The translations under genes and the position numbers were made by a program. A DNA stretch of 64,000 bases from Geosiphon pyriformis uo1 (taxonomy: Eukaryota > Fungi > Glomeromycota). This document shows positions 1-64,000 of this stretch, in pieces. The notes beneath the pieces are model-generated. The model was given only the letters and a program-made list of their open reading frames with translations. It was not told the DNA's origin and made no database searches. The stretch spans positions 452,459-516,458 of the forward strand of contig JAAOMT010000009.1 in the NCBI GenBank assembly GCA_016748015.1, given 5' to 3'. Position 1 is the first letter of the stretch. Each line of letters starts with the position of its first letter.

Positions 1-3000
1 ATGCTTGGCCTCATTGAAATGCTCACTTGAGCTTCTTTTTGACTGGGTGTCCACTATTGTTAGATGTCTTGATAGTACTGAATTGGTGTCTTTGGTGTCT
101 TCCTCTTTTGTTTCTTCTCCTAATGCTTCTGTATCTTTGGCTTCGGGTTTAGGCTCAGATATGGTTTTGGATGGCACTTCAATACTGTCTGCTCCCTCTT
201 CTTCTACTGTTGATGTTGATGTACATGTTCTCAGTTCTAGTAGCTCCAGAATTCCCACTGGCAAAGTGGGTGGCTTGGAGTCTAAGTTGGCATCTTTGGA
301 GACTTCTATTGATTTAGTGTTAACACGTTTGGATGGCTTGTGCTCTAGTTTGAATGCTCCTTTGTATTCTCTTTCCAAATGAATAACCTAGTTTGGAAGT
401 TCGCTATGTGTAATGTTCAGGGTCTCAATGTTCCAGCCAAATGGGCAGACATTGTTTGTTAACATGTAAGCTTTGGAAGTATGGTTTTTTTTGTTACTGA
501 GATGAAGTTGAGGCCTTCCTCTGGACCATAGATCAAGGATGAATTTGAGGGGGTCCAGATTTTTACTTCTGGTTTGGATGTTGGTTATCTCAGTACTAGT
601 GTTGCTGTGATTATAAACAATTCTTTGGCTCACCATGTTTCTAAGGTTGAGGTGGTCTCTGGTCATGTTATCTTGGTGCATCTTCTGTTCAAGAGCAAGC
701 TTTCAGTGACTGTGCTTGGTTTGTATGCTGGTGCCTCTTCTAGCATTCGTTTTGGACAGGCATTTAAGGTTAATTCTCTTATTGCTAAGGCTGTTAATAC
801 CAGCAATTTTGTTGTTTTGAGTGAGGATTTTAATGAAAATGGGTCTGGGAAGAGCGTGAGTTTCAGGTTTTGTCTGGGTTTTGGTCTGGTCAATTCATTT
901 GCCAGTCATCAGTTGGCATTGGCTCCTACGTGGTGCAACTTGAGAGGGATCAAAAAGACTATTGATTATATTTTAGTTAGTGAAAGTCTGTTATTCACTG
1001 TTGCTATGCATTGGGTTGAGTCAGTTTCAGATTTTTTTGACACGGATCATAGTGCTGTCATGGTGTTAGTAGGTCTGGGTGGGCTTTTGGATGTTCAATT
1101 AAATAGCTTGCACAGGCAGACTAACAAAGATTGTTAGAAGTTCAAGATTAAGGATGTAGATGTGTTCAAGTGGGATAAGTTTAGGGATTGTGTTTTGGTA
1201 AGGCTTTTGTTGGTCAAAGGCATCTTTGCTGATGTCAAAGCTGGTGGTAATTTGGATACTATGTGGGCAATTTTGGAAAAGGAGATGGTTGAGTCTGCTG
1301 ATAAAATTTTTTCCAGACTGTGGTTTAGCAAATTTTATTGCTTTAGGAACAAACATTTTTCAAAGTTCTTTGGATTGGGGTTGCTCATTGTAAAGATTCT
1401 TGGTGTGGTCCACTCTGGCAACATGCTTGAAGTTGTCTGTCTCATAAAAAAATGGTCCACTTTGGATGAGGACAAAGCTTGCGCATTCTCTAATTTGGTT
1501 AGATTGGATGAGGATAGTGGGATTCTTCTTAAGCATCTGTTTTTGTTTTGCAAGGAATACAGAAAATCAAAAATGTTTGAATCGAGACTAGCTGAGGAGG
1601 CTTTTGTTAAAAAGGCTATAGAAAAATGCATGGAAAGTTTCACTTTCAATAAAAAGTGCATGATCAAAAGTATTTTGGATCGGCCTTTTTGCAAGGTGGT
1701 ACTTGATCATTTGGTGGTTGATAAAAGCTTGGTTTTGGTATCTGCGGAGGTGAAGTCTAAAATAGATAAGATTATGGCAGGATAGACAAGGAAGCAAGTG
1801 ATACCTATGGTGATGTCTGATCTTTGGGCTTGCCAATATGTGCTTTTAGATTATGTGTGGAACAATGCTTTTTCTGAGGTAATATGTGAAATCAGTTTGG
1901 ATGAGCTGCTCTCAGTGGTTAATGATCTTCCTGATGACAAGGCTGCTGATTTGTCTGGCATTCCTAATGAATTGTGGAAACATAGTGGTGATATGGTATT
2001 GAGTTGCCTTCTGGAGCTGTTGAATACATGTGTAGTTGTTGGTAAGATGCCTACTTTGTGGAGGAGGGTGTGGTGTCAATGATTCTAAAGCCTTATGACT
2101 GGAATGGGATTCTTATAAACACTCAGTTTATTGTGTTAATTGAGACTGCTAGGAAGATTCTTTCTGACAAAATTTCGTTTGCTTGCAGCAAGTTTGGTGT
2201 TCTTTGTGGTAATAATTTCTCTGTTTTAAAGGGTACGTCTACATAGTCTTCAGTTTTTGCTGTCGGCTCAGTGGTTAAGAATGCTTTGGAGAAGAATTGT
2301 GAACTTTGGCTGGTGTTATAAGATATGTGTAAAGCATATGACTCAGTTGGGTGGCATCACTTGGAAGTGAGCTTGAAACACATTAAGATGTGCAGCAAAT
2401 TTATTAGTTTCTTTAGAAACATACATAATGATAGAATTAATAGGGTTATGACAAATTTTGGTCTATTAGATGGTTATTGTGTACACGATAGTTTGGATCA
2501 AGGTGAGATCTTCTTCCCCCTTTTCTGGAAGATCTTTTATGATCCACTTTTGTGTAAGGTTAAAAGACATGAACATTTGTGTAGATACAGAATTGATACT
2601 AATTTTGTGGTAAAAACTGGCAGAATTGAGAATAGTGGTGTGATGTCATCCTTTTTTGCTGCTGGTGCTTTTGTGGATAATACGATTTGGGTGGGAGATT
2701 GCCAGACTTCCATGTAGTATGCTCTTAATATTGCCAGTGAATTTTTTTCAATCAATGATATTTCTATTAACAATGAGAAAATGGTGGCTATTCCGATCAA
2801 TCAGAGTGTCAAAATTGCTTCTTTGAGTATTAGTGGTCAGCTGATTTCTATAGTGAAAAAGGGTGAAGCTTACAGATACCTGGATATTTTTTTGTTGACT
2901 GAGGGGTTGTTCATACCTAGTTTGGCCAAGGTGCATTCAGATGTTCATTTTTTTGTCAATGTTGTACTTAAGAAAACTATTATGGACAAGCAGTATTCTT

Positions 3001-5190
3001 ATTTGATCTCTGTTGTTTTGCAGCCAATTGTTAGCTACAGAATGCAGTTTAGTTTTGTTTTTTTTGGTGTATGCTGCAAGTAAGATGTTTTGGTTAGGAA
3101 AGGCCTCAGGTCTAAGGCATGCTTGCTGCATGACTTCCCAAATGAGGCTTTGCATCATCCTTTTCTTTATGGCTTGAAGCTTTTTGACCAGGTACAATCT
3201 GAAAGTAAGGTGGCTACAGTAATATCTTTTTCAAATGCTCTGGGCATTCTTAGTCGGTTGTTTTTTTATTGCTTTTTGGATTTGCAGGTTCTTGGATAGA
3301 CACTTTTAAATCTGGTGCAGTTCTCTGTTAAGCTGCTCATTAGTCCTGTAAACAATTTTTTAGCTGGTGTGGTCAGAATTTTTTTGGATTGTGAGCTGTC
3401 TTTGGCAGGCTTTTTACCTAGTGCGTTTAGAAACCCTGGTAATTTTCTTATGTTTGAGATTTTGGGGAAATCTTTGTTTCTTAGTTGTGTTTGCTTTTTG
3501 AAGTGTTTTGGAGTGGCCTTTGGAGACAAACTCTTTGACAAGAAAGGTGCTGTGATGAATTGGAAAACTTTTTGTTGTTGGAAGAAACTTAATCCCAGAG
3601 GCTCTGTGTCTCACTGGTTCAATGTCACATCAAGGTTTTTGCTGAATAGGAGTTCAGTGCTGCCTGCTGCTGTTAAAGCTGGTAGTTTTTCAGGCTGTAG
3701 CATTTTGGATTCTGAACAGTTTGCTTTTGTGTGTAATGGTCTGCTCAAAGTTTGGTCTGGCTTTTTTGATGTTTATACTAATGGTTTGTTGAAATTTGCT
3801 GACTCCTCCAGTGTAATTAGCAGGGCCACTGCTTATTTTCCTGCTTTAGATTCAGGTGTTAGTATTGGCATTCATGGGCTTTTATCTTCAACTTTATTAG
3901 AATTGCAGGCTGTGGCTCTTGCTCTGAAATGCATTCCTCTCTCCTGTGCAGTGGTTTTGCATCTCAACAGCCAAGCTGCTATTAATGCGTATGTGTCCAA
4001 ATTAGCTTTTGCTGTTCCTGATTTTTGCAATCATTGTTGGATCGAGAGAAAATATATTGGCAATTTGATTAAGAATAGAGATCTTCCTGTGAGTTAGGTT
4101 AAGGTCAAGGGTCATTCTGGAGTTTCTGGTAATGATAGAACTGATATGCTGGCTGGTGAAGCGGCTGGCTCTTCTTTTTCTTTGCTGGCTAGGGTTCATG
4201 AGTGTTTTTTGGTGGCTGAGGGTACTACAATTTCAGGTAACGCTCATCACTTTGTCAGAGATATTTATAGATCTATTTGTTGTGCTTATTAAGAAGCTGG
4301 TCCAGGTCATGATGTGGTTCCAGTTGCTTCGTTGCAGAGTTTTGATTGGATTGCTTCCACACAGGTTTGGCATCCCAACTTGCACATGCTTGTTGGATTT
4401 ACCAGCTGTAAGTCTGTGATTCTTCGCACATACTTAATAAAGACTATACACAAAAGGCTGCTGGTGGCTGTCTGCAAAAGGTTATATGATAAAAGTTATC
4501 CTAGTATGCAGTGTTTGTTTTGTAGCAAGGTGGAATTGCCAGACCACGTCTTTACCTATTCATAAGATGTTTATACTCAGAGGGACATTTTGTCGGAGGC
4601 ATCTGTGCACTGGATTTTTCTGACTGGTGCTTGTAACCCATTTTCTTCCTCTGTCTTGAGGACTCTTGATCTTTATCATTCAGATGTCAGCTTATATTCA
4701 GTTATGTGTAAAGGGTTTGTGCTTAAGAATTGGTGTGCAAAGGCAGTTGGCATTTTTGGTGATGTTAAGAGTGCTACTAGTGTGGTGGTTGACTTTGTAA
4801 GATATTTGGTTGAGTTGTATCAATCCAAGGTGTAGTTGACAAGGTCTAAATTTAGAGTGAATATGGAGAGGGTAGGCTTAGTTGGTGATAATGATTTGGT
4901 GGTAGGTCTTTGGTATTGTGGGTTTTCTATGCTTTCAGATGGAGTGGTCAGGTTGCTTGATATTATAGAGTCTTTTGCTATAAGTTTTGGCCATCACAGG
5001 CCTTGTTCTTTTTTTTCTGGTTTGGATAGTAATCCACATGTTGTTTTAGGTGTGTAGTATTGTCTTGTCTGGCCCGAGTGGCTAGCCACATGTAGAAAGT
5101 ACATGAATTACACTTAGTTTGAACCACTTAGTTTGGTTCTATGTATTAGGTAGCAGTTGGGTTTCACTTGTTAAATTGTTTTAATAAAAA
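1..5190 (+). mobile_element. LINE (non-LTR retrotransposon) copy 1, 5' end outside window, decayed
   Basis: ORF1 tail 5-382, then ORF2 fragments: APE (LVWKFAMCNVQG, DFN, IDYI, TDH), RT (KAYDSV, QG..P, AFVD[D/N]T), RNase H (ELQAVALAL, KVKGHSG..GN..D), C-terminal CxxC..H finger; 3' UTR and A-rich tail near 5185. Confidence 0.93.
379..5057 (+). pseudogene. LINE ORF2 (APE-RT-RNase H-zinc finger), many premature stops
   Basis: ATG at 379 overlaps ORF1 TGA (380-382); ORF-track fragments 574-5057 are colinear domains separated by TAA/TAG/TGA stops. Confidence 0.9.
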
Positions 5191-6222
5191 AATAATAATT
5201 TAAAAAAAATTTTATAATTCTTTTTTATATAGAATAAAAAACATAAAAATTTGTATAATTATTAAATTAATGCTAAGTTTATTATTAAAACTAATAAAAT
5301 TAAAAATCAAACTAAATTAATATTATATTTGATAATTAAAACTTTTGTAAATAATACAATATAAATAAAAAATAATTAAGCTATTACTTAATATATTCTA
5401 AATATTATAAATAAATTTTTATAATTAATAATATTTTGCAAAACAAATAAATTTTATAAGTATTTAAGTATTTTTTTGTTAATAAATAATTTGTTTAAAC
5501 TTAATTTAATAAAAGCTTATTTAAATATCAAGTTTTTTTCTAATATAATTTTAAGAAAAACAATTTTAAATAAATTTTTTTTTATTTGGTCTTAGTTATA
5601 TTATAATTTATTAGTTTTTTTATTATTATTATTTAATAAGTGAGGTTTAAACACTATCTAGTGCTATATATCAAAGAAATGATCTTAACTAAGCATGAAT
5701 TATGTACTTTCTACATATAACCAGCCATTTAGACCAACCAGAACAACACTATACAGCTATATAAACTAAGTCTAAGTTACCTATACCTGAAAAAAATAAA
5801 CAAGATTTGCAGAACTCAAAACAAACACCAAAAGCTTCAAAGATGCCAAGCAATTTGACCACACCAGCAGAAAACCCTGATGCCAAATCAGAAACTGACA
5901 TAAGAGCCAAACTATCTAATAGAATCAATTTGGCCTTCTCTATATAGGCACAATATTTAGCACAAACCATCCAAATATTATCCCTAAAGGCAAGACCAAG
6001 AGAGCACACAAATTTGACAACCTCTGAACCAACAATCTTGGTATTGTGGAAAATAAAAACAGCTTTGTGAAACCAACTATCAAAAACAAAACTCTTATAA
6101 AGAGCCATGAATACAGAAAAATCAAAAACACAAGATGACAACAGTTAAGCATACTTGAAGAGAAGTAAGAAAAACCAAAAAAAGCCTTCCAAGAAGCCAC
6201 ATGAAAGTCCAATATTCGATGT

Positions 6223-7089
6223 TGTTACTCATAAAAAGAAAACAGATATAGAAAAATAGTAGATCAATAAGAGAGTAGTAGTTAGTACATGAGCATATTG
6301 TTCAGCAATGTGGAGCAATATCAGAAATCATGGCACATTACTTAGCAATATGGAGCAATGTCAAGAAAATATGGCATATTGCTCAGCAATGTAAGCATTA
6401 CTTGAGAAATTATAGCACATTGCTCAAGAATGTGAGCAATCTCATAGAACCCAAATTATGTATATATAGTAGTAGCATTAGAAGTAAAAAAGACAAACCT
6501 CTCAGTTTAGATTTCATCTAAGCAATCTTCCAATTCACAAATATCAATAAATAATTATTCTTTATCTTAAATCCACTTTCCACTATCAACACTTTATGTT
6601 GATAGTAATTGATGCTTAACCACACTAAAACAATAGCTCTTGATTACAGCTATTAATGGGATACTAACTTGCAATTGCTTTTGTTTATTTTCTTTTATTT
6701 TCTTTTATTTTTTTGTTTTACTAATTGATTGAAGATTAAGCACTGAGTTATTGATATCAAGGATAGCCTGGTAAAAGACCCCAAAGGAAGGGTATAGAAT
6801 TTATATATATTAATGGATAGCTTATCAGAAGGGCATCTCTGCCAGATTACCAGTCATCATGCTAAGAAAGAAATTTGATGGAATTGTGATTCCGGGAGGC
6901 TACTAAAAAGACAACAATTGAATTTCTGTTCATTATACAAAAAACTCAACAATAAAACCTTCAGATAAACCACACTGTCAGATAATAACAACATACTAAC
7001 ATTACCAACACCATCCACTAAATTAGTTACTGAGCACCAAGTTATGAGTTTGTTATTTGATTTGAGACTCCAAATAATCACCTATAACA
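6223..7089 (+). repeat. 5' LTR of element A (867 bp)
   Basis: Direct repeat of 16373-17228; TATA-like TATGTATATATAG and AATAAA inside. Confidence 0.95.
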
Positions 7090-7091
7090 TT

Positions 7092-7108
7092 TGGTGCTCT
7101 CTGTAAAG
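7092..7108 (+). promoter_or_regulatory. Primer-binding site TGGTGCTC(C)CTG.. (also 20086 and 24095); candidate elongator tRNA-Met, identity unconfirmed
   Basis: Starts TGG two nt after the LTR CA end in all three elements; complementary to a tRNA ending ...GGGAGCACCA. Confidence 0.8.
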
Positions 7109-7151
7109 TATAATCCTATAGAGAATCAGCACCAACAACAATCATCCAAAA

Positions 7152-10100
7152 GTGGCAGAATCAGAAAACATAGGAGCAAACCATTTAAGATTTGCTAAAT
7201 TCTTGTTTCAATAGTACAGCCAACAATTAGGACTAAACAATAACCACTTTCTAGCGAAATCCACCTTTAACTTCTATATTAACAATAAAATCACAGACTG
7301 TTTAGGAGGAACAATTAAAATTGAATCCACAAGAGAAAATTTTTATACAGAATTATTTCAACATACTAGCTTATCAAGAAACTACAGTTTTGCACCAATC
7401 ATTAGAAAAATCAATCAAACCATTGAAAAATACACACAACAACAATTCCCCATCACCTATGCAGACAAAGGCAAAGGAAGGTTGCAAACACCAGCAGTAA
7501 CACCAAAACAAATACAATTAATTACTTAGAAAAAAACCAGAGTTGAATCACCAACCAATCCATTATACTATTACACACCAGAAAGTGCCATCAACATTTC
7601 ATTAACAGATGTATTCACATTACACACAACATCAACATTTGGCCAACTCTTATTTCAAAGTAAACAAAAGAAAGCAGAGTTACTAAGAACTTACAGTGAC
7701 TACTTTGAGAGATTTAAATCATGATCCCCAACGCCATCAGAATTCTGATTACCACCACTTCAACCAGGTTTTGGAAATGCAAGTCCTTGGAAGATAACAG
7801 AATCAGAAGAGAAGGAAAAAAAAGAAGCTAAAAATCAAAAATTTACTTACTAAAACCCAATTTCAGAGAATCCGAATATCAGAACCCCAAACTTTCAGAC
7901 TCAGCAAGATTCAAAGTAAAAAAATCCGGAAATTAGAACTCCAAACTTTCAAACTCCTCAAAATTTAAACAATACAAAACCCAAAACAATTAATTAGCAA
8001 AACTTATCTCTAGTAATCATCATCAATCAACCACTAATTGTACCAATATTAGAACCAATCCCACAGCCGCCTCTTCAGCAATCTATTCAACCATCACTTC
8101 AACAAACCCCAACAGCTGCTACAACAGCCATAACAACAACTGCAACCACCACAACAACAATTGAACTTAGATCCAATAGCCTACATTCTAATAACGAAAC
8201 TAGAAAAGTTCACAGGTAAAGAAGACGATGCCCAAATATGACTCAACAATGTTGAAAAAGCCATCACGGCCAATGGATGGAACAATGTGAGAGCCCTCTA
8301 AGCCATCCCTTATTTTCTCCAGGATATTGCCAATTTATGATATTAAAGCCTAGCCAACAAACCCCAAGATTTCAATGCATTCAAGCTTGCATTTTTACAA
8401 TACTTTAGTAATAATAATAGCATCAATTGATTGGCAAACACTTTTACCACTATCAAGCAAAGAGAAAATGAAGCAGTCACTACCTACTTAAGACACTTCC
8501 ACAGAAATCTGCACCAAATACAAGCAATCCAAGCTGATTATTTCACAGCACCACAAATCCTAAATCAGTTTATCAGAGACTTGTACAGTAGCATCCTCTA
8601 ATGCATACATTTAATGCATCCAGCAGATCTTTAAGCCGCAGTTACTAATGCCAGAGATTTTGAAGCAGCCAAACTTAAAGCTAACTATGCCCAAGCTGTA
8701 AATCTAATGATAAATGGATCATCTAAATTGGATTCCAAATTGAAACAATTCAGTAACTCCATTAACCAGAAGCTTGAAGGGTACTTAGCTAACAATTGTG
8801 CAATTTATTAACCATCTCAATGATGCAATAATTTAAGAATCACAAATTATCCACAAAATCAGTCATGTTCCTCATCATTATCCAATCAGCCATGGCAGCA
8901 AGAGATGCATATCTGCCACTACTGTGATAAACAAGGACATTTGAGAATCAATTGTTGGTCAAGAATAGAAAACCAATAATCAGGAAATTAATATCAAAAC
9001 TCCAAATGCCAGTTTCCAATTCCGAGTTACCAATCCAACCCAGCACCATATCAATCAACTTACCTGCCAATGATACAACAACCAATATATCAACTATCCA
9101 TATATTAGCCTCCAGTTTATCAACTGCAAACACCAATAATATATCAACCACCATACCCACAAATATTTATTAGACACCCGTAGTTTAAACACCACTATTA
9201 AACCCAGCTCAAATGACATTAGGAAACCCTAGATCAAAAGTTACTTAAAACTGGAGATCAACAATGGTTGTTCACCAACTGATTCCCAGTTCATCCAACC
9301 AGTTGTCTGGATTACAACAGTAGAGTTCAGGAACCAGATATACTTAAAACCTGAGTTCTCAGAACTATTTAAGTCTCCTGGTTACCCCAGAAGATGCCCA
9401 ACCCAATAATCTGGAAACTAATTAACAAACAACACTTATCAGCAACATTCCACTAGCTATCATCACCAAGAACAAATTACTGGACACTATTTTTCCATTT
9501 GAACTCAAAGAACTGTCAGCCATGCTGTTATTTAGTGGAGCTGCTCTCGAAGAAAAACCTATCACTACCATGTACACTGATGCCAAAGTTGATGGCCATT
9601 CAATCAAACTAATCTTAAACAGTGGATCAGCCAGCAGCATCATCACAAGACAACTTATAAACCAATTAGGTTGCCGAGTTGATCAAGCTGTCAGTGCACA
9701 AATCATTATGGCTGATGGAGCAACCAAAACTCCGATCAGTAAGATTGATGACTTCCCTATAAAAGTCAATAGTATTATCATGTCAATCAAAGTATTAATT
9801 ATGGAAGCCACTCAATATCAAGCACTCATTGGCAATAACTGGCTGTCCAAAATCAATGCAACACTTGATTGGAACATGCAAAAGCTCCAACTCAGCCAGA
9901 ATGGTTGACACACATGAGTACCAGCCACATGTGGCCATTTCAAAACCACCAACACACCAGCATCTCTTATCGAGTTCGAGAAAGAAGAGAAGAAACCTAC
10001 CTGGGAAGTTTATCAAGTGTTCTGGGCCAATAAAGACCACAATAAGTTGCCACTAATACTCTCTTGGGACAACAACAACAAAAGAAAGCAGAAAAAAAAA

Positions 10101-13100
10101 CTTACCTAAAACCCCGACCAAGACTGAGAAACCAACAATAACTCAAATGAACTACCAACTTGGGAATGGAAAGAAATCAACAAAAGAAAAAGAAAAAAGA
10201 AGGAAGAAGATATAACTGAAGGAACCACCACCACAGAAGAAATAACTAGTGGCTAAAAAAGAAAATACTCATGGGAACCAATCAAAGAGCCACCATATAT
10301 ATCTCTTAAATGCAAAGACTATGGAAAGAAACTTTCTTCCATAAGAGCTTGAGTTGTGCCAGACAAAGATTACTGGACGTGAACCCATTATTATTGCAAG
10401 TCTTGTTACCGTGAACGCTATGGCTATCCAAAAAAACAAAGCAAGTAGGACAACAAACCATGTCTCATTTGCAGTGAACAACTACTAGACGAAGGAATGT
10501 GGAACAACATTCCTAGATGAGGATGAACGTGCAACACTTTATGCCAATACACAATCCTTATTAGTAATTGGGTGAGTCATGGTATACCAATAACTGCTGC
10601 CTGGCACTATGCGATATCTTGCTTGAACAGTTACCCACATGACAAAGACAAGATTTGGTGGATGGCAAATGCCAAAGTAGAAGGTGTCATGTCTAGCAAA
10701 ATATTGGAAATCAAGAACAACTCTCTGGAGCCAGTCAACATTGTTCTAATTCTCAATCCAGATGCTTTTCTGGACCTGGAAGCAGGCCCAAAAGAATTCC
10801 ATGAACACTACCAAAATTTGGCACCAATAAAAGAGAAACAAGAGCAGCATTTAACCCAAATAAACACCTGACTATGTGACCATTGTTTGATCCCATGTGA
10901 CTTTCAATATTGTAATGAGTGTAATCTCATTTACAATCCACCACTATGCATGATCTACACAATTCCAGAGGAAAAACCAATCAGCAGCTGCATATCAGAA
11001 TCAGAATCAACTTTCAATCCCAATTCAAACTCTGACAACAATAATGACAAAAATAACAGTTCTAGCTCTGCTCAATATGGCAATAAAGATAACAATGATT
11101 TGAACTTCGATTCAAATCCCGAAACATACATTGCACTCTCTAATTTTACCAAGAAACAAGAACTCAAATAGTTCAGCAATAATAATGAAGGTATTATGCC
11201 AGAATACATGCATAATACTGATACAAGGTTTGATCTAAAATATTCAGAGAAATATCTCATCAAATTGGAACCACATTTGCACACTTGCATTGATCTAAAA
11301 ATAGCACTGAAAATTCCAGCAATGGCAATAATGCAACTAACATTCAGAAGTAATTTAGCAAAAAAAAGGATCAACATCAGAGGAAGAATAATTAACACAG
11401 GATATGTAGGAAATATTATTGTTATGCTACAAAATAACTCAAAAAAGGTCTACACTATAGATTCAAATAAAAAAATAGAACAGGTAATATTTCTATCTCT
11501 GGTTAAAATAGCCAAATTAGTATTAGTGAGAAACAGAGAAGAATTAGGGATCACAGCTAAAAAAATACAGAGATTTAGATTAACAGGTAGAATAGATGTA
11601 CCAGTTAATATAACAGAAGAAGAAGTTATTGACAAAGGAGAAATTATCTTAATCTGTCAATCAATTTCCATTCCACCATATGACCAGTATATGTTAGCCA
11701 TAAAAAGAGAAGTAAAGAATCAAGCTCAGTTGTTTGAAGCAGAAGTCACTATTTGTGAATCAGGAGAGATTGGACTCACTAATCTTTACATATTAGGCAA
11801 AAGTCCAAAAACATCAAAATTCCCATCTATAACAACACTGAAAATGTTGTAGAAATACCAGAAAAAACTATCATTGGCTATTTAACCACCAAAATTGAAG
11901 ACCAACGGCCAGACACCATTCCAGATTTTCCACAACTATGTGGATATATGGATATTACATCACAAACCATATATGGACAAGAAAAATGTTATCTGTTTCA
12001 ACCAAAACAATTAGAACAGATGAACATAGGGAACTTAAACCCACTTCAACGTATGTAACTTAAAATATTACTTAACAATTTCAATGATATTTTTGCCAGT
12101 GAAAACAAATTTGGCAGAATCAACATAATTCAGCATCAAATTAAGACTGGAGATGCAATGCCAATCAAACAACAAACACATAGAGTACTACCAGCCAGCC
12201 ATGAAATTATTTGTCAAGAAATTAACTGGATGCTTGACAGCAGATTAATTCAATCATTAATGAGCCCATGGTCATCACCAATGGTACTGGTCTATAAGAA
12301 GAATAGAAAAATCTGTTTTTGTGTGGACTACCGAAAACTGAATGGAGTAACTAAAGATGATAGGTATCCAACTCCAAAAATTCAAGAATTATTTGACACT
12401 TTTGGTGGGAAAAAATGGTTTTCAATATTAGATTTGAACAGTGGTTACTGGTAAGTAGTCATAAAACCAGAAGATAAGAAGAAAACAGCTTTCACAACAT
12501 AAGAAGGGAATTTTAAATTTAAAGTTATGCCATTTGGCTTGATAAATACACCAGCAATATTCCAATGGCTTTTGAAAATTGTCTACACTAGATTACTGTG
12601 GAAATTAGTAGTTGTTTACTTAAATAACACAAATGTATTCTCAAAAACATTCGATGATCATCTTTACCATCTCCAACAAGTATTTGAAAAACTCAGACAA
12701 GCAGAATTGAAACTGAATGCCAACAAATACTTCTTTGAAAAAATAGAACTAAAATTCTTGGGACATGTTGTGAGCAAAGATAGTATCAAAACAGATTCAG
12801 ACAAGATTGAAGTTGTCAAGAACTTTCCAGTACCAAACAATCTCACAGAATTAAGAGCATTCTTGGAATTTGCAGAGTATTATTGCCACTTTATCAAGAA
12901 CTTTTCTAAACTGGCCCAGCCACTTTATCATTTACAAACTAAGAATGTAAAGTATGAATGGACAGAAACTTAACAAAAAGCATTTGACACACTAAGAAGA
13001 AAGCTTATTCAAGCTCCAGTGTTGATGTATTCAGATTACAGCAAACCATTTATTATCACTATTGATGCATTGGATCAAGCATTGGAAGCAGTACTATTAC

Positions 13101-13420
13101 AAAAAAAACCAGATGAAAGAGAACATCCAGTAGCATATGCCAGCTGAAGCTTGAGTCCAGCTGAAAAAAACTATGAAACACCAGCATTAGAACACTTAGC
13201 AATTTATTGAACAGTCATAAAATAAAAAGAATACTTGAGCCAAAAGTTTGAAATATATATGGATCACAAAAAATTGACTTCAATCCAGAAGCAAAAATTT
13301 GGAGACAATTGCTATACCAGATGAAAAATAGAACTTTCACTATTTAATTATACAGTACATTATAAAAAGGGAAAAAACAATGAAAATGCTGATGGATTGT
13401 CACAAATGAGACAAATCTAA
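7152..13420 (+). pseudogene. Element A polyprotein Gag-PR-Cys-rich domain-dUTPase-RT-RNase H
   Basis: CCHC knuckle CHYCDKQGHLRINC about 8910; protease LIL(N/D)SGS about 9610; dUTPase about 11196-11600; RT (PWSSP, VDYRKLN, MPFGL); RNase H ending NADGLS..RQI*. Confidence 0.9.
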
Positions 13421-13449
13421 AACATTTCAACCCAAAAATATAACAAAAG

Positions 13450-15669
13450 ATGAATATCCAAAAATACCAACAACTACAACATTATATAAATACTCAATTG
13501 TTCAAGAAGAAATTATCTCAAAAAGAACAAAGGAACATAAAACAACAATCAAAATATTTTATCAATCATCAAAATGTACTTTACTGAAAGAACAGAAGAA
13601 ATCCAGAGCAACCAACCAGAGTAATTACAGAATCAGAGAAAGAAACAATATTATTCAACATGCACTCAGATCCAACAGCAGGACACTTTTACAAAGAAAC
13701 AAACATGGAAAGAACCAGAAAAAGATATTATTGGCCATTAATGTATCCGGACATCATCCAATACATTCAAAATTGTGATGCTTGTCAGAGAAAAGATAGA
13801 ACAAAACCCAGTAAACTATTAAGACCAATTAAAGTAAGACAACTATTCAATTACATTAGAATTGACTTAGTCGGACCATTAACAATTACCAGTAAAGGCA
13901 ACAGATATATTGTAATAGCTATGGACTATCTCACAAAATGGCCAAAAGCAAAAGCCATTCAAAGAGCAGATGTAGAATCCATTGCCGAATTTGTTTATCA
14001 AGATCTGATCTATTGACACAGATGTCCAAAAGAATTATTATTAGATCAAAGAACTCACTTTGTGAATAAAACATTAACAGAATTAAGCCAAAGATTTAGA
14101 ATAAAAAAACCACTATCATTACCATACCATCCACAAACAAATGTGTTAGTTAAAAGATTCAACAGAACACTGTATGAAGTAATAGCCAAAATTAGCCAAG
14201 AAAACCAGAATGAATGGAATTTGTTTATACCATTAGTATTATTTGTTTATCGAACAATGAAACAAAATATCACACAAGCAACACCATTTGAATTGGTATA
14301 CAGTATTACTCATAGAAATATAGGGAATATATATTAGCATAGTTATTAACCAATCAGAAGTAGACATAGTAAAATGTGGAATTCCAGGATTCCTTTCAGG
14401 AATTGCAGGATTTCAGAAATTACAGGATTCCAGAATTTCAGGATTCTTCTCAAAGGAATTGCAAGATTCTTGTTGTAAAGAATTAAGGAATTAAGGAATC
14501 TCAATTATGTATATATAGCAATAAGATTAGAAGCTAAAAAGACAGACCTCTTAGTTTAGATTTCATCTAAACAACTTTCCAAACCACAAATAAATAACTG
14601 TTTGTTATCTCAAACCTGCTGCCACTATCAATACTTCATGTTAATAGTAATTGATACTTAACTATACTGGAACAATAGCTCTTAATTATGGCTATTGACA
14701 GAATACTAACTTGCAAATTGCCTTGGCTTATTTCTTTTCTTTCTTTATTTTATTTTCTTTTCTTTATTTCTTGCTTTGATTTTATTGTTGTTTACTAACT
14801 CTATTGAGGATTAATATATAGGGTACTAATGTCAGAATAAACCGAACTGGTAAAAGACCCAGAAATAAGAGTAGAACATTCAATTAAGAATAGCTTACTA
14901 GGAGGAATACTGGCCATCAAGCTGAGAAAAAAATTGATAAAACTGCGGTTTTGAGAAGCTATGGATAAAACTATTACTATTGAATTTCTGTTCATTATAC
15001 AAAGAACTCAACCAAACCCTTTGGATACAAACCTTTCAGACACAAACCTTCAGATCACTATCAACTGCAACTAGATTTGAGCACCAAGTTACAGATTTGT
15101 TATTTAATCCAACACCAGAAATAGTTACCTGTAACAACAGTAGAATAGCAACATTACCAGTTGAAATAGAGGTCAATACATATCCAACTAAACCAATAAC
15201 AGAAGATAATTTCCAAAAAACATTGTTGAAAAGAACATATGACTTAATGAAAACACTAGAAAACAGATAACAAAAAGCAGCTAATAACATCCAAAAGTTA
15301 CAAGAAAAGCAAAAAAAATGACATGATAACCAACTACTGAATAAACCAGTTAAATTCAAAATTGGAGACAAAGTACTATTATATTGCACCAAAGTGGAAA
15401 AACAATAGAGTGGAAAATTCAATCCCAAATAGAACAGACCATTTCACATAGAAGAAATTCTAGGAAATAAAGCTTATAAATTAAGATGAGACAACAAAAT
15501 TTTAGCCAAAGCAGCACATAGTGATCGACTGAAACCATATTACCAAATAGCATTATCATTCACCAATAATATTCCACAACTGGAAGTACAAAGAATACTA
15601 GTTCAACCAGATAAGATTCCATGAAATCTGGAATCAATCATAGTTATTGAACCAAACACATCAAATTGA
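13450..15669 (+). pseudogene. Element A integrase ORF, interrupted by a solo LTR
   Basis: Own ATG (MNIQKY); HHCC (H..GH..CDAC), DDE core, GPF-like C-terminus; reading resumes at 15141 after the solo LTR. Confidence 0.9.
14304..15136 (+). mobile_element. Solo LTR of the same Gypsy family inside integrase of A
   Basis: TATTACTCATAG..CCTGTAACA flanked by TSD ACAG (14300-14303/15137-15140); no PBS follows. Confidence 0.93.
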
Positions 15670-15723
15670 ACAACCAAAAAGTATATAAAAACACAGTACA
15701 TGCAACAAAAGCAACCAAAAAAA

Positions 15724-16358
15724 ATGGAAATACCAGATCATATTCACACTATAGCTTAACAATTGTTCTAGGCCTTAAGTTAACAACAGTTAGACATGGA
15801 AATTGTTATTAACAACCAAATAATTTGCTATTGAAACACCCAAAGAAAGACAAAGAATACACTATATCAGTGGCTGCCAAAGAATGATAAAAACTGGACA
15901 AATAATTTAATAAAAAAAGTGAAGAACACTTTTGGGAAAATACCTATAATGGCACCAACAGAAGAGCTTACAAAAAAAAATTAGAAGCAATGAACAGAAT
16001 GACTTCCAATATCATATTGCTACTACCAGTTAGGTCAAAAGTTGAATATTCAGGAATTGTATATCGACAAATCCAAGAGAATATTCAACCAAGACATAAT
16101 ACAACAAATTGAAGAATTTATCAGAAAAAAGACGAATTCAACACTACATGTTAAAACCATGTATTGACTACACAACATATTTTGGAACTATTCCAAAATA
16201 CTGTTACACTCTGACATGGAAACCATAACCATTAACCAATGGGGAAGAATAAACAATACACAAGTAGAAGACTGAAAAACAGAGTCAAACAAACAATACT
16301 TGAAAAAAAAGTATTAGAATTAATTCAAAACAAAGATTTCAACAGAGCTTAATATTAA
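15724..16358 (+). pseudogene. Element A third ORF (orphan, about 210 aa), diverged homologue of B/C ORF3
   Basis: Begins MEIPDHIHTIA.QLF, ends DFNRA.Y*, like ORF3 of B and C. Confidence 0.65.
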
Positions 16359-16372
16359 AAAAGAGGAGATAA

Positions 16373-17228
16373 TGTTACTTATAAAAAAAAACAGATATAG
16401 AAAAATAGTAGACCAATAAAAGAGTAGTAGTTAGCATGTGAGCACATTGCTTAGCAATGTAAAGCAATATCAGAAATCATGACACATTACTCAGCAATGT
16501 CAAGAAAATATGGCACATTGCTTAACAACATGAGCATTGCTTGAGAAATAATAGCACATTGCTCGAAAATGTGAGCAATCTTATAGAACCCAAATTATGT
16601 ATATATAGTGGTAGCATTAAAAGTAAAAAAGACAGACCTCTTAGTTTAGATTTCATCTAAGCAACCTTTCAATTCACAAATATCAATAAATAATTATTCT
16701 TTATCTCAAATCCACTCTCCAGTATCAACACTTCATGTTGATAATAATTAATACTTAACCATACTAGAACAATAGCTCTTGATCACGACTATTGATGAAA
16801 TACTAACTTGCAATTGCTTTTCTTTATTTTCTTTTATTTTCTTCTATTTCTTTGTTTTACTAATTGATTGAGAATTAAGCACTGAGTTATTGATATTAAG
16901 GATAGCTTGGTAAAAGACTCCAAAAGAAAGATATAGGATTTATATATATTAATAGATAGCTTACCAGAAGAGCATCTCTGCCAAATTACCAGCCACCACA
17001 CTGAGAAAGAAATTTGATGGAATTGCAATTTCGGGAGGCTACTGGAAAGACAACAATTGAATTTCTGTTCATTATACAAAGAACTCAACAACAAAACCTT
17101 CAGATAAATCACACTGTCAAATAATAACAATGTACCAATATTACCAATATTATCCACCAGATTAGTTACTGAGCATCAAGTTACAGGTTTGTTATTTAAT
17201 TTGAGACTCCAAATAATCACCTGTAACA
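16373..17228 (+). repeat. 3' LTR of element A, preceded by PPT AAAAAAGAGGAGATAA
   Basis: Direct repeat of 6223-7089. Confidence 0.95.
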
Positions 17229-19190
17229 ATGTCTAGCAGAATTATCAACCTTATAAAAGAACATATGATCTAATATCTCCATATTATCACAATACAAACA
17301 CAACACACTAGGATAATGTTTATTATAAAAGTGCTTCCAAATAACAACAGACAATTGATGATGCAAGGCCTTCATAAAATAAATGCATGTACTAACTGAG
17401 AGTCTGCTGGTAAAACCAACAGTCATGTGCAAATCAGGATGCCACACCAGTGACAAGTGGAGCCAATTGATCTCAGAAAGCAAACTATCTGTCAAAAACT
17501 TGGAACCAAAACCAACCTTCCAGTGTGTATGACAAATGAAATAATAAACATCATGTACAAAATATCTAAAATTGCCAGAAACAACACCACTATCAGCCAC
17601 TATAAAGCATTCATCCAAGCAAGGAAGAAGATGCCAACCAGAAAGAAAAGCAGCACCAACAATCATGTTAGCATGTTTATTCTCTGAGATGTCCAAGTGA
17701 CCCTTTACTTTGTGCCAACTAACCCTTAAATTCTTACTATAAATGACATTAACTATATGTTAACACTCAATCCAACACTAATTGCAAAAGTCAAAATACA
17801 CCAGACCCAATTCCGACTTACAAACATCCAAAGCAGATTGACTATCCAAAAACAAGCAAACAGAGCTAGACAAAGGAACACACTCTAGGGACAATGCAAT
17901 AGCCTGCAATTCTGTTATAGTGGAAGATATTAAACCTGATACACCAATGCTCAAACCCAAATTAATGTCTTTGAAAAAAGCAGCAGTACTAGCTTTACAG
18001 CCAATTGTGCTCAGATTTTTCAGAGACTTATCTGTATATACAAATAAACTACCAAAACCAATCTGAGAAAAATGGTTGCAAACAGACACAAAATCACCAG
18101 AGTTAAGAATGTTCAAAAGAACAATTTCACTTAAAATCAAAGAATAAGCAGAAAAAGAAGTTACACTATTGAAAAATTTTGCAGAAATTTTGAACCACTC
18201 AGGAACAGAGCCATAGAGGTCCAGTCTTTTCTATTGCCTAAAAGTACACCAATCAAAAACAGCAACATGACTATTACAAAGTTGACTCACAAAAACTATA
18301 TCATATCAATGGAGAGAAGAGAAAAACTTGAGAAATCTTGACTTGCCCAAAACAGCAAACATGGGAATCCCACTGTAAAACTAAAAAAACTGGCTAAAAA
18401 GCCACTCAGGGACAAATTGCAATCAAAAAAAACATGAATCATGCCTGTCAGAAAGTTATTAGAAACACTGACACAAATACGAATAGGAGAACTCAATAGA
18501 TGAACAGAGTGCCAACACAAAACTTGCAAGTTATAAGACCTGTGAGAAAACAAGCGACCCAAAACTCCATCAAAGTTTACAAAACTAACAAAAAAAGCAA
18601 TCTTACTTTCAGATTAAACTTATAAGAAAGATTTCAAACCATAAAAAGAAGGGTGATGAATTGTATTGCTAGAAAAATCAAGTAATAAACCAGATTTAAG
18701 CTTCAAACCCTTACAAATCAGAGCATTCTACTTGTTGCATACATCAACAAGAACAAAGCTGAACTGTATCCTATAGCTAACTATAAGATGGAGAACTGCC
18801 AACACTAAATACAAAAACTGTTTATTTAAGACAGTCTTTCTCAAAACCATATTAGTAAAAAAACAAATGTCTAAATGTGTCTTAGCCAAACTAGGCTTCG
18901 AAAGGTCCTTAGTTAAAAGAAAAATGCCCAAATACCAATAAAATTCACTTTTTTTGGCAATAAAGATTGGCAAGCCACTAATAGAAAGAGAAGGATTACT
19001 AATCTTACTATTGATAGGAATGACCACCATCTTGTTATTATTAATTGAAATGTCATTGATCTGAAAAAATTTACCAGCAACATTGAGAATATATTGAGTA
19101 GCACTCTAACTGCTACCAACCCAAATTGTATCATTGACAAATATGCCAGCAGCAAAAAAGAAAGAAAGTCCAGCCTAAGATTCAGTGCAA

Positions 19191-20083
19191 TATTATTCAT
19201 AGAATATAGAAAATATAGTATTATTAGTCAGTAGATATTAGCCAATCAGAGGTAGACGTAATAAATGTGGAATTTCAGAATTCCTCTCAGAGAAATTGCA
19301 GGATTCCAGGAATTTCAGAATTTCCCGACAAGGAATTACAGGATTCCAGAATTGCAGAATTCCTCTTATCAAGAATCGCAGAATTCCAAAAATCTCAGGA
19401 TTCTTGTCGCAAAGAATTGAGGAATTGAAGAATCTCAATTATGTATATATAGCAGTAGGATTAGAATCTGAAAAGACAGATCTCTTAGTTTAGATTTAAT
19501 CTAAGAAACATTCCAGTTCCCAATCATCAAATAAATAATTATTCTATATCTCAACCCACTCTTTACTATCAACACTTTATGTTGATAGTAATTGATACTT
19601 AATCATGCTGGAACAATAGCTCTTGATCACGACTATTGACGAGATACTAACATACCAAATTGCCTTGGCTTATTTTCTCTATTTTCTTTATTTTTTATTT
19701 TCTTTATTTTATTTTATTTTATTTTTTGATTTTGTTGTTGTATACTAATTGATTAAAAGATTAAGCACTGAGTTATTGACATCAAGAATAGCCTGGTAAA
19801 AGACCCAGAATTAAGAGTAGGATTTTATATATTATCAGATAGCTTACCAGAAGGGCATGACTGCCAGACTAAATTCAGCCACCATGCTGAGAAAGAAATT
19901 GGGAAAACTTTTGAAAAAATACATCTATTATTGATACTATTGAATCTCTGTCCATTATACAAAAGACTTCATCAAAAATCTTTAGATATAACCCTTGCAG
20001 AATCTCATCCATGGAAGTAGCTTTTGAACACCAAGTTATGAGTTTGTTATTTAATTCAACAGCAAAAATACTTACCTGTAACA
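19191..20083 (+). repeat. 5' LTR of element B
   Basis: Direct repeat of 36765-37657. Confidence 0.95.
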
Positions 20084-23000
20084 TTTGGTGCTCCCTGTGA
20101 GATATAATCTTACAGAGAACCAGCACCAACAAACACCATCCAAAAGTGGCAGAATCAGAAAATATAGGAGCAAACCATTTAGAATTTGCAAAATCCTTAT
20201 TTCAACACTATTGTCAATACTTGGGATTAAATCACAATCATATATCTGCCGAATCAGCCTTCAATTTCTACGTCAATGAAAAGATTTCTTTTTTATTAGG
20301 AACACTAGTGAATACTGAATCAGCAAGAGAAACTTTCTATAGGGAGTTAATTCAAAACACCAACCTACCAACAAATCATAATTTCACATCCATCATCACT
20401 GAGATCAACAAAGAAATTGAACACCACACTCAACAAAGATATCCAATTACATATGCTAGTAAAGGCAAGAGAAAACTACAAACACCAGCAGTAACACCCA
20501 GAAAAATACAGCCATCTACTTAGAAGAAAAACAGAATTGAATCCCCAAGCAACCTATCCTACCACTATACACTTGGAAGTGTCATCAACATATCATCAAC
20601 AGACATGTTTTCATCAATTATAACATCAATATTTGGACAATTCCTATTCCAAAGTAGACAGAGGAAAACAGAATTATTAGGACCATATGGCGAATACTTT
20701 GAGAGATTTAATTTATAATCATCAATCTCATCAAAACTTTGATCACCACCACCTTCACCAGATTTCAGAATCTCTGATCTGTGGAAAGAAGCAGAATTAG
20801 AAAAAGAGGAAGAAGAATCAGAGGATCAAGAATTCACTTACCAGCACCCGATCACTGAAAACTCGGAAGTTGAAACCCCGAATTTTCAAACTCAGCAAAA
20901 TCTAAATCTAGAAAACCCGGAAATTGAAACTCCGAATCATCAAAGGCAGAACAATCCAAACCCTGAATTAATTAATCAGCAAAACTTACCTCCAGTAATT
21001 GTCATCAATCAACTGCCAATTAATCCTATAGCCAAACCCATACAACAGCCACTTCAACTACCACCCCAACAACCAGTACAACAACAACTGCTTCAACAAC
21101 CACCAAACTTAGATCCAATGGCCTATGCACCAATCGCAAAACTTGACAACTTTACTGGTAAAGAGGATGATGCTCAAGTATGGCTGAATAATATAGAAAA
21201 GGCCATCACAGCCAACAGATGGAATGATGCCCAAGCAATGCAAACCATTCCCTACTTTCTCAAGAATACCGCTGATTCATGATATCAGAGCTTGGTTAAT
21301 AAACCACAAGATTTCAATGCCTTCAAAGTGGAATTCCTAAGATATTTCAGCAACAATAACAGCATTAATCGCCTAGTCAATACATTCACCACCATGAAAC
21401 AAAAAGAAACTGAAGCAGTCACCACTTATTTAGGATGCTTCCATCAAAATCTGCACCAAGTTCAAGCAATTAACGCCAATTATTTTACAGCCCCACAGAT
21501 ACTCAACCAGTTTATCTATGGCCTGCACAGTAACATCTTGTAACATGTATGTCCATTGCATCCAGGCACCTTTCAAGATGCAGTCACACATGCCAGAGAT
21601 TTTGAATCCGCTGAGTCAGAGGCTAACCACACCCAAGCTATTAATCTAGTAATGAATGGATCATCTGAATTGGATTCCAAATTGGAGAAGTTCAGTAAAT
21701 CAATTAATAAGAGATTGGAAGGATACTTAGCTGATAATCACGCCATTTATTAGCCTCCACAACGATGCAATAATCAAGGAAACTCTAATTGTGCCCAAAA
21801 TCAACCACGTCCATCTTCATCAACCAATCAACAGTGGCAATAGGAAACGCGTATCTGCCACTATTGTAGTAAACAAGGACATATCCAAATTGACTGTTGC
21901 TAGCGTTTAAATAACCAACGATCAGGAAATCAATATCGAAACCCCAATTGCTGGTTCCAAACTCTGAATCAGTACTCAAATCAAAACCAACCCACTTACC
22001 TACCAGTGATACAGTCATCAGTCTATCAATCTCTGGTGTATCAAGCTCCAATCTATCAACCGCAGCTACAAATAATTTATCAACAACCACAGCCACAAAT
22101 AATCTATCAATTCCAACAAATCCAAACACCACCCCAAAGCTTACCACCCAACGGAACCCAAAGACCAAAAATAATTCAACAGAGCTGGAGATCGGCGATA
22201 ATAGTCTATCAACTGATCCCCAGTTCTTTACAGCAACCATCTGGATTACGCCAGCGGAGTTCAGGTGCCGGTCAACCCCAAAACCCAAATTCCCAGAACT
22301 ATTTAAGTCTTCTGGTTATCTTAGAAGATGCCTCAACCAATAACCCAGCATTTGCCCAAAGACAACCAATTACCAGTAATATCCCACCTGCTACCATCAC
22401 TGAAGACGAGTCTTTGGCTGCTATATTCCCATTTGAATTCGAGGAAACGACTGCAACACCATTATTTAGTGGAGCTGCTCTTGAAGCCAAACCAATCACC
22501 ATGATGTATACTGATGCCAAAGTTGAGGGACAATCCATCAAATTGATCCTTGATAGCAGTTCAGCAGGCAGCATTATCACACGACAACTCATAGATCAAT
22601 TAAATTGCCGAGTTGATTGAACTGCCAGTGCCAGAATCATCACAGCCGATGGAGCGACCAAAACTCCAATTGGCGAAATCGACGACTTCCCTTTTGAAGT
22701 CAATGGCATCATGACTCTCATTAAAGTTCTCGTAATGGAAGCCAACCAATACCAAGCTCTTGTTGGTAATAACTGGCTATCCAAAGTCAACACGACGTTA
22801 GACTGGAACACCCAGGAACTCCAGCTAACATATCAGGGCTGACATATATGTGTACCAGCCATGTGTGGCCATTTCAAGACTCCTTTAAGAGAGAAACTAT
22901 TGATCGAACTGGAGAAAGAGAAAGAAAAACTTATCTGGGAAGCTTACCAAGTCTTCTGGGCCAACACCAATCACAATGAACTATCACTGATACTTTCATA

Positions 23001-23331
23001 AAATGACAACTTTAAGAGAAAACAAAAGGAGGAACTGACCTGGGAAACAGATGATTTGACCTGAACTGATAACGAACAAGAAGAACCATCGAGTTGGGAG
23101 TGGAAAGAAGAAAAAGGCAAAGGGAAAAAAAGGGAGGAAGAAAACACTCAAGCCAACAACACTTATATCCCATACACCTATGGTCAACAACAATCATTGA
23201 CCTATTGCTGACCCAAACTGATATGCATTGATTGTGACAAGAAATTGTCGTCAATGGGTGCATGCTGTGGTGACGATGAAGAATATCAGACGGCAACCAA
23301 GTTCTATTACCACGCATGTCATGTCAAATGT

Positions 23332-24092
23332 TGTTACTCATAGAAATATAGAAAATATATTAGCATAATTATTAGCCAATTAGAAGTAAATGTAGTAAAT
23401 GTGGAATTCCAGGATTCCTCTCAGGAATTACAGGATTCCAGGAATTTCAGGATTCCCTGACAAGGAATTACAGGATTTCAGAATTTCAGGATTCCTCTCA
23501 AAGGAATTGCAGGATTCCAGAATTAATACCACAGAATCCTTAGCCTAGAAACAAAAATCATCAAATAAATAATTATTCCATATCTCAATCCACTCTCTAC
23601 TATCAACACTTCATGTTGATAATAAGTAATACTTAACCACACTAGAACAATAGCTCTTGATCACAGCTATTGACGGGATACTAATCTGCAAATCGCCTTG
23701 GCTTATTTCTTTTCTTTCTTTATTTTTCTCTTATTTTTCTTTATTTTATTTTGATTTATTATTGTGCACTAACCCATTGATTGAAAAGCGCTGATTACTG
23801 ATATCAAGAATTGCCTGGTAAAAGACCTCTGCGAGAGGGTAGAACATGTACAGAAGATACGGATTACTTACCAGAGAATTGCCGGCCACCAAGCCGAGAA
23901 AAAAATTGACAGACTTGCGAATCTGAGAAGCTATGAATAAAACAACTATTGAATCTCTGTCCATTATACAAAGAACTCCATCAAAATCTTCAGATACAAT
24001 GCTTGCAAAACCTCATCAACAGAAGTAGCTTTATGAGCACCAAGTTATGGATTTGTTATTTACTTCAACAGCAGAAATAATCTCCTGTAACA
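23332..24092 (+). repeat. 5' LTR of element C (about 90-bp deletion removes TATA box)
   Basis: Aligns with 30782-31632 except the block containing TATGTATATATAG. Confidence 0.92.
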
Positions 24093-24151
24093 TTTGGTGC
24101 TCCCTGTGAGGTATAATTCTACAGAGAACCAGCACCAACCCAAATCTAAAT

Positions 24152-27100
24152 GTGGCAGAATTAGAAAATATAGGAGCAAACCATTTAGAATTCGTGAAAT
24201 CCTTGTTTCAACAATACAGCCAACAATTAGGATTAAACAGTAATTATTACCCAGCCGAATCAGCCTTCAACTTTTATGTCAACGACAGAATTACTGAATG
24301 CTTAGGAGGAACAGTTAACATTGAAGCAGCAAGAGAAAACTTTTACACAGAATTATTCCAACATACCAACTTACCAAGAAACTATAGTTTTGCACCAATA
24401 ATCAAAGAAATCAACCAGACTATTGAAAGATACACTCAATAACAATTTCCCATTACCTATGCAGACAAAGGTAAAGGAAGAATACAAACACCAGCAGCAA
24501 CACCAAAAGGAATACAGTTATCTAGTTGGAAGAAACACAGAGTAGAATCACCAACCGCTCTATCATATCACTACACACCTGGAAGCACCATCAACATCTC
24601 ATCAGTAGACGCATCCACCTCAAACGCAATATTAACAGTTGGAAGATTCCAGTTCCAAAGCAAACAATGGAAAGAAAATTTACTAGGGCCATACGGAGTG
24701 TATTTTGAAGGATTTAAATCACAATTACCAACTCCATCAGGAATTCGATCACTGCCGCTTCAACCGGACTTTGGAATCGCTACCCCATAAGAACTATTTA
24801 AAGAAAAAGAGGAAGAAGCATTAGAAGATCAAAAATTTACTTACCAAAACTCCAATTGGCAAAATTGATGACTTCTCTTTCGAAGTCAATGGTATTGTGA
24901 CTCCCATTAAAGTTCTAGTGATGGAAGCCACTCAATACCAAGCTCTCGTTGGTAATGACTGGCTATTCAAAGTTAACATAACGTTAGACTGGAACACCCA
25001 AGAACTCCAGCTAACATATCAGGGCCAACACATACGTGTACTAGCCACATGTGACCATTTCAAGACTCCTCCAAGAGAGAAACTATTGATTGAACTAGAG
25101 AAAGAGAAAGAGAAACCTACCTGGGAAGCATACCAAGTCTCGTGGGCCAACACTGACCACAATGAGCTGCCGCCAATACTCGCCTGAGACGACAATAACA
25201 ACGGAAAAGAGGAGCAAAGAAAAGAACCTACCTGTAAAACCACTATCGACGTTGGGACCAACAACAAAGACCACTACGAACTACCACCAGTATTATCATG
25301 AGATGACAACCCCAAAGGAAAGCAAAAAGAGAAACTTACCTGGGAAACCAATGATTTGACTTGGACTGATAATGAACAAAAAGAAGCCTCAAGTCAGGAA
25401 TGGAACGAAGATAAGGAAAAAGGAAAAGAAAAAGAAGAAAAAACGCCACCAATGATCAACAGTTATAATTCCTACACCCACCACACTCCACAACAATCCA
25501 ATTATCAACGGCCAAGGCTGGTATGCGTTGATTGCAGCAAAAAACTGTCATTAATGGGTGCATGCTGTGGTGACAATGAGAAATACCACACCGCAACAAA
25601 GTTTTACTGTTGTCCATGCTTACTCGAATGCTTTGGATGACAAAAGAGGCAAAAAAAATGGGATAACCAACTTTATTTCGCTTGTGGGGAGACCCTACTA
25701 GATAAAAGGATGTGAAACAACATCCCAGGATGTGGAGGAACATGTGACGTATCATGTCAATACACAATTTTAATAAGCGACTAGGTAAGGAAAGGAACTC
25801 CAATAGAAGCAGCCTAAAGAAGAGCCATGCAGTGACTGGACAGTTGTTCACATGACAACGACAAATTGTGGAGAATGGCAATTGCCAAAATAGAAGGAGT
25901 GACATCTGAAGAGATCAGAGAAATCAAAAACAACCCACCAGAACCCACTGAGCTTGACTGAAATGCAGAGCCAGCCATAAATTCTCTGGAACTCGAAGAG
26001 TTCCATGAACACTACCAAAACTTGACACCCACTAGAGAAGAGCAAGAACAATGGCTAGCACAGTTGAATACAAGACTGTGTCGCCATTGTTTAATTCACA
26101 GTGACTTTGAATATTGTGACAATTGTGACCTCCTTTACAATCCACTATCACGCATGATCTACTCGATTCCTGAAGAAGAAGAACCAATCAGCAGCTGTGC
26201 ATCGGAATTAGAATGCTGATCAATCGTAATCCAGACTCTGACGATAACAACAAAAACATCGGTTTTAGTTTCGTTTAAAATGGCAATGACAACAAAAACG
26301 ATTCCAACTCAGATTCAAACTCCAATTTAAACCATGAACAATACATTACACTACCAGATCTCTCCAAGGAACAAGAGTTGAAATGGTATAGTGACAATGG
26401 AGAGAGTATTATGCCAGAACATGTGCATAATACGGATGCAGGGTTTAATCTGAGATATTCAGGAAAAAATGCCATCAAATTGGAACTGCATTCATGCACC
26501 TGTATTGATCTGAAAATAGCACTAGAAATTCCGGCAACAACAATGGTTCAATTAACATCTAAGAGTAGTTTAGTGAAAAAAGGGATCAATATAAGAGGAG
26601 GAATAATTGACACAGGATATGTAGGAAATATCATCACTATGCTACAAAATAACTCAGAAAAGGCCTACATAATAGAGCCCCAATAAAAAGATAGCACAGG
26701 CAATATTCCTGTCTCTGGTTAGAATAGCTTAATTAGTATTAGTGGAAAACAGGGAAGAGTTAAGGATTATGGCTAAAAGAATACAAAGATTTGGATCAAC
26801 AAATAGAATAGATATACCAGTTAATATAACAGAGGAAGAAATTGTTGGCCAAAGAGAAATTATCTCAACCAGTCAAGTTATTTCCATTCCACCATATAGC
26901 CAGTATATGCTAACAATAGAAAGAAAAAAAAAGGAGCAAGGACAAATTTTTGAAGCTGAAGCAAACCTTTATGAATCAGGAGAGATTGGATTGATCAATC
27001 TCCACATACCAGCCAAAAGCTATAACAGCATAAAAATTCCCATCTACAACAACACTAGTAATGTCATTAACATACCAAAAAGAACCACCATCAGATATGT

Positions 27101-28637
27101 AACCACAGAAATAGAAAACCAACCACCAAATCCTATTCCAGACTTTCCACAACTTTGTGAATATGTTGACATTACATCACAAACAATCTATGGACGAGAT
27201 AAATGTTATTTGCTCCAACCAGAACAATTGGAACAAATGAACATGGGAAACTTAGATCCACTCCAATATATGCAGCTCAAGATATTACTCAACAATTTCA
27301 ATGACATCTTTGCCAGCGAAAATGAGTTTGGCCGAACTAACATTATCCAGCATCAGATCAAAATTGGAGATGCAATGCCAATCAAACAAAGAGCATACAG
27401 AATGCCACCAGCCAGCCATGAAATCATTTGTTAAGAGATAAACAGAATGCTTGACAATGGGCTAATTCAATTATCAATGAGCCCATGGTCATCACCAGTG
27501 GTACTCATCCATAAGAAGAATGGAAAAATCCAGTTTTGTGTAGACTACAGGAAACTCAATGGTGTAACTTATGGAGACAGTTATCCAACTCCATAAATAC
27601 AGGAATTATTCGACGCTTTCGGTGGGAACAAATGGTTCTCAACATTAGATTTGGACAGTGGTTATTAACAAGTAGCCATGAATCCAGCTGATAAAGAGAA
27701 AATAGCATTTACTACTAGAAAAGAGAATTTCAAATTTGAAATGATGTCATTTGGCTTAACCAATGCCTCAGCAACTTTTCAATGGCTAATGGAAATTGTT
27801 TATACTGGCTTATTATGGAAATCAGTAGTTGTATACTTGGACAACATTAATGTATTCTCAAAAACATTTGATAATCATCTTCATCATCTTCAACAAATGT
27901 TCAAAAGACTAAGAAGAGCAGGACTAAAGTTAAATGCAACAAAGTGCTTCTTTGGCAAGACAGAACTAAAATTCTTGGAACACATAGTCAGCAAAGATGG
28001 CATCAAAATGGATCTGGAGAAAATAGAGATAGTAAAAAACTTTCCAGTGCTGACCAATATAACAGAACTGAAATCATTCTTGGGATTTGCCAGCTACTAT
28101 TGACGTTTTATCAAGAACTTTTCCAAGATAGCGCAGCCACTCAACCAACTGCAAAACAAAGATACAAAATATGAATGGACCGAAAGTCAACAAGAAGCTT
28201 TTGATATTCTAAAAAGAAAGCTTATACAAGCTCCAGTATTGATCTATCCAGATTACAGCAAACCATTTATCATTACCATGGATACATCCAGCCAGGCATT
28301 AGGAGCAGTACTATCTCAAAGAGGACCAGACAGCAGAAAACATCCAGTGGTATATGCCAGCAGAGGTTTAACACCAGCCGAAAAGAACTATAGAACACCG
28401 GAAAAAGAACACTTAGCAATATACTGGTCAGTCATGAAATGGAAAGAATATTTGAGCCAGAAGTTTGAAGTATACACAGATCACAAGGGATTAACATCAC
28501 TCCAAAAAGAAGAATTTGGAGATAGAAGACAGTCAAGATGGAAAATAGCATTTGTACTATACAATTATACTATACATTACAAAAAAGAAAAAGACAACAG
28601 AAATGCGGACAGTTTATCACGAATGAGACAAATCTAA
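24152..28637 (+). pseudogene. Element C polyprotein (partial Gag/PR, Cys-rich, dUTPase, RT, RNase H)
   Basis: Homologous to B; junction at about 24850 skips the capsid and the N-terminal half of the protease. Confidence 0.88.
26411..26810 (+). pseudogene. dUTPase domain of element C
   Basis: Motif remnants AGFNL, KSS, GGIIDTGYVG, IAQ, RIQRFGST. Confidence 0.9.
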
Positions 28638-28700
28638 GAACATTTTAACCCAAAAATATAACAAAACCAGAACAATACCAACAGAAAAATACAACAAAAG

Positions 28701-30083
28701 ATGAACATACAAAAATATCAACAATTTCAACATTATATAAACACTCAACAGTTCAAGGAGAATTTATCTCAAACAGAACAAAAGAGTATCAAACAACAAT
28801 CAAAATATTTTATCACTCACCAAAATATACTTTATTGGAAAAATAGAAGGGATCCAGATCAACCAATCAGAGTAATTATGGAGCCAGAAAAAGAGACAAT
28901 ATTATTCAACATGCACTTAAATCCAACAGCAGGACATTTTCACAAAGAAGCAACCATGGAAAGAACCAGAAAGAGATACTATTGGCCATCAATGTACCCA
29001 GACATCATTCAATATGTTCAAAATTGTGATGCTTGTCAGCGAAGAGAAGGAACAAGACCCAGTGAATCATTAAAACCAATCAAAGTAGAACAACCATTTG
29101 ACCATATTGGAATTGATTTAGTCGGACTATTAACAATCACCAGCAGAGGAAACAGATACATAGTGGTAGCTATGGACTATCTTACTAAATGGCCAGAGGC
29201 AAAAGCAATTCAAAGAGTGGATGCAGAATCCGTTGCCGAATTCATTCATCAGGATTTGATTTGTTAACATGGATGTCCAAAAGAATTATTATCAGACCAA
29301 GGAACTCATTTTGTGAACCAAACATTAACAGAATTGAGCCAAAGATTCGGAATCAAGAGACCATTATCATCACCATACCATCCACAAACCAACGGATTAG
29401 TAGAAAGATTCAATAGAACACTGTGTGAAGCAATAGCTAAGCTCAGCCAAGAAAACCAGAATGATTGGAATTTGTTCATACCATCAGTATTATTTGCTTA
29501 TCGGACAATGAAACAAGATACTACACAAGCAACACCATTTGAATTAGTATATGGGAGAACAGTAACGTTACCAGTAGAAAAAGAAATTAATACATATTCA
29601 GCTGAACCAATAACAGAAGAAAATTTTCAAGAAACATTGCTGAGAAGAACATATGACTTAATGGAAACATTGGAAAACAAATGAAGAAGAGCAGCTGATA
29701 ATATTCAAAAGTTACAAGAAAAACAGAAAGAAAGACATAATAGTCAACTACCAGACAAACCAGTTGAATTCAAGATTGGAGACAAAGTATTACTACATTG
29801 TACCAAAGTGGAAAAACAATGGAGTGGAAAATTCGATCCCAAATAGGATGGACCATTTCACATAGAAAAAATTCTAGAAAATAGAGCTTACAAATTAAGA
29901 TTGGATAACAAAATTTTAACCAAAACAGCACATGGAGGTCGACTGAAGCCATATCATGATATCACACTACCATCTACCAGTAATATTTCACAATTAGAAG
30001 TACAGAGAATACTAGTCTGACCAGATGAGATTCCACGAGATCTGGAACCAATAGTTATTATTAACAACAACACATTAAATTGA
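28701..30083 (+). pseudogene. Element C integrase ORF (about 460 aa)
   Basis: HHCC, GIDLVG / SDQG / VERFN DDE core, DGPFHI GPF motif; no chromodomain seen. Confidence 0.92.
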
Positions 30084-30138
30084 TCAATCAAAAAGAATAT
30101 ATAAAGACATGGTAGACGTGACAGGAAATATCAGAAAA

Positions 30139-30768
30139 ATGGAAATTACAGACAATATTCACATACTAGCACACCAACTCTTTCAATTAATCCAACACCA
30201 GGAAATGGAGATTACAATCAACCAACAAACCATTCGATATCAAGATACTAGAAAGATATTACAACTTAGAATACCAAAAAAAAATGAAGATACAGTGAAC
30301 AAAATCATGGTGAAAGTAAAATTAGCAATAAAAGAATCAACAAAAAAGTCACTATATTAAGAGTTGACTAAAGAAACTTGGAATTGGTGGATACAACAAT
30401 TTCCAAGAAACTATTGTTATTTTTACTTGGGACAACACATAAATATCCAGAATTTATATACAGATAAAACAAAGTAATTATTCGACAAAAGAATACTACA
30501 ACAATTAGAACATTTTGTGGGAAAGAACAACTTATCCACACAAGCCCGAGCCATATACCAAATACACACAGCATTTCAAAATAAACCAGAAATATTGCTC
30601 AACAAAGCAATGGATATAGTCACCAATAATCAATTGGAAAAAATCACCAACACTCAATTTGAAGAAGTACAGACCCAAATAACACAAGTAATTCTTGAAA
30701 AAAAAATCCAGAAAATACTTCAAGAGGGGGAATTACATAAGTTGGATTTCAACAGAGTTCAATATTAA
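30139..30768 (+). pseudogene. Element C third ORF (orphan, about 210 aa)
   Basis: ORF-track pieces 30109-30360 and 30517-30768 are in one frame, broken only by CAA>TAA-type stops. Confidence 0.8.
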
Positions 30769-30781
30769 AAGAAGGGAATAA

Positions 30782-31632
30782 TGTTACTCATAGAAATATA
30801 GGAAATATATTAGCATAATTATTAGCCAATCAGAAGTAAGCGTAGTAAATGTGGAATTCCAGAATTCTTCTCAGGAATTACAGGATTCCAGAAATTTCAG
30901 AATTCTCTAACAAGGAATTACAGGATTCCAGAATTTCAGGATTCCTCTCAAAAAAATCACAGAATTCCAAGAATTCCAGGATTCCTGTCATAAAAAACCG
31001 AGGAATTGAGAAATCTCAATTATGTATATATAGCAGTAGTGTTAAAAACAGAAAAGACAGAATCAATACCACAGAATCCTTAGCCTAGAAACAAAAATCA
31101 TCAAATAAATAATTATTTCATATCTCAATCTACTCTTTACTATCAACACTTCATGTTGATAATAAGTGATACTTAACTACACTAGAACAATAGCTCTTAA
31201 TCACGGCTATTGATGGAATACTAATCTGCAAATTGCCTTGGCTTATTTCTTTTCTTTCTTTATTTTTCTCTTATTTTTCTTTATTTTATTTTGATTTATT
31301 ATTGTGCACTAACCCATTGATTGAAAAGTGCTGATTACTGACATCAAGGATTGCCTGATAAAAGACTCCTGCGAGAGGGTAAGACATGTACAGAAGATAC
31401 AGATTACTTACCAGAGGATTGCTGGCCACCAAGCCAAGAAAAGAATTGACAAACTTGCAAGTCTGGGAAGCTACAGATAAAACAACTATTGAATCTCTGT
31501 TTATTATACAAAAGACTCCATCAAAATCTTCAGATACAATGCTTGCAGAACCTCATCAATAGAAATAGCTTCACAAGCACCAAGTTATGGGTTTGTTATT
31601 TATTTCAACAGCAGAAATAATCCCCTGTAACA
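30782..31632 (+). repeat. 3' LTR of element C
   Basis: TGTTACTCATAG..CCTGTAACA. Confidence 0.93.
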
Positions 31633-32415
31633 ACATTTTGGAAGACCAAAACGAGTGGGAAAATGGGATAATACACTATGTATAGTCTGTGGAGAAACTC
31701 TCCTCAACGAAGAAATGTGGAATGACATTCCGGGGAGAGGAAGAATGTGCGACATGTCCTGCCAATACACAATCCTCATCAGCAACTGAATCAAGAAAGG
31801 AACACCCATTGAAGCTGCCTGGAGAAGAACTGTACAGCGATTGGACAGTTGTCCACACGATAATGATGAATTATGGTGGATGGCAATTGCCAAAATTGAA
31901 GGTGCATCACCAAAAGAAATCAGAACAATTAAAAACAACCCACCAGAACCCATCGAGCTTGACTGGAATGCAGAGCCAGTCATAAATTTTCTGGAACCAG
32001 AAAAGTTCTATGAACACTACCAAAACTTGGCACCCACTAGAGAAGAGCAAAAACAATGGTTAGCACAGTTAAATACAAGACTGTATTGCCAATGTTTAAT
32101 TCCCAGTGACTTTGAATATTGTGACAATTGTAACTTTATTTACAATCCACCACCATACATGATCTACACAATCCCTGAAGAAGAAGAACCAATCAGCAGC
32201 TGTGCATTAGAATCAAAATTGCTAATCAATCACAATCTAGACTCCGATGACAACAACAAAACACTGATTCCAGCTCCATTTAAAATGGCAATGACAACAA
32301 AAATGATTCAAACTCAGATTCAAACTCAGATTTAAACTATGAACAATACATTGCACTACCAGATCTCTCCAAAGAACAAGAATTGAAATAGTATAATGAC
32401 AATGGGAAAGGTATT

Positions 32416-32810
32416 ATGCCAGAACATGCACATGATACTGATGCAGGATTTGATCTGAGGTATCCAGAAAAAAAGGCCATCAAATTGGAACCACATTCAT
32501 GTACCTGTATTGATCTGAAAGTAGCACTAGAAATTTCGGCAACAACAATGGTTCAATTAGCATCTAGAAATAGTTTAGCAAAAAGAGGGATTAATATAAG
32601 AGGAGGAATAATTGACGCGGGATATATAGGAAATATCATCGTTATGCTATAAAATAACTCAGAAAAGACCTATGTAATAGAGCCCAACAAAAAGATAGCA
32701 CAGGCAATATTCCTGCCTCTGGTTAGAGTAGTTCAGTTAGTATCAGTAGGAAAGAGGGAGGAATTAGGAATAACAGCGAGAAGAATACAGGGATTCAGAT
32801 CAACGGGTAG
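32416..32810 (+). pseudogene. dUTPase domain of element B
   Basis: Five trimeric dUTPase motifs: AGFDL, SRNS(RSS), GIIDAGYIG, IAQ, RRIQGFRSTG. Confidence 0.92.
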
Positions 32811-34686
32811 AATAGATGTACCAGTTAATATGGCAGAGGAAGAAATTGTTGGCCAAGGAGAAATTATCTCAACCAGTCAAGCTATTTCCATTTCTTCATA
32901 TAACCAGTATATGCTAGCAATAGAAAGGAAGGAAAAAGACCAAGCACAAATTTTTGAAGCAGAAGTCAGTCTTTGTGAATTAGGAGAAGTTGGACTTATC
33001 AATCTCCACATACCAGCCAAAGATTACAGTCACATCAAAATTCCCATCTACAACAATACAGGAAATGTCATAGAAATACCAGCCGGAATCATTATTGGAT
33101 ACTTAAACACTAAAATGGAGGATCAACTACCAAACCCCATTCCAGACTTTTGACAACTTTGTGGATATGTCGATATCACATCACAAACAATATACAGATG
33201 AAGTAAATGTTATTTGCTCCAACCAGAACAATTGAAACAAATAAACATGGGAAACTTAGATTCACTTCAATATATGCAACTCAAGATGTTGCTCAACCAG
33301 TTCAATGACATCTTTGCCAGCGAAAATAAGTTTGGCTGAACCAACATTATCCAACATCAGATTAAGACTGGAGATGCAATGCCAATTAAACAAAGAGCAT
33401 ACAGAGTGCCACCAGTCAGCCACGAGATTATTTGTCAAAAGATAAACCAAATGCTTGACAATGGGCTAATTCAGCCATCAATAAACCCATGGTCATCACC
33501 AGTGATACTCGGCCATAAGAAGAATGGAAAGATCTGATTTTGTGTGGACTACAGAAAACTCAATAGGATAACTCGTGGAGACAGCTATCTAACTCCATGG
33601 ATACAGAAATTATTTAATGCTTTTGGCAGAAACAAATGGTTCTCAACATTAGACTTAGATAGTGGTTACTGGCAGGTAGCCATGGATCCAGCTGACAAAG
33701 AGAAGACAGCATTTACCACGAGAGAAGGGAATTTTGAATTTGAAGTAATGCCATTTAGTTTAACCAATGCACCAGCCACTTTCCAATGGCTAATGGAAAT
33801 CATTTATACTGGCTTATTGTGGAAATTAGTAGTTGTATACTTAGATGACACCAACGTATTTTCAAAAACATTTGATGATCATCTTCATCATCTTCAACAA
33901 GTGTTCGAAAGACTAAGAAAAGCAGGGCTAAAGTTAAATGCAACAAAGTGTTTCTTTGGCAAGACAGAGCTAAAATTCTTGGGACACATAGTTAGCAAAG
34001 ATGGCATCAAAACAGATCCAGAGAAAATAGAGATAGTAAAGAACTTTCCAGTACTAACCAATATGACAGAACTAAAATCATTCTTGGTATTCGCCAGCTA
34101 CTATCGACATTTTATCAAGAACTTTTTCAAAATAGCACAGCCACTCAACCAACTGCAAACCAAGAATACCAAATATGAATGGGCAGAAAGTCAACAAGAA
34201 GCTTTTGACATTTTGAAAAGAAAGCTCATTCAAGCTCCAGTACTGATTTATCCAGATCACAGCAAACCATTCATCATTACTACCAATGCATTCGGCCAAG
34301 CATTGGAAGCAGTATTATCTCAGAGAGAACCAGACAGCAGAGAACATCCAGTAGCATATGCCAGCAGAAGTTTAACACCAGCCGAAAAGAACTATAGAAC
34401 ACCAGAACAAGAACACTTAGCAATATACTGGGCAGTCATGAAATGGAAAAAATACTTGAGCCAGAAGTTTGAAGTATACACAGATCACAAGGGATTAACA
34501 TCACTCCAAAAAAAGAATTTGGAGATAGAAAATGGCACTCGCACTATACAATTATACTATACATTACAAAAAAAGAAAAAACAATGGAAATGTTGATGGT
34601 TTGTCACAAATGAGACAAATCTAAGAACATTTTAACACAAAAATATAACAAAACCAGAACAATACCAACGAAAAATATAACAAAAA

Positions 34687-36068
34687 ATGAACACACAAAA
34701 ATATCAACAACTGCAACATTATATAAACACTCAACAGTTCAAGGAGAATTTATCTCAAATGGAATGAAAGAGTATCAAACAACAATCAAAATATTTTATC
34801 ACTCACCAAAATATACTTTATCAAAAAAATAGAAAAATCCAAATCAACCAACCAGAGTAGTTACAGAACCAGAAAAAGAGACAATATTATTCAACATGCA
34901 CTTAAATCCAACAGCAGGACATTTTTACAAAGAAGCAACCATGAAAAGAACCAAAAAAAGATACTATTGGCCATCAATGTATCCAGACATCATCCAATAT
35001 GTTCAAAATTGTGATGCTTGTCAGCGAAGAGGAGGTATGAAACCCAGTGAACCATTAAGACCAATCAAAGTAGAACAACCATTCGACCATGTTGGAATTG
35101 ATCTAGTCAGACCATTAACAATCACCAGCAGAGAAAACAGGTACATAGCAGTCGCCATGGACTATCTCACTAAATGGCCAGAGACAAAAGCAATTCAAAG
35201 AGTGGATGCAGAATCTGTTGCCAAATTTGTTCATCAGGATTTGATCTGTTGACATAGATGTCCAAAAGAATTATTATCAGACCAAAGAATTCATTTTGTG
35301 AACAAAACATTAACAGAATTGAGCCAAAAATTCGGAATTAAGAGACCACTATCATCACCATACCATCCACAAACCAATGAATTAGTCAAAAAATTCAACA
35401 GAACATTGTGTGAAGCAATAGCTAAACTCAGCCAAGAAAACCAGAATGATTGGGATTTGTTGATACCATCAGTACTATTTGTTTATCAGACAATGAAGCA
35501 AGATACTATACAAGCAACACCATTTGAATTAGTATATGGTAGAACAGCAATACTACCAGTGGAAATAGAAGTCAGCACATACCCAACTAAACCAATAACA
35601 GAAGAGAATTTCAAAAATACATTGTTGAGAAAAACATATGACTTAATGGAAACATTAAAAAACAAATGACAAAGAACAGCTGATAACATACAAAAGTCAC
35701 AAGAGAAACAAAAAAAAAGACATAATAACCAACTACCAGATAAACCAGTTGAATTCAGGATTGGAGACAAAGTACTATTACATCGTACCAAAGTGGAAAA
35801 ACAATGGAGTGGAAAATTTGACCCCAAATGAGACAAATCATTTCACATAAAAGAAATTCTAGGAAATGGAGCTTACAAATTAAGATTGAATGACAAAATC
35901 TTGACCAAAGCAGCACATAGAGATTGACTGAAACCATACCACCATATAGCATCATCATCCACTAGTAATATTCCACAATTAGGAGTACAGAGAATACTAG
36001 TCCAACCAGATGAGATTTTATGAGATCTGGAACCAATCATTATCATTGACAACAACACGTCCAATTGA
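34687..36068 (+). pseudogene. Element B integrase ORF
   Basis: ATG 62 nt after polyprotein stop; HHCC and DDE motifs. Confidence 0.9.
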
Positions 36069-36121
36069 TTGACAAAAGAATATATAAGAACATGGTCGAC
36101 GTGACAGAAGAGAACAGAAAA

Positions 36122-36751
36122 ATGGAGATTACAGACAATATCCATTCACTAGCCCAACAAATTTTTCAATTAATCCAACATCAAGAGATGAAAATTACCA
36201 TCAATCAACAAACCATTTGGTACAAAAATACGGCAAAGATACTACAAAACAAAGCACAGAAAAGACTTGAAAATGTGGTTGACAAGATTATGACTAAGAT
36301 AAAATTGGCCATGAAAGAACAACAAATAGTCAGATTACACCAAGAACTTATCAGAAAAACTTGGACTTAGTGGATACAACAATTTCCAAGAAACTATTGT
36401 TATTTTTACTTAGGACAACACATAAATATCCAGAATCTATATATAGATAAAACAAAGCAATTATTTGACAAAAAAATACTACAACAATTAGAACATTTTG
36501 TGGGAAAGAACAACTTATCCACACAGGCTCGAGCTATATACCAAATACACACAGCATTTCAGGATCGACCAGAAATTCTACTCAACAAAGCAATGGATAC
36601 AGTTACCAGTAATCAATTGGAAAAAATCACCAATGCTCAATTTGAAAAATTACAGACTCAAATAACACAAGTAATTCTCGAAAATGAAATTTAGAAAATA
36701 CTTCAAGAGGAAGAATTAAATAAATTGGATTTCAACGGAGCTCAATATTAA
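36122..36751 (+). pseudogene. Element B third ORF (orphan)
   Basis: MEITDNIHSLAQQIFQL..DFNGAQY*, closely similar to ORF3 of C. Confidence 0.8.
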
Positions 36752-36764
36752 AAGGAGAGAATAA

Positions 36765-37657
36765 TATTACTTATAGAATATAAGAAATATAGTATTATTA
36801 GTCAGTAGATATCAGCCAATCAAAGGTAGACGTAGTAAATGTGGAATTCCAGAATTTCTCTCAGAGGAATTGCAAGATTCCAGAAATTTCAGAATTCTCT
36901 AACAAGGAATTCCAGAATTCCAGAATTCCAGAATTCCTCTCATTAGGAATCGCAGGATTCCAGGAATCTTAGGATTCTTGTTGCAAAGAATTAAGGAATT
37001 GAAGAATCTCAATTATGTATATATAGCAGTAGAATTAGAACCTGAAAAGACAAACCTCTCAGTTTAGATTTAATCTAAGAAACATTCTAGTTCCCAATCA
37101 TCAAATAAATAATTATTTCATATCTCAACTCACTTTCTACTATCAACACTCTATGTTGATAGTAATTGATACTTAACCACGCTGGAACAATAGCTCTTGA
37201 TTATGGTTATTGATGAGATACTAACATACCAAATTGCCTTGGCTTATTTTCTCTATTTTCTTTATTTTTTATTTTCTTTATTTTATTTTCTTTATTTTTT
37301 TGATTTTGTTGTTGTATACTAATTGATTAAAAAATTAAGCACTGAGTTATTGACATCAAGGATAGCCTGGTAAAAGACCCAGAAATAAGGGTAGGATTTT
37401 ATATATTATCAGATAGCTTACTAGAAGGGCATGACTGCCAGACTAAATCTGGTCATCACGCTAAAAAAAAAATTGGGAAAACTCTTGGAAAGATACATCT
37501 ATTATCAACACTATTAAATCTCTGTCTATTATACAAAGAACTCTATCAAAAACCTTCAGATATAACCCTTGCAGAATCTTATCTATGGAAGTAGCTTTTG
37601 AGCACCAAGTTATGGGTTTGTTATTTAATTCAACAGCAGAAATACTCACCTGTAACA
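36765..37657 (+). repeat. 3' LTR of element B
   Basis: Direct repeat of 19191-20083. Confidence 0.95.
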
Positions 37658-40600
37658 GCAACCACTTCTAGAAATAAAATGAGAATTCAACCTATATCCA
37701 CATACACTCTCTTGATGCTTGACTTTATACAATAGAGGATTATAAAATATGCATCACAGAAGAGAAGAAAATACCTCTCCTTAGTTCAGATTATTGTGTA
37801 CATAATAACCACTCATTAAACCAAAATCTGTCATAACTCAGTTGGTACAATCTCTATGAATACTACCAAAAAATTGAATGAATTTGCTGCACATTTTAAT
37901 CCTGACCATACTTTTCTTAAGATGCTTCCAGCAAACCAAATTGTATGCTTTTTGCATGTCTTGCAAAACTAATCATAGCTTTCAGTCTTTTTCTAAAGCA
38001 TTCTCAATAACTAAACCAATTGCAAAAATGAGAGACTAAGTTGTTATACTTTTCAAAACTGAAAAATTGTTCTTACAAAAAACATCAAAGATGCTACATG
38101 TTAAAGAAATCCTGTCAGAAAGAATTTTGGAAAGAATTTTATGAGTCATTTTAATTAAAGCAATAAAATGGGTATTTGTCAGAACACTTTCTCATTCATA
38201 TGGTTTGGGAATCATCGAAACTCAAGCCTCCTTCCAAGAGCTGGGCACTGATTCACTAGACAAACAAGAATTCAAAAACACTAAAAACATATTCAAGACT
38301 ACTTTATTACAATGCTTCTAAAGCTCATTCAATATATCCAAGAGACCAGCAGCTTTGCCATCAGGCAGATTAGAAACCACTTCAAACAATTCATTAAATT
38401 CAATTAAACTCATAATACCAGAAAAAGCTTCATCAAAAACATACTCCAAAGATTGATATTGACAACACCAGTTATTAGAGATATTATCTGTCACTTTACA
38501 CTTCCTAGTCCAACCCTCTATGATCACATCTACCTTAGACTTAACCAAATCAGATTCCAGGATTAGCTTATCATTAACTACCAGATAATCAAGTACCACT
38601 TTGTGAAATAGATGCTTCAGCACACTTCTGATCATATGACTTTTATTCACCTCAAAGCTTTTTATCTTTTTATTAATAGCAGACTCAATGTTTATCTTCT
38701 TAGCCCTCAGAGATTCAGCAAGCTTGGCAACATAATAAGATCTTCTAGCATCAAAAAGAGCAGAATGGATATGATCAAAGCCAGCACTAGAGTCTACTAC
38801 ATTCTAAATAACCAAAGTCTTAACATTGTCCAAAGAAATCTAGTATTTCATAAGAGAATCAAACTTCACACCACTCTTTTCACATGAGGCCTTAACAATC
38901 CTAGAAACCAAAAGCTCCAATTTGTAAAAACTCAGAGATTCCTTAGTAAAGATATCATCAAAGCCTTTAAACCATTTCTTCTTAAACACCTTATTAACCG
39001 AGATAATTATTATTTTGTGAATGATATCCCATATCACATCCAAATCTGAGAACCTTGCAAAGGTGGCAAATTCATTTGAGAACATTGCTGTATTGGCTGA
39101 TATGGCACCCTTAAAATTGTTCTATTTAGTTTCATTGGCACCCTTGAACTCGAACTTCCATCGATCCCTATTTGTCTACTTACAAAGAAAGTTTAATCGC
39201 ATATTCAAAAGTTCACTCAAACCCACAGATACAGAAACAGATTGGTAATCCATGTTAAAATGCTCACTGACTTCTAAAACATTATGATGCACTATCACAT
39301 TGATCAGATTCAGGAAAACAAGCACATAATCAATTGTTTTAATAACACTCCTAGAATTTGTCTAAGTAGACTTCTTTACAGTTGGGCTGCCAACCAAGAA
39401 ATTAACTAGCCCCAAATCAAGGCATTTTTTAAAGCTTACACACTTATGAGAGCCATTCTCATTAAAATCACCACCAAGAATGATGAAAAAAGATTTATTG
39501 ACAGTCTTTGCAATAAGAGAGTTGATATCACCAGCCTGAGAAAACTGAACTGCCAAAGAGGCACCAGTGTAAAGCCCCAAAATTAACACTGAAAATTTAT
39601 TCTTGAAAAGCAACTTAATAAATAGAAGCCAACTAGGCACTTCTAAAATCCTGTACACATGTCTCACTAAAGAAGAGTTTATGACAATCACAACACTAGC
39701 ATCTAGATAACCAGATTCCAAACCAAAAGTAAAGACCTGCACATTATCAAATTTGTTAACAATCCAGAGGCAAACCTTCTCTCTTAACTTTGATTCCATA
39801 AAAATAGAAACTAAATTGTTTTTGTCTTTATGCCAACAAATAACATTGTTCTGTTTTGTAGGATTGTTCAATCCTCTAATATTGCATGTAGTAATTTTTC
39901 AAACCAAATCACTTATTAGAAAAAAAAAACATTCAAGAACCCAAGCCAGCACACAACTGATCAAAACTAAACCAATTGAGGCTTTAAAAGCCACCAACTT
40001 GGACTTCAAACAGTCTACTTTAGTTGTCAAAATTCTTGAACTATTAAGGCCCAGAGCTGGAACAACAGAGGAAGATACAGACACTACCACAGAATCATTC
40101 AAAACCATATTTGAATTTAAATCTAAGTTGATGTTTATCAGGACAACCAGATGACCAGAAGAAGGAAAAAAGGCCAAAAACACCAATTCTATGCCACTAA
40201 TCTTACACACAATACCAGAAACTTAATCATTCAAGAGCTTTAAGAAATGTTCCAAAGAGGCCAAATAAGCACTTAAAGATGAATTATTGGTCAGGACAAA
40301 AGAAGAACTACCACCCAAACCCAAGGCACCAGAGGAAAAAGAACCAAAACCAAAACCAGAATCAAACTAAAAACCACCAGAAGAAGATACAAAAGAGACT
40401 ACTTGAGCCCATGACTTGCCACCAAAAGCAGCAAAGTGAGAGATAGGAACATTTTTCTTGGCATATAATCTGGCCAACTGAAAATGACTTATATCAAAAG
40501 CATTTCTTTTAAAGTTTTTAGAAGGAGCAGACACCAGAGTGTTAAAAGCATCACATTTCAAAGCTGAGTGTTCAAACTTCCTACACCTTTTACACCAAAC

Positions 40601-42923
40601 CAAACCCAACTTAGCCCAAGAAAGTCTCATGCTACCAAAAATTGGTTCAGTGCAAAATGCAGATTCAAGCTCATTTTTAGATTCAAAACCAATGATGGTA
40701 CAGCAAATTTGATTGCCAGTTTCCAGTAAATAATTGATTATACAAGTTTTCCTACCAGTTCCTTTCAAAAGAGTACCAAGATTGTGTGCAGTTGTTTCCA
40801 TTAACAAAGTAAACAAAAACATTTTAAAGTGATCCTTAGACATCCAAATATCCTGATCTTCTATGGCCATAGCCACATGCACTGAGTTCTTCCCAATAAG
40901 TAATGACTATTTTAATGTCAGTTGTTCTGCTTGTTCCAATTCAGTAAATTCTACTACAGCTTTCTACCATATTTCAATCAGCTGAATTTTGATTGACTTA
41001 ATTTCCCCAAATACAGATACCACAGCAACAATTATTTTCTTTGGCGTGTTCATAAGAATTTCCTTAATTACCACAGCCTAATCTGAATGGATTCTTTGTT
41101 TTTTAAGATTACTGTTTATGGTAATCTCTTTCTCCCTGGCCAATGATGTGGCCTTTTCCATGCTCTCCTTTGAAGTAAACATAGATCTAATAATCCTTTC
41201 AAACTTTGAGAGGGTAGTGGCCCCTCCAAAACCATTGATTGTTGCAAAAATTTTCCTGATGAGTTAAGTTTTTGCTGTTACTGATTTCCCTTTTACAGCC
41301 AAGAAATTAATGTTCAAAGCAAATAACTTCCTAACTAAGACCTTCACCTAAGTCTTGACAATTTTGGAGTCAACTCACTTTTTATCTAAAGAGATTGAAA
41401 GGTGAAAAGGAAGAGAGACTTTTTCATCATTATCTATACCAAAGTTGGAAAAACTAAGTAGAGAACCAAAAACTGCATTATTAATGACTCATTTTGCTTT
41501 GGAAGTGTTGGCAGTTGAGCCCAAAAGAAAGCCACCACCAATACCAGATATGTTGACATTTTTATCATTACTTGACTCATTATTCAAATCTAAATCCACA
41601 CTACCAAGACCTGACTTGATCAAAGAAATGTCTTTTTTATCTCCTGAATGCTTTATATTACCCAAAACCACCTGCAAGACCATGAAAAACACTCTTAGGT
41701 GTCTTTTTTTCATCATGTTGCTATCAGAAAGAGCCTCTAAGCTTACAACAAAAGAATTATTAGGTAAAAAAATGTTGAAATAAGCTAACAACAGAAAAAT
41801 AAAAAAAACTTCTTTTTCAGAAAAGTGCTCTTTGGGGTTTTTTGAATGTAAAAAAGAGGTTTATTAGTTATTAAACTTAATTTAATTTTGTTTTCAAAAA
41901 AATTTGTAATAAGTAAGACATATTAATTAAAAAAAACTTAAAAATAAAAACGAATTTATTAAAAATTTTTCTAAATAAGATTATTTATTATTTATTTTTG
42001 TATAATTTAAAAATTTTTAAACAGATATAAACAAAAAATAATTGGTTTTAATAATAAGTTTTTTAAATATTAATAGTGCTTTTAATTAGTTGTTTAATTA
42101 TAAATTTTAAATTTGTAAATAATAAATTAATTATCTAATTATCTATTGCAATTTTTATAAAATTAAAAGTTAGTTTTGTAAATAATTTTTTGATTAAATT
42201 ATAAAAAATTTTTTAAATTATAATATTTTTCTTATAAATAATTTGTTTACTATATTTTATTTTTTTAATAGTACTTTAATATTTATTATATTAAAAATTC
42301 AATTTTCTATAATATATTTTATTTACTTATAAGATTTAATATTATATTTATTAAAAAATTATTAAACAAAAAAAGCTTGATTTTTAATTAAAAAAGTTTT
42401 TATTATTAGAAAAAATTAAATTTCAAAAATTAAATTTTTAAATAGTTTAAACTAATTATTAATTATTTAAGTTATAATATTTATTATAAAATTATTTTAA
42501 AGTTAGATAATAATTTTTAATTTATTAATATACATAAATCTAGTAATTTTTCTAAAATAAAAAATTGTTTATTGAAAACAAACTTAAATTTTATTAATAT
42601 ATATAATTAATTTATTAAAAAATTTGAATATATAATATAATTGTATTTTTTGTAAATTTAATTTTAAGATTAGTATTAAAATAGATAAACTGATTTTTTT
42701 AATAATAATTAAGTTGTAGATAATTGTTTTAATGTTAAAATATGTTCTAATTTTTAGTGTTATTGTAATAAATATAAATATTTAAACTATTTTAAATGTC
42801 TGTTTATCTAAATTAAAATTGGTTTTATTAGATTTTTGTTATTATTGTTAACTTAAAAAATATTATATATTAAATATAAATAAATATAAGTATCTTAATA
42901 TTTTATAATTTAAAATAAAAAAA

Positions 42924-43675
42924 TTTTTTTTTTTTTTTTAACCCATTTAATGAGTGCAGCCCAATCGCTATCTAGTACATAGAACCAAACTAAGAGGCTC
43001 AAACTAAACATGACTCACACACTTTCTACATGTGGCTAGCCACTCAGACCAGACAAGGCAACACTACACATCTATAACTACCCGCACACTGCCACCCAGA
43101 CCAGAAAAGAAATAATAAGGCTTCCGACGACCAAAGCTAACAGCAAAGGAATTGGCTAAACCAAGCAATCTCACAACACCATCAGACAAAACCGAAGACA
43201 CACCACAAGGGAGCCCAGAAACAATACCAATGTCACAGACCAGACCAGTCTTCTCTATCACCACCTGGTGGCTGGCTCTAGCCAACCATACTTTAGCACA
43301 ATGTAATCCAACAATGAACCTGACATAATCAACAATCAGAGCAGTGGCCACCTTTCTATCCTCAAAAACATTGCAAGCCTCCTCATATCACTCCTCCAGC
43401 ACAAACCTTTTGCACACCAAAGTATACAGCCCAACATCAATGGAACATTGAGACAAAACCCGCAACACAGCAGAAGCAGGGAAACCACTAGCCAAAGCTG
43501 ACCAACGGGCAGAAGCCTTCGCCAAAATCTCACCATGAATGCGAGACTCATGAACACAAGTAAAAACGTGGTCAGAAAACTCCACCTCATCGCAAAACAA
43601 ACACAACACACTAGGGTAGCACTTATCATACAACCTCTTCCTTACTGCCACTGGCAACCTTCTGTGCACAGCCAA
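42924..43675 (-). mobile_element. 5'-truncated LINE copy 3 with poly(A) tail
   Basis: T-run 42924-42939; 3' UTR matches 5060-5180; ORF2 C-terminus with CLFC..DHVFTC finger. Confidence 0.92.
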
Positions 43676-46605
43676 AGTTATTTAAATATTTTAATTAATA
43701 AAAAAATTAATAAACTTATTAATATTGTTTTTGATTTTGCTTAAATATTTTCTATTAATGTTTATAAAATATTTATTATAATTAATAAAATGACTGTTTT
43801 TATAAATATTTAATATTTTGTTTATAATACTTTTAAAATTATTATTATATTTATTAAAAATAAAGTTCTAATATTTGGTTCAGTTTGGTTTAAGTTTAAT
43901 CAAACCACTGAACTGAACTGAATTTAAACAAAAAATTTGGCAAAATTTTGAACTTAAACTTAAATCAAATTTAAAATTACTAAACTTGAACTGAACTTAA
44001 ACACATATAACAAGTTTGGTTTAAGTTCAGTTTAAAGTTTATAAATATGTTTAGATTTAATTATTAAAAATATTATATTATACTATATTATTATTTAATT
44101 TTTTTTTAATGGTTTCTGTATTCATGATCAAAAACACTATACTGCTTTTATAGTTTTAAGCATTAAACAAAGTTTCATATTTGTAATCATATTTTTATCT
44201 GTAAAAAAAACGTTGTTACTGGAAAATTTTCATATCTTTCAATACAAAAATTACAACACATACAATAGAAATTAACATCAAAATCATGCAAAAAAGGCCT
44301 ATATAATTGCATTTAATCAACAAAATCAGCCGGCAATTTGAAAATAAATAATCAGCAATTAATCTAATTACAACAAAGAAATATGGCACAATCCAACAAT
44401 TTAACTAAGTTGGACACAAAGAAATCTTGGCAAATGAAAAAACACCAATGGAAATGAATGATTGACATATGTAATCAGATAACAGCAGGTTTTGTTATGC
44501 TTCAAAATTCTTATACATCCTTATTAGAACAATTTAACATTCCAGATCTGTGATCAATAGTTAAAAGTAATTACCAAGAAATGTAATCAATTGATCTATT
44601 TCTAATTATGTTGATCATAATTACAATTGGTATCATTGATTTACAATCAATGTTCTAGATCCAGCCATCTAAAATCTGATCATTTAAATTACTAGCTCTT
44701 GGATAAATAACAGGCCAAGTAAGCTTATTATGAATTGATTAATTAAATGTATATAAATAATTGATGTATTTTAAATAGTTCTAATATAGTATGTAGATCT
44801 GATATAATTTAGCTATATATACAGCTCTTCTGTTAACTCAGAAAAGCATCAGTTCAATACTAAGCCAACTCTTTGCTATAATTTTATAGTAAGCAGTTAG
44901 TTCTTTCCTCTATCTCTTACTTTCTTTTTTTCCCTTTTTCTATGCTCTAAATACTTGTCATTACAATCTCAAGTATGCCTTCCCATATTCCTTATTATTA
45001 TTTGGAATCACGTTATTTAGAACTTCTTATTTACTTGCTAACAAAATCATCAAGCTTTCTATTACTTCCAATCTTTCAAATCATGTGTTATTACTATTTC
45101 ACATTAAGTCTTGTTTCACCAAACAAGTTGTTATAATATTAAAATAAGTAATAAAGTATCATGTTGTTACAGAGTGGTCTCAACAATAAAAAGTTTAAAT
45201 CTATTTCAGTTATGTTTTGCTCTTACAATCTTTTATAATTTCTATAACTTTGTTTTCAAAGTGGGTATTTGAATACCACACCCTTTTGACAACTAATTAA
45301 AAGAATTCTGGTTATGATTTTTTTAAGTAGTTTTGGTTTCTGCTTGTTGCTGGTTGCACTTCTGATACATATAAAGAGATGTAACTTCTCTTTTTCCTTT
45401 TAAAATATCTAAGACTGGTTCTTGCCCAAAAACAAACAATAATGACAATACTTTCTTTCACTTTTAATAACATTATTATGTATCCCTTTTTGCTCTCCCA
45501 CTTACTAAAATAGTCCATACACCCATAATATGCTATAGTTCATAGCATAATCATGATAATGTGTGTTCTAAATGAAAGTTATTGTCATTGCTAAGAAGTT
45601 ATAAATCTGTAGCTTTTACCTGGTAACAACGTGTTCAAAAACAACAAATAATTCTTGAATTGCCAAATAATTACAGATCATACATATAAGACAAAAAAAT
45701 TGTGTTTAATGTGCTTAAATATCGAATTATTAAGATAAATATTTTTTGTAATATACTTTCCACTATATTATTATATCTATTTTTTTATTGGTTATTTTTT
45801 TAGAAATATAATAATTAATTTTGTTAAGTTTTTTTTCTTATCATTATCAAAGTCTGTTTTTAATATGAATTATGTAACTAATGCTATAATATTATTAAAA
45901 TTGTTATTTAACAAAAAATTGTCATTTGATATTGGTATAATATTTAATGTATACTATATTTCAAAGAGAGTATACATTCTAAAAGTTTATTTATCATGTG
46001 AAAGTTGAAAAATAAAACTGTCTGAATAAATTAATTTCCTCTTTGTAAAATAATAGAATTTTTTTTTGGATTCAATACAATGCAGAGCATTATAGTTGTA
46101 TTTGTTTTAGAGTAATATTTAACCAACTTTTTTCTTGCTGCCTTAGCTATTATGACAAATAATAAATTTAATATTAAATATGTTAAATAAATAACTAAAT
46201 AAATACAATCAAAATTATAATATTTTATTAGATTTATTATTATTAACTATGTCTTTGACATGATTAAAAATAATATTAAAGAGAAAAATAATTAAAATGA
46301 CAATATTATTTGAATTGGCTGATATTTTGACTATAATATTCTTAAATAGTTTAAGAAATTTAACAATTTTATTAAAAACAGCCCACTGGTTAGGTAAAAT
46401 AGCATATTGATAAAAGTCAATATGAGTGCTAATAAGAGTATTTAATGTCTATAAATTTATAATTAAAATTTTTGTATTTAAAATATATAAAATTAGAAAT
46501 AAATAACTTGCTAATTTAAAAGATAACTCATTCGTAACTATATTATAAATAAAATTCTATGAGATAAAACAATTCAAAATGAGTTTATAATATTTAATTT
46601 GACAT

Positions 46606-47644
46606 TGTTACCTGAGTAGAAAAACCAATTCAAAGTTATGGAGAAAACATGACCAAAAATGTAATAACATAAAATAATACAGAATAATGCAAAAAAATAC
46701 AGAATAACACATAATAACTTAGAATAACATAATACAAAACTCGATACTATGTTATAGCACAAAATAACTAATTAAAACATAAGATAATTAGTAATAATAT
46801 AGAAGAACAAAATGATAATAAAAATAACAAAGCAATAGCTAGCAAAAACAAAACAATAAAAAAATAATTCTATAGAACCAAAAAAAATGTATAAAAATGA
46901 GTAACTATAAAAGTTAGAAAAACATTCAAACAAAAATCAATTTTCCTCTTCTTTATAATTATTACATCTTATAAAAATAAAAGACTTATTTAAAAACATA
47001 AAATCATTAATACATAGTCATTAATCATTTTATATTTAAATTAAACTAATTCTTGTTTCATACTTTTGTTCTAGGACTAATGCTTTTAACATAAATACCT
47101 CGAACTTTAATAACCTAAACTAATCACTCTTGATCATGACAATTAACAATACTAATTTATCTTTTTCTATTTTCTTTTTTTTTATTTTTTTTTATTTTTT
47201 TTTATTTTTTTTATTTTTATTTTTATTTTTTATTTTATTCTCTCTTGTAAAGTAACAACATAGAAAAATCAACTGTTTAAGAATAGACTCTATAATAGCC
47301 TGGTAAAAAAAAAGGCTCTTTTTAAGTTTGGATATTAATATTATTTTGATAGCTTATTAAAAGAGCAAAAAAATACTGTTAGATTTTAATGATTATGTTC
47401 ATTAATTTGAAGAAAATAGCTCACATTCACATATAAAATGTTATAACACTGCAAAATATTTCTCTGTGCTTTATAATCAAAAAACTTTATGGGTAAATTT
47501 ATAACAATTAAACAAATTTTTAGAGACTAATAATACTAACATACCAAACAAGTCTACTGAAAAAAACCCATTAAAAGCTTCCTAAAAACCCAAATTTTGA
47601 GTACCAAACATTACTACCATAAAACCCCAAGTTTATTTATAACA
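46606..47644 (+). mobile_element. Divergent solo LTR of the same Gypsy lineage inside the hAT relic
   Basis: TGTTAC..TATAACA, TSD ACAT/ATAT, retains CTCTTGATCA, T-rich tract, TAGCCTGGTAAAA, GATAGCTTA and GAG(C/T)ACCAA motifs in order. Confidence 0.8.
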
Positions 47645-48074
47645 ATATATATTATAAGTGTATTCAAAAAGCTCAAAACATTAGAACAAAATATGAATTA
47701 TAGAATTAAATTCCCTAATCTTTAATTTATACAAAGTTTACATTAAGAAAATTTCAGGTAAATATATTTGGTTTAGGTTTTTAACAAATATTTTGAAACA
47801 TTATTCTTTATTTTATCTAAGACTATCTGTACTACTAAGTTTAGAATATAATTAAAGCATCAAAATTAAAGGTTCTTTGAATTTTATTGAATGTTTTTTT
47901 TTCTAATTTTTTTGTTAGCTTTTTTACAAAAATACCATTATTTATAATATTATTAAGAATAATAGCAAAAAGCTGTTGAAAAAAAATTAGATTATAACTA
48001 ATAAAATTAATAGTAAATTTATATAATAAAAGAGTAAATATAATTCTTTTTTAAACTTTTTTCTTAATTTTTGA

Positions 48075-48410
48075 CTGAAAATTCAGCTCAAGACAATGAT
48101 GAAAACCACTTAATTAATATTAAAAAAATGTGGTTTTTGATATTATAAGCACTATGGTAACTTTAAGTCTTAGATAATATTAGTGCCAAAAATTTAGCTT
48201 TGAGACAATAATAAAAACCAACTTAAACTAATATTAAGAAATCATAATTTTTGATAATATAAGCATTGTAATAATTCTGAGTTTTAAATAATGTTAATGC
48301 TAAAAATTCAGCTCTAGAGCAATAATAAAAATCAACTTATACCAATATTGAAAAAAAATAATTTTTGATAATATAGACACTATAGTAATTCTAAGTCTTA
48401 GATAATACTA
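48075..48410. repeat. Three degenerate tandem copies of an approximately 113-bp unit
   Basis: AAATTCAGCTC..ACAAT..AAAACCAACTT..TTTTTGAT..AAGCACT..AGTCTTAGATAAT recurs at about 48078, 48190 and 48304. Confidence 0.75.
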
Positions 48411-50279
48411 ATATGCTGTATAGTATGCTAATTTCATTATTGGCTATTGACTAATCTAAATTCCTACAAATATATATATACATATTTTTAATATAATTCT
48501 ATAATCTTTTAATACTTTAAAAAATTTGTTTACAATATTTATTTTATTATGTTATTTATTTATAAATTCAAAATTAATTATTGTTTATTAAAGATTCTAA
48601 TTGTTATTAATATAATAAGCAATAATGAAAACAAAAGCTTTATTATTAAGAAATATTTAGAAATCTAATATAAAAGAAATTTTAGACTTGATAATACTTA
48701 AGTATATCTATTATATTATAAGTATATATAAAAAAAAACATTTTATAATAAAAATAGTGTTTACTTTTAATTTTTATCTATCTAAGACATAGAGTTCTAT
48801 GACTTTATTCTTAATTGTATTGGCACAAACAGATTGAAAAATAAGATTTAAATATTAGAATATTTTAATTAATTTAAGATTTTTTACTATAAAAAGTAAT
48901 CACTAATAGTTAATAAACTAAATAGTAATTATATTATAAAGTTTTTATTATTAATATTAATAGCAGTTGCTACAGAAAACTAGAGCAGTTTTTTAGTTAA
49001 ATTGGTTAAAAATTATAAAAAAATAGCAATCTTATCTGTTAAAATATTTTTTTAATTAACTTGTAATCTTTCTGAACATTTGCTTTTTTTTATGATATTC
49101 TTTTATTGTAATATATATTGTTCAGTAGAAAGCCTTTAAATAATGCTATAAAGGTTTAATAATATTTGTAGTTCTACAAAAAAATAATTTATGCACATAT
49201 TTTGAGACTGTATATTTAACTGTTTTTTTTTTATTCATTTAAACTTATTAAAATAATTCTATATTTCATTCTAAAAACTATATTTACCAAATATATTAAT
49301 ATTTGAATTATTTGGGTTATCAAATTCCATTATTTTGAATTTTGAATCTTTAATAACATTGAATAATGTTGACAATAAATTTATTTTGGTAAGTTGGAGA
49401 GTAGAATTGTTATATATACATAGTTTTATATATCTTTTTAACTGATCATAATAATTAAATAAAGTAATGATTAATGAACAAATAATATAAGTTATATCTT
49501 TTTTTAATTCCATTAAACTTAAACAAGTTTATAAACTTTAAACCAAACTTAAACTAAACTCAAATTTGTTAAAAAAATTCAATATCAAATTTAAACTAAA
49601 TCTACTTTGAAAAATTAGTTCAGTTTAAGTTTGGTTCATAATTTAAATCAAATTTAAACAACATTCAAATTTCAATTTAGTTTAATTTAATTAAAATTTT
49701 AATTAAAAAATTAAATCTAATATTAATATTATTAATAAAAATATAATTAGAAATATTAATTAAATATAAATTTTATTAATTTAATATTTTATTTTATAAT
49801 TAACTTTAAGTTTATAAGTAAATTAATAATTAGTTTATATTTTTATTTTATAAAGACTTTATATTATTATTTGTTTATTATAATTTAAAAATACTTATAT
49901 AATAAAAAATATTTAAATATTTTATATTTATATTATGATAAAGTTAAAGTTTTAAATTATGTTTTTTTTGTATATTTAATAATATAATATATATCGTTTT
50001 ATATAAAAGTATTATTTTTAAGAATTAATATTATAAAACTCTTTTTTTTTGATAATATTAAAATTATTATAAAAAAAAATTTGATTTTTTATAATAGATT
50101 TTTATTTTTATTTTTTAATAGTTTATAATTTTTATTCTTAAATAATATAATAAAATTACTTAGTATTATTAAAATAATTAGAGTTTTTTTGTGATTTACA
50201 TAATTTTGTATGTTTTTTTTGGTATAAATAGTTTTATTTATAAAGTAAAACAGAAAAAAAATAAAAAACAAAATATAAT

Positions 50280-51500
50280 ATAATTAATAATATAATATAA
50301 TATAAATTATCAAAGCATATTATATCAAAAATTCCAAAAATATTAGCAAAATTTCAAAAATTTCAAAAAAATTAATAAAAATTTCAAAAATTTTAATAAT
50401 AACTTAAAAAAATTATAAAAATTATCAAAAATTTATGTATATATAATAATTACAGTAAAAAAAAACAAATTTAGTTTTACTTTTATTAAATAACTCTTAT
50501 AATTAGCAATTTAATATTTAAAATAAAACATATATCTAAAAATAAAATTATTATTTAAATTATCTAAATATCTAACTTTTATGAATTTATATTTATTTTA
50601 TTAAAACTTAATTATCTTTTTATTAATATTAATAATAACACTAAAACAATAGTTTTTGCTTATAACTATTGACAAAATACTAATTTTTATTTTTATTATT
50701 TTTATTTCTTTAAGTTTTGTTTCTAATTTACTAATAAATTAAAAAAATATATATTAAAATTATAATATCAAAAATTAATTAGAAAAAATACAAAAATAAT
50801 ATAAAAAATAATTAAAAAACTAAAATTATTTACCAAAAAATAAAAAACATTAAAATAAATTAGCTACTATATTAATAAAATTAAACATTAAATATTGTTT
50901 GTTATTATTATCAAATTTTTATTTATTATACAAAAAACTCCACTTTTAAAACACTTTTAAATAATTTAAAGTTTTTAGATTATAATTAAATTAAGAATAT
51001 TAACTTATAGGATAATTATTAACTAATTATCTATAATATTTAGTGTTTTTTGTAAGATATAATTTACAAAAAACAAAACATTATTAAAACCAATTAGCAA
51101 AAGTAACAGAATTAAAATTTATAAAAACCAATTATTTAAAGTTTATAAAATTATTATATAAACATTTTTAAAAAAATTTAAAATTAATTATTAACTATTT
51201 TTTAATAAAATTAAATTTTAACTTTATATTAACACAAAATAAAATACAATTTAAAAAAACCAGTTAATTCAAATTTATAAAAGTAAAATTTTATAAAAAA
51301 CTTAAACAATATATTAATTATTATTAATTACATAATTTTACAAAAATTTTTATTATTATAAAAAACAACAAATTTAGTTTATTAATTTAAATATTAGCCA
51401 TAATATTCAAAAAATTAATTATATTATTATGAATAAAAATTATAGTTTTTATTAATTATTATATGTATTAAATATTAATATTATATAATTAATTATTCTA
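50280..51500 (+). mobile_element. Extremely AT-eroded copy of Gypsy 5' LTR, PBS and gag start
   Basis: TATGTATATATA about 50435; CTAAAACAATAGTT..ACTATTGAC about 50641; CTATAATATTTAGTGTTTTTTGTAAGATATAAT at 51031 equals LTR end plus PBS after C>T/G>A; AAAAGTAACAGAATTA equals gag AAAGTGGCAGAATCA. Confidence 0.8.
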
Positions 51501-52804
51501 TTTTTAGATAATAATTAATTAATTTAATTAATAATTAGATTATTAACTTAATTATTAATTTAATTATTAATAACTTTAAATAACTATATAAAATGCATTT
51601 TTTAGCTATAAAAAAATATTAAAAAATACAAAATAATAAAATAATAAAAATTATTTCTAAATATCTAATTTTTTTTATATTATTTATTTTTTTTCAATTT
51701 TAAAGTATTTAAACATCTGTAAATAAAAAATTATTTGTTAGTATTTATATATCTGAATTATATAACTGTTAATCTTAAAAATTATTAAATAAAAATTATT
51801 AAAAAATACAATTAATATCTAGATATTAAATTTTAAAAGTATTAATATAAAGCATAAAATTATATTAGTGTGTTATTTTTTGTTAAAAATATATGAACTA
51901 TTTCTTTATTTTTAAATTTTTTTATTATTTTTTAAAAAAATTAACAACTAAAATATTTATGAAACTAATTTTACATATTGAATTCATATTAATTTAATTT
52001 GTTTTTTGAAATTAAATTACTTTTTAATTAATTTTATTATCATAAAATTCTGTTTTATCTTGCTATCTGTTAGTTTATTACTTTAATCTATAATAATATA
52101 TTTATAAAAAAATCAAAAATTGTTTTATTTTTAAACTTATTATATTATATATTTTATATAATACTATTCAAATTTTATTAAAAACAGTATCAGCTTTTTA
52201 TTAAACACTTTAAAACTTTTAAAAAAATAGAAATTACATTAAAACTATTTTAAATAAACTGTTTTAAAGAAATTTTAAAAGAAAAAAAACTTTTAATTAA
52301 AAAAAAAGATATTTTTAAACTAATAAAAGACTAATTAGCTATTATTTCATTTAAAAAGAGCACTTTTACAGAATTCTGTTAAGCAGCTCCAATAGTTGTT
52401 AGTACTTTATTAATAAAAAACTATTAATTGTTTTAAATAATAAAGAAAGTTCAAAAAATAGTTATTTTATTTTTTGCTTTGGTTATAAACATAAAAATAA
52501 AAAAAATAAAAAATTTAAAACTTTTTATAAAAGTTGTAAAACATTAAAACTAATTCTAATGCTTAAAAAACTTTAATTGAAAACAATTATTAATTAAAAA
52601 CAAAAAGTGCTTTTAAAACACTTAAAAGCTGCTTTATTTTTAAAATATTTAAGAAAAATGGTTTTATAATATTATGTTTAACTGTTTTTATAATTGAAAC
52701 CTTTTTTAATAATAACTTTTTTTATTATTATAAAAAAGATAATGTTTGCATTTTTTTTATTTTTTGTTTTGGTTGTAAATTATTAAAAAAATACAATTAT
52801 TTTA

Positions 52805-53105
52805 GGGAATTGCTAAATCGACCCATCCGCAACACGTGATATCATTTATGTCATAGTTTCGTATTCAACTATATATAGAAACATATTAACGAATATTATA
52901 GTTGTCTATGATGAAGTGTTTTTTAATTATAAAACACTATAAATTACTTAAGACATAATAAAAAATTAAATATATAATTTTATATAAGAAAAAGTTATTT
53001 TTATTTTAATTAAACTAATATTTATTAGAATTACTAATAAATAAATATTAAAATTCTATATATATTAATATCACGTGTTGCGGGTGGGTCGATTTAACAA
53101 TTCCC
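52805..53105. mobile_element. MITE, 301 bp, about 38-bp TIRs
   Basis: GGGAATTGCTAAATCGACCCATCCGCAACACGTGATAT and its inverse (2 mismatches); flanked by TTATTTTA direct repeat (8 bp, or TTA). Confidence 0.9.
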
Positions 53106-53505
53106 TTATTTTATTATGATATTTTTTTGAATAAAATATTTAAATGCTTAAACAATAAAACAACATATAATGTAAATATATCATCAATTTGCAGATCAAT
53201 TGCCTAAAGCCTATTACGTATTTACTCATAAAGCTTGAACTTGTACATGCCATTCAGGTTAGCCTCCCGATAACTCTTTATCTTTAAAGATTTAAAAAGC
53301 AATGTATATGAAATTTATCAAGCCTGCTTTTGTGAAGTCAAAATGTTCTTTCAAAGAAAAAATAAAAATAGCTAATCTGAGGATGACGTCAGTTATGCAC
53401 CACACCTTACTAAATAAGATAATCAAAAATCCCCAAGAGCAAGGATTGAAAATGCTCGAAAGCGTCAATGAACTATTGACTGATAATTCCAAATACTTTC
53501 ATGAT

Positions 53506-55506
<2,001 letters not shown>

Positions 55507-55619
55507 TCAACCTTTAGTAAAAGTTACTGTGATCTTGAATCATATCATCCCAATATGTTACAAATCATATAAAATCGAAGAAATTTGACTCAGTAAATAG
55601 ATCTCTCTCCCTTTAAGAA

Positions 55620-56172
55620 ATGGCATCATTCATAAGGTGAGTTTAAAGTGATATGATGGACGCTAAGTTTTTTCATAACTCATCGATTGCTCTTTTCATC
55701 TTAGAAAAAATATACCATCTCAAAATAATTTAAGTACGCTGAGTGAATTTAAAATTTTCTTTGACAAATTGTAGATTGTAACTTAAACGAATTTAACATA
55801 AATCTGAATAAATAATTCCAGAGGAAGCAAGCGATCTGCTTCGACAGCAGTTGATAGCGACTTCAGATGCCCAATTATCTCTCGTTAACCGTTCACTTTC
55901 TCAAACCAGTGCCAATCTGGGGAAAATTCAAATGATTCTCGAGGTTCGTAGTTTTTTTTTGTGATTTTGAAGAATAAAATTTATTAAATGGTTGATTGGA
56001 TTTTGTGTTTTCAAAGGACACGCGTGGCAATATCAAATTCCTGGAACGAGAGTTGAAGTCTTTCAAAGCTCATATTTCGAATTTTGATGCAAGCTTTGTT
56101 CCATCAATTATTATACCTTTAAAAAAAGAATGGCCTTCAGCAGAATATCCAGGAGGTCCTAAAGTAGAATAA
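55620..56172 (+). CDS. Small 4-exon coiled-coil protein (107 aa), possibly BLOC-1 subunit 3-like
   Basis: Exons 55620-55636, 55705-55733, 55822-55943, 56017-56172 join in frame with GT-AG introns; heptad helix followed by FVPSI, reminiscent of the BLOS3 C-terminal (F/L)LPxI; family call from memory. Confidence 0.65.
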
Positions 56173-56397
56173 AAACTTTGCTGTATTATGACTCTTACAA
56201 CGTAGGCAGGGGGAACGCGCTTACGCATCATCCAATTATTCTGTTGAATCTAATCTTTAACACATAAGCGTAGAAACTGACTATTGTGTGACATTTGTCA
56301 AAAACAGAAAGGTTAAAGGAATAAAACCAATTTACAAATCATACTAAAGGGGTAGATATTTTCTCATCTCAACTATAAACTTTTCCTTATCATCACA

Positions 56398-58054
56398 ATG
56401 CCTTCCCACATTGAGCTCAAAGAACTGAAAGAAAAATATGCAAAGGCTGGGCAAGAACATGTCTTTACTTTTTATAACGAACTGAGTCCAGAGGAACAAA
56501 CTCCACTATTCAACCAACTCGCGACACTCGACGTTGATCGCGTCAACCGTATTTTCTCTAAGGCAATCTCGGGCTTGGACTCCAGTGAAAAAACTAACCT
56601 TGAACCTTTACCCAAAGATGTTTTTGAATCCCTTTTGGATGCTGACAAAGAAAAAATTAAAAAGTGGGGATCTTTGGGGTTGGAATTGATCGCCCAAAAC
56701 AAAGTAGCCGTTATTTTGATGGCTGGTGGTCAAGGGACCAGGTTAGGCTCCAGCGCTCCAAAAGGTTGTTACGATATTAATTTACCTTCCAAGAAATCAT
56801 TATTCCAGCTCCAGGCAGAACGCATTTATAGACTTCAAAAGGTCGCCCAAGAGGCCGCTAAAACTACTGATGAGGTAACATTACCTTGGTATATTATGAC
56901 AAGTGGTCCGACAAGACCAGCGACAGAAGCTTTCTTTAAGAAACATCGATTCTTTGGCCTTAAAGAAGAGAATGTTATTTTCTTTGAGCAAGGTGGGCTT
57001 TTGTATATTAAATCAAGTGCTATTTCAAATAAATAAGTCACTATTAATTTTGTTTTCCAAAATAGGTACTTTACCTGCCTTAACCAACCAGGGCAAATTA
57101 TTTTTGGAAACAAAATCTAAGGTAAAGATGCATCAGATTGTCAGTTCTTTGAATCCTTATTTTTATATCCAAAAAGCATTTTATTAAATTTTTGTTGTAA
57201 TTACTATGTGCAATTAGCTTGCAATTGCTCCTGATGGTAATGGTGGAATTTATGCAGCTCTGCGTAATGAAGGAGTCTTGAATTCCTTGAAAACGCGTAA
57301 GATCCAATACGTTCATGCCTACTGTGTTGATAATTGTTTGGTTCGTGTTGCAGATCCAGTATTTATCGGTTATTGCGTGTCGAAAAATGCTGAGTGTGGG
57401 GCCAAAGTTGTTCGCAAAACCTCCCCGGATGAGCCTGTTGGCGTGATTGCAATACGAAATGGAAAATACAGCGTAGTTGAATATAGCGAGATCGATTCGG
57501 AAATCGCAGCGACAACTACATCAGATGGCCAATTAGCATATCGTGCAGCAAACATTGCAAACCACTTTTACACTGTTGATTTTCTTAATCGCGTCGAGTC
57601 ATTCGACGATCAACTAGAGTATCATATTGCTAGAAAGAAAATCAAGCATATCGAGATTGCGACCGGGAAATTGCTTTCACCCAGTAAACCTAATGGTATG
57701 AAACTCGAGCTTTTCGTATTTGATGTATTCCCATTCACTGAGAGAATGGCAGTATTTGAGGTTGATCGAAGAGAAGAATTTTCACCACTTAAAAACGCTC
57801 CTGGAACTGGTGTCGATGATCCGGATACCAGCCGACGAGATATCATTGCTCAACACATTAGGTTTGTAGAACGTACTGGTGGTAAGGTGATTCGTGGTGA
57901 TAATGATGAATCATCTCCGAATGATCAACTGACTTTTGAAATATCGCCATTGGTTTCCTACGCTGGGGAAGGATTGGATGTTTTGAAAGACAAGACGATC
58001 CGTACTCCTACTATCATCGAAACGGCTACCGATCTCGAGAAATTAACTATTTGA
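56398..58054 (+). CDS. UAP1: UDP-N-acetylglucosamine pyrophosphorylase, 3 exons, 495 aa
   Basis: Exons 56398-56992, 57066-57121, 57218-58054; MAGGQGTRLG..PKG, APDGNGG, CVDN, VVEYSEI, EEFSPLKN motifs. Confidence 0.97.
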
Positions 58055-58499
58055 AGCGTCAAGGTGTTTGTGGCTGAAGAAAAAGAACAAGGACTTGAAT
58101 TTGGTTCTAGATTTAGATTGGACTTTATATTATTATTTTTTCGTCAAATTCATAGTACATATCAAAAAAGAATCTTTCTTCGATATATAATAATTTAAGG
58201 AAGATTTATTTATTTATTTATCCCTACTTTAAATGCAATTGTGGTAAAAGCTGATAAATTACCTTGAAAATTTAACATTGATTTTTATTCGAGCTCTTCG
58301 AAGGAGGATATCTATTTTTATAAGCTTGAGAAATGAAATCCAAGCCTAATAATTTATAAACGTGAAAGGCCAGAATTTCCATCTTGAAAGTCAGAATTGG
58401 GAGTTTTTTTTAACAATATTAAATAATTTTTAATAATAATTCTTATATAATTGTGTGCATTAAAATTTTAAAATTTGTTCTTAAAATTGTAATTTTTTT

Positions 58500-59100
58500 T
58501 CTATTAACTTGTACATTTTTTTTAATAGCGTGTTCAAGAAAGTAGTTTTTATTAAAGTAAGTTGGTATTTCTAATAAAGTAGCTGTTCTTTTATACATTA
58601 GCTCAAATAATATAAGCTAATTAATATTATGCTTTATTGTTGTTTTTATTGCTGATTTTTTACATGATATTTAATTAAATTTTTCTAAAATCTATAATTT
58701 ATAAATAATATAATAATAAAAGTTTTTTAATTTCAAATTTTTGGCTTAATTCACTCAAATATGTTGTTAATAAAATGGGTTTTTTGATCCAATAAAAGTT
58801 TTTTAAATATTTGTGTTAGCAAATTAAACTCTAATGCAAAAAATTAATTATTAATTTAAAATTAACTATTTTAATAGCTTTAACTTTTGGTTATTTGGTA
58901 AAATAATCAACTATTATTGCAATATATTAGTTTTAATAATAATAATTAATAAAAATTTAATTAAATTACTTTTAATTTAATCAAATAGTTATTTAACTTT
59001 GATTAATTTTAATAATTTTGTAGCTTTTGCTTTTTTTAATATAAATTATAAATTATATATATTAAATAAAATTTTAAGATATTGTTAATCAATAATATAA
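58500..59100 (-). mobile_element. Eroded Gypsy integrase relic
   Basis: Reverse strand at 58740-58820 resembles ..KELLSDQGTHFVN..ELSQ; 58560-58610 resembles FELMYGRTATL after G>A/C>T. Confidence 0.6.
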
Positions 59101-59705
59101 GTTAATTATTTATTAAAATATAGTTTTTTTGATAAAATATTTAATAACTAGATTTATATAATATTGTTTTTTTATTTTAATTTAATAATTTTAAATAATT
59201 ATTTTAATTATGTTAATTTTAATATAATATATTGTTTTAAATTAAATAATATTTTATTTGTTTTTGGAATTTTGCTTTGTTTTTTTGAGTTAATTTTTTT
59301 AAATTAAAATATTATTAAATATTAACAAAAATTATGTTTAAGTATTTATTAATTGTTAAAATAAATAAATAATTAAATTTGTTTTATTTTTAAAAATTTA
59401 TTAATTTTGATGTTTTTAATATATTTTTTATTATGAATATAAATTTTATTTTATATAATGATTTTTAAATAAATATATAAGTTTTTTGTAATTTATATAT
59501 AAATTAAAAATAATAGCTTTAATTTTTTATAGTTTAATAAATAAATACATAATATATTTGTATTAGAAATAATTATTACATCTTTCTCTTGTTGATCTCC
59601 CAGTCATAATAAGAATGAGATATTGCCGAAGAAAAAGTTTTTTTCCTACTTTCTTTTCCCTTTATATTTTCAACTATTTCTTTAGACGTATCTTTATTCA
59701 TAAAC

Positions 59706-61661
59706 ATGGAACTGGCAAGTCCTATTGCTAATGACTTTGGATCTACTTCTGCTGATTTGGGGATCTGGTCTAATGCAAAAAAAAAGAGAGTTAATAGTGT
59801 GTACTTTCATAGTACATCTTACAAGAAGTCTAAAAATTCCAAAGTTGGCATTAAAGTGATTGATTTATCTGCTGGCCCACTGGGTCTGGCCAATATTTGT
59901 AACATTAACAGTAAGTTTTTGAAATTTTGGGGCAGTAAAATAGAAAGCAAAACAAATAGCATGAGTGGCCTGTCAGACTTAGAGAACATAAAAAATACCA
60001 TTGCTGAGGAAACTAGTTATGCTGACTTGGACACTTCTGTGGTCAATGACATAGAGAACAACACAACTCTCAGGAAAACATGTATTTGCACATACATGTT
60101 AGGTCAATCTCCAAAGACTCTTTTGTTTGATGTTTTAAGTAATAATAATAATATGGTGACTCTTCTATCTCCTAAGTTTGCAGGCTCCAAAAAATTGCAA
60201 TCTGTTGGGTTACATGCATCAGATAAATGTATTTTTGATCCTGTTAAGTCATTTGCATTAGATATTGGAATTTTTGCCTTGTTTGGCAAAACTATTGGTG
60301 ACAAGTTAATTGTTGTGAAAAAAATTTTTTATCAGGTCGATGGTTTTAGGGGTGTATCTGCTTCTTCAAAACTCCCAGGCATCATTAAATCTTCTTTTAC
60401 TTCCGAGTTAAGTTTGATTAAGGCCAAGAAAATAACAATCAGTGAGAAAATTCTGGTAAATATTGATGTTAGGAAACCAAACAGCCACTCAGATCAGAAA
60501 GTGATAGTCAAAGAGATCTCAGTAGATCTTTCCAGATTAGCAATTGAATTAGTGTTCTCTAAATTTGGTCAGGTGATTTCAATTAGGATGCAACTGATTA
60601 GACTATGGCAAAAAGCATTAGTGAAATTTGAGTCATCGGATGTGACTAGTTCAGTTGCTTCCAAATAGTCAATTCTTGTGGATAAGGATTCTGTTCATGT
60701 TGTATTGGCATTAAATAACAAGAAATTATGAATGACCAGGGATCATCATCAGGCTTTGTTGTACACACTTCTAATTGGCACCACTGCCCATGATTTGTCA
60801 GATTTAGTGAACTCTTATGGTGAGAAAACTTGCTTTATTGGCCATAATTCTGGTTTATATGCTCGTAATAGATGTGCAGTGGTTTGTTTTAATAATGTAA
60901 CATCTAAATTGGCTGCTATTGGTTCTGTTCCAGTTTATAGAGGTGTGACTTTGTGCTGGACTGGTCTTTCTTTGGCTTGCTGTGCCAAGTATAAACAATT
61001 TGGTCATATTTTTAATGTGTATTCAGTTGGTGGGAATTCTGGAGTTTGTCATAAGAGGATGGTGTCTTCCCAGGATCAGGTCTGTTTGGCTAATATTTAT
61101 AAGAGAAAGCAGATTCTGGTTGTCCACCCAGTGTTTTTTGGTGGAAAATCTTGGGCTTAAGTTACAGGTGGTTCTCTTTCTTGTGTGTTTTTGTCAGTTC
61201 CCTCTGGTGCCAGTTTGTTTTTAAGTGCAAAACTCTTGGTAATGGCTTCCAACCCTCTTAATGATTCTGGTTTAGCCAAACGTCTGGCTTCTTTGGAGTG
61301 TTTCTTGGAGCTTTTGTTAGATCAGGTTTCAAATATTTTAAAAAAATTGAGCCTTGTGAATTTGGTGCTAATGTTATTACTGCCTTGTGCTCCTCTTTCT
61401 CTTGTTGTTCCTCTCTTGGATTCAGCTTTGGATTTGAATATGGCTGTTAATAGTGTAGTGGTGCCCTCTTCTTTTTCTCTCTCATTGATCAATAAGACTG
61501 CCTCTGAATTAAGTTTGAGCAGTTCAAAAATGCTTACCACCAAGGCAGATGGTTTGGAATCAAAGATGTTGGCTTTGAAGGTTTCGGTTAATTCGGTTTT
61601 GAAAAGATTAGACTCTTTGTGTTCTGGTTTGGGTTCATTAGCTCCTCTTCCATCTCAATAA
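59706..61661 (+). pseudogene. LINE ORF1 (two RRM-like domains, CCHC knuckle, C-terminal coiled coil)
   Basis: VIVKEI..FSKFGQVISIRM..ALVKF; ALLYTL..CAVVCF; CAKY(C)KQFGH; three in-frame fragments. Confidence 0.82.
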
Positions 61662-64000
61662 TCAGTCTAGTTTGGAAAATTGCTACTTGTAATATTCGGG
61701 GTATGAATAATCCTGCAAAACAGAAGGATATTGTTCATTGGCACAAGGATATGGGCAATTTGATTTCAATTATTACTGAAACCAAGTTATGGAGTAAGGT
61801 TTGTCCATGGATTGCTAATAGACTTAATGGTATTCAGGTCTTTACTTCTGGTGTGAACTCTGGTAATTTAGGTTCTGGTGTCACTATTATTATGGACACT
61901 TCTTTGACTTGTCATGTGTGTAAAATTTTTGAGGTTCTTGGTTGGCTCTTTTCTGTCAGGCTACTTTTCAAAAACAAACTTTCTGTTTCAATTTTGGGGC
62001 TCTATGCTGATGCTTCTTTGTCAGTTCAGTTCTTCCAAGCTGGTAAAATCAATTCTATGATTGCCAAAGCTGTGAATGAATTTTTTTTTGTTGTTCTGGG
62101 TGGCAACTTCAATGAAGATGGTTCTCATAAGTGTGCCAGTTTCAAAAAATGCCTTGATTTTGGTTTGGTTAACTTCTTTGGTAGAAGTTTTTTTGTTAAG
62201 ACTCCTACTTGAGCCAACTCTTGTGGTGTGATTAAAACAATCAACTTTTTGTTCATTTTCTCAAACTTGGTTAATGCTGTAGTAGATCAGAATATGTGTG
62301 GTGTTGAAGAATTCTTTAATACTAATCATTGGGCTGTTTCTGTGTCTGTGGGTTTGGATGGACTTTTGGATGTGTAGTTAACCTCTCTTTGCAAGTAAAC
62401 AAATAGAGATCAGTAAAAGTTTGATTTCAAAGGTGCTGATGTCAACAAGTGAGAAAATTTTAAAAATGCCATGTCAGCCAATGCTGGGATGCTTTCTGAT
62501 GAGTTTGATACTGCTGTCAAGCACTCAGACCTGGATGTCATGTGGGATGTTTTATGCAAAATAATGATGCTTTCGGTGAATAAGATATTTAGAAAAAAGT
62601 GGTTCAAGAATTTTGACAGTGTGTTCACCAAAGTTTCTTTAAAGTTTCACAGGTTGAAACTTTTGGTTTTGAAAATTATCAAGGCCTTTCATGAGGAAAG
62701 TGGTGTCAGTTTTATCTCTTTTATAAAGTGCTAGAACTCTTTGGATGGTATCAAAGTCTCAGTTGTTTAAGATCTTATAAACTCTAATTATGTTCATTCT
62801 GTTCTCTCTGGCATTAGGAAGTCATATTGTGCATCCAAGCTTGCTGAATTCTTGGCAGCTAGGGAAGCAAACATTAGATCTGCTATAGATAGGAGGATGG
62901 AAAGCTTCGAGACAAATAAGGATCATACTATCAGGAGTGTTTTGAAGCACTTTTTCTGCAAAGTGGTTCTGAACCATCTAGTTGTTAATGACAAACTTAT
63001 TTCGGAGCCTGGCTTGGTTAAATCTAAGGTGAACATTATTATGGAAGGATGAACTAGGAAGCATGGTGTGGTTGCTAATGTCTCTGATATTTGGTCTCAT
63101 CAATATCAGCCATTGGATTATGTTTTTGATAAGGTCTTTTCTGGTATAATGTATTCAGTTGAGTTTAGTAAGCTGCTTGATGTGGTTTCTATTTTGTCTG
63201 ATGACAAAACTGTTGGTCTTTTGGGTATCACAAATGAGCTTTGGAAACATTGTGACAAGTCAATTTTGGATATGCTTTTGGTACTTTTGAACTTAAGTCT
63301 TTCTTGCAAATCAGTGCCTGGATCTTGGAAGGAAACTTGGGTCTTGATGATTCCTAAACCATATAAATGGGAGGGTGTTCTTATGAATACCTGTCCTATT
63401 GCATTGATTGGGATGGCTCGTAAAATTTTTTTTAAGATACTCTTTAATAGAATTTCTTTGGCATGCAGCACTTTTAGTGCTCTTTGTGGGAACAATTTTT
63501 CAGTTTTAAAAAGCACAACAACTCAGTCTCTTATTTTTGCAGTTGGTTCAGTGGTTGAGAATATATTGGAAAAAAATTGGGAGTTCTGGCTGGTTTTGCA
63601 GGATATGTGGAAAGCATATGATTCAATTGGCTAGAAACATCTCAAGAAAAGTTTGATCAGGATCAAGATGTATGGTAGATTCATTCAGTTTTTCAGTGGT
63701 ATTTATAGGAATTGTACCAACAGAGTGATGACAGATTTTGGGTTGATGAATGATTATCATATACATAATGATTTGGACCAAGGGAAGGTCTTCTCTTTTC
63801 TTCTGTGACGTATATTTTATGATCCTCTGCTATGCAAAGTCAAGAAACAGAAAAACATGTGTGGTTATAGGTTAAGTTCTTATTTTATTTCAAAAAATGG
63901 TTGTGCTGAATCCAGGGCTGGGCTCTTTTCTTTTTTTGCTGCTGGCACTTTTGTTGATGATACAATTTAAGTTGGCTGTAATTAGGCTGCTACTTAATAT
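61658..64000 (+). pseudogene. LINE ORF2 (APE and RT), truncated by window
   Basis: LVWKIATCNIRG, TETKL, GGNFNE, RT motifs. Confidence 0.88.

What the first reader, a model, noticed from the sequence alone, without database searches (positions are those of the whole stretch)
7032..7100. tRNA-3'-end mimic in U5 that folds back on the PBS (conserved hairpin)
Seen: every recognisable LTR carries GAGCACCAA-GTTAC(G/A)GG about 45-60 nt before its end (7032, 15079, 17171, 20026, 24035, 31576, 37600, and 47599 in the divergent LTR). It is the reverse complement of CCTGTAAC-AT-TTGGTGCTC (LTR end plus PBS): 9 bp plus 8 bp with a 2-nt bulge. The loop differs between subfamilies but still pairs (A: TTATTTG/CAAATAA). 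GAGCACCA is identical to the predicted primer tRNA 3' end. Inference: a switch that hides the PBS (translation vs reverse transcription), or a Tf1-like self-priming variant in an element that still has a TGG PBS.
Basis: partly seen in the sequence, partly recalled or inferred. Interest (0 to 1): 0.8.

Follow-up and report, generated by a model that had tools for sequence, protein, structure and literature searches.

The report
Folded primer site in fungal retrotransposon
In these decayed fungal jumping genes the site where a host tRNA likely starts DNA copying is flanked on both sides by short complementary stretches predicted to fold over it, with a further box predicted to grip another part of the same tRNA; this likely controls primer loading as in retroviruses, and it is probably not tRNA-free self-priming.

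Summary
The inverted repeat is real. Seven LTRs of a dUTPase-bearing Ty3/gypsy lineage (proteins match Geosiphon pyriformis) carry the motif 58 nt before the LTR end. An eighth, old solo LTR of a sister family carries it 46 nt before, with another loop. Only three LTRs are followed by a PBS; two of these fold strongly. The PBS has 18 nt: a pattern predicted from it found tRNA-Met(CAT) genes in 17 of 17 hits, so the primer is likely elongator tRNA-Met (host gene not seen). The TATA-like and AATAAA motifs lie over 500 nt upstream, so the motif is likely in U5; Tf1-like self-priming is unlikely. New here: a second PBS-complementary arm just downstream of the PBS, predicted to compete with the U5 arm at near-equal energy, and a conserved U5 box complementary to tRNA-Met nt 38-47. 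No compensatory change was found, and no sister family with another PBS could be read. Best reading: a retrovirus-like structured primer-loading domain; function inferred, untested. The scan's notes hold no look-alike, only tRNA-free self-priming hairpins in other genomes.

The parts
6223..7089 (+). 5' LTR of element A (3' LTR 16373-17228; 4-bp TSD ATGT)
6463..6551 (+). TATA-like motif (6463) and AATAAA (6546): inferred U3/R/U5 landmarks. TATA-like motif in 6 of 7 LTRs (deleted in C5), AATAAA 529-554 nt before the LTR end in 7 of 7
   Evidence: RNA start inferred, not mapped
6942..6966 (+). U5 tRNA-complement boxes: 6-nt box (6942-6947) predicted to pair with the T-arm of tRNA-Met, then a 10-nt box (6957-6966) complementary to nt 38-47 of tRNA-Met genes L117/L118. 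Other copies at 15046, 17096, 19978, 23986, 31526, 37552
7032..7049 (+). U5 arm: 9 nt complementary to the spacer and PBS nt 1-8, followed by 6-9 nt complementary to the LTR end
7092..7109 (+). PBS of element A, 18 nt, deaminated; likely for elongator tRNA-Met
7115..7135 (+).
14304..15136 (+). Solo LTR inside element A integrase (TSD ACAG); motif at 15079, no PBS
16373..17228 (+). 3' LTR of element A; motif at 17171, no PBS
19191..20129 (+). 5' LTR of element B (to 20083; motif 20026), PBS 20086-20103, downstream arm 20109-20129
23332..24138 (+). 5' LTR of element C nested in B (to 24092; motif 24035), best-kept PBS 24095-24112, downstream arm 24118-24138
30782..31632 (+). 3' LTR of element C; motif at 31575
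36765..37657 (+). 3' LTR of element B; motif at 37600
46606..47644 (+). Old solo LTR of a divergent sister family; PBS-complementary arm at 47599, 46 nt from the end

Best explanation
These are decayed Ty3/gypsy retrotransposons whose 18-nt primer site, likely for elongator tRNA-Met, is flanked by two complementary arms and preceded by a box complementary to tRNA-Met nt 38-47; together these likely form a structured primer-loading domain that keeps the site closed until Gag would anneal the tRNA. Shown: the arms, the box, their retention across three subfamilies (64-78% LTR identity), and the U5 arm in a more distant family. Predicted: two folds of near-equal energy, one with the U5 arm and one with the downstream arm on PBS nt 1-8; the tRNA duplex is more stable than either hairpin. 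Inferred by analogy with HIV-1, HTLV-1, RSV and Ty1: the upstream box helps select and hold the tRNA, a nucleocapsid-type chaperone opens the stem, and the closed state prevents premature or wrong priming.
For: PBS-derived 25-nt pattern: 17 of 17 hits are tRNA-Met(CAT) genes, pairing with 17 of 18 nt of the C PBS. U5-PBS hairpin z -5.9 and -5.3 in 2 of 3 copies. Arm kept in a divergent family whose surrounding sequence aligns poorly (chance about 0.001; family majority from 121 contigs) with another spacing and junction. Downstream hairpin z -4.7, -6.1, -3.2 in 3 of 3; constrained energies -27.5/-25.5 (A) and -30.5/-31.0 (C) kcal/mol. The 10-nt box is present in 7 of 7 LTRs (4 exact, 3 with C>T only); 1 of 300 shuffled tRNAs reached 10 nt and 8 other tRNAs reached 6-8. 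tRNA:PBS duplex -36.6 against hairpin -22.5 kcal/mol in C. Precedents: HTLV-1 PBS in a 10-bp hairpin (PMC13366004); HIV-1 U5 pairing with anticodon stem/variable loop and PAS (PMC3185550).
Against: No compensatory change: 0 of 16 inner pairs, and both partners of the main stem (att end, PBS) are fixed for other reasons. The motif is not uniquely conserved: 80 of 556 U5 windows of 17 columns are as clean. Copy B does not form the U5 stem as it stands. The predicted balance of folds shifts with the stretch folded (C: 0.91-0.98, 0.56). The host tRNA gene was not seen; the box matches only 4 of 7 tRNA-Met genes tested (two at 10 nt, two at 9 nt) and not the viral tRNA-Met genes. No sister family with another PBS was available. 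All copies are dead and no RNA data were found.
Confidence: 0.55

Rival explanations
1. The U5 arm acts on the DNA product: the minus-strand strong-stop DNA carries a PBS-like copy about 58 nt from the tRNA end, which would fold back on the tRNA 3' end and help release the primer from the RNA template or aid strand transfer.
For: The mirror hairpin is a direct consequence of the sequence; folded as DNA it gives -13.4 and -12.0 kcal/mol. The arm covers exactly the tRNA-DNA junction.
Against: It is weaker than the RNA hairpin (-22.5) and does not explain the downstream arm, which is not copied into strong-stop DNA.
Confidence: 0.12
2. The arms are neutral relics of old inverted duplications or tRNA-end captures made during reverse transcription, carried along in a generally conserved U5.
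For: No covariation; much of U5 is equally conserved among the three main subfamilies.
Against: The arm survives in a family where loop, spacing and flanks have turned over; fixed spacing in 7 of 7; three separate tRNA-related features occur together.
Confidence: 0.12
3. The folds shield the PBS from host 3' tRNA fragments, which silence LTR elements in mammals.
For: 3'-tRFs target the PBS and block reverse transcription (PMC7472051, passages); the downstream arm covers most of the PBS.
Against: The U5 arm alone leaves PBS nt 9-18, where an 18-nt fragment's seed would pair, to weaker pairing; no small-RNA data for this host were seen.
Confidence: 0.08
4. The two folds are a fate switch between translation and packaging or reverse transcription.
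For: Two mutually exclusive predicted folds of near-equal energy exist.
Against: Neither helix contains a start codon; both folds keep the PBS mostly paired.
Confidence: 0.08
5. Tf1-like self-priming: the RNA starts at, or is cut after, the U5 arm, which then serves as primer.
For: The geometry resembles Tf1, with an LTR stretch complementary to the PBS and an adjoining stem (Tf1 as described in PMC7175516 and PMC4600332, passages). The RNA start is not mapped.
Against: [quoted passage not shown] The PBS keeps a full tRNA match and a second tRNA box. No chromodomain was found behind integrase.
Confidence: 0.05

Closest known systems
HTLV-1 PBS hairpin (PMC13366004; abstract and introduction read)
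   Same: An 18-nt tRNA PBS embedded in a stable hairpin that must be opened by chaperones.
   Different: Here there are two competing arms, one in U5 and one downstream, both sense copies of the primer 3' end; the host is a fungal LTR retrotransposon; no structure has been probed.
HIV-1/HIV-2/RSV extended primer interactions: U5 with anticodon stem and variable loop, PAS with T-arm (PMC3185550; passages read)
   Same: [quoted passage not shown]
   Different: The box here is 10 nt, 91-133 nt before the LTR end, for tRNA-Met; it is predicted only, and the host tRNA was not seen.
Tf1/Tf2/Tj1 and the Tf1/sushi self-priming group (PMC7175516, PMC4600332, PMC6317226; passages read)
   Same: An LTR stretch complementary to the PBS with an adjoining stem.
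   Different: Those elements lack a tRNA-type PBS and use the RNA 5' end; here the PBS matches tRNA-Met over 17 of 18 nt and the arm likely lies deep in U5.
Ty1 boxes 0/1 and Ty3 bipartite PBS (PMC3592414, PMC5371799; passages read)
   Same: Extra primer contacts outside the PBS in fungal LTR retrotransposons.
   Different: They use initiator tRNA-Met with a short or split PBS; this lineage has a contiguous 18-nt PBS for a G1-starting tRNA-Met and contacts upstream in U5.
Conserved Hairpin Site of fungal GalEa copia elements (PMC5445492; passages read)
   Same: A conserved hairpin at the LTR/leader junction in fungal elements.
   Different: CHS replaces the PBS; here a full tRNA PBS is kept.

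Membership tests
Ty3/gypsy (Metaviridae) LTR retrotransposon | gag, protease, RT, RNase H, integrase in that order between LTRs | tested here: met
   Pfam hits in order PR, dUTPase, RT, RH, IN; Gag capsid
Ty3/gypsy (Metaviridae) LTR retrotransposon | TG...CA LTRs, TSD, PBS after the 5' LTR, purine tract before the 3' LTR | tested here: met
   4-bp TSDs
tRNA-primed elements with an 18-nt PBS | PBS complementary to the 3' 18 nt of a tRNA | tested here: met
   17 of 18 nt against tRNA-Met(CAT) genes from viral contigs
tRNA-primed elements with an 18-nt PBS | the matching tRNA is encoded by the host | not testable with these tools
   no genome held; no tRNA in the window
Tf1/sushi self-priming group | PBS complementary to a stretch of its own LTR | tested here: met
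   8 PBS nt plus spacer; Tf1 uses 11 nt
Tf1/sushi self-priming group | PBS not complementary to a tRNA | tested here: not met
Tf1/sushi self-priming group | complementary stretch at the RNA 5' end | tested here: inconclusive
   promoter and poly(A) motifs place it about 500 nt downstream of the inferred start; no RNA run listed
Tf1/sushi self-priming group | chromovirus: chromodomain behind integrase | tested here: not met
   no chromodomain in 9 frames of three decayed copies; only SH3_Tf2-1; decay could hide a weak one
Retrovirus-type structured PBS domain (works like) | stem over the PBS shown by probing or covariation | tested here: inconclusive
   predicted folds significant; no covariation
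Retrovirus-type structured PBS domain (works like) | extra U5 contacts with the primer needed for initiation | not testable with these tools
   complementary box found; function untested

The most novel reading that the evidence does not exclude
A tRNA-primed fungal retrotransposon carries a bistable primer gate built from pieces of its own primer: two sense copies of the tRNA 3' end take turns covering the PBS, and an upstream antisense box catches tRNA-Met by its anticodon and T arms and tips the gate open. The U5 arm is also a ready-made self-primer, so the lineage would show how Tf1-type self-priming can arise from a tRNA-primed ancestor by a shift of the RNA start.
Probability: 0.2. Interest if true: 0.72.

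Novelty: new variant of a known kind. Interest (0 to 1): 0.45.

Why it matters
Structured primer sites and extra primer contacts are worked out for a few retroviruses and for yeast Ty1 and Ty3. A compact, sequence-legible example in a high-copy lineage of an early-diverging fungus would extend this to another branch and give a simple in vitro test system. It also warns that a PBS complementary to its own LTR is not enough to call an element self-priming, which is how such elements are often predicted.

Tried and rejected
No genome is held for the window, so no genome-wide LTR set and no host tRNA. ARAGORN found no tRNA in the window; Rfam gave 0 matches on 23300-24400. Sequencing runs: no RNA holder listed; the one DNA holder may be the window's source and is not independent. 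Covariation across families: RT searches gave 9 viral-contig and 80 metagenome loci (the latter scan covered 3 of 64 parts). I looked at the upstream regions of 36 of them and picked 23 PBS candidates by eye; an LTR pair supports only about 6, the rest rest on recalled tRNA ends. None of the 23 has an 8-nt exact upstream complement (best 7) and 1 of 23 has z below -3 (L049); downstream, the best z is -2.4. All 23 fall outside the 13-row clade holding the window RT (quick tree, support 98, careful search unfinished), and the five clade loci show no recognisable LTR/PBS, so this shows only that the feature is not general in gypsy elements. The exact tRNA pattern found nothing in prokaryote genomes, and a looser one nothing in viral contigs. 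A hairpin pattern in viral contigs gave one chance hit without LTR context. My first view that 47599 was not in an LTR (low-complexity hits only) was overturned. An ATG just upstream of the motif in family B opens a short frame across the hairpin, but A and C lack it, so I took it as a deamination product. The primary Tf1 structure paper is not held. No supplements were read.

Full report
Setting. The window holds nested, decayed Ty3/gypsy retrotransposons with protease, dUTPase, RT, RNase H and integrase and a Gag capsid domain. All 120 listed homologues (of 225) of the segment after the PBS are named Geosiphon pyriformis proteins, 72-94% identical, so the host is likely that fungus or a close relative. 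There are seven alignable LTRs: three 5' LTRs with a PBS, three 3' LTRs and one solo LTR, with 4-bp target duplications. Subfamilies are 64-78% identical; pairs from one element are 89-92% identical and differ almost only by transitions. One DNA run lays 14,512 contigs on LTR C, with C>T and G>A as the main changes, so the lineage is high-copy and deaminated.

Observation. The motif is present 58 nt before the end in 7 of 7 LTRs. The hairpin needs the PBS, so only three copies can form it; z-scores are -5.9, -1.2 and -5.3. The site at 47599 lies in an old solo LTR, 46606-47644, that shares three non-repetitive U5 boxes with the others and has a 4-bp duplication. Among 121 contigs laid on its end, 95% of the depth restores the arm at 47602. 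In that family the arm lies 46 nt from the end, the loop is different, and the junction looks like a single mismatch instead of a 2-nt bulge; its own PBS was seen only as a few loose-end letters. A 9-mer like this in the last 80 nt has a chance of about 0.001. This is the best sign of selection. Against it, the inner helices show no change on both sides in 16 pairs, and 80 of 556 U5 windows are as well conserved as the motif.

Primer. I predicted a tRNA 3' half from the PBS and T-stem pairing. The 25-nt pattern hit 17 viral-contig loci, and ARAGORN called tRNA-Met(CAT) at 17 of 17. These genes start with G and pair with 17 of 18 nt of the C PBS. That a G-starting tRNA-Met with this T-loop is the elongator is recalled knowledge. 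The host gene itself was not seen. The match runs 9-10 nt beyond the 8 PBS nt that the U5 arm covers, in all three subfamilies once deamination is allowed for.

Self-priming. Tf1 primes with the first 11 bases of its RNA (PMC7175516, passages). Here a TATA-like motif lies 606-638 nt and AATAAA 529-554 nt before the LTR end (6 of 7 and 7 of 7 LTRs), with similar spacing in the divergent LTR. This is the usual U3-R-U5 order (PMC3601003, passages and one section, which also notes that AATAAA lies close to the 3' end in sushi LTRs). The arm is therefore likely in the last 60 nt of a long U5. A cut there would leave strong-stop DNA without R (inference). No chromodomain was found. The RNA start is not mapped, so a small probability remains.

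Two further parts. [quoted passage not shown] It is exact in 4 LTRs and differs by C>T only in 3. Of 7 genes tested from the 14 loci, two match at 10 nt, two at 9 and three at only 6; eight other tRNAs gave 6-8; 1 of 300 shuffled tRNAs reached 10. A 6-nt T-arm complement precedes it in the right order in most copies. HIV-1 has proposed U5 contacts with the same two parts of its primer, and that review calls them disputed (PMC3185550, passages). Second, all three leaders carry an arm 23-43 nt from the PBS start that pairs with nearly the whole PBS (z -4.7, -6.1, -3.2; duplex z -3.6, -4.1, -1.0). It competes with the U5 arm for PBS nt 1-8. Constrained folds differ by 2.0 kcal/mol in A and 0.5 in C; in B, whose U5 arm is damaged, the downstream fold wins. 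The predicted balance depends on the stretch folded. Forty-six matches to the peptide that these codons would give, among 120 homologues, suggest that the arm is family-wide (selected by pattern).

Mechanism. The likeliest reading (0.55) is a structured primer-loading domain. The PBS would be closed in either fold; the tRNA duplex (-36.6 kcal/mol, against -22.5 for the U5 hairpin in C) would win once a chaperone opens the stem; and the upstream box would help select and hold tRNA-Met. HTLV-1 has its PBS in a 10-bp hairpin that needs chaperones (PMC13366004, abstract and introduction); Ty1 and Ty3 use extra primer contacts (PMC3592414, PMC5371799, passages). The sequences are shown, the folds predicted, the function inferred. 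Rivals are a role of the mirror hairpin on strong-stop DNA, a neutral relic, a shield against tRNA fragments (PMC7472051, passages), a translation switch (no start codon lies in either helix), and self-priming.

Reach and novelty. Among 23 PBS candidates picked by eye in distant gypsy elements, none has an 8-nt exact upstream complement and 1 has a comparable z-score; none is in the window's RT clade, so no covariation test across primers was possible. Paper searches (listings only unless named above) showed no description of this arrangement in a fungal gypsy element, but the library lacks most subscription papers, including the primary Tf1 and RSV work. The scan's notes gave no look-alike sequence, seven notes on tRNA-free hairpins or palindromes in other genomes, and two notes on a stand-alone integrase in this genome, which I saw in three copies here. 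Verdict: real, wider than reported, a new variant of a known kind; self-priming unlikely; interest 0.45.

Noticed in passing
window 13418-13452, 28635-28695, 34594-34690: RNase H ends at the same stop (RQI*) in all three elements and integrase begins behind it at a new ATG, so integrase looks like a separate gene; matches earlier notes on this genome.
   Followed up: partly
window 20104-21120: An in-frame extension of about 330 codons precedes the Gag capsid start (MAYAPIAKL). No ATG lies between the PBS and its conserved start; a GTG in a good context (about 20146) occurs in all three copies. Non-AUG start or a spliced leader is possible.
   Followed up: no
window 6660-6730 and equivalents: U5 has a long T-rich tract between branch-point-like CTAAC/CTAAT motifs, which could mark an intron in the leader.
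   Followed up: no
window 15015-15055: The solo LTR has three tandem, partly decayed copies of the tRNA-complement box; A has a second degenerate copy.
   Followed up: no
window 6293-6449 and equivalents: U3 carries an internal repeat of about 80 nt, built from short palindromic units, that differs between subfamily A and B/C.
   Followed up: no
window ~36000-36760, ~30000-30780: About 800 nt lie between the integrase end and the purine tract, with decayed reading frames and no Pfam match above noise.
   Followed up: no
window 1-5500, 17229-19187, 37659-43186, 61521-63968: A second repeat family in several orientations; one frame has a weak RT hit (2322-2714, E 0.006), possibly a non-LTR element.
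   Followed up: no
window 54998-55300 (-) and 56356-58054 (+): Host genes: a TIP49/RuvB-like exon and an intron-containing UDP-sugar pyrophosphorylase.
   Followed up: no
L033:94-111: A distant gypsy element has a PBS that also looks like elongator tRNA-Met but no U5 mimic in the 79 nt held upstream.
   Followed up: partly
L109-L122: Eukaryote-type tRNA-Met genes on contigs of prokaryote assemblies, likely contamination.
   Followed up: no

What the first reader, a model, noticed from the sequence alone, without database searches (positions are those of the whole stretch)
19191..37657. Three-ORF Gypsy family with unusual architecture: Gag-PR-X-dUTPase-RT-RH | stand-alone integrase | orphan ORF3
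Seen: three independent copies (A, B, C) share the same layout despite divergence. Known: Ty3/Gypsy normally carry IN at the end of Pol and separate Gag from Pol by a frameshift, or use one ORF. Here the break lies between RNase H and IN, and there are three extra modules (Trp/Cys-rich domain, dUTPase, ORF3) plus a U5 of about 500 nt. Inference: a retrovirus-like, accessory-gene-bearing lineage with its own expression strategy, not described to my knowledge.
Basis: partly seen in the sequence, partly recalled or inferred. Interest (0 to 1): 0.85.

Follow-up and report, generated by a model that had tools for sequence, protein, structure and literature searches.

The report
Fungal Gypsy with stand-alone integrase gene
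These decayed jumping genes, likely from a mycorrhiza-related fungus, keep their integrase as a separate gene followed by a third unknown gene, a layout shared with related elements in soil DNA, and the integrase is likely made by ribosomes that stop and restart on the same RNA.

Summary
The layout is real. Element A (19191-37657) carries nested element B; copy C lies outside the coordinates (6223-17228). All three read Gag-PR-X-dUTPase-RT-RH, then the same TAA, a 29-63 nt spacer, an integrase ORF with its own ATG, and a ~219-codon ORF3 ending at the PPT. B has lost its Gag core. The stop is not decay: none of 1272 laid contigs of the family gives a variant of 1% or more there. ORF3 and X evolved under purifying selection (Ka/Ks 0.16-0.35). 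The split is not peculiar to this family: 9 of 9 close metagenomic relatives with both domains are split, 22 of 32 distant ones are fused. Eleven relatives carry a conserved helical ORF3 (504 clusters; pLDDT 96; no clear fold match); its link to this ORF3 is weak. dUTPase between PR and RT is already known in fungal Gypsy elements. ORF3 is not Env-like. Stop-restart translation is my best guess (about 50%); separate mRNAs are a close rival (35%). No RNA data. Not found in 10 literature searches. New variant of Ty3/Gypsy; interest 0.6.

The parts
19191..20083 (+). Element A 5' LTR (893 bp; TATA-like box 19440, AATAAA about 19531, long inferred U5); 4-bp target duplication GCAA
20086..20103 (+). 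A primer-binding site (starts TGG, 2 nt after the LTR; tRNA not identified)
20101..23331 (+). A ORF1, first part: Gag N-terminal region, capsid (about 21127-21618), CCHC knuckle (about 21856-21897), protease (22513-22782), start of X; start codon not fixed
23332..24092 (+). Element B 5' LTR; B is inserted in A's X domain (target duplication ATGT/ACAT)
24093..28637 (+). B ORF1 remnant: Gag N-terminus, deletion near 24850 (no capsid, knuckle or PR first half), X (25503-26190), dUTPase (about 26408-26810), RT (27507-27977), RNase H, shared TAA at 28635-28637
28638..28700 (+). B RH-IN spacer, 63 nt, A-rich, unstructured, no ATG, second in-frame TAA, 33-nt tandem duplication
28701..30083 (+). B integrase ORF with own ATG (HHCC, D-D-E, GPF/SH3; no chromodomain)
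30109..30768 (+). B ORF3, 219 codons
30782..31632 (+). B 3' LTR
31637..34624 (+). A ORF1, second part: rest of X, dUTPase (32413-32805), linker, RT (33517-33993), RNase H, shared TAA at 34622-34624
34625..34686 (+). A RH-IN spacer, 62 nt
34687..36068 (+). A integrase ORF with own ATG (decay frameshifts near its start)
36092..36751 (+). A ORF3, 219 codons, no membrane-spanning stretch
36750..36761 (+). A polypurine tract, overlapping the ORF3 stop
36765..37657 (+). A 3' LTR (90.6% identical to the 5' LTR)
6223..17228 (+). Element C, outside the given coordinates: LTRs 6223-7089 and 16373-17228, same module order, TAA 13418-13420, 29-nt spacer, integrase from 13450, diverged ORF3 from about 15700
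14304..15136 (+). Solo LTR of the A/B type inserted in C's integrase (target duplication ACAG)

Best explanation
A, B and C are decayed copies of a Ty3/Gypsy LTR retrotransposon family whose integrase and ORF3 are separate reading frames behind one Gag-PR-X-dUTPase-RT-RH frame, and the integrase is likely made by ribosomes that stop at the RH stop codon and restart at the next ATG 30-60 nt downstream. Shown: the layout, the fixed stop, selection on all frames, the same split in close relatives. Inferred: one genomic RNA from the 5' LTR gives an ORF1 polyprotein of about 2070 residues that the protease would cut; a small share of ribosomes would scan the short, A-rich, ATG-free spacer and restart, as proposed for LINE-1 ORF2, which keeps integrase scarce while Gag and RT are made 1:1. 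Integrase would then have to reach the cDNA by binding RNA, Gag or cDNA rather than as part of a Gag fusion. dUTPase would keep uracil out of the cDNA (established role of the family). X is likely a metal-binding accessory domain (several CxxC-type motifs). ORF3 is likely a small soluble nucleic-acid-binding regulator; my first guess (about 35%) is that it acts on the repeats of its own LTR, second (about 25%) that it partners the free integrase; ORF3 may well have its own mRNA.
For: Fixed stop: 14 variant rows at 1% or more over 151 nt in 1272 laid contigs, none at 28635-37 or at the second TAA, whereas B's private stop at 30018-19 is contradicted by 88% and 98% of depth. Ka/Ks 0.19 and 0.35 for ORF3, 0.16-0.18 for X, 0.30 for IN, against 0.44-1.44 in shifted frames. 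30 of 33 aligned integrases begin with Met in the same column. 9 of 9 close loci with both domains are split, with no stops inside the matched domains. Frame offsets in 12 relatives are 0 (2), +1 (4), +2 (6), which excludes one recoding signal. One RH-IN junction (L022) and one IN-ORF3 junction (L006) have overlapping stop and start. 7 of 10 non-overlapping spacers hold no ATG and 5 of 10 hold no YAG splice acceptor. A purine at -3 at 12 of 14 integrase starts. LINE-1 has a 63-nt spacer with proposed reinitiation (PMC5972666, passage). ORF3 and U3 both diverge most in copy C: ORF3 39% against RT-RH about 72%; U3 67% against R-U5 80%.
Against: No RNA or protein data. Spacers of 365 nt with 7 ATGs (L008) and 727 nt with 12 ATGs (L018) are hard to cross by scanning. 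TATA-like boxes sit in the two longest RH-IN spacers and in all four IN-ORF3 spacers of 94 nt or more. Viral stop-restart of the TURBS type needs stop and start within about 20-30 nt (PMC10275272); only 1 of 12 relatives and at most C among the window copies fit, and the UGGGA motif (recalled) is upstream of only 1 of 14 RH stops. A and B have a branch-point-plus-CAG match inside the spacer. Two restarts in a row would give very little ORF3. ORF3 function rests on no homology: no Pfam, atlas or fold match; joint divergence of ORF3 and U3 could come from recombination of the 3' end.
Confidence: 0.5

Rival explanations
1. Same layout, but integrase and ORF3 come from their own mRNAs, made by splicing from the LTR leader or from internal promoters and ending in the 3' LTR, as foamy-virus Pol and many retrotransposon ORF3s are.
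For: Long spacers with many ATGs in L008 and L018; TATA-like boxes in 2 of 10 RH-IN and 4 of 10 IN-ORF3 spacers, always the long ones; good -3 context fits ordinary initiation too; branch-point-plus-CAG matches before the ATG in A and B; a GTAATT, a T-rich tract and ACTAAT in the LTR leader. Precedent: PMC7828637, PMC5408684.
Against: 5 of 10 spacers have no YAG; C has no CAG in its spacer; the window spacers have no TATA-like box; stop/start overlaps at L022 and L006 and spacers mostly under 120 nt suggest coupling; TATA-like words are common in AT-rich DNA and no shuffle control was run for them.
Confidence: 0.37
2. Integrase is made as a Pol fusion by stop read-through or frameshift, so the polyprotein is canonical at low level.
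For: B's spacer (63 nt) is in frame, and the short form is 30 nt if C's 1-nt gap is decay.
Against: Two in-frame TAA in A and B; all three frame offsets and lengths from -8 to 727 nt in relatives; conserved initiator Met.
Confidence: 0.04
3. The stop is an inherited defect of a non-autonomous family that was copied by a helper, and ORF3 is a relic.
For: All copies are decayed, and B spread or decayed with a large deletion.
Against: Purifying selection on IN and ORF3 between copies; clean, stop-free domains on both sides of the break in 9 of 9 close relatives; multi-copy full-length stand-alone integrases annotated in R. irregularis.
Confidence: 0.03

Closest known systems
Canonical Ty3/Gypsy (Metaviridae), e.g. 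yeast Ty3
   Same: LTRs with TG..CA ends, PBS, PPT, target duplication, order PR-RT-RH-IN; best solved-structure match of RT-RH is the Ty3 enzyme (E 1.6e-75 and 5.3e-75).
   Different: Integrase is usually the last part of pol (PMC3248453); here it is its own ORF. Extra X, dUTPase and ORF3.
dUTPase-bearing fungal Gypsy elements (PosPlaTy3-5 of Postia; Phanerochaete and Tuber Tmt1 elements)
   Same: dUTPase between PR and RT (PMC2864245; PMC6431247); all five trimeric dUTPase motifs are recognisable (motif names recalled).
   Different: Those are described among chromodomain-bearing elements; here no chromodomain. None of the 80 metagenomic loci, split or fused, gave a dUTPase or X hit, so both look like gains of this family.
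LINE-1 and SART1 termination-reinitiation; hypovirus CHV1 stop-restart
   Same: Two long ORFs on one RNA; LINE-1 spacer 63 nt (PMC5972666), as in copy B.
   Different: Non-LTR elements or RNA viruses; the break lies between ORF1 and the RT ORF, not between RH and IN. The mechanism is untested here.
Foamy viruses
   Same: An enzyme made apart from Gag must be packaged by another route (PMC7828637).
   Different: There the whole Pol is separate and comes from a spliced mRNA; there is an Env.
LTR retrotransposons with non-Env ORF3 (bdelloid rotifers; plant extra ORFs)
   Same: A third ORF between integrase and 3' LTR (PMC5408684).
   Different: Those ORF3s are esterases, exonucleases or membrane proteins; this one matches no family.

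Membership tests
Ty3/Gypsy (Metaviridae) | Direct LTRs with TG...CA ends and a short target duplication | tested here: met
   Ends TGTTAC...GTAACA (decayed to TATTA in A and the solo LTR), 4-bp duplications for 4 of 4 insertions
Ty3/Gypsy (Metaviridae) | PBS after the 5' LTR and PPT before the 3' LTR | tested here: met
   the priming tRNA was not identified
Ty3/Gypsy (Metaviridae) | Domain order PR-RT-RH-IN | tested here: met
Ty3/Gypsy (Metaviridae) | RT closer to Ty3 than to retroviral enzymes | tested here: met
   Ty3 E 1.6e-75; retroviral chains 9e-28 or weaker. No tree with named GyDB or REXdb references was possible.
Ty3/Gypsy (Metaviridae) | Integrase inside the pol ORF (usual, not a formal criterion) | tested here: not met
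   Fixed TAA and own ATG
Chromoviruses | Chromodomain at the integrase C-terminus | tested here: not met
   No chromo match at E 0.05 in B's integrase, which ends about 40 residues after the SH3 module
Env-bearing Gypsy retroviruses | ORF3 with signal or membrane-spanning segment | tested here: not met
   Highest 19-residue hydropathy 0.27-0.41 in A, B and P0121; no Pfam match
Ginger-type integrase-only DNA transposons and Gmr1-like elements (labels recalled) | Integrase without upstream RT-RH, or upstream of RT | tested here: not met
   RT-RH lies upstream within LTRs in A, B, C and in L018
TURBS-type stop-restart | Stop and start within about 20 nt and an upstream 18S-pairing motif | tested here: not met
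   Spacers 29-63 nt; UGGGA (recalled) absent within 100 nt before the stop in 3 of 3 window copies
LINE-1-type reinitiation | Downstream ORF depends on translation of the upstream ORF across a short spacer | not testable with these tools
   Spacer length fits; needs a reporter assay
ORF3 family of split-integrase relatives (A2/A6, unnamed) | Sequence homology of the window ORF3 to the family profile | tested here: inconclusive
   hhalign E 0.15 and 0.034, probability under 2%; best HMM score 10.2 bits against 8.1 for shuffles; same position and helical pattern

The most novel reading that the evidence does not exclude
A widespread lineage of fungal LTR retrotransposons translates three proteins from one RNA by two stop-restart events, and its conserved ORF3, a helical protein of a fold not yet solved, is the factor that makes this work: it promotes reinitiation or carries the free integrase to the particle or cDNA. 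It would be an LTR element that delivers integrase in trans.
Probability: 0.15. Interest if true: 0.85.

Novelty: new variant of a known kind. Interest (0 to 1): 0.6.

Why it matters
LTR elements normally package integrase by fusing it to Gag-Pol. A broad group that gave this up must control the amount of integrase and bring it to the cDNA in another way, and it adds a natural eukaryotic case of polycistronic expression. The group is testable: R. irregularis has many full-length stand-alone integrases and expressed, recently expanded Gypsy elements (10.1101/2021.03.30.436303). It also matters for annotation: these integrases are filed as DDE transposases, and over 100 gene models each for ORF3 and X in G. 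pyriformis are pieces of this element, in a genome reported as 41% LTR sequence (PMC11952901).

Tried and rejected
No whole genome was held. No RNA holder was listed, so expression and splicing are untested; runs X2 and X3 gave 2 and 0 laid contigs. Fold of the window-type ORF3 failed (pLDDT 39.9, 11 near-identical rows) and was not searched. The relatives' ORF3 model (pLDDT 96) had no Foldseek match at E 0.001 in PDB or viral models and best VIA Z 5.2, which shows neither a new fold nor a known one. ESM atlas: no usable hit for either ORF3 type. X: no Pfam match, one PDB row at E 0.053, rejected; no likeness to the Cys/His-rich extension after RH in L002 and L005. An integrase-ORF3 co-folding job returned no model, so binding is untested. 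Viral contigs gave only weak integrase-like hits. Rfam: 0 matches in 6 loci. No stable structure before the integrase ATG (z from -1.5 to 1.0 in 14 junctions). The idea that Gag starts inside U5 was dropped: LTR subfamilies differ by non-triplet indels and gene models use all three frames; the Gag-like ORFs at the ends of L001 and L005 are better read as assembly running through a collapsed LTR. The bacterial promoter scan was not informative. One alignment row for B's ORF3 was out of frame and was not used. One search was limited to 253-805 residues, so it cannot show that fused forms are absent; the DNA loci carry that test. Single origin of the split is not shown: see the trees in the full report.
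Full report
ANATOMY. Self-comparison and flank inspection resolve four insertions. Element A runs 19191-37657 with 893-bp LTRs. Element B (23332-31632) is nested in A's X domain. Element C (6223-17228) lies outside the given coordinates and holds a solo LTR (14304-15136) in its integrase. Each has a 4-bp target duplication; LTR pairs are 90.6, 92.5 and 89.5% alike. Without B, A is about 10.2 kb and its first frame about 6.2 kb. Pfam confirms capsid, protease, dUTPase, RT, RNase H and integrase in that order. Gag-PR is one frame in A and X-dUTPase one frame in C; annotated gene models also join PR to X and X to dUTPase. B lacks capsid, knuckle and half of PR. RT-RH identity is 83% for A/B and 72-73% to C.

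HOST. All 114 ORF3 hits and all 118 X hits are named Geosiphon pyriformis, so the window is likely from that fungus (inference).

THE BREAK IS REAL. All three copies end RNase H with the same codons and TAA; the integrase ATG follows after 62, 63 and 29 nt. The length difference is a 33-nt tandem duplication. Contigs of run X1 sample many genomic copies. Over 151 nt, 1272 were laid and 14 variant rows reached 1%; none lay in the TAA or the second TAA, and the G of the ATG varied in 8% of depth. As a control, B's private stop at 30018-19 is contradicted by 88% and 98% of depth (40 of 211 rows were shown). X1 may be the window's own source, so it shows other copies, not another organism. Between copies Ka/Ks is 0.19 and 0.35 for ORF3, 0.16-0.18 for X, 0.30 for integrase and 0.16-0.18 for RT-RH; shifted frames give 0.44-1.44.

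THE BREAK IS WIDESPREAD. The best 120 of 1664 integrase hits are 392-451 residues long, and 5 are named R. irregularis (only 253-805 residues were searched). In a 33-row alignment 30 start with Met in the same column as copy B. A DNA scan kept 80 loci of 558 found in 6 of 64 parts of the collection. Of these, 41 hold both the RH end and the integrase: 9 of 9 with integrase identity of 40% or more are broken, with no stop inside the matched domains; of the 32 more distant ones 22 are continuous and 10 broken, 2 of them cleanly (L026, L032) and 8 with stops or frameshifts inside the integrase region. L018 is a near-complete element with terminal repeats 96% alike. In 12 relatives the gap is -8, 30, 62, 63, 74, 82, 89, 107, 110, 163, 365 and 727 nt, in all three frames.

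TREES. In a FastTree integrase tree A and B fall in a 16-row group (support 95) with 9 split loci and the 5 Rhizophagus proteins and no fused row. For RT-RH, LG+G4 on 27 rows (L032, the 5 unclear rows and 4 fused rows, mostly near-duplicates, left out) puts 13 split rows on one side, support 96. The mixture model does not resolve this: 3 changes with 37 or 28 rows; the 13 rows are together in 32% of bootstrap trees and are not rejected as a group (p-AU 0.43). One origin is plausible but not shown; L032 may be separate. No named reference elements were in the trees.

ORF3. In the window it has 219 codons, no hydrophobic segment and 78% (A/B) or 39% (A/C) identity. Eleven related loci have a 120-280 residue ORF after the integrase with a shared core; gaps are -4 to 150 nt. 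Four close loci with enough downstream DNA did not show it (L014, L020, L026, L032). Its profile finds 504 clusters. The model is all-helical with pLDDT 96 and has no clear structural match. Its homology to the window ORF3 is suggestive only: same position, a YxLG-like motif and a similar C-terminal helix, but hhalign E 0.034 and HMM scores near the shuffled range. I put homology at about 65%.

X AND dUTPASE. X (about 230 residues, Cys/Trp-rich) is found only in Geosiphon models and matches nothing. The dUTPase matches solved trimeric enzymes (best E 1.4e-11). Neither was detected in the 80 loci, although only five split loci cover PR to RT. dUTPase in this position is published (PMC2864245, PMC6431247).

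MECHANISM. Read-through or frameshift is excluded as a general rule by the mixed frames. Leaky scanning from the cap is excluded by 43 ATGs in the first 3.2 kb of A's ORF1. That leaves stop-restart or separate mRNAs. Short, ATG-free, unstructured spacers, two stop/start overlaps and the lack of an acceptor in half of the spacers favour restart. Two long ATG-rich spacers and TATA-like boxes in long spacers favour separate mRNAs, at least in some members. I give 50% and 37%; both may occur in the group. How integrase reaches the cDNA and what ORF3 does are inferred only.

LITERATURE. Ten searches listed no paper whose title or abstract start describes a Gypsy lineage with integrase in its own ORF. 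I saw keyword passages only, not whole texts, of PMC2864245, PMC11952901, 10.1101/2021.03.30.436303, 10.64898/2026.05.21.726589, PMC6431247, PMC3248453, PMC10275272, PMC5972666, PMC2774666, PMC5408684 and PMC7828637. No supplements were opened; the TE libraries deposited with PMC11952901 and PMC3248453 may contain such elements. Repbase, GyDB, REXdb, Dfam and subscription papers, including the host's genome paper, could not be checked.

EARLIER NOTES OF THIS SCAN. Five AI notes on other genomes report the same split and two report a conserved third ORF. They are leads, not support. One gives overlap or a gap of at most 18 nt in 22 of 27 junctions; my set has 1 of 12, so the tight coupling seen there does not hold for this branch.

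VERDICT. Observation confirmed with corrections; interpretation partly supported. It works like a Ty3/Gypsy element and meets the tested criteria; the stand-alone integrase with a conserved ORF3 is a new variant. Interest 0.6.

Noticed in passing
L002:2-541, L005:3506-4438, L018:4954-6702: ORF1 runs on for 180-580 residues after RNase H. L002 and L005 share a Cys/His/Trp-rich domain (47% over 80 residues, E 1e-20) with no Pfam match.
   Followed up: partly
L002:580-627 and L005:4455-4504: Both share a 40-nt motif just before the integrase ATG that folds into the same small hairpin with differing paired bases; folding energy is not beyond shuffles.
   Followed up: partly
window U3 regions 19269-19423, 6287-6449; L001:2730-2897; L018:9214-9415: Each subfamily has its own array of short tandem repeats just after ORF3 or in U3; C's repeats and ORF3 both differ most from A and B.
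   Followed up: partly
window 19588-19760: LTR leader has GTAATT, a long T-rich tract and ACTAAT, which could be a 5' UTR intron; the donor-like word is not kept in the two B LTRs.
   Followed up: partly
P0385, P0399: A Gigaspora gene model holds two ORF3-family domains; an R. irregularis model joins an integrase piece to an ORF3-family domain.
   Followed up: no
L013:1-1440: Gag N-terminus made of many Cys-rich repeats, with Gag and Pol in different frames; L018 has a single in-frame stop between PR and RT.
   Followed up: no
window 56356-58054 (+): Two intact exons of a UDPGP-family nucleotidyltransferase gene (Pfam PF01704), likely the host's UDP-GlcNAc pyrophosphorylase (label recalled).
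   Followed up: partly
window 532-4419 (+), 17217-19227 (-), 37659-40906 (-), 59619-64000 (+): Four related decayed repeats that look like LINE-type elements (label recalled; no Pfam match for the five pieces tried); one lies on both sides of element A, which appears to have inserted into it.
   Followed up: partly
P0542 (cluster of P0115): An integrase of this group is filed under an Acidobacteria metagenome bin, probably fungal DNA in the bin.
   Followed up: no
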